DNA from: Eledone cirrhosa
Taxonomy: Eukaryota
Reading direction: 5' to 3'
DNA length: 64,000 nt
Assembly (NCBI GenBank): GCA_964016885.1
Contig: OZ024748.1
Span: forward strand, 3,100,001-3,164,000
This document shows positions 1-64,000 of the stretch, piece by piece; the first letter of the stretch is position 1, and each line of letters starts with the position of its first letter. The notes beneath the pieces were generated by a model. That model had not been told where the DNA came from and did no database searches. It saw only the letters and a list, made by a program, of their open reading frames with translations. The translations under genes and the position numbers were made by a program.

Positions 1-617
1 GGAACAATGGTCTTATTTACATCTATGTATGTATGTATGTATGTATGTATATATATATATATATATGAGCAAGACATGGTCATCTGACCTCGACTTGCCT
101 CAAATAGGACAACCTGTCTAATCCATGCTAGTGTGGAAAATGGATGATGATATATATATGGACAACATTATACAGGGAATTTCAAAATATATCAACTCCT
201 ATATATGTTTTTTGTGGAAGACCAGCAGTTACCCATGTATGCCTGTCTAATCTCCATGTCACCAATGTTGTCCAAGGGAAAGGCAATGGCTGATACAGCT
301 TGACACTGGTGATATCATAACTCATATACCGTATTTCCTAAAATAAGTCTCAAAAATCTACCATGCGTGCTGGAGGCCAAAGGTTGTTTATTATTTTTTT
401 TTCGGATTTTTTGGTTATCAAAATTAGGGTGTGTCCTCGAGGACAAAGCATCTTCACCACCGGGAAATATGGTAGATACAATGCCACCGATGTTGTCCAA
501 GAGAAAGGCAAAGGCCGATACAGTTTATGGTAACAAAAGAGTTAAAAGACAAGAACAAAGTTTTATTGAAATAATTTGTTTGTTTTCATTGATCTTATGT
601 TGTTTATTTTATTTCAG

Positions 618-728
618 ATATTGTTGTGATGACAGGAGATTTGGTTGATGGATCTGTGCAGAAATTAAAAGATGCAGTGGCACCAATGCAAGACATTGAA
701 ACTGTCCATGGGAAGTTTTTCATAGCAG
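618..728 (+). CDS. TMPPE: TMPPE-like metallophosphoesterase, internal coding exon (upstream exons lie outside the window)
   Basis: tttcag| acceptor and |gtacat donor. Translates (D)IVVMTGDLVDGSVQKLKDAVAPMQDIETVHGKFFIAG, containing the calcineurin-like GDxxD motif. Phase joins the next exon to give GNHE. Confidence 0.9.
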
Positions 729-980
729 GTACATGACTCGCAGTAAGGCTACTTAATATTTTACATAACTAATGAAAACAATGGTAGCTAGTTGACCTGC
801 AGTGGTAAGAGTGTTGGACTAAATGCCACACAGTATTTAGTCTCATCCCTCTACATTCTGAGGTCAAATCCTATCAAAGTTTCTCAACTAGAGACAAGCA
901 TTGGTGATATGTAAAAAGAAGTGGGGAAGTTAGTCTTTCTCAATCAATGGTCCAATGAGACAGATCCTATTGTGGGTTTT

Positions 981-1210
981 AAGTAGCATTAACCAGCTGA
1001 GAGTACAAGACTCTCATTGTGCCTAAAGATGCATTAGGCTATAATTTATCCTGGTTTAAGTAGCATTAACCAGCTAGGAGTACAAGACTCTCTTTGTGCC
1101 TAGAGACCAATCAGGCTATAACTTATCCTGGTGTTATGTGGAATTAACCAACTGTGAGTACAAGACTCTCTTTGTGCCTAGAGACCTATGTGGCTGTAGG
1201 TTATCCTGGT
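981..1210. repeat. ~77-bp tandem repeat, 3 copies
   Basis: Unit aagtagcattaaccagct...gtacaagactctc...tatcctggt recurs three times. Confidence 0.8.
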
Positions 1211-2009
1211 TGGAAGGTTTTTAATATGAATTAAGGTAACATAACTTAAAAGGTTCTTGCATAAAATTATTTTGGACAGTTTTAATTTAAATAGGAACTC
1301 CTTAAAATTTGTGTTTTTTTCTCATTGAGCCAGCCAGAGGTGGTTTTGGGTGGGTTGATATCAAAAGGCTTTAACACATTTTATAAGCTGTAAAGTATTT
1401 AAGATTAATATAAGAAGATTAAAAATGAAATGGAAGAAAAAATCTCTTTGTACAACAAAGAAATGGAAAGAAATTCAAAATATGTTGCTGTGTGATGTAT
1501 CTTTTGAATAGTGAAGTAGTGTGGGAGGTCTTGTCAGTTATGTCTAGGGCACGACAACCTCTCTAGTGTTGAGGACATCATCATAGTTTAATGTCCACAC
1601 CTGGTTGTAGAACCTGAGCTCCCAGTACCCAGGAAGGGCATCCAGCCATAGAAAACCTGCTAAACAAAGAATCAGGAGGATTCTTCTGTTATGTCTAGGG
1701 CACAACAACCTCTCTAGTGTTGGGGACATCATCATCATGATGAGGTGATGAAGAAATGCAATGAGTGGAGAGATACCATGCTGAGAAGGACCCATCCAGT
1801 CCATACAAGCGTGGAAAAACAGATGTCAAAAAAGATGATGATGATGAAAACCTGAGCAGAGGTGATGAGAGTGGATCTCAGAACATAGAACCTCACAAAG
1901 AAGATGACAAGGAAATGCAAATGTGGAGGAAAGTTGTGCTGGGAAAATATTTTTAAAATCCAACCCATGTAAGCAAGGAAAACGGATGTAGATGATAATG
2001 ATGATGAAT

Positions 2010-2340
2010 GTAAAAAGAATGAAGATGATGATGATAACAACGACAATCATGATGATGATTAAGTAATGATGATAATAAAGATGGTTATGGTTTGATGATG
2101 GTGATGATTAAGTAATGATGATAATAAAGATGGTTATGGTTTGATGGTGATGATTAAGTAATGATGATAATAAAGATGGTTATGGTTTGATGGTGATGAT
2201 TAAGTAATGATGATAATAAAGATGGTTATGGTTTGATGATGATGATGAAGGTAAGGGTGATGGTGATGATAATGATAAGGATGATGATGATGGTGATCAT
2301 GATGAAGTAATGATGATGATGATGATGAAGGTAATGACGA
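2010..2340. repeat. (GAT)n-rich microsatellite with a ~46-49-bp tandem unit
   Basis: gatgattaagtaatgatgataataaagatggttatggtttgat repeated 4 times. Confidence 0.85.
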
Positions 2341-2404
2341 TTTTTTAAAACTCAATGTCAATTTTGAAATCTGACCTTTGCCATTTTTCCTTTCCTATTA
2401 CCAG

Positions 2405-2573
2405 GAAACCATGAATATTATACTGGAGATGTCGACAATTGGTACACCCACATGAAAGAACTGGGTTACATTGTATTACATAATACCAACATCAAACTTC
2501 CTCGAACTGGTGTGAAAGCAGCTCAACAGTTTTGTTTGGCTGGAGTGGATGACATCGATGCTGTTCCCTTAGG
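2405..2573 (+). CDS. TMPPE: TMPPE-like metallophosphoesterase, internal coding exon
   Basis: Polypyrimidine tract with ccag| acceptor, |gtaagg donor. GNHEYYTGDVDNWYTHMKELGYIVLHN...FCLAGVDDIDA matches the TMPPE pattern GNHEYY..D...W and CLAGVDD. Confidence 0.92.
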
Positions 2574-2619
2574 GTAAGGTTTTGGTGGTGGTAGTTGTTG
2601 TTGTTGAACCCATACAACC

Positions 2620-2735
2620 CATGACTCATATACTGTTCACTTTCCTGACATTTGTACATAATTCTATGTACTATACATGCACCTTTGATGAGTTGTAGTG
2701 CACCTGAGCTCTGTACACAATAATTTCATTATATT
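2620..2735 (+). mobile_element. 3' tail fragment of the CR1-type LINE family
   Basis: cctgacatttgtac...tgtagtgcacctgagc...aataatttcattat matches the 3' end of the CR1 copy at 29290-29380. Confidence 0.75.
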
Positions 2736-2903
2736 ATATTGGATTTAAGTAGAAAATATTTAAACACAGTTTTGTTAATTCAAATGTTTATAGTGTCTTT
2801 ATTAGTGAACAGATTGTTGTTAAAATCTGCTGTATGAAGTGTATCCTTGAAATGTATTATAAGGAAAAACCACACAGTACAATGATGATATATATTAGTT
2901 TAA

Positions 2904-3124
2904 CCCTTTAGCATTTAAACTGGCTATATCCGGCCAGAATTATCTCACCTCTTTCTGTTCAAACCAGCCATAACTGGCCACTCATATTGATGTTAAGGTA
3001 TTGTTCTCAAAATAAATATCATCAAAATCTCATAACTTTCATATTATATGAGATAATTATGTAAGGTAAAGCCTTTACCGTGAAAATATAATAGTATATA
3101 GAGAGTAATGTAAATGCTAAGGGG
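2904..3124. mobile_element. piggyBac-type MITE with TTAA target duplication
   Basis: TTAA|ccctttagcattta ... taaatgctaagggg|TTAA. Same family as the copies at 19849-20070, 24725-24915 and 25284-25502. Confidence 0.8.
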
Positions 3125-3369
3125 TTAAGTAGAAAATATTTAAACACAATTTTCTTTATTCAAATGTTTATAGTATCTTTACTAGTGGACAGATTGTTGT
3201 TAAAATCTGTAGTATTAACCCTTAACATCCTGTAATAATTTAAACAGAAAATATTTAAACACAGTTTTGTTAATACTTTTAGAGGTAAAATTCTCCAACT
3301 GAATTCCCTTCCTCTCTGTCATGCATCAAATATTTCTGTATATTTACATTGTTGTTGTTGTTGTTGTAG

Positions 3370-3509
3370 TTACCATGGTCATGGTCCTGATGTTGATGCA
3401 GCACTGTCAAGTTGTGATCCTACCCAACCAGTTGTGGTACTTGCACATCAACCCAGGGTAGCCAAAACAATTCTAGATTCTTCTTACAGAGTTGATTTAA
3501 TCTTATCAG
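3370..3509 (+). CDS. TMPPE: TMPPE-like metallophosphoesterase, internal coding exon
   Basis: ttgtag| acceptor and |gtaggt donor. GYHGHGPDVDAALSSCDPTQPVVVLAHQPRVAKTILDSSYRVDLILSG contains the LAHQP motif. Phases are consistent on both sides. Confidence 0.92.
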
Positions 3510-3532
3510 GTAGGTGTAAAAATACTATTATT

Positions 3533-4215
3533 TGGTGGATCGGCAGTATCAGTAGAGGCTCGGACGCCATGCCGTGCAGCAAAGTTACGTCCCTTTACGG
3601 TCTGAGTTCAAATCCTGCCACGGTTAACTTTGCCTTTTATCCTTACGGGGTCGATAAAATAAAGTACCAGTAATGTACTGGGTAATTGCTGGTCTTGTGC
3701 CAAAAGTAGAAACAATTATTCTTCCTATTATTTTTAATGTAGTTGTGGGGTGGTGGATTGGCAGAATCGTTAGAGCGTCAGACACCATGCTTCATAGCAT
3801 AGTTACGGCCCTTTACATTCTGGGTTGAAATCCCACCAAGGGTAGCTTTGCCTTTCATCCTTACAGGATCGATAAAACAAAGTACCAGTAATACACTGGA
3901 ATTGATTTAATCGACTTCCCACCCACCAAAATTACTGGCCTTCTGCCTAAATTAGAAATCATTATTAATGAATTGGCAGTATCGGTAGAGGGTCGGACAT
4001 GCATTCCACCATAGAGTTACGTCCCTTTACAATCTGAGTTCAAATCCCGCCGAAGTTAACTTTGCCTTTCATCCTTACGAGGTCGATAAAATAAAGTACC
4101 AGGAATGCACTGAGTAATTGCTGGCCTTGTGCCAAAAGTATAAACAGTTATTATTGATAAAATAAAGTACCAGTAATGCACTGGGATAATTGCTGGTCTT
4201 ATGCCAAAAATAAAA
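3533..4215 (+). mobile_element. Cluster of three tandem tRNA-derived SINEs
   Basis: Each copy has an A-box-like tggcag(t/a)atcg(g/t)tagag, a B-box-like gagttcaaatcc and the conserved core tttgcctttcatccttac..gtcgataaaataaagtaccagt. Confidence 0.8.
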
Positions 4216-4231
4216 ACATTATTATTATTAT

Positions 4232-6761
4232 TGTAGAAAAGAAAGACTGCTTTAACGAGCAACTTTTACAAACAACCGCAATGACAGAGGACGGAGACAT
4301 TGTTATGCTAGCAGGGGAATTCAATGGTCATGTTGGACAGCTCTACGATGGTTACACTGGAGTACATGGAGGGCACAGTTACGGCTCAAGAAATGAAGGA
4401 GTGAGACTTCTTGAATTCTGTGATGCAAGTACACTGACTAAGCAAGAGATGGAATGAGACATATAGGGAGGTGTGGAGAAGAAAGGTCTGGAAGCTAAAA
4501 GACCTTTCACTAAAATACAAATTTAGGAAAGCCCTTCAAGATGTGTATGACGAAAAAGAAGACGATTTAGAGACGTATGACATAGATAATAACTGGAATT
4601 TCTTACGTGACAACTTACTGCAGGCTACTGATGAAACTTGTGGCTGGAGCAGAGCTCCAACCAGACAAGGAGTGACCTGGTGGTGGAACAGCACAGTAGA
4701 TAAGGCCATTAGAGACAAAAGACTAGCATGGAAGGCTTGGAAAAAGGGTGCGAGTAGAGAAGGATATACAGCTGCTAAGAGAGAAGCTAGACGTCAGGTG
4801 TACTTAGCACGCAGGGAGGCTGAGAGTAGGAGGTTTTCCAATGTTCTGCGACAGGAAGATCAGAGGTGTGCGGTGTTCCACATTGCAAGGCAGTGTGTCA
4901 ATGCAAATCAGGATGTTGTTGGAGATAAATGTGTCCGGAATGATGCCGGTGTACTTGGTGTCACGAATGATCAGAAAAAGGAGGCCTGGAAATGTCATTG
5001 TGAGAGACTGATGAATGTGGAGAACGAATGGGAGAGAGAGAAATTACCACAGTAGATCCGACAGAGGGACCAGCTATTGAGATTGACGAATATAGGGTCC
5101 AAGAGGCGATTAAGGAAATTAAAAATGGTAAGGCTGCTGGACTGTCGGGGATAGATGCTGAAGGCATCAGGGGACGTAGGCACTAAACTGGGTGCACGCA
5201 TCATCAATCAGGCTATATATGGTGGTGTCATACCCAAAGACTGGTGCAGCAGTATTCTCATAAATTGCTACAAGGGTAAAGGGAATGCTCTGGAGAGGAG
5301 CAATTATGGGAGTATAAAACTGATGGATCAGGTTATGAAAGGGGCAGAAAGGATATTAGCACAACTAATTAGAGAAAGGGTCAAACTAGATGAGATGCAG
5401 TTTGGTTTTGTGCCTGGGTAAAGTACAACAGATGCCCTCTTCTTGGTGAGACAATTACAAGAGAGGTTCTTAGAGAAGAATAAGCCACTATACTTAGCCT
5501 TTGTTGACCTAGAGAAGGCCTTTGATAGGGTACTCCGATCTGTCATCTGGTGGTCCCTAAGGAAACTAGGTGTTGAGGAATGGCTCATGAGGACTGCAAA
5601 CTTTGTACAGAGGTGCTGTCAGTAAAGTCAGGGTAGGAATGGAATTTAGTGAGGAATTCCAGATACAAGTAGGAGTAGATCAAGGTTCGGTCCTCAGCTC
5701 GCTCTTGTTCATTATAGTCCTCCAAGCCATAACAGAGGAGTTTAAGACTGGCTGTCCATGGGAACTTCTCTATGCTGACGATCTGGTTCTTATAGCAGAA
5801 TCAGTAGAGGAGCTAAAGAATAAATTCTGGCTATGGAAACAGCAGTTGGAAGCAAGAGGACTGAGAGTGAATCTAGCTAAGACAAAAGTGTTGATGAGTA
5901 GAAAAGAGGACAAAACTCTGATTCCGTCAGGGAAATGGCCATGTTCGATATGCAGAAAAGGAACTGGCATAAATTCTATAAAATGTACACAATGCAGATC
6001 CTGGGAACACAAGAGATATAGTGGGATAGCAGGCAAACTAACAGGTAGGGAGAAATACGTCTGCAGTAGATGTACAGGGAAATTAGACAGAAGTCGCATT
6101 GATAGACACATTTTTCAAATGCGGGTGCTATAGAAGTGGTGGATAGCTTCCGATACATAGGAGATCAGATTAGCATGGGAGGGGGGTGTTCCGAAGCCAT
6201 AGTATCTAGAATAAGGACAGGTTGGAAGAAGTTTAGGGAGCTGCTTCCTCTGCTGACGAAGAAGGGTTTCTCCCTGCATACGAAAGGCTGGTTATATGAT
6301 GCTTGTGTGAAGAGCGTGATGCTGCATGGTAGTGAGACATGGGCAGCAACTGCAGAGGATATGCGACGGCTGGAGAGAAATGAGGCAAGCATGTTCCGTT
6401 GGATGTGCAATGTCAATGTGCGTGAACGACCCAGCATGAATGTGTTGAGAGAGAAACTGTGTCTGAGAGGGATAGAATGTAGTGTGCGAGAGAGGAAACT
6501 GAGGTGGTATGGACATGTGATGCGCATGGAGGATTACCGATGGGTGAAGAAGTGCCAGGAAATGCCAGTTGAAGGAAGACGTGGTAGAGGTAGACCAAGA
6601 AAAACATGGGCCGAGGTGGTGAGAACAGACCTCAGATCGCTGAAGCTCACGGTGGAGATGATGGAGGACCGTGACAAGTGGAGAGATGCTGTGCTGAATA
6701 AGACCCGTCCCACCCTTGCAAGCAGGGAAAAGCAGACGTAAAATGATGATGATGATGATGA
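4232..6761 (+). mobile_element. RTE-clade non-LTR retrotransposon, 5'-truncated and decayed, in a TMPPE intron
   Basis: APE endonuclease remnant (LAGEFNGHVG). RT motifs QFGFVPG, AFVDLEKAFDRV, QGSVLS and LLYADDLVL. C-terminal LRWYGHVMR and GRGRPRKTW. (GAT)n tail at 6743-6761. Several stops and frameshifts. Confidence 0.93.
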
Positions 6762-6998
6762 AAGCAGTTTTGTTTCAGTAGGGTTAAGGGAGGTTTGGGT
6801 ACTCATTTTAGCAGCTGAAACAACCACATAGAAGCTCTTTTGTTGATTCAATACAGTGTATGTTTTCCCAATTGTTGCTGTCCACTGCGGCAGCGTTTAT
6901 TTTATAACTTGAGATTTGTTGTGATAGAATTCTGGTGGTTTTGGAGTGGGTTGGAATCAAAAGGGTTAACCAAGATTTATTTTCTTCTTAATTTCCAG

Positions 6999-7189
6999 GT
7001 CATACTCATGGAGGTCAAATGTTTCCCATGATGATAGGAGCCTACCTTATAAACCCATTCTTTGCTGGATTGTACCATTATCAGGGACGGAGTTATGTCT
7101 ACGTATCTGAGGGTACTGTTTACTGGGGTATACCAATGAGAATTGGTAGTTCCATGGAAATAACAGAAGTTCTGTTGACAAATAGATAA
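6999..7189 (+). CDS. TMPPE: TMPPE-like metallophosphoesterase, last coding exon
   Basis: ttccag| acceptor. [26 protein letters not shown]...[29 protein letters not shown] contains the GHTH metal-binding motif and a TMPPE-like C-terminus. Stop TAA at 7187-7189. Confidence 0.93.
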
Positions 7190-7316
7190 TAAAACATGAA
7201 ACAACAGGTAAGGTTTCTTAACACCTGTAAATATATTTCTTTCATTCAACCTCCACATAGACAGGCATATACATATGTAATTATATATATTATATTATAT
7301 TATTATATATAGATAA

Positions 7317-7393
7317 TTATTTTGTCTGACGAATGAACTGGATGTTCCTTGCAAGAATCATTTAGTTTCTTGAAACCTTAGGTAATGAAATAG
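7317..7393 (+). ncRNA. Type I hammerhead ribozyme motif (Penelope-like remnant)
   Basis: Stem I ttattttgt/atgaaatag (with G-U pairs), CTGACGA 7326-7332, imperfect long stem II, GAAA 7372-7375, stem III ACC-tta-GGT, GUA cleavage triplet ending at 7384. Confidence 0.65.
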
Positions 7394-7516
7394 TTATATT
7401 GTGTTGTTTATTATGTAAATATATATATATATGTAAAAGGTAAACAGAAGTAACACAATCGGTACAGTATATGGAAGGGATATATTAGGTTAATGCTTGA
7501 TATAGCAGGAAGAGGG

Positions 7517-7552
7517 TCTTAACGTTTCGGACGCTAGTCCTTCATCAGAAGA
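7517..7552 (-). ncRNA. Minimal type I hammerhead ribozyme motif
   Basis: Minus strand reads tctt-CTGATGA-a-ggac-tagc-gtcc-GAAAC-GT-T-aaga. Stems I and II are perfect, and stem III is palindromic (AACGTT), as in dimer-acting PLE hammerheads. Confidence 0.75.
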
Positions 7553-8159
7553 AAGAATGAGAAATAAGATAGATTGAGGGGACGGGCGGGTTGGAATTGG
7601 AAAAAATGTCTTTAGATAAAAATAACAGGTCCATTCATGTTGACATCTCTTGCAAATATATATATATATATATACAAGTGAAATTTGTTTGTGTAGAAAC
7701 AAATATAAAACAAGTAAGATTGCAACCAGCACTCGTAGACTGATATTGTATTGAAACATGTGTTAAAGAATGAAGTTTTGATAAAATTCTTCACTTCTTT
7801 TCTATACTTCACGCCTAGTGTTTGTTTTTCCTATACATTTATATATATATATCATCATCATCATCAGCTTCGTTTAACGTCCATTTTCCATGCTAGCATG
7901 GGTATATATATATATATATATATATATAGGTATTAAAGGTGCAAATTAATTGCGTCCGTGTGCCAAATGAACACTCGATTCTCGTGGGGAGCAGACTATC
8001 AATAATATTAATATATAAGGGAACGAAGATTCATTGTTGCATCATATACATATTTAATTAGATATTACATATGTTTCACTGTCAATCAGCTCAAGGAACG
8101 ATCTATTAATGATCGAACCTGACTTTAGAGTCAGAAACGTGTTTAATGCTTTACAGTAT

Positions 8160-8660
8160 TTAGTTATGGTCTTTTACGGTCTGAGTTCAAATCCTGCCAC
8201 GGCTAGTTTTGCCTGTTATCCTTACAAGGTTGATAAAATAAAGTACCAGTCATGCATTGGGGTCAACTCACCCCCCCCCCCTAAAAAATTGTTGGTTTTA
8301 TGCCTAAATCAGAAAGGGCAGTGGAATTGGCAGTATCGGTAGAGGGTCGGACGCCATGCTTTGTAACATAGAGTTACAACCCTTTATGATCTGAGTTCAA
8401 ATCCTGCCGAGCTTAACGTTGCCTTTCATCCTTTCAGGATTGATAAAATAAAGTACCAGTTACACACTGGAGTCGATTTAATCGATATTCCCTTTCCCCA
8501 AAATTGCTGGTCTTATGTCTAAATCAGAAACAATTATTATTACTGGTTAATCTTGCCAAGGTGAACTTTGCCTTTCATCCTTACAGGGTCAATAAAATAA
8601 AGTACCAGTAATGTACTGGGTAATTGCTGGCCTTGTGCCTAAAGTAGAAACAATTATTAT
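8160..8660 (+). mobile_element. Cluster of tRNA-derived SINE copies and fragments
   Basis: Same B-box and gcctttcatcc...gataaaataaagtaccagt core as 3533-4215. Confidence 0.8.
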
Positions 8661-8682
8661 TATTTTTATTTCTATTTTCCAG

Positions 8683-8830
8683 ATATGTACCTTGTGATCT
8701 CAAAGAATATCCTCTAAAAAGCTCTAAGAATTAAATACCGAAAATGTTTTTAAAAAAATACGAATCAAAAATGAATGCAAAAATGAGATTTGTGTTGCAA
8801 TAAAAGAGAAAATAGTATTTCAATGATCTC
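8683..8830 (+). other. Probable non-coding 3'UTR exon of the TMPPE-like gene
   Basis: Strong donor CAG|gtaagg at 7207/7208, 18 nt after the stop. Strong acceptor tttttatttctattttccag| at 8682. AATAAA at 8799-8804. The 3' end is approximate. Confidence 0.5.
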
Positions 8831-8944
8831 TCAGATGTCAGGACTGGAACTGTACCAAGAGAAGCTTCAGATGGTTTTATAAAGAGTCTTTCACAATGAA
8901 CCCACGTGAAAGTCAGGAGTGAGTTAACTGAATAATAATAGTAC

Positions 8945-11740
8945 TCTGTATGTATGTGTGTCCCTGTATGTATATGTGTCTCAGTCCCTGTATGTATATG
9001 TGTCTCAGTCCCTGTATGTGTGTCTCAGTCCCTGTATGTATGTGTGTCTCTCTCAGTCCCTGTATGTATGTGTGTGTCCCTGTATGTATATGTGTCTCAG
9101 TCCCTGTATGTATGTGTGTCTCTCTCAGTCCCTGTATGTATGTCTCTCTCAGTCCCTGTATGTGTGTCTCTCTCAGTCCCTGTATGTATGTGTGTGTCCC
9201 TGTATGTATATGTGTCTCAGTCCCTGTATGTATGTGTGTCTCTCTCAGTCCCTGTATGTATGTGTGTGTCCCTGTATGTATATGTGTCTCAGTCCCTGTA
9301 TGTATGTGTGTCTCTCTCAGTCCCTGTATGTGTGTCTCTCTCAGTCCCTGTATGTATGTGTGTCTCAGTCCCTGTATGTATGTGTGTCTCTCTCAGTCCC
9401 TGTATGTATGTGTGTGTCCCTGTATGTATATGTGTCTCAGTCCCTGTATGTATGTGTGTCTCTCTCAGTCCCTGTATGTATGTGTGTGTCCCTGTATGTA
9501 TATGTGTCTCAGTCCCTGTATGTATGTGTGTCTCTCTCAGTCCCTGTATGTATGTCTCTCTCAGTCCCTGTATGTGTGTCTCTCTCAGTCCCTGTATGTG
9601 TGTCTCTCTCAGTCCCTGTATGTATGTGTGTGTCCCTGTATGTATATGTGTCTCAGTCCCTGTATGTATGTGTGTCTCTCTCAGTCCCTGTATGTATGTC
9701 TCTCTCAGTCCCTGTATGTGTGTCTCTCTCAGTCCCTGTATGTGTGTCTCTCTCAGTCCCTGTATGTATGTGTGTGTCCCTGTATGTATATGTGTCTCAG
9801 TCCCTGTATGTATGTGTGTCTCTCTCAGTCCCTGTATGTATGTCTCTCTCAGTCCCTGTATGTGTGTCTCTCTCAGTCCCTGTATGTATGTGTGTCTCAG
9901 TCCCTGTATGTATGTGTGTCTCTCTCAGTCCCTGTATGTATGTGTGTGTCCCTGTATGTATATGTGTCTCAGTCCCTGTATGTATGTCTCTCTCAGTCCC
10001 TGTATGTGTGTCTCTCTCAGTCCCTGTATGTGTGTCTCTCTCAGTCCCTGTATGTATGTGTGTGTCCCTGTATGTATATGTGTCTCAGTCCCTGTATGTA
10101 TGTGTGTCTCTCTCAGTCCCTGTATGTATGTCTCTCTCAGTCCCTGTATGTGTGTCTCTCTCAGTCCCTGTATGTATGTGTGTCTCAGTCCCTGTATGTA
10201 TGTGTGTCTCTCTCAGTCCCTGTATGTATGTGTGTGTCCCTGTATGTATATGTGTCTCAGTCCCTGTATGTATGTGTGTCTCTCTCAGTCCCTGTATGTA
10301 TGTGTGTGTCCCTGTATGTATATGTGTCTCAGTCCCTGTATGTATGTGTGTCTCTCTCAGTCCCTGTATGTATGTCTCTCTCAGTCCCTGTATGTGTGTC
10401 TCTCTCAGTCCCTGTATGTGTGTCTCTCTCAGTCCCTGTATGTATGTGTGTGTCCCTGTATGTATATGTGTCTCAGTCCCTGTATGTATGTGTGTCTCTC
10501 TCAGTCCCTGTATGTATGTCTCTCTCAGTCCCTGTATGTGTGTCTCTCTCAGTCCCTGTATGTATGTGTGTCTCAGTCCCTGTATGTATGTGTGTCTCTC
10601 TCAGTCCCTGTATGTATGTGTGTGTCCCTGTATGTATATGTGTCTCAGTCCCTGTATGTATGTGTGTCTCTCTCAGTCCCTGTATGTATGTGTGTGTCCC
10701 TGTATGTATATGTGTCTCAGTCCCTGTATGTATGTGTGTCTCTCTCAGTCCCTGTATGTATGTCTCTCTCAGTCCCTGTATGTGTGTCTCTCTCAGTCCC
10801 TGTATGTGTGTCTCTCTCAGTCCCTGTATGTATGTGTGTGTCCCTGTATGTATATGTGTCTCAGTCCCTGTATGTATGTGTGTCTCTCTCAGTCCCTGTA
10901 TGTATGTGTGTGTCCCTGTATGTATATGTGTCTCAGTCCCTGTATGTATGTGTGTCTCTCTCAGTCCCTGTATGTGTGTCTCTCTCAGTCCCTGTATGTA
11001 TGTGTGTCTCAGTCCCTGTATGTATGTGTGTCTCTCTCAGTCCCTGTATGTATGTGTGTGTCCCTGTATGTATATGTGTCTCAGTCCCTGTATGTATGTG
11101 TGTCTCTCTCAGTCCCTGTATGTATGTGTGTCTCAGTCCCTGTATGTATGTGTGTCTCTCTCAGTCCCTGTATGTATATGTGTCTCAGTCCCTGTATGTA
11201 TGTGTGTCTCTCTCAGTCCCTGTATGTGTGTCTCTCTCAGTCCCTGTATGTATGTGTGTCTCTCTCAGTCCCTGTATGTATGTGTGTGTCCCTGTATGTA
11301 TATGTGTCTCAGTCCCTGTATGTATGTGTGTCTCTCTCAGTCCCTGTATGTGTGTCTCTCTCAGTCCCTGTATGTATGTGTGTCTCAGTCCCTGTATGTA
11401 TGTATGTGTGTGTCTCAGTCCATGTATGTATGTGTGTCTCTCTCAGTCCCTGTATGTGTGTCTCTCTCAGTCCCTGTATGTATGTATGTGTGTCTCAGTC
11501 CCTGTATGTATGTGTCTCTGTCCCTGTATGTATGTGTGTCTCTCTCAGTCCCTATATGTATGTGTGTGTCTCAGTCCCTATATGTATGTGTGTGTCTCAG
11601 TCCCTATATGTATGTGTGTGTCTCAGTCCCTGTATGTATATGTGTCTCAGTCCCTATATGTATGTGTGTGTCTCAGTCCCTGTATGTATGTGTGTCTCAG
11701 TCCCTGTATGTATGTGTGTCTCTCTCAGTCCCTGTATGGA
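8945..11740. repeat. Compound minisatellite of ~22-30-bp variant units (ctcagtccctgtatgtatgtgtgtct...)
   Basis: The anchor gtccctgtatg repeats with variable TATG/TG/TC blocks over 2.8 kb. Confidence 0.97.
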
Positions 11741-11909
11741 TGTCTGTGTGTGTGTGTGTCTGGGCACACGTGTATGTGTATGTGTATGCATTCATTCATG
11801 TGTGTGTGTGTGTATACATACTGATGTATGTATGTATGTATGTATGCGTGCGCATGCCGAAAGAAACAGTTCCACCCAGCGATCAAAGAATGAATCTTTT
11901 ACTAACAAT

Positions 11910-12015
11910 AACAGATTAATTTAATAAATTAATTGTATAACAGATTAATTTAATAACAAATTAATTGTATAACAGATTAATTTAATAACAAATTAATTGA
12001 ATTACAGATTAATGG
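11910..12015. repeat. ~31-32-bp AT-rich tandem repeat
   Basis: aacagattaatttaataacaaattaattgtat repeated 3 times. Confidence 0.8.
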
Positions 12016-12221
12016 ATTATCAAACTGAAAACATTCCAGAACCATTTCAGTCTTATATTGTGTTTTGTTAATTTTAAAATGACCATCAATTGATATGTGT
12101 GTTCTTTAGTAAATTATTTCATTTTCGTTAATCATGTCTTTTTTTAAAAGTTCACTAATACACATTTACAAAATTTCTTCAACTGTTTTCCTCTCTTTTA
12201 ATATTGTTGTTATTTCCTGTG

Positions 12222-12420
12222 AATTGGCAGTATCGGTAGAGCGTCAGACACCATGCTTTGCAGCATAGAGTTATGGCCCTTTGCATTCAAATCCTGCCGA
12301 GGTTAACTTTGCCTTCCATCCTTATGCAGTCAATAAAATAAAGTACCAGTATTACACTGGGGTTGATATAATCGACTTTCCCCCTTCCTCAAATTCTGGC
12401 CTTGTGCCTGAAGTAGAAAC
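12222..12420 (+). mobile_element. tRNA-derived SINE
   Basis: Full head and core of the same SINE family. Confidence 0.8.
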
Positions 12421-13287
12421 ATGACTATAGTTGGTCTTATTGTGTCACCACTGCATTACTGAGCACAGCTCTGTGAGCCTTGGGTCTGTGCAGTGTTGTC
12501 ATTTCTATTGTATTGAGAGTAGTCTTCATAATATGTGAGCAGTGCCTAGTAGTGCTATTTTCTATATGCTTTATATAATTGTAATTCCTGGGGTTTTGGT
12601 TATATATCAGTCTGTGTCTTGTTATCATTGTCATCTCCTGCAGTAGTATATTCTTGTTATTTATGCAAAATGTCTTGTTTTTGTTAGTTTTTTTTGTCTT
12701 CATAGTTTTTAAACTTCAAATACTGATTGTTTATATAGTATATAAGTTTATCTGTATGTATATATATATATATATATATATATTTGATGCACGAAATTGC
12801 ACTCGTGATGGTGGATGAAGAAGTATAGACGTAGTTGTTGGTTTGCCGCATGTAATTGTTTTTGTGTGCATTTTTCTGCTGATGTATATATATATATCAT
12901 ACATGAATACAAAACATTGTAGCCATATATATATATATATATGGTTACAATGTTTTGTAATGTATGATTAGTTTATATAATATTTTTACAAACATGACAT
13001 TAGATAAAAAAAATAAATAGACAGAACCACATGCAAGAATTCGACTGTATCTGTTGTAAAGCAAATGACTACATTAGCATTAAACTAATGTGACCTGACA
13101 ACTTCTCAGTCAAATTAGCATCTATAAATGTTTGATGGGGCAATAATGATCCTAAACCATAAAGAAAGCTTTAAGCGATACTCTGACCAACTCCAAGGAA
13201 CTTCAAACATCACTGGTGACAAGTCACTATATTATACTAAAAGAAGAGAAATAAATAAAGAAATATATAGAAATATATATTTTTGTA

Positions 13288-13518
13288 ATATTACTGTGTA
13301 GCGCCAAAGATCTTGGTCCAGTGACATTGTCTTGGAGAGGTGTAAGTGTGTGAGGTCGGAATTTATCAAGTCGTCCCAGGTTTTTCTGGGTCTGCCTACT
13401 CCGTGGCTACCGTCTATTTTTATCGCCCTGCACTTTTTTATACAGCTGTCGTCTTTCATGCGCATCACGTGACTGTATCAACGTAGTCTTCTCTCGAGTA
13501 AACATCTGATCCCTCTTA
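13288..13518 (-). mobile_element. RTE LINE 3' ORF fragment
   Basis: MRMKDDSCIKKCRAIKIDGSHGVGRPRKTWDD is nearly identical to 16770-17000. Confidence 0.85.
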
Positions 13519-13537
13519 TATATATATATATATATAT

Positions 13538-14340
13538 ATCATCATCATCGTTTAACGTCCATCATCCACCCTAGCATGGGTTTGACGGGTTGACCCTTAG
13601 GGAGAGAGTCAGGTCAGAAGACCATGTTTAGCTCACATTATCATCATCATCGTTTACATCTATTTTTCACGCTTGCATAGGTTAGATGGGTTTGTCGCAT
13701 TTGAGGCATGTTTGGTCGGGTGACCTCATCTCACTCGTATAGAGCTGTTTCTGGCTGGTTTTCTATGGCTGGATGCCCTTCCTAGTGCCAACCACATTTT
13801 CAGTGTATGCTGGGTGCTTTTTGCCGTGTTATATATATGTGTGTGAATGCATGCAGCTGTGCTTGTCATGCACACGTGTGCCTATTTGCACATGCATGTG
13901 ATATCTGTGCATACCTTATCCACCCCTCTATCAATCCACTCAACCCCTCTATCCATCCACTCAACCCCTCTATCAATCCACTCAACCCCTCTATCCGTAA
14001 CAAAAAGCACCCAGTCCATACTGTAAAGTGATCATGTAGGTGTAGCGACAAAAAAATCACCCAGTCCATATTGTAAAGTGGCCATGTAGGTATCACAATA
14101 AAAAACACCCAGTCCACACTATAAGGTGGTTGTCTAAGTTTCACGACAAAATATTACACAGTACTTACTTAAATGAAGTTGGTGTTAGGCCTTCCTAACA
14201 TCCAGTTGTAGAAACCAAGCCAAAATCAGTTCTGTATGAGCAAGGCATAGTCACCTGACCTAGCATTGCCCACAACAGGACAACTCGTCTAACCCATGCT
14301 AGCATGGAAGAATGGACATAAAACTGAGATGATGATGATG
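13538..14340. mobile_element. RTE-tailed short elements (minus-strand copies 13538-13830, plus-strand copy 14000-14340)
   Basis: Module ggaagggcatccagc..tagaaacc followed by acccatgctagcatggaa and a (gat)n tail. The plus copy has ~49-bp internal repeats aaaaagcacccagtcca... Confidence 0.7.
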
Positions 14341-14948
14341 ATTTAACTTATACTATACTAGTTTGTAACAAATCATTTTTCTTTTTCTTCATTTTCTCCT
14401 ATGGATGTTTTGTTCGTGTTGTTGTTTTCAACTCTAAACAGATCCAAGTTGAAAATAACACAAAAAATAATTACAATAACAAAGAAATTTAAACAAAAAT
14501 TAACAGTCGTTATAATGAATAGAAATAAGAGTTGCTGTTTGATACATTTTTTTTTCTTGTACCTCTAATTCAAAATCCAGCTTTATCACACTGTGCCAAG
14601 CTGAATCTCCCTGAGAATCGCATTAAAGGTACATACACGTGTCAGTCAAATACTCCGCGACTTATATATCATCCATCATCTTTTCAAATAGCTAATAATA
14701 TGTGTGGGCGCCACTACTACACACATGTGAAAGAATTTGACAGCCAAGTCTTGAAGAAGGTGCTTTCTCCTCCGTGTGGTGAGTTACCCGGCGCCAGATA
14801 CCAACCTGGTATTTATACCCTCGCCCTAATTGTTCGTGTTGCAAGCACTAGAGTAGTCGCTAACCAAAGCTACGGACTTATATACAATTGTCAGGAAACT
14901 ACCGTTCCTTTGACCAAACTGTAACACTGAGTTAAATACTCAATCACT

Positions 14949-15295
14949 TACTCTCGGGTCCCATCCCAAATAATAGGGGGGGGGGGGACATTTGCTTAAA
15001 TGCTTATAAGTACGGGGGGGGGGGGTAAACTGGAGAGTTGGGAAATCGGTAGTTGTATAGTGTACGTTCGTAAATATGGGATTTCTTGTAACGTTCTTAT
15101 TTTGTTTTGTCATATATAATGTTTTTTTTATGTAAAATAAAATTATTAGATTCTCCAACTGTTCTATCAATGTTTCACTTACAATAAAATTTCGTCGGAG
15201 ATAGATTAGCAAAATTTAATAACCGGGTGGGGCTGGAAAAAATCTGAAAGATTTATAAGCGGTGGGGGTGGACGATTATTCAAGACGTGAGAGTA
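14949..15295. mobile_element. Putative Tc1/mariner-superfamily MITE
   Basis: TA|ctctc ... gagag|TA imperfect terminal inverted repeats. The right end recurs at ~39465-39530. Confidence 0.5.
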
Positions 15296-16374
15296 TACGA
15301 AGACACCGGACGTGTTGACAGCAACAAGCACGAAAAAGAAGCGGTAAGTCAAGTCCCAGTATTTTTAGATATATTCCGCTCATCTCTCTCTGTTATGAAC
15401 GACAAGCAGTGCCTGGGTTTCTGGTCGAAGTGACAGTTTTTTCGAAGCTGGAAAACTTTTCGCAGCTTATGGCGGCGTCTCTGATTAAAGAGTTACCTCC
15501 CTTGCATTGTGAAAAAAACGTATCTTGTTTGAGTGAGTACTGACTGCTTTAGTCGAAGTGGGCAGTCTTCAGTTTGTGGTGGAAAACAGGCTGTACCAAA
15601 TATCCCCTGCATGACCAGTGGTGTATTGCTGGGGGTTCCTTGGGTGCAACTGCACACCCCTCCTCGCCCCGTAAAAAATGTCGGCAAATTTAGTGATTTT
15701 TGTCAGAAAATTATGGACGTCTGTTCCACCTTTATGCGCTTTACGTTATTCAATGCTGCATGAAATTATTATTTTGATAATTTTCAACACAAATATAGTA
15801 GAAATGAAATCGTAAAAGTATTGATACAGAAAAAAAGGTATCATTAACAAGAAAAATTTTTTTTCTTTCGATCGATATGAGAAAAACTTTAAGTTTATTC
15901 CTTAGGTGTTGCTAACAAAGAGAGGAAACTTAGATGAACAGTAAAAAAAGAATCGAATGAATTCCCCTACAGAAAAAAAAAATGTTATCTTGGTTATAAA
16001 AAAAACAACCTGAAATTATAAATACGAATAGGCTCTGTAATCGGTAAAGTCTAAAGGGACGCAACACACATCGTTATAGCGTTTCACCAGCCCTTTCTGT
16101 TGTCTGTAGATGTGTGTATATGTAACTTATGTACATTATGAATGGACGACTAAATGATTTTAACAATTGATAGTGGAAAAGATTTCAAATTGTCTTAACC
16201 CATTAGCATTTAAACCTGAAAATAATTGTGAAAAAACTAGCCACAACTAACATAGGTAATATCTTCGTGTACATATGTATGAGTATGAATATTAACACAC
16301 ATGTACACTCACACGCGTATAAATATAAACACATATACACTCACACATTTACAACTATATCCACACAAACACAT

Positions 16375-17893
16375 ATCATCATCGTTTAACGCCTATCTTC
16401 CACGCCAGCATGGGTTTGGACGAGAATTTTCCCACTTGAGACAAGATTGGATGTCTTGCTCGTATAGGACTGTCTGGCGGGTTATCTACGGCTGGATGCC
16501 CTTCCTAACACCAACCACGTTTACAGTGTGGACTGGGAGCTTTTTACCGTGTTACCTACACGGCCACATTACAGCGTAGATTGTGTTTTTTTTTTGTCGT
16601 GACACCTACACGACCTCATTTGTTTCGGACTGGATGTTGTGGTACCAACATAACTTTACATTGAAAGGGGTGGTGTGGATGGGGTGGGGGTAGTGGGACG
16701 GGGTGTATTTTTGTTAGAGGTGCCTACTGACTAGGTTTCGTTTTGTACTTAGGCAAGGCGGGTCTTCTGTATTACTGTGTAGCGCCAAAGATCTCGGTCC
16801 AGTGACATTGTCTTGGAGAGATGTGTGTAAGGTAGGTATTTATCAAGTCGTCCCAGGTTTTTCTGGGTCTGCCTACTCCGTGGCTACCGTCTATTTTTAT
16901 CGCCCTGCACTTTTTTTATACAGCTGTCGTCTTTCATGCGCATCACGTGACCATACCAACATAGCCTTCTCTCGAGTAAACAGCATCTGATCCCTCTTAT
17001 TCCTAATTTCTCACTTAGTTCATTTATGCTTTGCCGTTCACGTATAATACCATTACACATCCAACGGAGCATGCAAGCTTCGTTCCTCTCCAGTCTGCGT
17101 AGATCCTCTGCACACAATGCCCAGGTCTCACTGCCATGTAACATTGCTGTTCGTATGCAGGCATCATACAGCCTGCCTTTCATTTTTAGAGAGAAACCTT
17201 TAGCGGCCAATAGTGGTATAAGCTCTCTGAACTTTTTCCATCCTGTTCGGACTCTAGCTACAGTACTTTCAGAGCACCCTCCACCACTGCTGATTTTGTC
17301 ACCCAGGTGACGGAAAGTGTCCACTATTTCTATAGAACCATCTGGGCAATGGAAGGAGCTAGTATCCTGTGGGCACTTGCTACTACTTATTGCACCTGAG
17401 CACCGGCTACATATAAAATCTATGTTCTTAGTTAGCTTACCAGTGATCCCACTACATTTTTTATGTACTCCTACTTTGCATTTGGGACATAAAATGGAGT
17501 TTCCGTCTACTCCTTTCCTACACACTGAGCATGGCCATTTCCCAGAGGGGACCTGTACCCTATTTTCCTTCCTACATACTAGAACTTTAGTCTGAGACAA
17601 GTTAATTTTAAGGCCTTTTGATTCTAGGTCATGCTTCCATGTTTGGAATTTCTGCTCTAGTTCAGCCATTGATTCAGCTATGAGCGTTAGATCATCTGCG
17701 TATAGAAGTTCCCATGGGCAACCGGTCTTGAACTCCTCTGTTATAGACTGAAGGGCAATAATAAAAGGAGGGGGCTAAGGACAGAGCCCTGATAAACACC
17801 AACTTTTACGCTAAACTCTTCACTAAATTCGTTGTTAAGTCTAACCTTGCTGACTGTTTCTTTATACATGGCTTGTATAGCTCTCACAAGCCA
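16375..17893 (-). mobile_element. RTE LINE, 5'-truncated, second subfamily with an extended 3' end
   Basis: GVYQGSVLSPLL, ELLYADDL, C4HC3 finger, LCWYGHVMR and GRPRKTW. The ORF end continues into the aggaagggcatccagc module and a (gat)n tail at ~16375. Confidence 0.9.
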
Positions 17894-18724
17894 TATATAC
17901 TCACATAAGTGATATAAATATAAACACACATATACACACACAAGTATAGATATATTCACACAAGTATAAATATAAACACAGACATATACACACACAAGTA
18001 TAAATAAACACACATACTCACACACACAATAATAATAGCCAATTTGCTATACATATACACACACGCACAAGTGTAGTGACTCTTAAAATGTTAGTCATTG
18101 TTTTCTATAGTTTTATCTCCTCCCGCCTTTCCTTCCTCAGTCAAGTGAGTGATGGAGCAAATATATAAATATACACAGTGGATTAACAGTATCAGTAGAG
18201 CGTCGGACACCAAATTGGTGACATAGAGTTACGTCTCAGATGAGTTTGGAGATTCAATTCTTGCTTACACGTTTCCATACTCTACAGAGTACACCAGGTG
18301 TAATTAATCGGGACTCGGGTACTAGGGAGGTTTTCATGTCTATTACACAATTCAACAGCCCTCCTGATCCTTTCTTTGGCAGGTTTTGTACATCTGGATG
18401 CCCTCCCTATCACCAACAATGTTACAGAGTGTACTGGGTGCGTTTATCAAGTAGATCGCCAGCATTCATTGAACAAGACATTTTATTCCATTTTATTTCC
18501 ATCCATTTAGCTGAAAAAAGTGAGTACCTATTACAGCTGTGGTTTAAAACTGACAAACTGGTACTCTTGTACTTTCAGCCATTTAACACTAATGAAACCA
18601 GAATATGTCTTTCTGGCTTTATAAATATTTCCTTGTTACTCTTCATACAGCAAGCTACCATATAGTTTTCTCTGTAATAACTTTGATGAGGCCATGTCTA
18701 ACTTAATAGCTCCACCTAAAGGCC

Positions 18725-19050
18725 AGGCTAGCTCTTACCAAATTTAGTTTAAATATAGTTTTCTATTTACTGCCCAACACAGACTAGGTTCTTAGCAAAT
18801 TTAGTTTAAATTTAATTTTCTCTTTACTGCCCAACACAAACCAGAAGGCCAGGTTCTTACCAAATTTAGTTTAAATGAAGTTTTCACTTTACTGCCCAAC
18901 ACAAACCAGGTTCTTACCAAGTTCAATTTAAATACAATTTTCACTTTACTGCCCAACACAAACCAGAAGGCCAGATTCTTACTAAGTTCAGTTTAAATTT
19001 AGTTTTCTCTTTACTGCCCAACTCAAAGTCAGGCTGTTACCAAGTTCATA
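18725..19050. repeat. ~55-64-bp tandem repeat, 5-6 copies
   Basis: ccaggttcttaccaaatttagtttaaat...tttactgcccaacacaaa recurs. Confidence 0.85.
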
Positions 19051-19848
19051 AGAAGAATGACCTTTAATTAATCAAATCTGTTGCAGATTTTGTTTGTTTG
19101 ATTTATAATAAATTTTTTTTTTTTTGTTGCTTTCCATTCTTTGTTGCAAGATTGTATGATAAATTGATTTAAAGCAGCCCTAGTACCACTACCAATAAAA
19201 GGTGGCAGGGAGACAGCTTAGCAATAATGCTAGATTGCCAGACTACCAGACTAAATTACTTTCTTTCTTCATTTTAAATCCTGCCATGGTGAACTTTGGT
19301 CTTTCATATCGCTCTCTTTCTTCTTGCTCTCCCTCTTATTCCCCCTCTCTCTCATCTCTCCCTCTATCTCTTTCTCCCCCCCCCCCCCCTGTAATCAATA
19401 AAATAATCAACAAAATAGTTACCACAAAACCAAACAAACAAACTCCTCAAAATGGAGAGATTTCCTAGGGTCACCCATGGAGAAAGCCCACAAATGGCTA
19501 CAATCACCCTGAGAACTAAGGCAAGTGCCTTTTTCAGGTGCACACTCAGAGCACTCTAATTCACTTTTCAACAATCTAGTTGGAAAGCAGAACTTCTCTC
19601 TCCCCCCTAAATTTCCTCTTCAAGTGAAATATGAAAAAGTTAACCAGGGCTTTGCTGAGGAAAGTGTTTGTCTTCAGCTCTTTTCAAATGTGTTCACCAC
19701 ACAATTTCTTTCTCCATTGCCACCAGAAGATAAACACAGCCTGTCTTTCTTGTGTAAAGGTATTTTTACACCCCTAGAGCCTACACCACACACTTCTGAA
19801 CACACAGCAAACAAGAATACACATTTCATAAACATTTACCACCATTAA

Positions 19849-20070
19849 CCCTTTACCATTTACATTACTCTATATTTACTATGGTATTTTCACAGTAAAG
19901 GCTTTATCTTACATAATTACCTCACAAAGTAACAAGTCTATGAGATTTTGATATTATTTATTTTGAGAACAATACCTTAACATCAGTATGAGGGGGCCAG
20001 TTACAGCTAGTTTGAACAGAAAGAGGTGAAAGAATTCTGGCCAGATATGGCCAGTTTAAATGCTAAAGGG
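19849..20070. mobile_element. piggyBac-type MITE
   Basis: ttaa|ccctttaccattt ... aaatgctaaaggg. Reverse orientation relative to 2904-3124. Confidence 0.75.
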
Positions 20071-20502
20071 CTAGAAAACAAATAAAAAAAGTTTCTGATA
20101 TGACAAATGTAACTTTATAATAGTATCTGTTCAAACTTTTAACTGCACCTGATGAAATAGTTGTCAGTTTTCTATTACTCCTCCACACACTCTGTACCAC
20201 CTTGTACCACCTTGTACAATCTGCCATGGTGACCATACCCAGACTTTGAAACCTAAGGTAGTACAATATATGTATGAATGTATATTTATAAATACTATAT
20301 AGAATTGATTCATGTCCACTCAATATGGTTCAGGTCAGTATTTGACCTGTTTGTATATATCGATGTTGTGGGGTTATTGTAACATGACTTTGGTCGCCTT
20401 ATTCTTAGTGTCACACGTCATTAACTTTTTGTGTTTATTCTGGGTGAAAACGTATCAATTCCTCATTTCACTGAATGCTTTTTAACTGCTTCTTATAATT
20501 CG

Positions 20503-20875
20503 ATAAAAGCACCCAGTCCACACTGTAAAGTGGTCGTGTAGGTGTCACGACAAAAAGCACCCAGTCCACACTGTAAAGTGGTCGTGTAGGTGTCGCGACA
20601 AAAAGCACCTAGTACTCACTGGAAAGTGGTTGTGTAGGTGTCACGACAAAAAGCATCGAGTACTCACTGTAAAGTGGTCATGTAGGAGTCACAACAAAAA
20701 GCACCCTTTACTCACTGTAAACGAAGTTGGAATTAGGAAGGGCATCCAGTTGTAGAAACAAGCCAGAATCAGTTCTGTATGAGCAAGACATGGTCACCTG
20801 ACCTGGCATTGCCCACAACATGACAACTCGTCTAACCCATGCTAGCGTGGAAGAATGGACATAAAACTGGACATT
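20503..20875 (+). mobile_element. RTE-tailed short element with four ~49-bp internal repeats
   Basis: (aaaaagcacccagtccacactgtaaagtggtcgtgtaggtgtcacgac)n, then aggaagggcatccag and the acccatgctagcgtggaagaatggac tail. Confidence 0.75.
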
Positions 20876-21294
20876 ATACTGATATATATATATAGTGGGT
20901 GTGTGTGTATGAATGTATGTATGGGTCTGTAATTCCTGATAGAATTGTAAGAGCTCATCTCTCTCTGTATGAACAATGCAGGTGTTCTTTCCAGAGGAGA
21001 GAGAGGAAGATCAACGAGAGAAAGAGATATAGAGGGAAAATAAACCCCTTATTTGTTTTTAAAAAAAATTAAATCTTTATCTGTTTATTTAAAATCCATT
21101 ATCTGAATTATTAGAAAATTCATTTGTTCAACATGTTACATGCTTGCAGGTGGTATTAGTTAGCTATAACAATTTATTCTATAGTATCTCTCTCTCTCTC
21201 TGGACACAGCAGGTTAGTAGATAAATGGAGTATCCCCCACCACTCTCTCTGTATGTGTGTGTATGTGTTTGTACGTATGTATGTATATATATTT

Positions 21295-21980
21295 ATAATG
21301 AAATTATTATGTACAGTGCTGAGGTGCACTACAACTCATCAAAGGTGCATGTATAGTACATAGGGTAATGTACAAATGTCAGGAAAGTGAACAGTGTATG
21401 AGTTATGACATACATGTGTGTGTATGAAGGGGGGAATATTGGGTGTAATGTTTGCGAATTTCAGGAAGCATGGAGGTTTTGAAGGATGCAGTGTCCCGGC
21501 AGCTAATAACTGATGCAGGGAATTTGTTCCATGCTTCAGCAACTCTGAGCATGAAAAAATGTTTCTGAAAGTCATGGGAGCTGTGGCTGTTTTCTGACTT
21601 TGCTGGCATGTCCACGTGTGTTAGACACATGGAATTCAAAAAGGTGCTCTGGGTTGTTGTTGGCAAGATGGTTAATAATTTTGTGGGTGTTTACCAAGTC
21701 AGTTGCCAGACGTCGGAGCTTCAATGTATCTATGCCTAGGGAAGCAAGGCATTCAGGGTGTGGTAGATGCCTGATGGAGGGTATTCGCTTGGCTGCATGT
21801 CCCTGAACAGTTTCCAGGAAGTCAATGTTCTGAGCAAGATAGGAGTTCCAGACTGGTGATGCAAATTCTAAATGTGACCTGCGCCATAGCTATATACAGT
21901 TTTAAATAGATAGCTGGAGAGCGGCTGACAAAGGTCTTGCTGGATGATGCTACGACACCCCCGGCGTTCTTGACTATTTT
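21295..21980 (-). mobile_element. CR1-type LINE 3' fragment (more diverged copy)
   Basis: SNTRGHA...HDFQKHFFMLRVAEAWNKFPASV plus the family 3' tail. Homologous to 28733-29380. Confidence 0.9.
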
Positions 21981-22412
21981 ATTTATTATGGCTAAGTCGT
22001 GAGTCTTGTTATTCTAAAGTTTCACCTGGGCACACTCAGGATCTACTCTACTTCAATATTGAGTACTTTTTCTCTCATCCATCAACTACATACAGATATA
22101 CCGCCCGGTTTGTCTCACTTTCTCGATCTCACACTCACTCTCTCACACTCCCCTCTTTCTCTCTGCCTCCTTTCTCTCTCTCTCTCTTTCCTTCTCTCCA
22201 GTACACCTCTTCCCCACCTTTTAATTGTGATATCCTAGGTAAGGTTCATCAGCTGTTAGCTGTTTTTTATTTTATTTCTGTAAACACTGGCTTATAAAAT
22301 ATTTTCACTATTAAATTCTTTGATCTTTTGAATTGTTGGTGTGAAATCTTGTTAAAACAGATCTTGTCATATGAAAGACAATGTTGTCTCTGATGAAGCA
22401 AGGATGTATTGG

Positions 22413-22684
22413 AATACATATAAAAATGAGAAAACTCATTGCTAGGACAGCCGTTAAACAGTTAAATGCTGTCAAAAGACAGCAATGGCTCAGAGGACAG
22501 TGGCCAGTGATGAACAGAGAGACAATGTGGATTGTTTATCTGTTGACCACTGGCCACTGGTCTGTCATCTAAGGCATTCTCTCTGTTGACCACTGGCTGC
22601 TGGTCTCTGTCATCTGAGGCATTTTTGCCCATTGCTGTCTTTGACAGGTTATTCTAGCAATGTTTTCTCATTTTTATATGTATT
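22413..22684. repeat. Foldback (inverted-repeat) element, MITE-like
   Basis: aatacatataaaaatgagaaaac..cattgctag...ctgtcaaaagacagcaatgg pairs with ccattgctgtctttgacag...ctagcaatgttttctcatttttatatgtatt. Confidence 0.7.
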
Positions 22685-23049
22685 TAGATATTGTTATATT
22701 TTGGAAGGGTCATATTGCCAATAAAAACACCTGCGCCATGAGTTTCACTTCAGTTTTATTATTAGCTGTGTAGTGTGGTGGATTGGCAGTATCAGTATCA
22801 CATGCTCATACAGATACATACACGCGTACACATGCATGCAATCACATGCTCTCACATGCACACAATCACACACACACGCATGCTCACACACACACACAAT
22901 CACATGCTCACTCACACAATCACATGATCACTCACACAATCACATACACACAAATACATACACACGCATGTTCTCACACACACGCACACAACCACTTGCT
23001 CACATATACTCACACACACAGATGCAAGATATAGAATTTGTTTTAGTAT

Positions 23050-24199
23050 TTACTTCAAATTCAGTCTTTCTCTGTACAATTTCTGCAATCCATAAACCAA
23101 TTCTAATTCACCTTTGAGCATGATGTCACAGTCATTTCTCAGTAAAGTTATTTCATTATGCCAAACACTTGCCTGTATTTTTAAAACTGAGGATTTTTTA
23201 CTCATACAAAATGTCTTTGTTAAAGAAAGTAAGGATTGATAATGATGGACTTCAGAGAAAATATCTTTCTTTTCTGTCCTTATTTTGTTCCAAAAAACTT
23301 CCAAATAATGTTTGTAGAGCAGATAGTCGGCTTCAGCTGTTTTTTTGTGGCGGTATATGTCTTCAATTGTTAAAGAATCGAGAGAATGAGAAGAACGAGC
23401 TACGTTTCTTTTAATATATAAAATATCTTTCGTTTCCCAACATAATTTTCGCTTTAGAAGAACCATCGACATATCAAAATATTCTGTTATCAAAACTAAA
23501 TGAAAGTCTTCATCTAAAACAGAAATATACTCAGCAATTACATTTTTATCATGGAAGTTGGAATGATTCAGACCCAGATCATATGACATGCGGTTGTTTG
23601 TGTAAGAAAATCCTGGATTTTTCAACAAAGATTCATACTTAGTTGGATTCTTTAAGTATTCACTTAAAGAATGCTCTCCAGGCACTGCTAGAAGATATTG
23701 ATTTCTCCATGTGTTCCTATAATAAAAGAATGCTGATACAAACTGTCTTAAGGGCTCTCGCAAAATTGTAAAATAATACATGTTCTTCGGAAGTAGTTTC
23801 TGGAAGGCACTTCGATTATAAATGACATGATTGCAAAGAATGTTGTAAGATTTATTTTGTGGAAGTCGTAGGATGTGATTTTCCGAAAGGGTTTCGGTTT
23901 TGCCCAAGTAGTGTCCAGATTTAGGGAGAATGAAATTTAAGTTGTTTGTCATACCATACCTTTGTAGTACATTCATAATTGTTGTACTCCCAGTTTTGTG
24001 TACTTTTAGAAATACTATATTTTTCTGGGGTATACAAGTTGATGTTCCAGCTTTATGATGGTTATTATTAGTGCAATTAAATTGGTGATGCAGAAGAATA
24101 TATAGATTAATAGTACAGATGAAGAGCAAGATTAAGACAATGGACCTTGGTAAAAACTGGAAAATATATTGGGGGATTGGCATTTTTTTCCATTGGTGT
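23050..24199 (-). CDS. GAL3ST: Galactose-3-O-sulfotransferase family protein (GAL3ST/cerebroside sulfotransferase-like), main coding exon
   Basis: Type II membrane anchor (IVLILLFICTINLYILL). PAPS-binding motifs IVFLKVHKTGSTT and FTILREP..FVSAFFYY, plus FHLVLITEYFDMSMVLLKRKLCW. Acceptor ttttcttctatctacag| at 24200. The specific paralog cannot be assigned. Confidence 0.92.
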
Positions 24200-24724
24200 C
24201 TGTAGATAGAAGAAAACATAGAACATTGATAGATAAAATATATTAACAAATATGCATTGATATTTACATATTACATCGTCATCTCAGACAATGTTGGCAG
24301 GATTTCTACAGCTGGATACCCTTTCTAACACCAACCCTTTCTAACCAACTATTTTACAGAGTGTATGTACATTAATATTTACTTATGAATGTGTATACTC
24401 AGGAAGAAGAATGACAGTGAGGTTAAGGCATTAGAATTTTTACCATGAAGTCATGAATTCAGTCAAATCTTAACACAACACCCCATTGAAGAAGGCTTGT
24501 TAAACCTACATATGTGTGACCCACAACATCATCATCAATGCAAAATAAACCCTTAACAATCTTTGAATTCAGAACTTAAGGGAAGAAAACTATCACATAT
24601 TATTCTGTCTTTAACATATTTTGATACAAAACCACCAGAAACTACCTCAAGTTCTCTGAGGCAAAGCTGTTCATTTTATCTAAAAAAAACCTTCTATAAT
24701 AATTTTATGTAAAACCTTTGTTAA

Positions 24725-25502
24725 CCTTTTAGCATTTAAAGCAGCCGTATCTGGCCAGAATTCTCTCAACTCTTTCTGTTCAAACCAGTCATAACTGGCC
24801 ACTCATATTGACATTAAGGTATTGTTCTCAAAATAAATTATATCATCCTCAAAATCTCATAGATTTCATGTTATGTGAGATAAATTGTTGACCATGAAAA
24901 TATAATGTTAAAGGGTTAAGGTTTGTTCAATGCCAACTTCACAATTGTTTCTACATTTGGCACAAAGCTGGCAATTTCAAGGTGAGGGGAAAGTCAATTA
25001 AATCAACCCCAGTGCATTACTGGTACATTATTTTGTCGACCCTACCCTTCATGGATGCAAGGCAAAGCTAACCTCGGTGGGATTTGAACTCGGAACATAA
25101 AGGGCTGTAACTATATGACATAAAGCATATTGTCTGATTTTCTACCGATTCTACTCCCAATCCACCACCTTTACTTGATATTATTTATTTTGAGAACAAT
25201 ACCTTAACATCAGTATGAGTGGCTGGTTACAGCTCGTTTGGCTAGAAAGGTGAGAGAATTCTGGCCAGGTATGACTGGTTTAACCCTTTAACATTTACAT
25301 TACTCTATATATACTATTGTATTTTCATGGTAAACACTTTACCTCACGTAATTATCTCACGTAATATCGAATCTGAGATTTTGATATTATTTATTTTGAG
25401 AATAATACCTTAACATCACTATGAGTAGCTGATTATGGCCAGTTTAAACAGAAAGAGGTGAGAGAATTCTGGCCGGATACAACCAGTTTAAATGCTAAAG
25501 GG
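24725..25502. mobile_element. TTAA MITE copies (24725-24915, partial ~25170-25280, 25284-25502) around a minus-strand tRNA-SINE (~24945-25165)
   Basis: TTAA-flanked ccctttaacatt/aatgctaaaggg termini and the reverse-complement SINE core. Confidence 0.75.
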
Positions 25503-25659
25503 TTAAATATTAAAAGGTTAAAAACTTTCTGTAAGAACCATTGGTTAAATTATGTTTCAATCTGCAGCTTAATAACGAGTTCATTAGTTAAATTATGTTT
25601 CAATCTCCAGCTTAATAACGAGTTCATTACTTATATTATGTTTCAATCTCCAGCTTAAT

Positions 25660-26308
25660 AATATAATAATAATGAAATTATTGTGTAAAGTGCTCAGGTG
25701 CACTACAACTCGTCAATATAGTACATAGAATAATACACAAATGTCAGAGAAGTACATGTTTGTATGTGTTAGCTGTAGTGTTGGCGGATCTCGGGAAGCA
25801 TGGAGGCCTTAAAGGATGCAGTGTCTCGACAGCTAACAACTGATGCAGGTAGTTTGTTCCATGCTTCAGCAACTCTGAGCGTGAAAAAATGTTTCCGAAA
25901 GTCATGGGAACTGTGCTGTTTTCTTACTTTGTGGGCATGTCCACGTGTGTTAGACACATGGAAATCGAAAAGGCACTCAGGGTTGTTGTTGGCAACATGG
26001 TTAACAATTTTGTGGGTGTTTACCAAGTCAGTTGCCAAGCGTCGGAGCTTCAATGAATCCATGCCCAGGGAAGCAAGGTGCTCAGAGTATGGTAGATGCC
26101 TGATGGAGGGTATTCGCTTGGTTGCACGTCTCTGAACAGTTTCCAGGCGGTCAATGTCCTGAGCAAGATAGGGGTTCCAGACTGGTGATGCAAATTCTAA
26201 GTGTGGTCGCACCATAGCTGTATACAGCCTTAAATAGATATCTGGAGAGCGGCTGACAAAGGTCTTGCTGAGTGATGCTAAGACACCCTCGGCCCTCTTG
26301 ACAATTTA
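25660..26308 (-). mobile_element. CR1-type LINE 3' fragment
   Basis: MVRPHLEFASPVWNPY...QRRATKRIP...TRGH...RVAEAWNKLP and an (ATT)n tail at the left end. Near-identical to 28733-29380. Confidence 0.93.
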
Positions 26309-27923
26309 TAATGAGTTCATTAGTTAAATTATGTTTCAATCTCCAGCTTAATAACGAGTTCATTAGTTATATTATGTTTCAATCTCCAGCTTAATAACGA
26401 GTTCATTAGTTAAATTATGTTTCAAGCTCCAGCTTAATAACGAGTTCATTACTTATATTATGTTTCAATCTCCAGCTTAATAACGAGTTCATTAGTTATA
26501 TTATGTTTCAATCTCCAGCTTAATAACGAGTTCATTAGTTATATTATGTTTCAATCTCCAGCTTAATAACGAGTTCATTAGTTAAATTATGTTTCAATCT
26601 CCAGCTTAATAACGAGTTCATTAGTTAAATTATGTTTCAATCTCCAGCTTAATAACGAGTTCATTAGTTAAATTATGTTTCAATCTCCAGCTTAATAACG
26701 AGTTCATTAGTTAAATTATGTTTCAATCTCCAGCTTAATAACGAGTTCATTAGTTAAATTGTTTCAATCTCCAGCTTAATAACGAGTTCATTAGTTAAAT
26801 TATGTTTCAATCTCCAGCTTAATAACGAGTTCATTAGTTAAATTATGTTTCAATCTCCAGCTTAATAACGAGTTCATTAGTTATATTATGTTTCAATCTC
26901 CAGCTTAATAACGAGTTCATTAGTTATATTATGTTTCAATCTCCAGCTTAATGAGTTCATTAGTTAAATTATGTTTCAATCTCCAGCTTAATAACGAGTT
27001 CATTACTTATATTATGTTTCAATCTCCAGCTTAATAACGAGTTCATTAGTTAAATTATGTTTCAATCTCCAGCTTAATAACGAGTTCATTACTTATATTA
27101 TGTTTCAATCTCCAGCTTAATAACGAGTTCATTAGTTAAATTATGTTTCAATCTCCAGCTTAATAACGAGTTCATTACTTATATTATGTTTCAATCTCCA
27201 GCTTAATAACGAGTTCATTAGTTAAATTATGTTTCAATCTCCAGCTTAATAACGAGTTCATTACTTATATTATGTTTCAATCTCCAGCTTAATAATGAAT
27301 TTATTACTTATATTATGTTTCAATCTCCAGCTTAATAACGAGTTCATTACTTATATTATGTTTCAATCTCCAGCTTAATAATGAGTTCATTACTTATATT
27401 ATGTTTCAATCTCCAGCTTAATAACGAGTTCATTACTTATATTATGTTTCAATCTCCAGCTTAATAACGAGTTCATTACTTATATTATGTCTCAATCTCC
27501 AGCTTAATAACGAGTTCATTTCTTATATTATGTTTCAATCTCCAGCTTAATAATGAGTTCATTACTTATATTATGTTTCAATCTCCAGCTTAATAACGAG
27601 TTCATTAGTTAAATTATGTTTCAATCTCCAGCTTAATAACGAGTTCATTAGTTAAATTATGTTTCAATCTCCAGCTTAATAACGAGTTCATTAGTTAAAT
27701 TATGTTTCAATCTCCAGCTTAATAACGAGTTCATTACTTATATTATGTTTCAATCTCCAGCTTAATAACGAGTTCATTACTTATATTATGTTTCAATCTC
27801 CAGCTTAATAACGAGTTCATTAGTTAAATTATGTTTCAATCTCCAGCTTAATAACGAGTTCATTAGTTAAATTATGTTTCAATCTCCAGCTTAATAACGA
27901 GTTCATTAGTTATATTATATATT

Positions 27924-29385
27924 AGTGGAAAACTGCCAGTGTCATTCCTCTGTTCAAAAAGGGTGACCGCACATCACCTGTGAACTATCGTCCAGTCAGT
28001 CTTACTAGTTGCATCGCCAAACTGATGGAATCCTGTGTCAGAGAAACACTTTGGAACTTCTGGAGCTCTCACAGTCTTATCCGGCCCTCGCAATTTGGAT
28101 TTATCCCCAACTCCAGCTGCTGTGATCAACTTATAGAGTTTCTTGAGGACATCACCTGGATCACTGATGGCGGCTCATGGGTGGATGTTGTTTACCTTGA
28201 CTTTGCGAAGGCCTTCAATTCTGTGCCACACAAAAGGCTTATGGAAAAACTCTCTGCAATGGGTGTGAAGGATGATCTTTTTAACTGGTTGAAGTCCTTC
28301 ATTCTCAGTCGAAGAGAGGTAGTCACGGTTCTGGGACAGCATTCCTCACCATATGAGATGTCATCTGGTGTACCTCAGGGATCTGTTCTTGGCCCCCTTT
28401 TGTTTGTGGCATATATTAATGACATAGATGCCAACTTAAAGAATGCCACAGTACTAAAGTACGCAGACGACATCAAGCTGTACCTTGAGATAAAAAGGAC
28501 AGATCCTGAACACTATAGATCTTGCTTGCAGTCTGATCTGGACACAATGCAACAGTGGATCTCAGACTGGCAACTCAAGCTAGCTGTGGACAAGTGCACC
28601 ACCATGCATTTTGGGAGTAAAAACCCAGCGTCCACATACTCCCTCCACAGCACTAATATCAAGAAGTCTTCCTGTGAACGTGACCTGGGCATTACGGTCA
28701 GCAGCGATTTGCGTTGGACGAGGCACGTCTCTTAAATTGTCAAGAGGGCCGAGGGTGTCTTAGCATCACCCAGCAAGACCTTTGTCAGCCGCTCTCCAGA
28801 TATCTATTTAAGGCTGTATACAGCTATGGTGCGACCACACTTAGAATTTGCATCACCAGTCTGGAACCCCTATCTTGCTCAGGACATTGACCGCCTGGAA
28901 ACTGTTCAGAGACGTGCAACCAAGCGAATACCCTCCATCAGGCATCTACCATACTCTGAGCGCCTTGCTTCCCTGGGCATGGATTCATTGAAGCTCTGAC
29001 GCCTGGCAACTGACTAGGTAAACACCCACAAAATTGTTAACCATGTTGCCAACAACAACCCTGAGTACCTTTTCGATTTCCATGTGTCTAACACACGTGG
29101 ACATGCCCACAAAGTAAGAAAACAGCACAGTTCCCATGACTTTCGGAAACATTTTTTCACGCTCAGAGTTGCTGAAGCATGGAACAAACTACCTGCATCA
29201 GTTGTTAGCTGTCGAGACACTGCATCCTTTAAGGCCTCCATGCTTCCCGAGATCCGCCAACAGAACAGCTAACACATACACACATGTACTTCCCTGACAT
29301 TTGTGTATTATTCTATGTACTATATTGACGATATGTAGTGCAACTGAGCACTTTACACAATAATTTCATTCATTATTATTATTAT
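27924..29385 (+). mobile_element. CR1-type LINE, 5'-truncated, RT domain to tail
   Basis: NYRPVSLTS, YLDFAKAFNSVPH, SGVPQGSVLGPLLF, YADDIK and RDLGI. In-frame stops at 28733 and later. (ATT)n tail. Confidence 0.95.
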
Positions 29386-29969
29386 GTTTCAATCTCCAGC
29401 TTAATAACGAGTTCATTAGTTATATTATGTTTCAATCTCCAGCTTAATAACGAGTTCATTACTTATATTATGTTTCAATCTCCAGCTTAATAACGAGTTC
29501 ATTACTTATATTATGTTTCAATCTCCAGCTTAATAACGAGTTCATTACTTATATTATGTTTCAATCTCCAGCTTAATAACGAGTTCATTAGTTAAATTAT
29601 GTTTCAATCTCCAGCTTAATAACGAGTTAATTAGTTATATTATTAGTTCCTGGTTATTTTCTAAGTTATTCAACTAGTCTTAGGAAGTGTTTGTCATTAT
29701 AAATATAGTAATGAAGGGGGTTAATTACAGTCAGATTTTATTATCTGTCTAAACCTTGCAAGCAGGGAAAGATAGATGACTATGATGATGATGATGGTGA
29801 TCTAAAGAAAGAATGATGTAAAAAGATTTATTTTTTGTTGGTTTTTATTTTACGCCTTTACCCAGTGGGAAGATCAGGGTCCATAATACATCCAAATATA
29901 ACACAAACAGCCTCAAAATAAATATTAAAAACACACAACGACCCTTTGATGAATGAAAGGAAGACTTAC

Positions 29970-29995
29970 CTGTAAATCTGAGAAAGTTTTTTCAT
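29970..29995 (-). CDS. GAL3ST: First coding exon of the GAL3ST-like gene (MKKLSQIYR)
   Basis: Minus strand aaacATGAAAAAACTTTCTCAGATTTACAG|gtaagt. This phase-2 donor joins the 24199 acceptor in frame (AG|A CAC CAA TGG), giving about 391 aa. Confidence 0.7.
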
Positions 29996-30639
29996 GTTTG
30001 GTTTTGGTGTTAAAAAAATCCCCCCAAAATCCAAAGGAGTAATAGTAATAAAAAAAAACAAGGATAAAACAATACTACAAGGTATCTTTAGCCAGTGTTG
30101 TCTCCTGTAGCCTAAGGTTGACCAATCTCCAATGTCTTGAGGAATGAGGGAATTTAATAGATGAAATTTGTAGAAGCCTGTCGTATATGTATGTGTGTGT
30201 CTGTGTGATGTATATATATGTGCATTTATATGTACATATGTGTTTATATGTATGTGTATATATCTGTGTGTATATGTATGTGTATATATCTGTGTATATA
30301 TCAGTGTATATGTATGTGTGTATATATATGTTCAGTTACTGATAGTTCACCAGTGTAAAAACTCAAGGCTTACTAGATAGATGTAGCTACTGATGTAGGA
30401 ATTGTCTCTGTGGCATCGCCAGCCTTGGTGTCCATATGTATGTGAGTATGTATGTATATATGTGTGTATGTATGTATGTATGTATATATGTATATATACA
30501 CTAGCAGGAACTAGCTGTTGAAACGGCAAGAGCTCAGCCGTCGAGGTCCCGACTCTTTATAATGTAACCATACTCTACTTCTCCAAGTATCGAGTACTCT
30601 GTTAAGTAATGGTCTAACCAGTTTCAAACTAAAGCCACC

Positions 30640-30894
30640 CTGATATATATATATAGTAGGTATATATATATGTATGTATATTATATTATATTGTATATAT
30701 ATATATGCATGTATATTATATTATATTATATTATATTATATTATATTATATATATATATATGCATGTATATTATATTATATATATATATATGCATGTATA
30801 TTATATTATATATATATATATGCATGTATATTATATCATATATATATATATATATGCATGTATATTATATTATATATATATATATGTATATTAT

Positions 30895-30937
<43 letters not shown>

Positions 30938-30995
30938 ATATGTATATATAGTAGGTATATATAGTAAGTATATATATATATATATATATATATAT
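30640..30995. repeat. TA-rich microsatellite with a ~30-bp unit
   Basis: tgcatgtatattatattata(ta)n recurs. Confidence 0.85.
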
Positions 30996-31619
30996 GTCTG
31001 CAGAGTATAAGGGCCGATATATCAACTAAATCCTTTCAAACCAGTAAAGGACAAAAAAAAAAAAAGAAAGATTCTAGGAGATTTGTTTGTTTTTGATTTT
31101 TGTTGATATTTTTTCTACCTTATTTCTTCTTCTTTTTCTTCTTTTTTTGTAACTTTCTTTCTTTTTTTGTTTGATTTACTCCAAGTACATTCTGTGCCTT
31201 AGCAGGATTACTATTGTTAAGTCTGCAATTATAAATTACAATACCTCAGTACTTTCCTATGGCTTTTATTGAATTCTAAATGAATATCCTATTGGCCATA
31301 TTGATTTTTTGGAGGTGGTGGGTGGGGTTGCTTTTAAAAACTTTTTCTTGTTTGTTTTGGGGTTTTGGTTTTTTTTTTTATAGTTGCTGCCACTCTCACC
31401 TCATCCCCCTCCAACACCACCACCCTTTCCCCCCTACTTCCTCCACCATCCTCCCCCACCGTCACCACCACCTTTTCTCATTTGTATTCTCTGTTCAATC
31501 CAGCCTTCTCTCTCTCTCTCATTTTATCCCTCTCTCTCACTCTCTCCCTATCTTTCTGTCTCTCTCTCACTTTTTCCTTCTCTTTCTCCTCTCCCCCCTC
31601 TCTCTCTTTCTTGTTGTTG

Positions 31620-34600
31620 GTGGTAGTGGTATGGTGACAGTGTCGGTGGTGGTAGTGACATGGTGACAGTGACATGGTGACAGTGTCGGTGGTGGTAGTG
31701 ACATGGTGACAGTGTCGGTGGTGGTAGTGGTATGGTGACAGTGTCGGTGGTGGTAGCGACATGGTGACAGTGTCGGTGGTGGTAGTGGTATGGTGACAGT
31801 GTCGGTGGTGGTAGTGACATGGTGACAGTGTCGGTGGTGGTAGTGACATGGTGACAGTGTCGGTGGTGGTAGTGACATGGTGACAGTGTCGGTGGTGGTA
31901 GTGACATGGTGACAGTGTCGGTGGTGGTAGTGACATGGTGACAGTGTCGGTGGTGGTAGTGGTATGGTGACAGTGTCGGTGGTGACAGTGACATGGTGAC
32001 AGTGTCGGTGGTGGTAGTGACATGGTGACAGTGTCGGTGGTGGTAGTGACATGGTGACAGTGTCGGTGGTGGTAGTGGTATGGTGACAGTGTCGGTGGTG
32101 ACAGTGACATGGTGACAGTGTCGGTGGTGGTAGTGACATGGTGACAGTGTCGGTGGTGGTAGTGACATGGTGACAGTGTCGGTGGTGGTAGTGGTATGGT
32201 GACAGTGTCGGTGGTGGTAGTGGTATGGTGACAGTGTCGGTGGTGGTAGTGACATGGTGACAGTGTCGGTGGTGGTAGCGACATGGTGACAGTGTCGGTG
32301 GTGGTAGTGGTATGGTGACAGTGTCGGTGGTGACAGTGACATGGTGACAGTGTCGGTGGTGGTAGTGACATGGTGACAGTGTCGGTGGTGGTAGTGGTAT
32401 GGTGACAGTGTCGGTGGTGGTAGTGGTATGGTGACAGTGTCGGTGGTGGTAGTGACATGGTGACAGTGTCGGTGGTGGTAGTGACATGGTGACAGTGTCG
32501 GTGGTGGTAGTGACATGGTGACAGTGTCGGTGGTGGTAGTGACATGGTGACAGTGTCGGTGGTGGTAGTGGTATGGTGACAGTGTCGGTGGTGGTAGTGA
32601 CATGGTGACAGTGTCGGTGGTGGTAGTGACATGGTGACAGTGTCGGTGGTGGTAGTGGCATGGTGACAGTGTCGGTGGTGGTAGTGGTATGGTGACAGTG
32701 TCGGTGGTGGTAGTGACATGGTGACAGTGTCGGTGGTGGTAGTGGTATGGTGACAGTGTCGGTGGTGGTAGTGGTATGGTGACAGTGTCGGTGGTGGTAG
32801 TGGTATGGTGACAGTGTCGGTGGTGGTAGTGACATGGTGACAGTGTCGGTGGTGGTAGTGGTATGGTGACAGTGTCGGTGGTGGTAGTGGTATGGTGACA
32901 GTGTCGGTGGTGGTAGTGACATGGTGACAGTGTCGGTGGTGGTAGTGGTATGGTGACAGTGTCGGTGGTGGTAGTGGTATGGTGACAGTGTCGGTGGTGG
33001 TAGTGACATGGTGACAGTGTCGGTGGTGGTAGTGACATGGTGACAGTGTCGGTGGTGGTAGTGACATGGTGACAGTGTCGGTGGTGACAGTGACATGGTG
33101 ACAGTGTCGGTGGTGGTAGTGGTATGGTGACAGTGTCGGTGGTGGTAGTGGTATGGTGACAGTGTCGGTGGTGGTAGTGGTATGGTGACAGTGTCGGTGG
33201 TGGTAGTGACATGGTGACAGTGTCGGTGGTGGTAGTGGTATGGTGACAGTGTCGGTGGTGGTAGTGGTATGGTGACAGTGTCGGTGGTGGTAGTGACATG
33301 GTGACAGTGTCGGTGGTAGTAGTGGTATGGTGACAGTGTCGGTGGTGGTAGTGGTATGGTGACAGTGTCGGTGGTGGTAGCGACATGGTGACAGTGGTGG
33401 TAGTGGCATGGTGACAGTGTCGGTGGTGGTAGTGGCATGGTGACACTGTCGGTGGTGGTAGTGGTATGGTGACAGTGTCGGTGGTGGTAGTGGCATGGTG
33501 ACAGTGTCGGTGGTGGTAGTGACATGGTGACAGTGTCGGTGGTGGTAGTGACATGGTGACAGTGTCGGTGGTGGTAGTGGTATGGTGACAGTGTCGGTGG
33601 TGGTAGTGGTATGGTGACAGTGTCGGTGGTGGTAGCGACATGGTGACAGTGGTGGTAGTGGCATGGTGACAGTGTCGGTGGTGGTAGTGGCATGGTGACA
33701 GTGTCGGTGGTGGTAGTGGTATGGTGACAGTGTCGGTGGTGGTAGTGGCATGGTGACAGTGTCGGTGGTGGTAGTGACATGGTGACAGTGTCGGTGGTGG
33801 TAATGACATGGTGACAGTGTCGGTGGTGGTAGTGGTATGGTGACAGTGTCGGTGGTGGTAGTGGTATGGTGACAGTGTCGGTGGTGGTAGCGACATGGTG
33901 ACAGTGGTGGTAGTGGCATGGTGACAGTGTCGGTGGTGGTAGTGGCATGGTGACACTGTCGGTGGTGGTAGTGGTATGGTGACAGTGTCGGTGGTGGTAG
34001 TGGCATGGTGACAGTGTCGGTGGTGGTAGTGACATGGTGACAGTGTCGGTGGTGGTAGTGACATGGTGACAGTGTCGGTGGTGGTAGTGGTATGGTGACA
34101 GTGTCGGTGGTGGTAGTGGTATGGTGACAGTGTCGGTGGTGGTAGCGACATGGTGACAGTGGTGGTAGTGGCATGGTGACAGTGTCGGTGGTGGTAGTGG
34201 CATGGTGACAGTGTCGGTGGTGGTAGTGGTATGGTGACAGTGTCGGTGGTGGTAGTGGCATGGTGACAGTGTCGGTGGTGGTAGTGACATGGTGACAGTG
34301 TCGGTGGTGGTAATGACATGGTGACAGTGTCGGTGGTGGTAGTGGTATGGTGACAGTGTCGGTGGTGGTAGTGGTATGGTGACAGTGTCGGTGGTGGTAG
34401 TGGCATGGTGACAGTGTCGGTGGTGGTAGTGACATGGTGACAGTGTCGGTGGTGGTAGTGGCATGGTGACAGTGTCGGTGGTGGTAGTGACATGGTGACA
34501 GTGTCGGTGGTGGTAGTGACATGGTGACAGTGTCGGTGGTGGTAGTGACATGGTGACAGTGTCGGTGGTGGTAGTGACATGGTGACAGTGTCGGTGGTGG

Positions 34601-36555
34601 TAGTGGCATGGTGACAGTGTCGGTGGTGGTAGTGGCATGGTGACAGTGTCGGTGGTGGTAGTGGCATGGTGACAGTGTCGGTGGTGGTAGTGGCATGGTG
34701 ACAGTGTCGGTGGTGGTAGTGGCATGGTGACAGTGTCGGTGGTGGTAGTGACATGGTGACAGTGTCGGTGGTGGTAGTGACATGGTGACAGTGTCGGTGG
34801 TGGTAGTGGCATGGTGACAGTGTCGGTGGTGGTAGTGGCATGGTGACAGTGTCGGTGGTGGTAGTGGTATGGTGACAGTGTCGGTGGTGGTAGTGGCATG
34901 GTGACAGTGTCGGTGGTGGTAGTGACATGGTGACAGTGTCGGTGGTGGTAGTGACATGGTGACAGTGTCGGTGGTGGTAGTGACATGGTGACAGTGTCGG
35001 TGGTGGTAGTGACATGGTGACAGTGTCGGTGGTGGTAGTGACATGGTGACAGTGTCGGTGGTGGTAGTGGTATGGTGACAGTGTCGGTAGTGGTATGGTG
35101 ACAGTGTCGGTGGTGGTAGTGACATGGTGACAGTGTCGGTGGTGGTAGTGACATGGTGACAGTGTCGGTGGTGGTAGTGGTATGGTGACAGTGTCGGTGG
35201 TGGTAGTGGTATGGTGACAGTGTCGGTGGTGGTAGTGGTATGGTGACAGTGTCGGTGGTGGTAGTGACATGGTGACAGTGTCGGTGGTGGTAGTGACATG
35301 GTGACAGTGTCGGTGGTGGTAGTGGCATGGTGACAGTGTCGGTGGTGGTAGTGGCATGGTGACAGTGTCGGTGGTGGTAGTGGTATGGTGACAGTGTCGG
35401 TGGTGGTAGTGGTATGGTGACAGTGTCGGTGGTGGTAGTGGTATGGTGACAGTGTCGGTGGTGGTAGTGACATGGTGACAGTGTCGGTGGTGGTAGTGGT
35501 ATGGTGACAGTGTCGGTGGTGGTAGTGGCATGGTGACAGTGTCGGTGGTGGTAGTGACATGGTGACAGTGTCGGTGGTGGTAGTGGTATGGTGACAGTGT
35601 CGGTGGTGGTAGTGACATGGTGACAGTGTCGGTGGTGGTAGTGGTATGGTGACAGTGTCGGTGGTGGTAGTGGCATGGTGACAGTGTCGGTGGTGGTAGT
35701 GGTATGGTGACAGTGTCGGTGGTGGTAGTGACATGGTGACAGTGTCGGTGGTGGTAGTGGTATGGTGACAGTGTCGGTGGTGGTAGTGGCATGGTGACAG
35801 TGTCGGTGGTGGTTGTGGCATGGTGACAGTGTCGGTGGTGGTAGTGACATGGTGACAGTGTCGGTGGTGGTAGTGACATGGTGACAGTGTCGGTGGTGGT
35901 AGTGGTATGGTGACAGTGTCGGTGGTGGTAGTGGCATGGTGACAGTGTCGGTGGTGGTAGTGACATGGTGACAGTGTCGGTGGTGGTAGTGGTATGGTGA
36001 CAGTGTCGGTGGTGGTAGTGACATGGTGACAGTGTCGGTGGTGGTAGTGGTATGGTGACAGTGTCGGTGGTGGTAGTGGCATGGTGACAGTGTCGGTGGT
36101 GGTAGTGACATGGTGACAGTGTCGGTGGTGGTAGTGGTATGGTGACAGTGTCGGTGGTGGTAGTGACATGGTGACAGTGTCGGTGGTGGTAGTGGTATGG
36201 TGACAGTGTCGGTGGTGGTAGTGGTATGGTGACAGTGTCGGTGGTGGTAGTGGTTTGGTGACAGTGTCGGTGGTGGTAGTGGTATGGTGACAGTGTCGGT
36301 GGTGGTAGTGGTATGGTGACAGTGTCGGTGGTGGTAGTGGTATGGTGACAGTGTCGGTGGTGGTAGTGGTATGGTGACAGTGTCGGTGGTGGTAGTGGTT
36401 TGGTGACAGTGTCGGTGGTGGTAGTGGTATGGTGACAGTGTCGGTGGTGGTAGTGGTATGGTGACAGTGTCGGTGGTGGTAGTGGTATGGTGACAGTGTC
36501 GGTGGTGGTAGTGGTATGGTGACAGTGTCGGTGGTGGTAGTGGTATGGTGACAGT
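31620..36555. repeat. 29-bp GT-rich minisatellite, about 170 copies
   Basis: Unit ggtgacagtgtcggtggtggtagtg(ac/gt/gc)at. Confidence 0.98.
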
Positions 36556-37577
36556 TAGTGCTGTTGTTGTATATAAATCAAAGTTTCAAACATTGATTTT
36601 CTATAAAGATGATTCGATCACATCCATTGCAGTCGTCTGTTAATTTCTATCTTTTTCATTGTCATCTAAAATATACACACCTGCTTTTATGTGTGTGTGT
36701 GTGTGTGTATACATATGTGTACTTGTGTCTGTGCAGGTATGTGTGTGGTCATGTATATATGTGTATGGAGAGGTGTGTGCATGTGCATGTGTGTGTGTAC
36801 ATACGTGTGTGTGGAGAGAGGTGTGTATGCATCGTCATATATATATATATATATATATATGCATGTATATCATCATCATCATCGTTTAACGTCTATCTTC
36901 CATGCTAGCATGGGTTAGATGGGAATTGTCCCACCTGAGGCAAGGTTGGTCGGGTGACCGTGACTCGCTCATATAGGACTATATGGCAGGTTTTTTACGG
37001 CTGGATGCCCTTCTTAACATCATGTATATATATATGTGTGTGTGTGTGTGTGCATGGTGCATGTATATACGTGTGTGTGTGTAGAGAAGTGTGTGCATGT
37101 ATGTATATGTATATATAGGGGGGGGGCATGTATATGTGCGTACATGTGTATGTATGTGTGTGGGCATGTAAAATGAAGAAAACGTTGGAAGTCAACAAAA
37201 GAAAAAACCCTCAAAAAAGCAACTTTTCACCGAACCTTGGCGGGTGATTTTCTATGAATTCCCCCTCCCCCTCCCAAATCGAATAAATGTTAACGGCTAG
37301 AATCCCTTCGATGTTTACGTCAACTAGATGGAAATCAATAATTATATTATGCTGATGTTTCGACTAAGTTTAATAAGCTAGCAGACAGAGAGTACGTAAC
37401 TTTTTTAAAAAAACTTTCCTTTGAGAGTTATTTCCCCTGCAATGTGGAACACATTTTAAAATAATTTCCTCCAGAGATCGAGAGAGAGAGAGGGGGGGGG
37501 GTGAACAGTAGTGGACTGGTACTTTATTATATCGACTTCGAAAGGATGAAGGGAAAGTTGACATCGGCGAAATTTGA

Positions 37578-37727
37578 ACAGACAGATAGAGCTAGAACAA
37601 ATGACAGATAGCTAGAACAACAGACAGATAGCTAGAACAACAGACAGATAGCTAGAACAAATGACAGATAGCTAGAACAAATGACAGATAGCTAGAACAA
37701 ATGACAGATAGCTAGAACAAATGACAA
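37578..37727. repeat. ~20-bp tandem repeat at the end of a minus-strand SINE fragment
   Basis: gacagatagctagaacaaat repeated 7 times. Confidence 0.85.
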
Positions 37728-38334
37728 ATCTATTTGATATGTGAGATTAGAGACGAAATGAGAAGGCCATTGTGTGGTCGCCAAACTTGCTAGAAATAGC
37801 AACTATCAAATTATGTCAATCGAATTGCACTATATATATATATGTATGTATGTATATATGATATTGGGAATGAATCGAAGTTGCAACTGCAATATAACAG
37901 ATACTAATCGAATTGTAAGATACTTTATATATATATATATATATAAAGCTTTCCTGATGGTTTCTTTCGAATGAAACAGTTCTTGTCCTGTAGAAGCAAT
38001 TTCGATATTAAATTTTATGCTTACACTCTACTAATGTATTGAGTACCTTACTTACTGTGGTTACCCTCGATTAAACCCTTAACTCATATATATATATATA
38101 TATATATATAACTAGCTGCAGTACCCGGTACTACCCGGGAAAGGTGGGGTTATTCGCAGTTCCCAGAGTGCGCCTGAAAATGCTAGCAACCCTGGGTGCC
38201 CATACTGGATTTTCAATAGAACCTTTGCTAGGTGTGTTTATGGCTGATCAATTTTTGTGTGGAACTATCAATAGCTGTTTAAGTCATAAATCTTTCTTCC
38301 ATCCAGCTTCATTCAGGTGATAAAAGCTGACTTT

Positions 38335-38737
38335 ACCCAATTACACCTCTCAAAGGCGATGACACACGACCGGGACCTCTGGCATCATGCAGTAATACAG
38401 AAGACCCGACCCCCCACGGGTACAAGCCGAAGCTGAAGCATATAGACAATATGCCCCCACACACCCCACTGCAAGGTGGTCGTGGAGGTGCCACGGTAAA
38501 AAAGGCACCCAGCCCACACTGTAAAGTGGACGTGTAGGCGCCACGGAATAAAAGCACCCATCACTCACTGTAAATGAGGTTGGTGTTAGGAAGGGCATCC
38601 AGCTATAGAAATCAAGCCAGAATCAGTTCCCATATGAGCAAGACAAGGTCAGCCGACTGGACACTGCCCACAACAGGACAACCCGTCTAACCCATGCTAG
38701 CGTGGAAGAACGGACGTAAAACGGTGATGATGATGAT
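38335..38737 (+). mobile_element. RTE 3' end with extended module and (GAT)n tail
   Basis: ORF end MTHDRDLWHHAVIQKTRP, then ggtgccacggtaaaaaaggcaccc...aggaagggcatccagc...acccatgctagcgtggaagaacggacgtaaaacggtgatgatg. Confidence 0.8.
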
Positions 38738-38939
38738 ATATATACTTCTATATCGGTCACAATGGCAATTAAATCACACTTTCATTATCCATATAACATT
38801 TACAATGTACTATTTTAATTTGTCATTTTGTAAGTCCAATAGATAAGTCACATTGTTTTTCACATATTTTCCTGGAAAACCTATGACTTATACATGAAAG
38901 TATAAACCATATTCGTCAATTATCAGTTTATGTAATCCC

Positions 38940-39260
38940 TCATCATCATCGTTTAACGTCTATCTTCCACACTCGCATGGGTTAGATGAGAATTGTCTTG
39001 CTTGTATAGGGCTATCTGGCGGGTTTTCTACAGCTGGACGCCCTTCCTAACACCAACCACATTTACAGTGTGGACTGGGAGCTTTTTACCGTGTTACCTA
39101 CATGACCACATTACAGCATAGACTGTGTGTGTATTTTTTTGTTGTTTTTTTTGTTGTGACACACACCTACACAACCTCTTTAGTTTGGACTGGATGTTGT
39201 GGTACCAATATAACTTTACAGAGAAAGGGGTGGTGTTGGTGGGAGTGGAAGGATGGAGTA
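38940..39260 (-). mobile_element. RTE extended 3' module
   Basis: Similar to 16375-16700. Confidence 0.75.
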
Positions 39261-40495
39261 GGGGTAGTGGGTTGGGGTTCATTTTTATCTTGGAGGCATG
39301 TAGTCCAGGAACCAAACTTTGTATGACCAAAGTCATGTTGGAAAGTAACCAAATAGCCAAGAATTAATGGAATGTCTATTGTAGCTGGTCTCTTTCAGTT
39401 TCTATAATTTAGTTCATAACACTGAGTAATATGGATTTTCGCCTGTCTCTTTGTTTCTATAGTTGAGGTTGGAAAAAATCTGAAAATTTAATAAGCAGGT
39501 AGGGATGATTATTCAAGACCTGAGAGTATATTTTAACTCATTTCAGGGCCCTGATCCTTAAAATTACATTGTTTTTCTGTTGTTGCTGTTTTCTTTCCTA
39601 TTAGGTCTTACATTTTGTTGTGTCATTTCTTAAATCATTGTTGTATTTTATCATTCCATTTTGGGAAGGTGAAACGCTAACAATCCTTGATTTCATTATA
39701 AGTTTTTTTTTATCTAATAACTACTTCACTGCCATGACTCACTACTTTAATGTTAGTCCTCACTTCTAATCATCTTAAGAAACCAACTTGATTATATTAG
39801 CACTGACTCATACTTAATTAATTCAACTTATTTTTCTTGACCAACTAGAAATAGCTGCTAAATTTCCCTCAAGCCACATATTTGGTTTCTTATTCAAACA
39901 TATTCATTGGATGAAATATTATGAAGTTAGATTAGATTGAAGCATAAACAAAAGTGGAGATTGTTATCACTGGAATGTGATTGTCAGGTGTATCACAACA
40001 ACACTGATAGCCCAACTAGGAAGATATGATATCAAGTATTAAATTTCATTGGATTAGTAAGGCATGACTTTACATCATATTCTTTTACATTTAAAATAAG
40101 TATGTCCCAAAGTAAGTGACCATAATAATGATTTCTACTATAGGCACAAGGCTAGAAATTTGGGGCAGTGAAACTTGATTAAATCGACCCCAGTGTATTA
40201 CTGGTGCTTTATTTAAGTGACTATAATAATATTTGATCACTAGTCGAGAAATTGCATAAAGTCCCTGATTTTCTCAAATATCGTCTATAGTGATTGACTA
40301 TTATTTTGATTATTTGAGTTGGGGCTGAATAAAATACATAGCTTGGAGATCAGAGGGTCACTCCAGGTAGAGCTGCTACATCTCTGAATTGAGAGACCAC
40401 AGCTCTGACACTATGGGTATGTGGTTAGAATGTCTCAGGAAAGAATTGCTGGACAGATTTGTAGCTCGGCGATCAGAGAGTCACTTCAGGTGTGC

Positions 40496-40536
40496 TGCAG
40501 ACACTAATGTTTCTGGGTATCACCCTTCATCAGTAC
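40496..40536 (-). ncRNA. Type I hammerhead ribozyme
   Basis: Minus strand reads tgta-CTGATGA-a-gggt-gat-accc-a-GAAAC-attagt-GTC-tgca. Confidence 0.8.
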
Positions 40537-40850
40537 ATTTCACTGTTCACCTGTCAACTGTCAGAGCTTGTGAAAATATATGATATTTTCTAAAATATAC
40601 AATGACTGATTGGCCTGATTTACATATTAGCAGACTGGCTGATCAGTCAGATCTGCATATTAGCAGATCCACTGATCAGCCAGATTTGCATATCAGCAGA
40701 CAGGCCAGGCAGTTACCTGTATACGAGCGATTAATGGCTGGCTTTGCCATATTCAAATACAGTCACTGTATATTTTAGAAAATATGTTACAACTGAATTC
40801 CACTTATTCGTTACACATACATTTTCAGTAGCTCTGACAATTGGCAGGTG

Positions 40851-40911
40851 AACAGTAAACTGCACTGATGAAGGGTAATCACCCGGAAACATTAGTGTCT
40901 GCAGTTCTGTT
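40851..40911 (+). ncRNA. Type I hammerhead ribozyme
   Basis: aactgca-CTGATGA-a-gggt-aatc-accc-g-GAAAC-attagt-GTC-tgcagtt. GUC cleavage after 40899. Stem I extends via aacag/ctgtt. Confidence 0.85.
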
Positions 40912-41077
40912 TACATGCCAACACAAGAGCAAGAATGAGGGGCTCATTCTACTGACATAGCTTTAAAAAAGAGGCTGTTTGCATAATTGCAAACGAATTG
41001 AATATTATTATTAATATTCGGAAAAAAATCAGATTACATTTATTGTATTCAGCCATAATGAGCGATTATTTGTTTTT

Positions 41078-41320
41078 ATATATATATACACACACATACA
41101 CACACACACATACATACATACACACACACACACATACATACACACATACACACACACATACATACACACATACATACAAACATACATACATACATACATA
41201 CATACACACATACATACACACACACATACATACACATACATACATACATACACACCTACATACACACATACATACACACATACACACACACACACATACA
41301 TACATACATATACATACATT
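41078..41320. repeat. (CA)/(CATA) microsatellite
   Basis: Directly visible. Confidence 0.9.
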
Positions 41321-41444
41321 CAGTTAAACAGTGACTTATACAGATACTCATGTGTCACTGGGTTTTTCTGCCACCTCTTTCAGTCAGCCATATTGAGGAT
41401 GAGTCTTTAGTATTTACGTATGCTATTGTTGTGACATGATATAT

Positions 41445-41573
41445 AATAATAATAATAATGAAATTATTGTGTACAGTGCTTAGGTGCACTACAACTCATC
41501 AAAGGTGTATGTATAGTACATAGAATAATGTACAAATGTCAGGAAAATGAACATAGCCCATACCATGGAATAT

Positions 41574-41618
<45 letters not shown>

Positions 41619-42240
41619 CAATGAATGTTGATCTGTAGCAGGACTAATGCGGGATGTGAAGGATCCCAGGTAACCTGATGGCAAAGGGATTCATTGTTGT
41701 CAATATACCAAACCCTATCCAAATGTCACACATGTCACTTTCATAAGCAATTACAATTTAAAGCATAGTTTGCAGCCCTCATGTATATATATATATGTTT
41801 GTATGTATATATATATATGTTTGTATGTATATATATATATATGTTTGTATGTATATATATATATATGTTTGTATGTATATATATATATTAGCTGCCGAGA
41901 CACTGCATCCTTTAAGACACTCATGCTTCCCAAAATACGCCAAAACTACACCTGATGTACCCCTTCCATACACATGCACACATGTGTGTATCATGACTCG
42001 TGCACTGTTAATTTTACTGATGTTTGTGCATTGCCCTATGTACTGTACATGCACTTTTTTGATGAGTTGTGGTGCACCTGGGCACTGTGCACAATATTTC
42101 GTTATTGTTATTATATCATGACTCATACACTGTTTATTTTCCTGACATTTGTACATTATTCTATGTACTATACATGCACCTTTGATGAGTTGTAGTGCAC
42201 CTGAGCACTGTACACAATAATTTCATTATTATTATATTAT
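41445..42240. mobile_element. CR1 3'-end fragments: minus copy 41445-41560 and plus copy 41888-42240 with a duplicated tail
   Basis: SCRDTASFKTLMLPKIRQNY and two consecutive gatgagttgt(a/g)gtgcacctg tails. Confidence 0.8.
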
Positions 42241-42244
42241 TATT

Positions 42245-42933
42245 ATATATGTTTGTATGTATATATATATATATGTTTGTATGTATATATATATATGTTT
42301 GTATGTATATATATATGTTTGTATGTATATATATATATGTTTGTATGTATATATATATATGTTTGTATGTATATATATATATGTTTGTATGTATATATAT
42401 ATATATATGTTTGTATGTATATATATATATGTTTGTATGTATATATATATATATATATATGTTTGTATGTATATATATATATGTTTGTATGTATATATAT
42501 ATATATATGTTTGTATGTATATATATATATATGTTTGTATGTATATATATATATATATATATATGTTTGTATGTATATATATATATATATATGTTTGTAT
42601 ATATATATATATATATATATATGTTTGTATATATATATATATATATATATATGTTTGTATGTATATATATATATATATATATGTTTGTATGTATATATAT
42701 ATATATATATAAGTTTGTATGTATATATATATATATGTTTGTATGTATATATATATATGTTTGTATGTATATATATATATGTTTGTATGTATATATATAT
42801 ATATATGTTTGTATGTATATATATATATATGTTTGTATGTATATATATATATATGTTTGTATGTATATATATATATATGTTTGTATGTATATATATATAT
42901 GTTTGTATGTATATATATATATATATATGTTTG

Positions 42934-42964
<31 letters not shown>

Positions 42965-42969
42965 GTTTG

Positions 42970-43049
<80 letters not shown>

Positions 43050-43077
43050 TGTATGTGTATATATATATATATGTTTG

Positions 43078-43121
<44 letters not shown>

Positions 43122-43123
43122 TG

Positions 43124-43163
<40 letters not shown>

Positions 43164-43165
43164 TG

Positions 43166-43205
<40 letters not shown>

Positions 43206-43976
43206 TTTATATGTATATATATATATATATATATATGTTTGTATGTATATATATATATATATATAAGTTTGTATGTATATATATATATATGTTTGTATGT
43301 ATATATATATATATGTTTGTATGTGTATATATATATGTTTGTATGTATATATATATATGTTTGTATGTATATATATATATATATATATATATGTTTGTAT
43401 GTATATATATATATATATATATATGTTTGTATGTATATATATATATATATATATGTTTGTATGTATATATATATATATATGTTTGTATGTATATATATAT
43501 ATATATATAAGTTTGTATGTATATATATATATATGTTTGTATGTATATATATATATATGTTTGTATGTATATATATATATGTTTGTATGTATATATATAT
43601 ATGTTTGTATGTATATATATATATGTTTGTATATATATATATGTTTGTATGTATATATATATATAAGTTTGTATGTATATATATATATATGTTTGTATAT
43701 ATATATATGTTTGTATGTATATATATATATGTTTGTATGTATATATATATATGTTTGTATGTATATATATATATATGTTTGTATGTATATATATATATAT
43801 GTTTGTATGTATATATATATATATGTTTGTATGTATATATATATATATGTTTGTATGTATATATATATGTTTGTATGTATATATATATATATGTTTGTAT
43901 GTATATATATATATATGTTTGTATGTATATATATATATATGTTTGTATGTATATATATATATATTTATAATTGTAT

Positions 43977-44015
<39 letters not shown>

Positions 44016-44017
44016 TG

Positions 44018-44057
<40 letters not shown>

Positions 44058-44923
44058 TTTGTATGTATATATATATATATATATATAAGTTTGTATGTAT
44101 ATATATATATATATGTTTGTATGTATATATATATATATATATATAAGTTTGTATGTATATATATATATATGTTTGTATGTATATATATGTTTGTATGTAT
44201 ATATATATATGTTTGTATGTATATATATATATGTTTGTATGTATATATATATATGTTTGTATGTATATATATATATATGTTTATATGTATATATATATAT
44301 ATGTTTGTATGTATATATATATATATGTTTGTATGTATATATATATATGTTTGTATGTATATATATATATATATGTTTGTATGTATATATATATATGTTT
44401 GTATGTATATATATATATGTTTGTATGTATATATATATATATATGTTTGTATGTATATATATATATATATATATATATGTTTGTATGTATATGTTTGTAT
44501 ATATATATATATATATATGTTTGTATGTATATATATATATATATATATGTTTGTATGTATATATATATATATATATGTTTGTATGTATATATATATATAT
44601 ATATGTTTGTATGTATATATATATATATATATGTTTGTATGTATATATATATATATATATGTTTGTATGTATATATATATATATATATATGTTTGTATGT
44701 ATATATATATATATATCTGTTTGTATGTATATATATATATATGTTTGTATGTATATATATATATGTTTGTATGTATATATATATATATATATGTTTGTAT
44801 GTATATATATATATATGTTTGTATGTATATATATATATATATATGTTTGTATGTATATATATGTTTGTATATATATATATATATATGTTTGTATGTATAT
44901 ATATATATATATATATATATGTT

Positions 44924-44957
<34 letters not shown>

Positions 44958-45155
44958 TGTATGTATATATATATATATATATGTTTGTATGTATATATAT
45001 ATATATATATATGTTTGTATGTATATATATATATATATATATGTCTGTATGTATATATATTTGTTTGTATGTATATATATTTGTTTGTATGTATATATAT
45101 ATGTTTGTATGTATATATATATATATATGTTTGTATGTATATATATATATATGTT

Positions 45156-45187
<32 letters not shown>
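42245..45187. repeat. GTTTGTATG(TA)n compound microsatellite array
   Basis: Anchor gtttgtatg with variable TA runs. Also present at 41783-41888, 60625-61791 and 62448-62720. Confidence 0.97.
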
Positions 45188-45188
<1 letters not shown>

Positions 45189-45248
45189 CATCTCGGAGGT
45201 TGTTTTTCGTTGTTTCGTGGGCCGAAATGCGAATCTCGATAATTTATG

Positions 45249-45293
<45 letters not shown>

Positions 45294-45461
45294 GTATATA
45301 TATATTTATGTGTATATACATATATTTATGTGTATATACATATATTTATGTATATATATATATATATACATAAATATATGTATATACACATAAATATATA
45401 TATATATATAAAATATTAAACAAATAATGAACAAACAATTCCTTATATTAAACAAAAAAAG

Positions 45462-45616
45462 TTCACTATTTAACGATCGTTTCTAGGGTATATATGTGCT
45501 ATAATTGGTATGCATATTTAACAGATCTATGTACAAAATTATACAAAATTATACAAATTATCAAGATTAAATATACATACCTAACTCATATATACGCCGT
45601 CTTCAGAAATAATGAA
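45462..45616 (-). ncRNA. Hammerhead ribozyme in the inverted pLTR arm
   Basis: Reverse complement of 53129-53283. Confidence 0.8.
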
Positions 45617-46385
45617 GTATATTTATTGATAATAACAACAATTCAAAATATCAGTTCAAAATTGACCAATGAAAACACAAAGGGTTAAAAAGCAGTTTGG
45701 TGTGTGTATATACATGTAAAACCCTACACACATTTTACAATAATGTGTGTATAATATGTATGTGCATACTAAAAAGATGGATGCAAATAAAAAATTTCAA
45801 GGTTAATATCTCTGTAAGCTTAATGCGCTGATAAGATACGCAATGATACTTATGTAGTCAAGCATATAAATATATTTTTTTCATACTCACACATATCAGT
45901 ATAATCACACATACATGTGCGTATATATATAAATATACACATTACCACGAACACACAAACACACACACACCCCCCACTCACATTTATATATGTGGATATA
46001 AAATCATAAGCAAATAGAAATTAAGTCACTCACATAAACACACTGGTACATACATTTCAAGATCAAGATACAGAAATTAGGTGGGAGGGGGGGGGAGGGG
46101 TCAGTATTAGGTTGTCAGACCAGACAGCCTAATATAAATGTATCTATAAATTATGAAAAATAAAAAAATAAAAACAATAAAATATATTACATATAATATA
46201 ATGTACATACGCATACAGATATACATACACATACATACATGTACGCGCACATAGAGATATCTACACATACATACATACACACATACCTATACTGTCATAC
46301 ACACACATACATTTACACGAACATACACATACACATATAAAAAGATAAAAATACGGACACACACACGCGCAACACATACACACAT

Positions 46386-46436
<51 letters not shown>

Positions 46437-46549
46437 TATACACACACACACATAGACTCATATATATATACATACACATACATATACCTATACATAAACA
46501 TATATATATCCCACACTCATACCACCATGAAAACACATACAAACATCCA

Positions 46550-46598
<49 letters not shown>

Positions 46599-46690
46599 AT
46601 ACACACACGTACACATATATGCATATATACATACATATATACACACATACACATATATATATATACACACACACATAAAATACAGACATG

Positions 46691-46721
<31 letters not shown>

Positions 46722-46817
46722 TTCATTACCCTTATATATACACATAGTATATATACATACACAACCTCACTTATACACATATACACATAAGTTATATTAC
46801 AATAATAATAAAGAATA

Positions 46818-46848
<31 letters not shown>

Positions 46849-46987
46849 TATACACACATATACACATATACATACATACACATACATATACATACATACA
46901 TACACATACATACATACACCTAAATATAAACATATATAAATACACACATACGAATAAAGACATATATTCACACATAGACACCTATAT

Positions 46988-47019
<32 letters not shown>

Positions 47020-47112
47020 CTATATACACACACATACACATACATACACATATATATATATATACATACACATATATACACACTCACACACATACAGACA
47101 CACATACACACT

Positions 47113-47149
<37 letters not shown>

Positions 47150-50100
47150 ATGTGAGTGTGCGCAAATACATACATATATATACACACACACATACAAACA
47201 CACACAAACACATACATATGCATACATGCACACACACACACACATATATCACATAGATACGAAGATAAACATATAAATAGAGAGACATACAAATATATAC
47301 AGAACCCATATACACATACATGCAAACACGCATATACATATATACATATATACACACATATATATTCCTATATACAAGCATACACATACACACACATATA
47401 TACATATACCTACACATATATATACCACACATTCACATACACGTACATATATAAAATACATATATATACATACATATACATACATATGTATGTACAATCA
47501 TATATACACACTCAATCTTACATTCATATTTACATGCTCATATATGTATTTTTATATCTAGAAATAAATACCAAAAAAAAACTATATAGACACCCATCTA
47601 CCCATATATTCATACATATACACTTACAAAAACAGATGATAATAGTATGGGGGAAAGGGGGGGGTTTGGAGAAGGGGATCAAAGTAAATATATGTTTCAA
47701 GAAACCTATAATATTTTCCATATCTTAATTCAATGTATGTTCTTACATATTTTCAATGCTAGGAAATACGAAATCTATGCATCACAAAATAAAAAAGTAT
47801 ACCATTAATCATATGTCAACTAAACCAAAGATAGTCAACATATTGATTTCCAAGGTGTAAATTAGTTAGGTTTATAATATTTGAAGCAGAATTATGAAGT
47901 CAAACAGTAGTAGATTATTAATTACATTATAACTAAATTAAAGTTAATAATAGGGAAAAGAAACCCAAATAAAAATAAAATAAAGTATTACATCGGTAGT
48001 AGCATATAAATTATATGTTAACTAAGTTAAAAATTATATATTTATTTCAATAGTATATGTTAATTAGTATATGTTAATTAGGTATACAATACATAAAGCA
48101 GATATTGTATTTCATCAATAGCATAATATAATTATATGCAAATAAAAATCAAAATTAATACGCATACACATACATATACATACACATACACATACATATA
48201 CATATACATACACATATATATATATATATATATACATATATATACACACATACATACATATATAGTCACATAAATATACATACAGATACACATACAATAC
48301 ACACATATACATATACATATAGATATACATATCTTTTTCAAAAAATTTGCACAGAATATATTAACTAGGTATATATCCAAAAACACCTCCCATTCTATGA
48401 TTACATGAAATTCTGCAATTCGTCTGTACAAGGATACTAATTTTAAGCAAATTAAAATTAAAATTAAAGTTTTAGGTTGATTAAAGCTAAAACCAAATAA
48501 TAAATATATTTCCAAAATGTATATTAATTAGGTCAATAATACTAAAAATTCTTTCTCCGTCATAGGATACATGATATTATTTTGTTATATTTTATCTGTA
48601 AAAGAATTATAATAAAAAAAATTTTATAATAAAAGGTTAAACTAAATTAAAAAATTATAATAAAAGGTTAAAATAAGTTAAAATTAATCTATAAATTAAA
48701 TTACTGAATATATATTAGTAATATTTAAAGGTTTTTCAAAATTAATGATTACATAATATTTTCTCATCTGTAATAAAATATTAATTAAATTAAATTTATA
48801 GGTTAACTAACATTTAAATTAAATTAAATTCTAGAATAATGTTATTAATTAGGTTTATAATATTTAAATGTTTTTTTTAGTTTATGATTACACGATATAA
48901 TTAATTCCTGTCTTTTATTTAATAAGATATCCCTAGACTTCATTATTTCAAATAGTTCTTGGGAACATAATCTACATTCCTTTCTATTATTTTGATAAGG
49001 GGTGGCTCTTTTGAGCACACTCCAGGTCAAATCATATTTTATATTTTTATTTTTATAACTATTGATTTTTTCTGCTAGAGATGTTGTATTAGCCAGTGCG
49101 GCATTTTTAAAGCTATGTTTGTGGGTATTATACCTTGTCTTAAAATTGTTAGAGGTAGCTCCTATATATGAGCAAATAGAATCTTTAGTTTTAACATTAC
49201 ATTTATAGACTATGTTGTTAACAAGACAATTTTACAAGTTAAGGATAATATTGCTAAAAAATTTTTTTATATCCTTGAGAAAAACTTCCCGCCAAACCAC
49301 AAATACCATCAAATCTTAAATAGGTCTACAGTTAAATTCTCATATTCTACAACAAATAACATAAAACAAAATATAAGTGCATATAATGCATATAAATGTA
49401 AGAAAACTATAAGTATACCACCAGTACATCAAATTAACAATAATATCTCCTCAAATACAGAATTAACGAAAGGATGTAACTGTAGAAACAAAACAAACTG
49501 CCCATTAAAAGGGAATTGTCTTGTTAACAACATAGTCTATAAATGTAATGTTAAAACTAAAGATTCTATTTGCTCATATATAGGAGCTACCTCTAACAAT
49601 TTTAAGACAAGGTATAATACCCACAAACATAGCTTTAAAAATGCCGCACTGGCTAATACAACATCTCTAGCAGAAAAAATCAATAGTTATAAAAATAAAA
49701 ATATAAAATATGATTTGACCTGGAGTGTGCTCAAAAGAGCCACCCCTTATCAAAATAATAGAAAGGAATGTAGATTATGTTCCCAAGAACTATTTGAAAT
49801 AATGAAGTCTAGGGATATCTTATTAAATAAAAGACAGGAATTAATTATATCGTGTAATCATAAACTAAAAAAAACATTTAAATATTATAAACCTAATTAA
49901 TAACATTATTCTAGAATTTAATTTAATTTAAATGTTAGTTAACCTATAAATTTAATTTAATTAATATTTTATTACAGATGAGAAAATATTATGTAATCAT
50001 TAATTTTGAAAAACCTTTAAATATTACTAATATATATTCAGTAATTTAATTTATAGATTAATTTTAACTTATTTTAACCTTTTATTATAATTTTTTAATT

Positions 50101-51595
50101 TAGTTTAACCTTTTATTATAAAATTTTTTTTATTATAATTCTTTTACAGATAAAATATAACAAAATAATATCATGTATCCTATGACGGAGAAAGAATTTT
50201 TAGTATTATTGACCTAATTAATATACATTTTGGAAATATATTTATTATTTGGTTTTAGCTTTAATCAACCTAAAACTTTAATTTTAATTTTAATTTGCTT
50301 AAAATTAGTATCCTTGTACAGACGAATTGCAGAATTTCATGTAATCATAGAATGGGAGGTGTTTTTGGATATATACCTAGTTAATATATTCTGTGCAAAT
50401 TTTTTGAAAAAGATATGTATATCTATATGTATATGTATATGTGTGTATTGTATGTGTATCTGTATGTATATTTATGTGACTATATATGTATGTATGTGTG
50501 TATATATATGTATATATATATATATATATATGTGTATGTATATGTATATGTATGTGTATGTGTATGTATATGTATGTGTATGCGTATTAATTTTGATTTT
50601 TATTTGCATATAATTATATTATGCTATTGATGAAATACAATATCTGCTTTATGTATTGTATACCTAATTAACATATACTAATTAACATATACTATTGAAA
50701 TAAATATATAATTTTTAACTTAGTTAACATATAATTTATATGCTACTACCGATGTAATACTTTATTTTATTTTTATTTGGGTTTCTTTTCCCTATTATTA
50801 ACTTTAATTTAGTTATAATGTAATTAATAATCTACTACTGTTTGACTTCATAATTCTGCTTCAAATATTATAAACCTAACTAATTTACACCTTGGAAATC
50901 AATATGTTGACTATCTTTGGTTTAGTTGACATATGATTAATGGTATACTTTTTTATTTTGTGATGCATAGATTTCGTATTTCCTAGCATTGAAAATATGT
51001 AAGAACATACATTGAATTAAGATATGGAAAATATTATAGGTTTCTTGAAACATATATTTACTTTGATCCCCTTCTCCAAACCCCCCCCTTTCCCCCATAC
51101 TATTATCATCTGTTTTTGTAAGTGTATATGTATGAATATATGGGTAGATGGGTGTCTATATAGTTTTTTTTTGGTATTTATTTCTAGATATAAAAATACA
51201 TATATGAGCATGTAAATATGAATGTAAGATTGAGTGTGTATATATGATTGTACATACATATGTATGTATATGTATGTATATATATGTATTTTATATATGT
51301 ACGTGTATGTGAATGTGTGGTATATATATGTGTAGGTATATGTATATATGTGTGTGTATGTGTATGCTTGTATATAGGAATATATATGTGTGTATATATG
51401 TATATATGTATATGCGTGTTTGCATGTATGTGTATATGGGTTCTGTATATATTTGTATGTCTCTCTATTTATATGTTTATCTTCGTATCTATGTGATATA
51501 TGTGTGTGTGTGTGTGCATGTATGCATATGTATGTGTTTGTGTGTGTTTGTATGTGTGTGTGTATATATATGTATGTATTTGCGCACACTCACAT

Positions 51596-51632
<37 letters not shown>

Positions 51633-51725
51633 AGTGTGTATGTGTGTCTGTATGTGTGTGAGTGTGTATATATGTGTATGTATATATATATATATGTGTA
51701 TGTATGTGTATGTGTGTGTATATAG

Positions 51726-51757
<32 letters not shown>

Positions 51758-51896
51758 ATATAGGTGTCTATGTGTGAATATATGTCTTTATTCGTATGTG
51801 TGTATTTATATATGTTTATATTTAGGTGTATGTATGTATGTGTATGTATGTATGTATATGTATGTGTATGTATGTATATGTGTATATGTGTGTATA

Positions 51897-51927
<31 letters not shown>

Positions 51928-52023
51928 TATTCTTTATTATTATTGTAATATAACTTATGTGTATATGTGTATAAGTGAGGTTGTGTATGTATATATACTA
52001 TGTGTATATATAAGGGTAATGAA

Positions 52024-52054
<31 letters not shown>

Positions 52055-52146
52055 CATGTCTGTATTTTATGTGTGTGTGTATATATATATATGTGTATGT
52101 GTGTATATATGTATGTATATATGCATATATGTGTACGTGTGTGTAT

Positions 52147-52195
<49 letters not shown>

Positions 52196-52308
52196 TGGAT
52201 GTTTGTATGTGTTTTCATGGTGGTATGAGTGTGGGATATATATATGTTTATGTATAGGTATATGTATGTGTATGTATATATATATGAGTCTATGTGTGTG
52301 TGTGTATA

Positions 52309-52357
<49 letters not shown>

Positions 52358-53128
52358 ATGTGTGTATGTGTTGCGCGTGTGTGTGTCCGTATTTTTATCT
52401 TTTTATATGTGTATGTGTATGTTCGTGTAAATGTATGTGTGTGTATGACAGTATAGGTATGTGTGTATGTATGTATGTGTAGATATCTCTATGTGCGCGT
52501 ACATGTATGTATGTGTATGTATATCTGTATGCGTATGTACATTATATTATATGTAATATATTTTATTGTTTTTATTTTTTTATTTTTCATAATTTATAGA
52601 TACATTTATATTAGGCTGTCTGGTCTGACAACCTAATACTGACCCCTCCCCCCCCCCCTCCCACCTAATTTCTGTATCTTGATCTTGAAATGTATGTACC
52701 AGTGTGTTTATGTGAGTGACTTAATTTCTATTTGCTTATGATTTTATATCCACATATATAAATGTGAGTGGGGGGTGTGTGTGTGTTTGTGTGTTCGTGG
52801 TAATGTGTATATTTATATATATACGCACATGTATGTGTGATTATACTGATATGTGTGAGTATGAAAAAAATATATTTATATGCTTGACTACATAAGTATC
52901 ATTGCGTATCTTATCAGCGCATTAAGCTTACAGAGATATTAACCTTGAAATTTTTTATTTGCATCCATCTTTTTAGTATGCACATACATATTATACACAC
53001 ATTATTGTAAAATGTGTGTAGGGTTTTACATGTATATACACACACCAAACTGCTTTTTAACCCTTTGTGTTTTCATTGGTCAATTTTGAACTGATATTTT
53101 GAATTGTTGTTATTATCAATAAATATAC

Positions 53129-53283
53129 TTCATTATTTCTGAAGACGGCGTATATATGAGTTAGGTATGTATATTTAATCTTGATAATTTGTATAATTTT
53201 GTATAATTTTGTACATAGATCTGTTAAATATGCATACCAATTATAGCACATATATACCCTAGAAACGATCGTTAAATAGTGAA
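53129..53283 (+). ncRNA. Type I hammerhead ribozyme with an extended stem II, in the 5' pLTR
   Basis: Stem I ttcattattt/aaatagtgaa, CTGAAGA 53139-53145, stem II gtatatatg/catatatac plus ggtatgtatatttaa/ttaaatatgcatacc, GAAAC 53262-53266, palindromic stem III ACGATCGT, GUU site at 53271-53273. Confidence 0.82.
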
Positions 53284-53626
53284 CTTTTTTTGTTTAATAT
53301 AAGGAATTGTTTGTTCATTATTTGTTTAATATTTTATCTTGACTCTGTATACCGTTTATCTTTCACCGAAATTGGATTTTCATTACATCTCTTCTTTCCA
53401 TGATATCCGGAATACATTGAGTTCTTCATACGGATTGGACACTACCGTAAACTCTTGGTAGATTTATCTACATAATTTTGCTCCTATTTTCACGGAAATA
53501 TTCGTATTTTTGTACTGTATGTGTGTATTAATTTTATATTTATGTATATACATATATATATGTATGATTTTGTAAACCCATATACATTTAGTTGAGCTCT
53601 TTCAATTGTCCATCATCCATATCACA

Positions 53627-56069
53627 ATGGAAAAACAATATTTAGGAACCTCCTTAAAAAACATACCAATACCTTCTAAGGACGACTTCTTACTCCTTAT
53701 GATTCAGAAAACTAATAATTTTATCAGAAGGGTTAGATGGAGAGCCTACCACTTTGATAGAAAATCTAAACAAGCAGATCGGAAATATATGTATGATTTC
53801 AACACTTACAAGAATCCACCACACAACTTTTTACTTGAAGACTTCGAGAAAGACCTTTTTAATTTAATTAAACATCTCAAATTTAAAAAGTATAAATCCG
53901 TCTTTCAAAAGGACCTTGATTCTACCCTATTGGACCTAAAAAAGTCTAAAAAAATCCATGTCCACTCGGACAAAACTGGTAACTTGTATCATATGGATAT
54001 TGAACATTATAATGAGTTCATATATAAAGAACTCAGAAAAAGTTATAAAAAATCTAATAATGCGTCACTCACCAACATCAACAACAAAACACACAACATA
54101 GTAAAAAAACTAAATATTGAAGATAGAACTGAACCTTTGGCATTGAGAAGTCCACACTTCAACCTGAAAGATCACAAATCTAACTTTAACTCTAATCCTT
54201 CTATTAGACTTATATGTCCCTCCAAATCAGATATTGGAATAATTAGCAAAAAAATTTTAGATAGAGTCATCCCACAAATAAGAAAATACGTTATTTTACC
54301 ACTCTGGGAAAACACCTCCCAGGTAATTAATTGGTTTAAAAATATTAGGTGTAAATCTTCTGCTTCTTTCCTACAGTTTGATATAGATAACTATTATTCT
54401 TCTATATCACCCATACTCCTGAACAAAGCATTAATATTTGCTAAAAATAGATCTAATTTAACTTCGGATGACATTAACATTATTACACATGCTAGACAAA
54501 CACTTATTGAATTTCAGAACGAATACTGGACCAGAAACACTTATAGTAATCTTTTTGATATTACTATGGGTTCAAGCGATTCTGCCCAAATTACTGATCT
54601 TGTGGGCCTCTTTCTCCTTTTCAACATAAATGCCTCTTTTCCCCACCTCAAAGGTGGTTTATATCGTGATGACTGTCTTCTTCTTTCTAACAACCTTAGC
54701 CTTTCAGAAATCGAAAAAAACAAAAAGCATATTAGAACTTTCCTTAAGGACTATTATAATCTTAATATTACTTTTGAAAAAACAAGTAAAGTAGTAAATT
54801 TCCTAGATATAACTTTAGATTTAGCTACGGGTATATACCAACCTTACCATAAACCTAACCAAAACTTACATTACATACACTCACAATCTAATCACCCTAA
54901 ATCTATCCTTAAAAACCTTGCATATAATATATCACTTAGAATTTCTAACCTTTCTTCTAACCAAGATGTATTTGATAAAAATGCGACCTTTTATAATGAA
55001 GCTCTAGATAGAAGTGGCCACAAAAATAGATTAGAGTATATAACTTCTACTAAAAATACTGAAAACATACAGCATAATATTACCAACAAACACCAAATGA
55101 AAGGTACACACCTAAATGCCACCCACAGTATACCCCAAAATACTAAATCTTCTAATATAAAGTATAGTAACCCTCAAAAAACTACTCATCATAAGACTAT
55201 AATAAATATTAATAATAAAACTCCTAATAAAAAAGATAAAACACCTAAATCTACAAATATAACTAAAAATAGTTGTGGTGAGATCATTAACATTATTCCT
55301 CCTAGTAAAAATCATGATACAACATATAAAAATAATAAAAATAATAAACAACATAGAAACCGTAATAGACGAGTTACTTGGTATAATGCTCCTTTTAATT
55401 TACAAGTTAAGGATAATATTGCTAAAAAAATTTTTTTATATCCTTGAGAAAAACTTCCCGCCAAACCACAAATACCATCAAATCTTAAATAGGTCTACAG
55501 TTAAATTCTCATATTCTACAACAAATAACATAAAACAAAATATAAGTGCATATAATGCATATAAATGTAAGAAAACTATAAGTATACCACCAGTACATCA
55601 AATTAACAATAATATCTCCTCAAATACAGAATTAACGAAAGGATGTAACTGTAGAAACAAAACAAACTGCCCATTAAAAGGGAATTGTCTTGTTAACAAC
55701 ATAGTCTATAAATGTAATGTTAAAACTAAAGATTCTATTTGCTCATATATAGGAGCTACCTCTAACAATTTTAAGACAAGGTATAATACCCACAAACATA
55801 GCTTTAAAAATGCCGCACTGGCTAATACAACATCTCTAGCAGAAAAAATCAATAGTTATAAAAATAAAAATATAAAATATGATTTGACCTGGAGTGTGCT
55901 CAAAAGAGCCACCCCTTATCAAAATAATAGAAAGGAATGTAGATTATGTTCCCAAGAACTATTTGAAATAATGAAGTCTAGGGATATCTTATTAAATAAA
56001 AGACAGGAATTAATTATATCGTGTAATCATAAACTAAAAAAAACATTTAAATATTATAAACCTAATTAA
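53627..56069 (+). CDS. PLE reverse transcriptase + GIY-YIG endonuclease (~813 aa if a +1 A at 55424-55430 is removed)
   Basis: N-terminal SLKNIP and FIRRVRWRAY, DKT motif. RT motifs FDIDNYYSSI, ITMGSSDSA and GLYRDD, then VNFLDITL. CNCRNKTNCPLKGNC knuckle, IVYKC...YIGAT...FKTRYNTH, and CRLC...LLNKRQE. Confidence 0.92.
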
Positions 56070-57765
56070 TAACATTATTCTAGAATTTAATTTAATTTAA
56101 ATGTTAGTTAACCTATAAATTTAATTTAATTAATATTTTATTACAGATGAGAAAATATTATGTAATCATTAATTTTGAAAAACCTTTAAATATTACTAAT
56201 ATATATTCAGTAATTTAATTTATAGATTAATTTTAACTTATTTTAACCTTTTATTATAATTTTTTAATTTAGTTTAACCTTTTATTATAAAATTTTTTTT
56301 ATTATAATTCTTTTACAGATAAAATATAACAAAATAATATCATGTATCCTATGACGGAGAAAGAATTTTTAGTATTATTGACCTAATTAATATACATTTT
56401 GGAAATATATTTATTATTTGGTTTTAGCTTTAATCAACCTAAAACTTTAATTTTAATTTTAATTTGCTTAAAATTAGTATCCTTGTACAGACGAATTGCA
56501 GAATTTCATGTAATCATAGAATGGGAGGTGTTTTTGGATATATACCTAGTTAATATATTCTGTGCAAATTTTTTGAAAAAGATATGTATATCTATATGTA
56601 TATGTATATGTGTGTATTGTATGTGTATCTGTATGTATATTTATGTGACTATATATGTATGTATGTGTGTATATATATGTATATATATATATATATATAT
56701 GTGTATGTATATGTATATGTATGTGTATGTGTATGTATATGTATGTGTATGCGTATTAATTTTGATTTTTATTTGCATATAATTATATTATGCTATTGAT
56801 GAAATACAATATCTGCTTTATGTATTGTATACCTAATTAACATATACTAATTAACATATACTATTGAAATAAATATATAATTTTTAACTTAGTTAACATA
56901 TAATTTATATGCTACTACCGATGTAATACTTTATTTTATTTTTATTTGGGTTTCTTTTCCCTATTATTAACTTTAATTTAGTTATAATGTAATTAATAAT
57001 CTACTACTGTTTGACTTCATAATTCTGCTTCAAATATTATAAACCTAACTAATTTACACCTTGGAAATCAATATGTTGACTATCTTTGGTTTAGTTGACA
57101 TATGATTAATGGTATACTTTTTTATTTTGTGATGCATAGATTTCGTATTTCCTAGCATTGAAAATATGTAAGAACATACATTGAATTAAGATATGGAAAA
57201 TATTATAGGTTTCTTGAAACATATATTTACTTTGATCCCCTTCTCCAAACCCCCCCCTTTCCCCCATACTATTATCATCTGTTTTTGTAAGTGTATATGT
57301 ATGAATATATGGGTAGATGGGTGTCTATATAGTTTTTTTTTTGGTATTTATTTCTAGATATAAAAATACATATATGAGCATGTAAATATGAATGTAAGAT
57401 TGAGTGTGTATATATGATTGTACATACATATGTATGTATATGTATGTATATATATGTATTTTATATATGTACGTGTATGTGAATGTGTGGTATATATATG
57501 TGTAGGTATATGTATATATGTGTGTGTATGTGTATGCTTGTATATAGGAATATATATGTGTGTATATATGTATATATGTATATGCGTGTTTGCATGTATG
57601 TGTATATGGGTTCTGTATATATTTGTATGTCTCTCTATTTATATGTTTATCTTCGTATCTATGTGATATATGTGTGTGTGTGTGTGCATGTATGCATATG
57701 TATGTGTTTGTGTGTGTTTGTATGTGTGTGTGTATATATATGTATGTATTTGCGCACACTCACAT

Positions 57766-57804
<39 letters not shown>

Positions 57805-57895
57805 AGTGTGTATGTGTGTCTGTATGTGTGTGAGTGTGTATATATGTGTATGTATATATATATATATGTGTATGTATGTGTATGTGTGTGTATAT

Positions 57896-57931
<36 letters not shown>

Positions 57932-58070
57932 ATATAGGTGTCTATGTGTGAATATATGTCTTTATTCGTATGTGTGTATTTATATATGTTTATATTTAGG
58001 TGTATGTATGTATGTGTATGTATGTATGTATATGTATGTGTATGTATGTATATGTGTATATGTGTGTATA

Positions 58071-58101
<31 letters not shown>

Positions 58102-58197
58102 TATTCTTTATTATTATTGTAATATAACTTATGTGTATATGTGTATAAGTGAGGTTGTGTATGTATATATACTATGTGTATATATAAGGGTAATGAA

Positions 58198-58228
<31 letters not shown>

Positions 58229-58320
58229 CATGTCTGTATTTTATGTGTGTGTGTATATATATATATGTGTATGTGTGTATATATGTATGTATATATGCAT
58301 ATATGTGTACGTGTGTGTAT

Positions 58321-58369
<49 letters not shown>

Positions 58370-58482
58370 TGGATGTTTGTATGTGTTTTCATGGTGGTAT
58401 GAGTGTGGGATATATATATGTTTATGTATAGGTATATGTATGTGTATGTATATATATATGAGTCTATGTGTGTGTGTGTATA

Positions 58483-58527
<45 letters not shown>

Positions 58528-59296
58528 ATGTGTGTATGTGTTGCGCGTGTGTGTGTCCGTATTTTTATCTTTTTATATGTGTATGTGTATGTTCGTGTAA
58601 ATGTATGTGTGTGTATGACAGTATAGGTATGTGTGTATGTATGTATGTGTAGATATCTCTATGTGCGCGTACATGTATGTATGTGTATGTATATCTGTAT
58701 GCGTATGTACATTATATTATATGTAATATATTTTATTGTTTTTATTTTTTTATTTTTCATAATTTATAGATACATTTATATTAGGCTGTCTGGTCTGACA
58801 ACCTAATACTGACCCCTCCCCCCCCCTCCCACCTAATTTCTGTATCTTGATCTTGAAATGTATGTACCAGTGTGTTTATGTGAGTGACTTAATTTCTATT
58901 TGCTTATGATTTTATATCCACATATATAAATGTGAGTGGGGGGTGTGTGTGTGTTTGTGTGTTCGTGGTAATGTGTATATTTATATATATACGCACATGT
59001 ATGTGTGATTATACTGATATGTGTGAGTATGAAAAAAATATATTTATATGCTTGACTACATAAGTATCATTGCGTATCTTATCAGCGCATTAAGCTTACA
59101 GAGATATTAACCTTGAAATTTTTTATTTGCATCCATCTTTTTAGTATGCACATACATATTATACACACATTATTGTAAAATGTGTGTAGGGTTTTACATG
59201 TATATACACACACCAAACTGCTTTTTAACCCTTTGTGTTTTCATTGGTCAATTTTGAACTGATATTTTGAATTGTTGTTATTATCAATAAATATAC

Positions 59297-59451
59297 TTCA
59301 TTATTTCTGAAGACGGCGTATATATGAGTTAGGTATGTATATTTAATCTTGATAATTTGTATAATTTTGTATAATTTTGTACATAGATCTGTTAAATATG
59401 CATACCAATTATAGCACATATATACCCTAGAAACGATCGTTAAATAGTGAA
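59297..59451 (+). ncRNA. Hammerhead ribozyme in the 3' pLTR
   Basis: Copy of 53129-53283. Confidence 0.8.
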
Positions 59452-59634
59452 CTTTTTTTGTTTAATATAAGGAATTGTTTGTTCATTATTTGTTTAATAT
59501 TTTATCTTGACTCTGTATACCGTTTATCTTTCACCGAAATTGGATTTTCATTACATCTCTTCTTTCCATGATATCCGGAATACATTGAGTTCTTCATACG
59601 GATTGGACACTACCGTAAACTCTTGGTAGATTTA

Positions 59635-59673
<39 letters not shown>

Positions 59674-59699
59674 GTTTGTATATATATATATATATATAT

Positions 59700-60622
59700 T
59701 TATTAAGATAGTAGAAAGACCAGGTACCTCCATAAAAACACTTATTAGCAAGACATACCCTTTTCAAAGACCCTCATGTATAGATAAGAAATGTATAACC
59801 TGTAAAATAAGCCCCCATATTAACTGTAAAACTAGAAATGTAGTGTATAGCATAAGATGTACCGAAGGACAATGTAGAGACAAAAATATAGTGTACATAG
59901 GTGAGACAGCTCGTAGTGTAGGGGAACGGATAAATGAACACTGGCGAGACCTTCAAGATAATAAAGAATCATCTGTACTCTACCAACATGCTAAGATAGA
60001 ACACAAGGGTAAATTAGAGAACATAGAAATAAAAATAGAATCTACACACAGAAAAGACGCAATGTTTAGACAAATTACAGAGGCAATAAACATAAAAGAA
60101 TTACAACCAAAATTAAATAGAAAATATGAGTGGAACAGCAACATCACAACTTACAATTAAGGACAAAATGAAAACACACACACACATAGAACAAACAACC
60201 AACCAGTAACATGTAAATAAACAAATAGATAAATGAACATAAACACACACAGACACCCGGATGTGGCACATGCGCAGACTGAGCACACAACACACACACA
60301 GAAACAAAATGGCGTAGGACAGAACAAAGGAGAGGCACAGAAACAAAGAAAGGAGTCCCCAGTCACTGAAGAGGTCACAGAGTGTGTGACGAAAGAACTA
60401 TGACTATATATAAACAACTATCTGGTTGTGGAACCAACCAACCAACCAGAAATTTATAAATTTATAAATTTGTAAATTTATAAATATATAATAAATTGAA
60501 GTGAAAGCAACTGGCGCGTGTGTTTCTTATTGGCAACATGACCCTCCCAAAGTATAACAATATCGGTTTCAACACACGATTTCAGATAAAGAATCTTGCT
60601 AAACAAATTCAGAAACGAAATA
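59700..60622 (+). mobile_element. Second, unrelated Penelope-like element 3' fragment (GIY-YIG C-terminus + pLTR)
   Basis: C-x4-C-x2-C knuckle, NVVYSIRC...VYIGETARSVGERINEH, RQITEAINI...LNRKYEW, stop at 60160. Hammerhead downstream. Flanked by TA repeats. Confidence 0.88.
60361..60405 (+). ncRNA. Minimal type I hammerhead ribozyme
   Basis: agtca-CTGAAGA-g-gtcaca-gagtg-tgtgac-GAAA-gaac-TA-tgact. Stems I and II are perfect, stem III is weak, CUA site. Confidence 0.75.
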
Positions 60623-60624
60623 TA

Positions 60625-60846
60625 TTTATGTTTGTATATATATATATATATATATATTTATGTTTGTATATATATATATATATATATATTTATGTTTGTA
60701 TATATATATATATTTATGTTTGTATGTGTATGTATATATATATATGTTTGTATGTATATATATGTTTGTATGTATATATATATATGTTTGTATGTATATA
60801 TATATATATATGTTTGTATGTATATATATATATATATGTTTGTATG

Positions 60847-60877
<31 letters not shown>

Positions 60878-60886
60878 GTTTGTATG

Positions 60887-60919
<33 letters not shown>

Positions 60920-60935
60920 TATATATGTTTGAATG

Positions 60936-60968
<33 letters not shown>

Positions 60969-60981
60969 TATATATGTTTGA

Positions 60982-61022
<41 letters not shown>

Positions 61023-61791
61023 TGTATGTATATATATATGTTTGTATGTATATATATATATATATGTTTGTATGTATATATATATATATGTTTGTATGTA
61101 TATATATATATATATGTTTGTATGTATATATATATATATATGTTTGTATGTATATATATATATATATGTTTGTATGTATGTATATATATATATATATGTT
61201 TGTATGTATATATATATATATATGTTTGTATGTATGTATATATATATATATATGTTTGTATGTATATATATATATGTTTGTATGTATATATATATATATA
61301 TGTTTGTATGTATGTATATATATATATATATGTTTGTATGTATATATATATATATATGTTTGTATGTATATATATATATATATGTTTGTATGTATATATA
61401 TATATATGTTTGTATGTATATATATATATGTTTGTATGTATATATATATATATGTTTGTATGTATATATATATATATGTTTGTATGTATATATATATATA
61501 TATGTTTGTATGTATGTATATATATATATATGTTTGTATGTATATATATATGTTTGTATGTATATATATATATATATGTTTGTATGTATGTATATATATA
61601 TATATGTATGTATATATATATATATGTATGTATATATATATATATGTATGTATGTATGTATATATATATATATGTTTGTATGTATATATATATATATGTT
61701 TGTATGTATTTATATATATGTATATATATATGTTTGTATGTATATATATATATATATGTTTGTATGTATGTATATATATATGTTTGTATGT
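60625..61791. repeat. GTTTGTATG(TA)n array, right block
   Basis: Same anchor as 42245-45187. Confidence 0.95.
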
Positions 61792-62447
61792 ATGAAACCT
61801 GGATCTACCAGTATGATGCTGAATCCAAACAGCAGTCAAAACAGTGGCTTCCACGTGGATCATCGGAGCCAATCAAGTTCAAATCTCAAAAGTCGGATCA
61901 AAAAGTGATGGCCACCATTTTCTGGGATTCAGATGGGGTGATACTAATAGATTATCTTGAAGGTCAAAGAACTGTGACAGGAGCTTACTATGCAAATGTT
62001 TTAAGGAAGCTGAAAGAGGCATTAGTCAAGAAACGAAAAGGGAAACTTCATGGTGGGATCTTGTTTCACCATGACAATGCACCAGCGCATTCTGCGTGGG
62101 TTGCAAAAGAAGTTCTTCGAGAATTTAGATGGGAAGTGCTTCCTCACCTGCCTTATAGTCCAGATTTAGCCCCATCAGACTTTTTGCTCTTTCCAAAACT
62201 CAAAGAAATGCTAAAAGGAACCCGTTTTAGTGGTGTTGAAGAAGCTAAAAACACTGCCAACACATGGCTTCGAACAAGGCCTTCAACTTTCTTTAGAGAC
62301 GGCTTACGAAGCTGGAAACATCGCCTTGTCAAGTGTATTGACCTGGATAGTAACTATGTAGAAAAATAAATTGATGGTAAATCATATTTTTTGAAAAATA
62401 GAATATTTTCTGAAAAATTCTGCGAACTTTTTGATTCCCCCCTCGTA
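61792..62447 (+). mobile_element. Mariner transposon 3' half (DD34D transposase fragment + right TIR), irritans/Hsmar2-like
   Basis: [32 protein letters not shown] and [10 protein letters not shown], stop at 62369. TIR ...gaactttttgattcccccctcg|TA. The N-terminal half is absent from the window. Confidence 0.92.
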
Positions 62448-62937
62448 TATATGTTTGTATATATATATGTTTGTATATATATATGTGTTTGTATGTTTGT
62501 ATATATATATATATGTGTGTTTGTATATATGTATATATATATATATATATGTTTGTATATATATGTATATATATATATATATATATGTTTGTATATATAT
62601 GTATATATATATATATATATGTTTGTATATATATATATATATGTTTGTATGCATTTATATATATGTGTGTGTATGTATTTATGTATATAAATATGTATGT
62701 ATATATGTGTGTATATGTCAATCAGTACAATGTACTGACTCCACTTCAATTTGTTTCCTCACAACCTCCGTAAATTTGCATATTGTCATTTTTCACTCAT
62801 GGAAATTACCACAACTATCCATGACAGATTTTTTACGTAGATGTTTAAAGTTGGGGATAATCAGGAGAATATTAACCTCAAGCCACACCAACCACACTCC
62901 TCATTATTTTGTCACATATTTCTTGACTTATACAGGA

Positions 62938-63760
62938 ATCATCGTCGTCATCATCATTTTTAGATCCGTTTTTCAACACTTGCATGGATTGGACACATCC
63001 TTCTCATCACAACATCTCTCCACTCACCGTGTTCCTTCGTGATCTCCTGCAAATCTCAATGATTTGATGTCAGCTCTCACTACCTCTACCCAAGTCTTCC
63101 CTGGTCTACCTCTACTACAGCTTCCCTCAACTCTTACAACCTCTACCCAGGTCTTCCTTGGTCTACCTCTACTACAGCTTCCCTCACCACCTCTACCCAG
63201 TTCTTCCTTGGTCTACCTCTACTACAGCTTTCCTCACCACCTCTACCCAGGTTTTCCTTGGTCTACCTCTACTACAGCTTTCCTCACCACCTCTACCCAG
63301 TTCTTCCTTGGTCTACCTCTACTACAGCTTCCCTCACCACCTCTACCCAGTTCTTCCTTGGTCTACCTCTACTACAGCTTCCCTCACCACCTCTACCCAG
63401 TTCTTCCTTGGTCTACCTCTACTACAGCTTCCCTCACCACCTCTACCCAGTTCTTCCTTGGTCTACCTCTACTACAGCTTCCCTCACCACCTCTACCCAG
63501 TTCTTCCTTGGTCTACCTCTACTACAGCTTCCCTCAGCTCTTAAACCTCTGCCCAAGTCTTCCTTGGTCTACCTCTACTGCAGCTTCCCTCACCAAACCT
63601 GCTCAGGTTTTCCTTGGTCTACCTCTACTGCGGATTCCTTCCACTTTTTCACCCATCAATCATCATCCATGTGCATCACATGTCCATACCAATGCAGTCT
63701 TCTCTCCTGTACACCATCTTTGATTCCTATAAAACCCAGCTTCTCCCTCAGCTAATCCAA
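62938..63760 (-). mobile_element. RTE LINE 3' end containing a 50-bp tandem expansion
   Basis: (GAT)-type tail at ~62938-62960. The minus strand encodes LHWYGHVMHMDD and repeated RGRPRK(T/N)WVEVV. Unit gtctacctctactacagcttccctcaccacctctacccagttcttccttg occurs about 10 times. Confidence 0.85.
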
Positions 63761-64000
63761 GCTCTACCTTTGTCACACTTGCATTGTATATAGATGGTAA
63801 TAAAAAATGAATGTATTTCATTCGAAATATGGTTAACAATAATATATAGTCTTGTAACTTTTGATAAAACCAACCAGCAGGAGGAGAGCCAGGGGTAGAC
63901 TCCGAGTAAGATGGTTGGATAACATCCATTAGCTTGGGGATCCAGCTGGATCAGTTGGAGACGGTTGCTTCTGACAGGATCTGCTGGAAGGAGTGTTTAA

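What the first reader, a model, noticed from the sequence alone, without database searches (positions are those of the whole stretch)
45408..59638. Very young 14-kb Naiad-type Penelope element with a 7.9-kb near-perfect palindrome plus a partial tandem
Seen: the arm 45408-49231 mirrors 49514-53337 around a ~282-bp spacer, with only about 1 nt of overlap at the junction. The direct pLTRs are 4.24 kb. The differences I could find among the three copies are microsatellite or homopolymer lengths. The right end extends ~133 nt further (to gtagatttatcta) than the inverted arm. Established: inverted plus tandem pLTRs and a 3' tail extension are PLE hallmarks, and the DKT motif with a CxCx5C-type knuckle fits the Naiad clade. 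The size, and the preservation of both architectures in one insertion, make it a clear record of the integration mechanism and a potential source of long dsRNA.
Basis: partly seen in the sequence, partly recalled or inferred. Interest (0 to 1): 0.75.

Follow-up and report, generated by a model that had tools for sequence, protein, structure and literature searches.

The report
Young Hydra-clade Penelope retrotransposon insertion
This is a real 14-kb back-to-back insertion of a young, abundant jumping gene of a known group (Hydra-type Penelope element, not Naiad); its mirror-plus-tandem layout is normal for this family, and the family's almost fixed pairing of one short and one long end likely records two separate copying starts at each insertion.

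Summary
The structure is real and as described: a 3,824-bp inverted arm, a 282-bp spacer, a 4,240-bp partial copy and one 6,168-bp unit, with no substitutions among the three copies. The label is wrong. The ORF has the RT first and the GIY-YIG nuclease last, with RWR, DKT and CxCx5C motifs. That defines the Hydra clade; Naiads have an N-terminal nuclease and DKA. The locus is not exceptional: the genome holds about 850 long copies and 4,827 exact 3' ends, 24 of 30 sampled long insertions are inverted, and some reach 23 kb. The unit (6.2 kb vs up to 3 kb) and the tail (133-137 nt vs 30-40) are longer than in described relatives. The scan has already noted this kind of hammerhead, the stop at the ribozyme and the end regularity on other DNA of this genome. 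Verdict: a new, oversized family of a known clade, useful as a mechanistic record. The locus's own junction still lacks read support.

The parts
45408..49231 (-). Inverted arm: 5'-truncated copy (U6035 to U2213) ending at the short 3' end, joined to (TA)n
45463..45615 (-). Hammerhead copy in the inverted arm
   Evidence: same sequence as 59298-59450; coordinates from the offsets
49231..53470 (+). Partial upstream unit (pLTR, U1929-6168): last 222 codons of the ORF (linker and GIY-YIG nuclease, in frame), 3' spacer, hammerhead, tail
49232..49513 (.). 282-bp unpaired spacer at the centre of the palindrome (U1930-2211 of the direct copy)
53130..53282 (+). Hammerhead copy in the upstream pLTR; 53132 (U5830) is where short copies pile up their 5' ends, a candidate transcription start
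53471..59638 (+). One full 6,168-bp unit
53627..56069 (+). ORF: RT (RWR 37, DKT 115, YRDD 346), predicted disordered N/K/T-rich insert (aa 480-572), CxCx5C linker (673), C-terminal GIY-YIG (YIG 707, CxxC 771, CxH 799). Numbering is from an intact 813-aa sister copy; this copy is frameshifted
55424..55430 (+). A7 run that shifts the frame in this copy (7 such copies in the genome against 849 with A6)
56070..59299 (+). 3.2-kb AT-rich, microsatellite-rich spacer between stop codon and hammerhead (24% GC; about a third is alternating purine-pyrimidine runs)
59298..59450 (+). Predicted type I hammerhead ribozyme: CUGAAGA at 59307, 116-nt stem II, GAAA at 59430, palindromic stem III, predicted cut after GUU at 59441
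   Evidence: fold z = -5.3; pair counts
59506..59638 (+). 133-nt tail between the short end (U6035) and the long end (U6168 here, U6172 in most copies); missing from the inverted arm

Best explanation
This is one recent insertion of a Hydra-clade Penelope-like retrotransposon into a (TA)n microsatellite, and its mirror-plus-tandem shape likely arose because the element's enzyme nicked both target strands and primed two separate cDNAs from two fixed sites in RNA of one donor locus. Shown: the layout, domain order, family size, near-identity of parts within an insertion, and the pairing of short and long ends. Inferred: one cDNA started at the long site and ran 10.4 kb through a tandem transcript (full unit plus partial unit); the other started at the short site, 133 nt upstream, on the opposite strand and ran 3.8 kb; the two were joined at their far ends with a 1-nt overlap. 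The copy's own ORF is frameshifted in the assembly, so it would not supply full-length protein.
For: Clade: the motifs of PMC8557442's Hydra definition are in the protein and conserved across 89 aligned homologues. The RT lines up by eye with Hydra-1_Obim. The AlphaFold model (pLDDT 86) hits telomerase RT first. Family: 849 + 7 copies cover U1954, 197 carry the ATG 31-mer, there are 4,827 long-end 32-mers and 3,414 short ends joined to (TA)n. End pairing: 21 of 22 C1 insertions with both ends seen have one short and one long end (p = 5.5e-6 against 50:50). Of 68 loci picked by a terminal long end, 37 had an adjacent inverted arm; 31 of those arms ended exactly at U6035 and none at the long end. 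Independent arms: in 11 of the 21 mixed loci the short-ended arm reaches further 5' while the other arm holds the tail, so each has sequence the other lacks. One donor: ORF divergence is 0.08% between pieces of one fetched region against 2.06% between regions. Precedent: the Anolis enzyme nicks and extends both strands and starts at two internal sites that bound the tail (PMC11167929).
Against: No phylogeny with named reference sequences was built, so clade membership rests on motifs, domain order and a by-eye alignment. This protein has two cysteines between the IVY and YIG motifs, as CCHH nucleases do, though they are not conserved in homologues and the usual second histidine is lysine. At this locus alone the inverted arm is fully contained in the direct side, so local fold-back is not excluded, and the arm resembles the adjacent copy (2 indels) more than the distal one (4). 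One of 22 loci has two short ends. In PMC11167929 start-site use did not appear to differ between strands, which does not by itself predict strict pairing. No read spans junction 49231.
Confidence: 0.72

Rival explanations
1. Same element, different mechanism: one cDNA or antisense RNA folds back and self-primes, and the endonuclease then trims one end at the short site, leaving the tail on one side only.
For: Proposed in print (PMC3846280: self-priming on an antisense template; PMC8557442: tail from EN-mediated resolution). It predicts one-sided tails. Many short copies have near-perfect hairpin junctions. Here the arm is closest to the adjacent copy.
Against: Junctions of long copies join unrelated positions (for example U1827 to U5621). 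In 11 of 21 loci neither arm contains the other, which needs trimming of the template arm. In vitro data tie tail ends to RT start sites.
Confidence: 0.2
2. The palindrome at this locus is a fold-back read or assembly artefact.
For: The arms have no substitutions, the flanks are low-complexity, and the available runs come from relatives about 5% diverged and show no 49231 junction.
Against: The arm ends at the exact base used by thousands of family ends and joins (TA)n. Palindromes point the same way relative to the element in all 24 inverted loci sampled. Short-read data of other samples show the family's fold-back at U5830: an opposite-strand joint at 59299/59300 in 4 reads with 3 starts in X18, and an inverted loose end in one X5 contig.
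Confidence: 0.04
3. The element is a Naiad.
For: (TA)n target, inverted plus tandem layout, and no Rfam hammerhead hit.
Against: The nuclease is C-terminal, the motif is DKT and not DKA, there is no extra length between RT motifs A and B compared with Hydra-1_Obim, and a hammerhead fold is present. Among the 120 listed homologues, CxCx5C lies after the catalytic DD in 50 and before it in 0; 101 have DKT and 2 have DKA.
Confidence: 0.01

Closest known systems
Hydra clade of C-terminal EN+ Penelope-like elements (Craig et al. 2021, PMC8557442), e.g. Hydra-1_Obim
   Same: RT then GIY-YIG; RW[K/R], DKT, CxCx5C linker, CxxC and CxH around the catalytic E and N; (TA)n target; type I hammerhead with CUGAAGA core, minimal stem III and GUU site.
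   Different: The unit is 6.17 kb against 1.4-3.0 kb in the 20 supplement rows seen. It has a 3.2-kb microsatellite spacer. The RT-linker region is 116 aa against a median of 22 in 89 homologues. Stem II is 116 nt against short 4-7 bp stems in the five Hydra rows seen.
Poseidon_Ac of Anolis carolinensis (PMC11167929)
   Same: Two fixed 3' ends bounding a tail; AT-rich targets; hammerhead in the pLTR; tandem copies.
   Different: Different clade. Its start sites lie inside the ORF; here they lie upstream of the ATG and 133-137 nt apart, against the 30-40 nt generally quoted.
Adineta vaga Penelope families (PMC3846280)
   Same: Inverted plus direct pLTRs with a one-sided tail; long spacers before the 3' pLTR in Pen1 (0.9-1.5 kb); asparagine-rich inserts in the ORF.
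   Different: pLTRs of about 200 bp, a 31-bp tail and few copies, against multi-kilobase arms and hundreds of near-identical long copies.
Naiad clade (PMC8557442)
   Same: (TA)n bias, tandem and inverted insertions, high copy number.
   Different: N-terminal nuclease, DKA, insertion in fingers, CCHH, no canonical hammerhead.

Membership tests
Hydra clade PLE | Single ORF, RT followed by C-terminal GIY-YIG | tested here: met
   813-aa ORF in 16 of 16 sister copies with the ATG motif; TERT-like fold; YIG, R, H, E, N conserved. Pfam finds no domain in this protein; GIY-YIG is found weakly in homologue P0003 at 691-719.
Hydra clade PLE | RWK motif, and DKT in place of DKG | tested here: met
   RWR at 37 (K in 47, R in 29 of the homologues), DKT at 115.
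Hydra clade PLE | CxCx5C linker; CxxC and CxH beside the catalytic E and N | tested here: met
   C673/C675/C681, CRLC 771, E777, N790, CNH 799.
Hydra clade PLE | CCHH motif absent from the nuclease | tested here: met
   C696 and C705 exist here but are unconserved (A in 79 of 87 at 696), and position 740 is K, not H.
Hydra clade PLE | Insertion into (TA)n | tested here: met
   Both flanks here; nearly all terminal ends.
Hydra clade PLE | Hammerhead in the pLTR | tested here: met
   Predicted fold z = -5.3; 4,196 of 4,300 pair cells kept in 79 sequences, one pair with a two-sided change. It is non-canonical (long stem II), missed by Rfam, and cleavage is untested.
Hydra clade PLE | Generally short (under 3 kb), a descriptive trait | tested here: not met
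   6,168-bp unit; the excess is the 3' spacer and the ORF insert.
Hydra clade PLE | Groups with Hydra references in an RT tree | not tested
   Named reference proteins were visible only as supplement text; compared by eye.
Naiad clade PLE | N-terminal GIY-YIG nuclease | tested here: not met
Naiad clade PLE | DKA motif | tested here: not met
   DKT; no DKA in the protein
Naiad clade PLE | Insertion in fingers (about 20 extra aa between RT motifs A and B) | tested here: not met
   65 residues from FDI to MG here against 66 in Hydra-1_Obim, counted by hand

The most novel reading that the evidence does not exclude
This family shows that a Penelope-type enzyme makes each insertion by an obligatory two-strand, two-site priming event, one strand always from the short site and the other from the long site 137 nt away. 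Its templates would be linear multi-unit transcripts plus a capped RNA starting at the 5' edge of an unusually large hammerhead. The result is hundreds of multi-kilobase palindromes, and a microsatellite-carrying unit that also inserts into itself.
Probability: 0.3. Interest if true: 0.6.

Novelty: new variant of a known kind. Interest (0 to 1): 0.35.

Why it matters
How Penelope-like elements make tandem and inverted insertions is still open, and they are the sister group of telomerase. A family with about 200 ATG-bearing young copies, intact 813-aa ORFs and two sharply fixed ends 137 nt apart is a good substrate for deciding between twin priming and fold-back. It also shows that a 3-Gb animal genome carries hundreds of recent multi-kilobase palindromes. 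This particular locus adds little beyond being one clean example, and its ORF is broken.

Tried and rejected
Rfam found no hammerhead, only microsatellite-driven miRNA hits below threshold. A core-pattern scan with a gap of up to 45 nt also missed it. The tail does not fold better than shuffles (z = -1.0; z = -0.8), so the idea that one stem brings both start sites together was dropped. Untemplated G before U5830 (cap signature): 10 of 24 contexts, p = 0.013 at a 20% background and 0.25 at one third, inconclusive. Which tandem unit the lone arm resembles: the adjacent or inner unit here and at C10, a different pattern at C4, uninformative at C21 and C3; inconclusive. A-to-G hyper-editing: none in this copy against 12 sister units, 14-29 mixed substitutions each. 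Homodimer prediction for aa 1-478: no verdict. Sequencing runs: no RNA holder listed; the DNA runs are relatives and cannot test junction 49231. Pfam on the window's RT and nuclease parts gave nothing significant. Five literature searches found no description of a 6-kb Hydra family, a tail over 100 nt, or counted end pairing; subscription papers and Repbase were not searched, and the bioRxiv preprint's supplements were not seen.
Full report
Observation. Self-BLAST and pairwise alignment give an inverted arm at 45408-49231, a direct partial copy at 49231-53470 and a full 6,168-bp unit at 53471-59638 (U1-U6168). There is no substitution among the three copies, only 2, 4 and 6 indels in homopolymers or (TA)n. 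The arm stops at U6035 and the direct side at U6168, a 133-nt tail. Both flanks are TA-type microsatellite. One indel matters: A7 at 55424-55430 shifts the ORF, which ends at 606 aa, whereas 16 of 16 sister copies with the ATG motif give 813 aa. Genome-wide the motif has A6 in 849 places and A7 in 7. Slippage and consensus error cannot be told apart here.

Clade. Craig et al. 2021 (PMC8557442; parts 1-3 of 10, passages and supplement searches) define Naiads by an N-terminal GIY-YIG, DKA and an insertion in fingers. They define Hydra by a C-terminal GIY-YIG, RWK, DKT, a CxCx5C linker, no CCHH, CxxC and CxH motifs, and (TA)n targets. The intact sister protein has RWR 37, DKT 115, YRDD 346, CxCx5C 673, YIG 707, CRLC 771 and CNH 799. 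These are conserved in the 89 homologues aligned, chosen from the 120 listed of 142 hits and mostly the longer ones. Two cysteines between IVY and YIG are private to this protein. The model is confident (pLDDT 86) apart from a disordered N/K/T-rich stretch at 480-572, and its best structural matches are telomerase RTs. No tree with named references was built.

Family. The genome is 3.0 Gb. The 40 other best-scoring RT-region matches are all 99-100% identical. Exact patterns give 4,827 long-end motifs, 3,414 short ends joined to (TA)n and 197 ATG motifs. The window copy differs from its closest sisters at 2-3 of 2,443 ORF sites, so it belongs to the youngest group. Related sequence about 5% diverged is in runs of other organisms. 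An earlier scan note calls the host an octopus; I did not test that.

Architecture across loci. I fetched 20 kb around the first 30 clusters on contig C1. Reading by hand: 24 of 30 are inverted, always with 3' ends outward, and 6 of 30 are inverted plus tandem. In 22 both ends were seen; 21 pair a short (U6035) with a long (U6172) end, 1 has two short ends, none two long. Sizes ran from 5.9 to 16.9 kb, with 2 above this locus's 14.2 kb. Loci chosen for clustered ORFs reached 20.6-23.1 kb with up to about three units in a row. In 11 of the 21 mixed loci the short-ended arm extends further 5', 9 are the reverse and 1 is equal. In those 11 each arm carries sequence the other lacks, which rules out a simple fold-back copy, biological or technical, as the general cause. 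ORF pieces within one fetched region differ by 0.08%, between regions by 2.06%, so the parts of an insertion come from one donor.

Short copies. I examined 70 long-end loci: the first 30, then 40 of the following ones, skipping most that lay in long loci already fetched. Of these, 68 were counted terminal (one, L159, is probably read-through). Thirty-seven had an adjacent inverted arm, 31 ending exactly at U6035. Inner ends fell within U5821-5840 in 27 of 37 arms and 22 of 68 direct parts, with differing junction letters, so these are independent stops. U5830 is the 5' edge of hammerhead stem I and sits in TCATT, which resembles an initiator (consensus recalled, not from a call). A transcription start there is plausible; the cap-G test was inconclusive. 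Short-read data from other samples show the same fold-back point.

Ribozyme. Rfam missed it, but 59298-59450 folds into a type I hammerhead with CUGAAGA, a 116-nt stem II, GAAA, a palindromic stem III and a GUU site (z = -5.3, 0 of 200 shuffles). In 79 sequences 97.6% of pair cells are kept, one pair shows G-C/A-U/G-U exchange, and a C-C mismatch near the base of stem II is invariant. These sequences were collected by a pattern that required the cores, so core conservation is by construction. Palindromic stem III suggests dimer-dependent, slow cleavage (PMC4209133, passages), which would allow multi-unit templates. A shared 11-mer, TTTCAC[C/G]GAAA, lies behind each end (53361/59529 and 53488) and nowhere else in the window, at unequal distances (24 and 14 nt).

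Mechanism. PMC11167929 (parts 1-2 of 4) shows a PLE enzyme nicking and extending both strands and starting at two internal sites that bound the tail. The family data fit two cDNAs per event, one from each site, joined at their far ends. The rival is self-priming with endonuclease trimming (PMC3846280, passages), which the data strain but do not exclude. On dsRNA: the element's sense promoters would point out of the palindrome (inference), so a hairpin RNA needs read-through or antisense transcription, and no RNA data were available.

Novelty. Inverted plus tandem layout, one-sided tail, long captured spacers and asparagine-rich inserts all have precedent. Young Penelope families are reported in Octopus vulgaris (PMC13282606, passages), and PLE-related retrozymes in a 2026 preprint (10.64898/2026.07.22.740005, passages). 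What departs from print, as far as five searches reach, is the size of unit, tail and stem II and the counted end pairing. Earlier notes of this scan describe several of these features on other DNA of the same genome. Interest 0.35.

Noticed in passing
window 59702-60620 (+): 3' fragment of a different Penelope-like element directly behind the right (TA)n flank: C-terminal GIY-YIG (Pfam E 7e-5) with CX4CxxC and CCHH-like residues (Neptune/Nematis type by the paper's motifs) and a short hammerhead-like core at about 60361-60405 (fold not better than shuffles). Its 3' region recurs near many fetched loci.
   Followed up: partly
window about 61800-62369 (+): Mariner-type transposase fragment (Transposase_1, E 3e-22) between microsatellite blocks.
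   Followed up: partly
window 23053-24270 (-): 406-aa open frame matching galactose-3-O-sulfotransferase (E 1.5e-59); a host gene about 21 kb from the insertion, whose upstream side faces it.
   Followed up: partly
window 31612-36555: 4.9-kb G-rich, strand-skewed 29-bp minisatellite, about 170 copies, 94% match.
   Followed up: no
window 42233-45410 and 60620-61793: Both sides of the insertion region carry long arrays of the same (TATATATGTTTG)-type compound microsatellite.
   Followed up: no
window 7553 (-) and 40860 (+): Two more minimal hammerhead-like cores outside the element.
   Followed up: no
window 5591-6738 (+), 16887-17774 (-), 27926-28732 (+): Decayed LINE reverse-transcriptase fragments, two with a PHD finger.
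   Followed up: partly
G000:C1:114853900-114854480 (L109/L110): A short fold-back copy of the family has inserted into the microsatellite spacer of a longer, older copy.
   Followed up: partly
G000:C1:49988000 region (L077/L078): Clusters of A/G differences between two tandem units, possibly the RNA-editing scars other scan notes describe.
   Followed up: no
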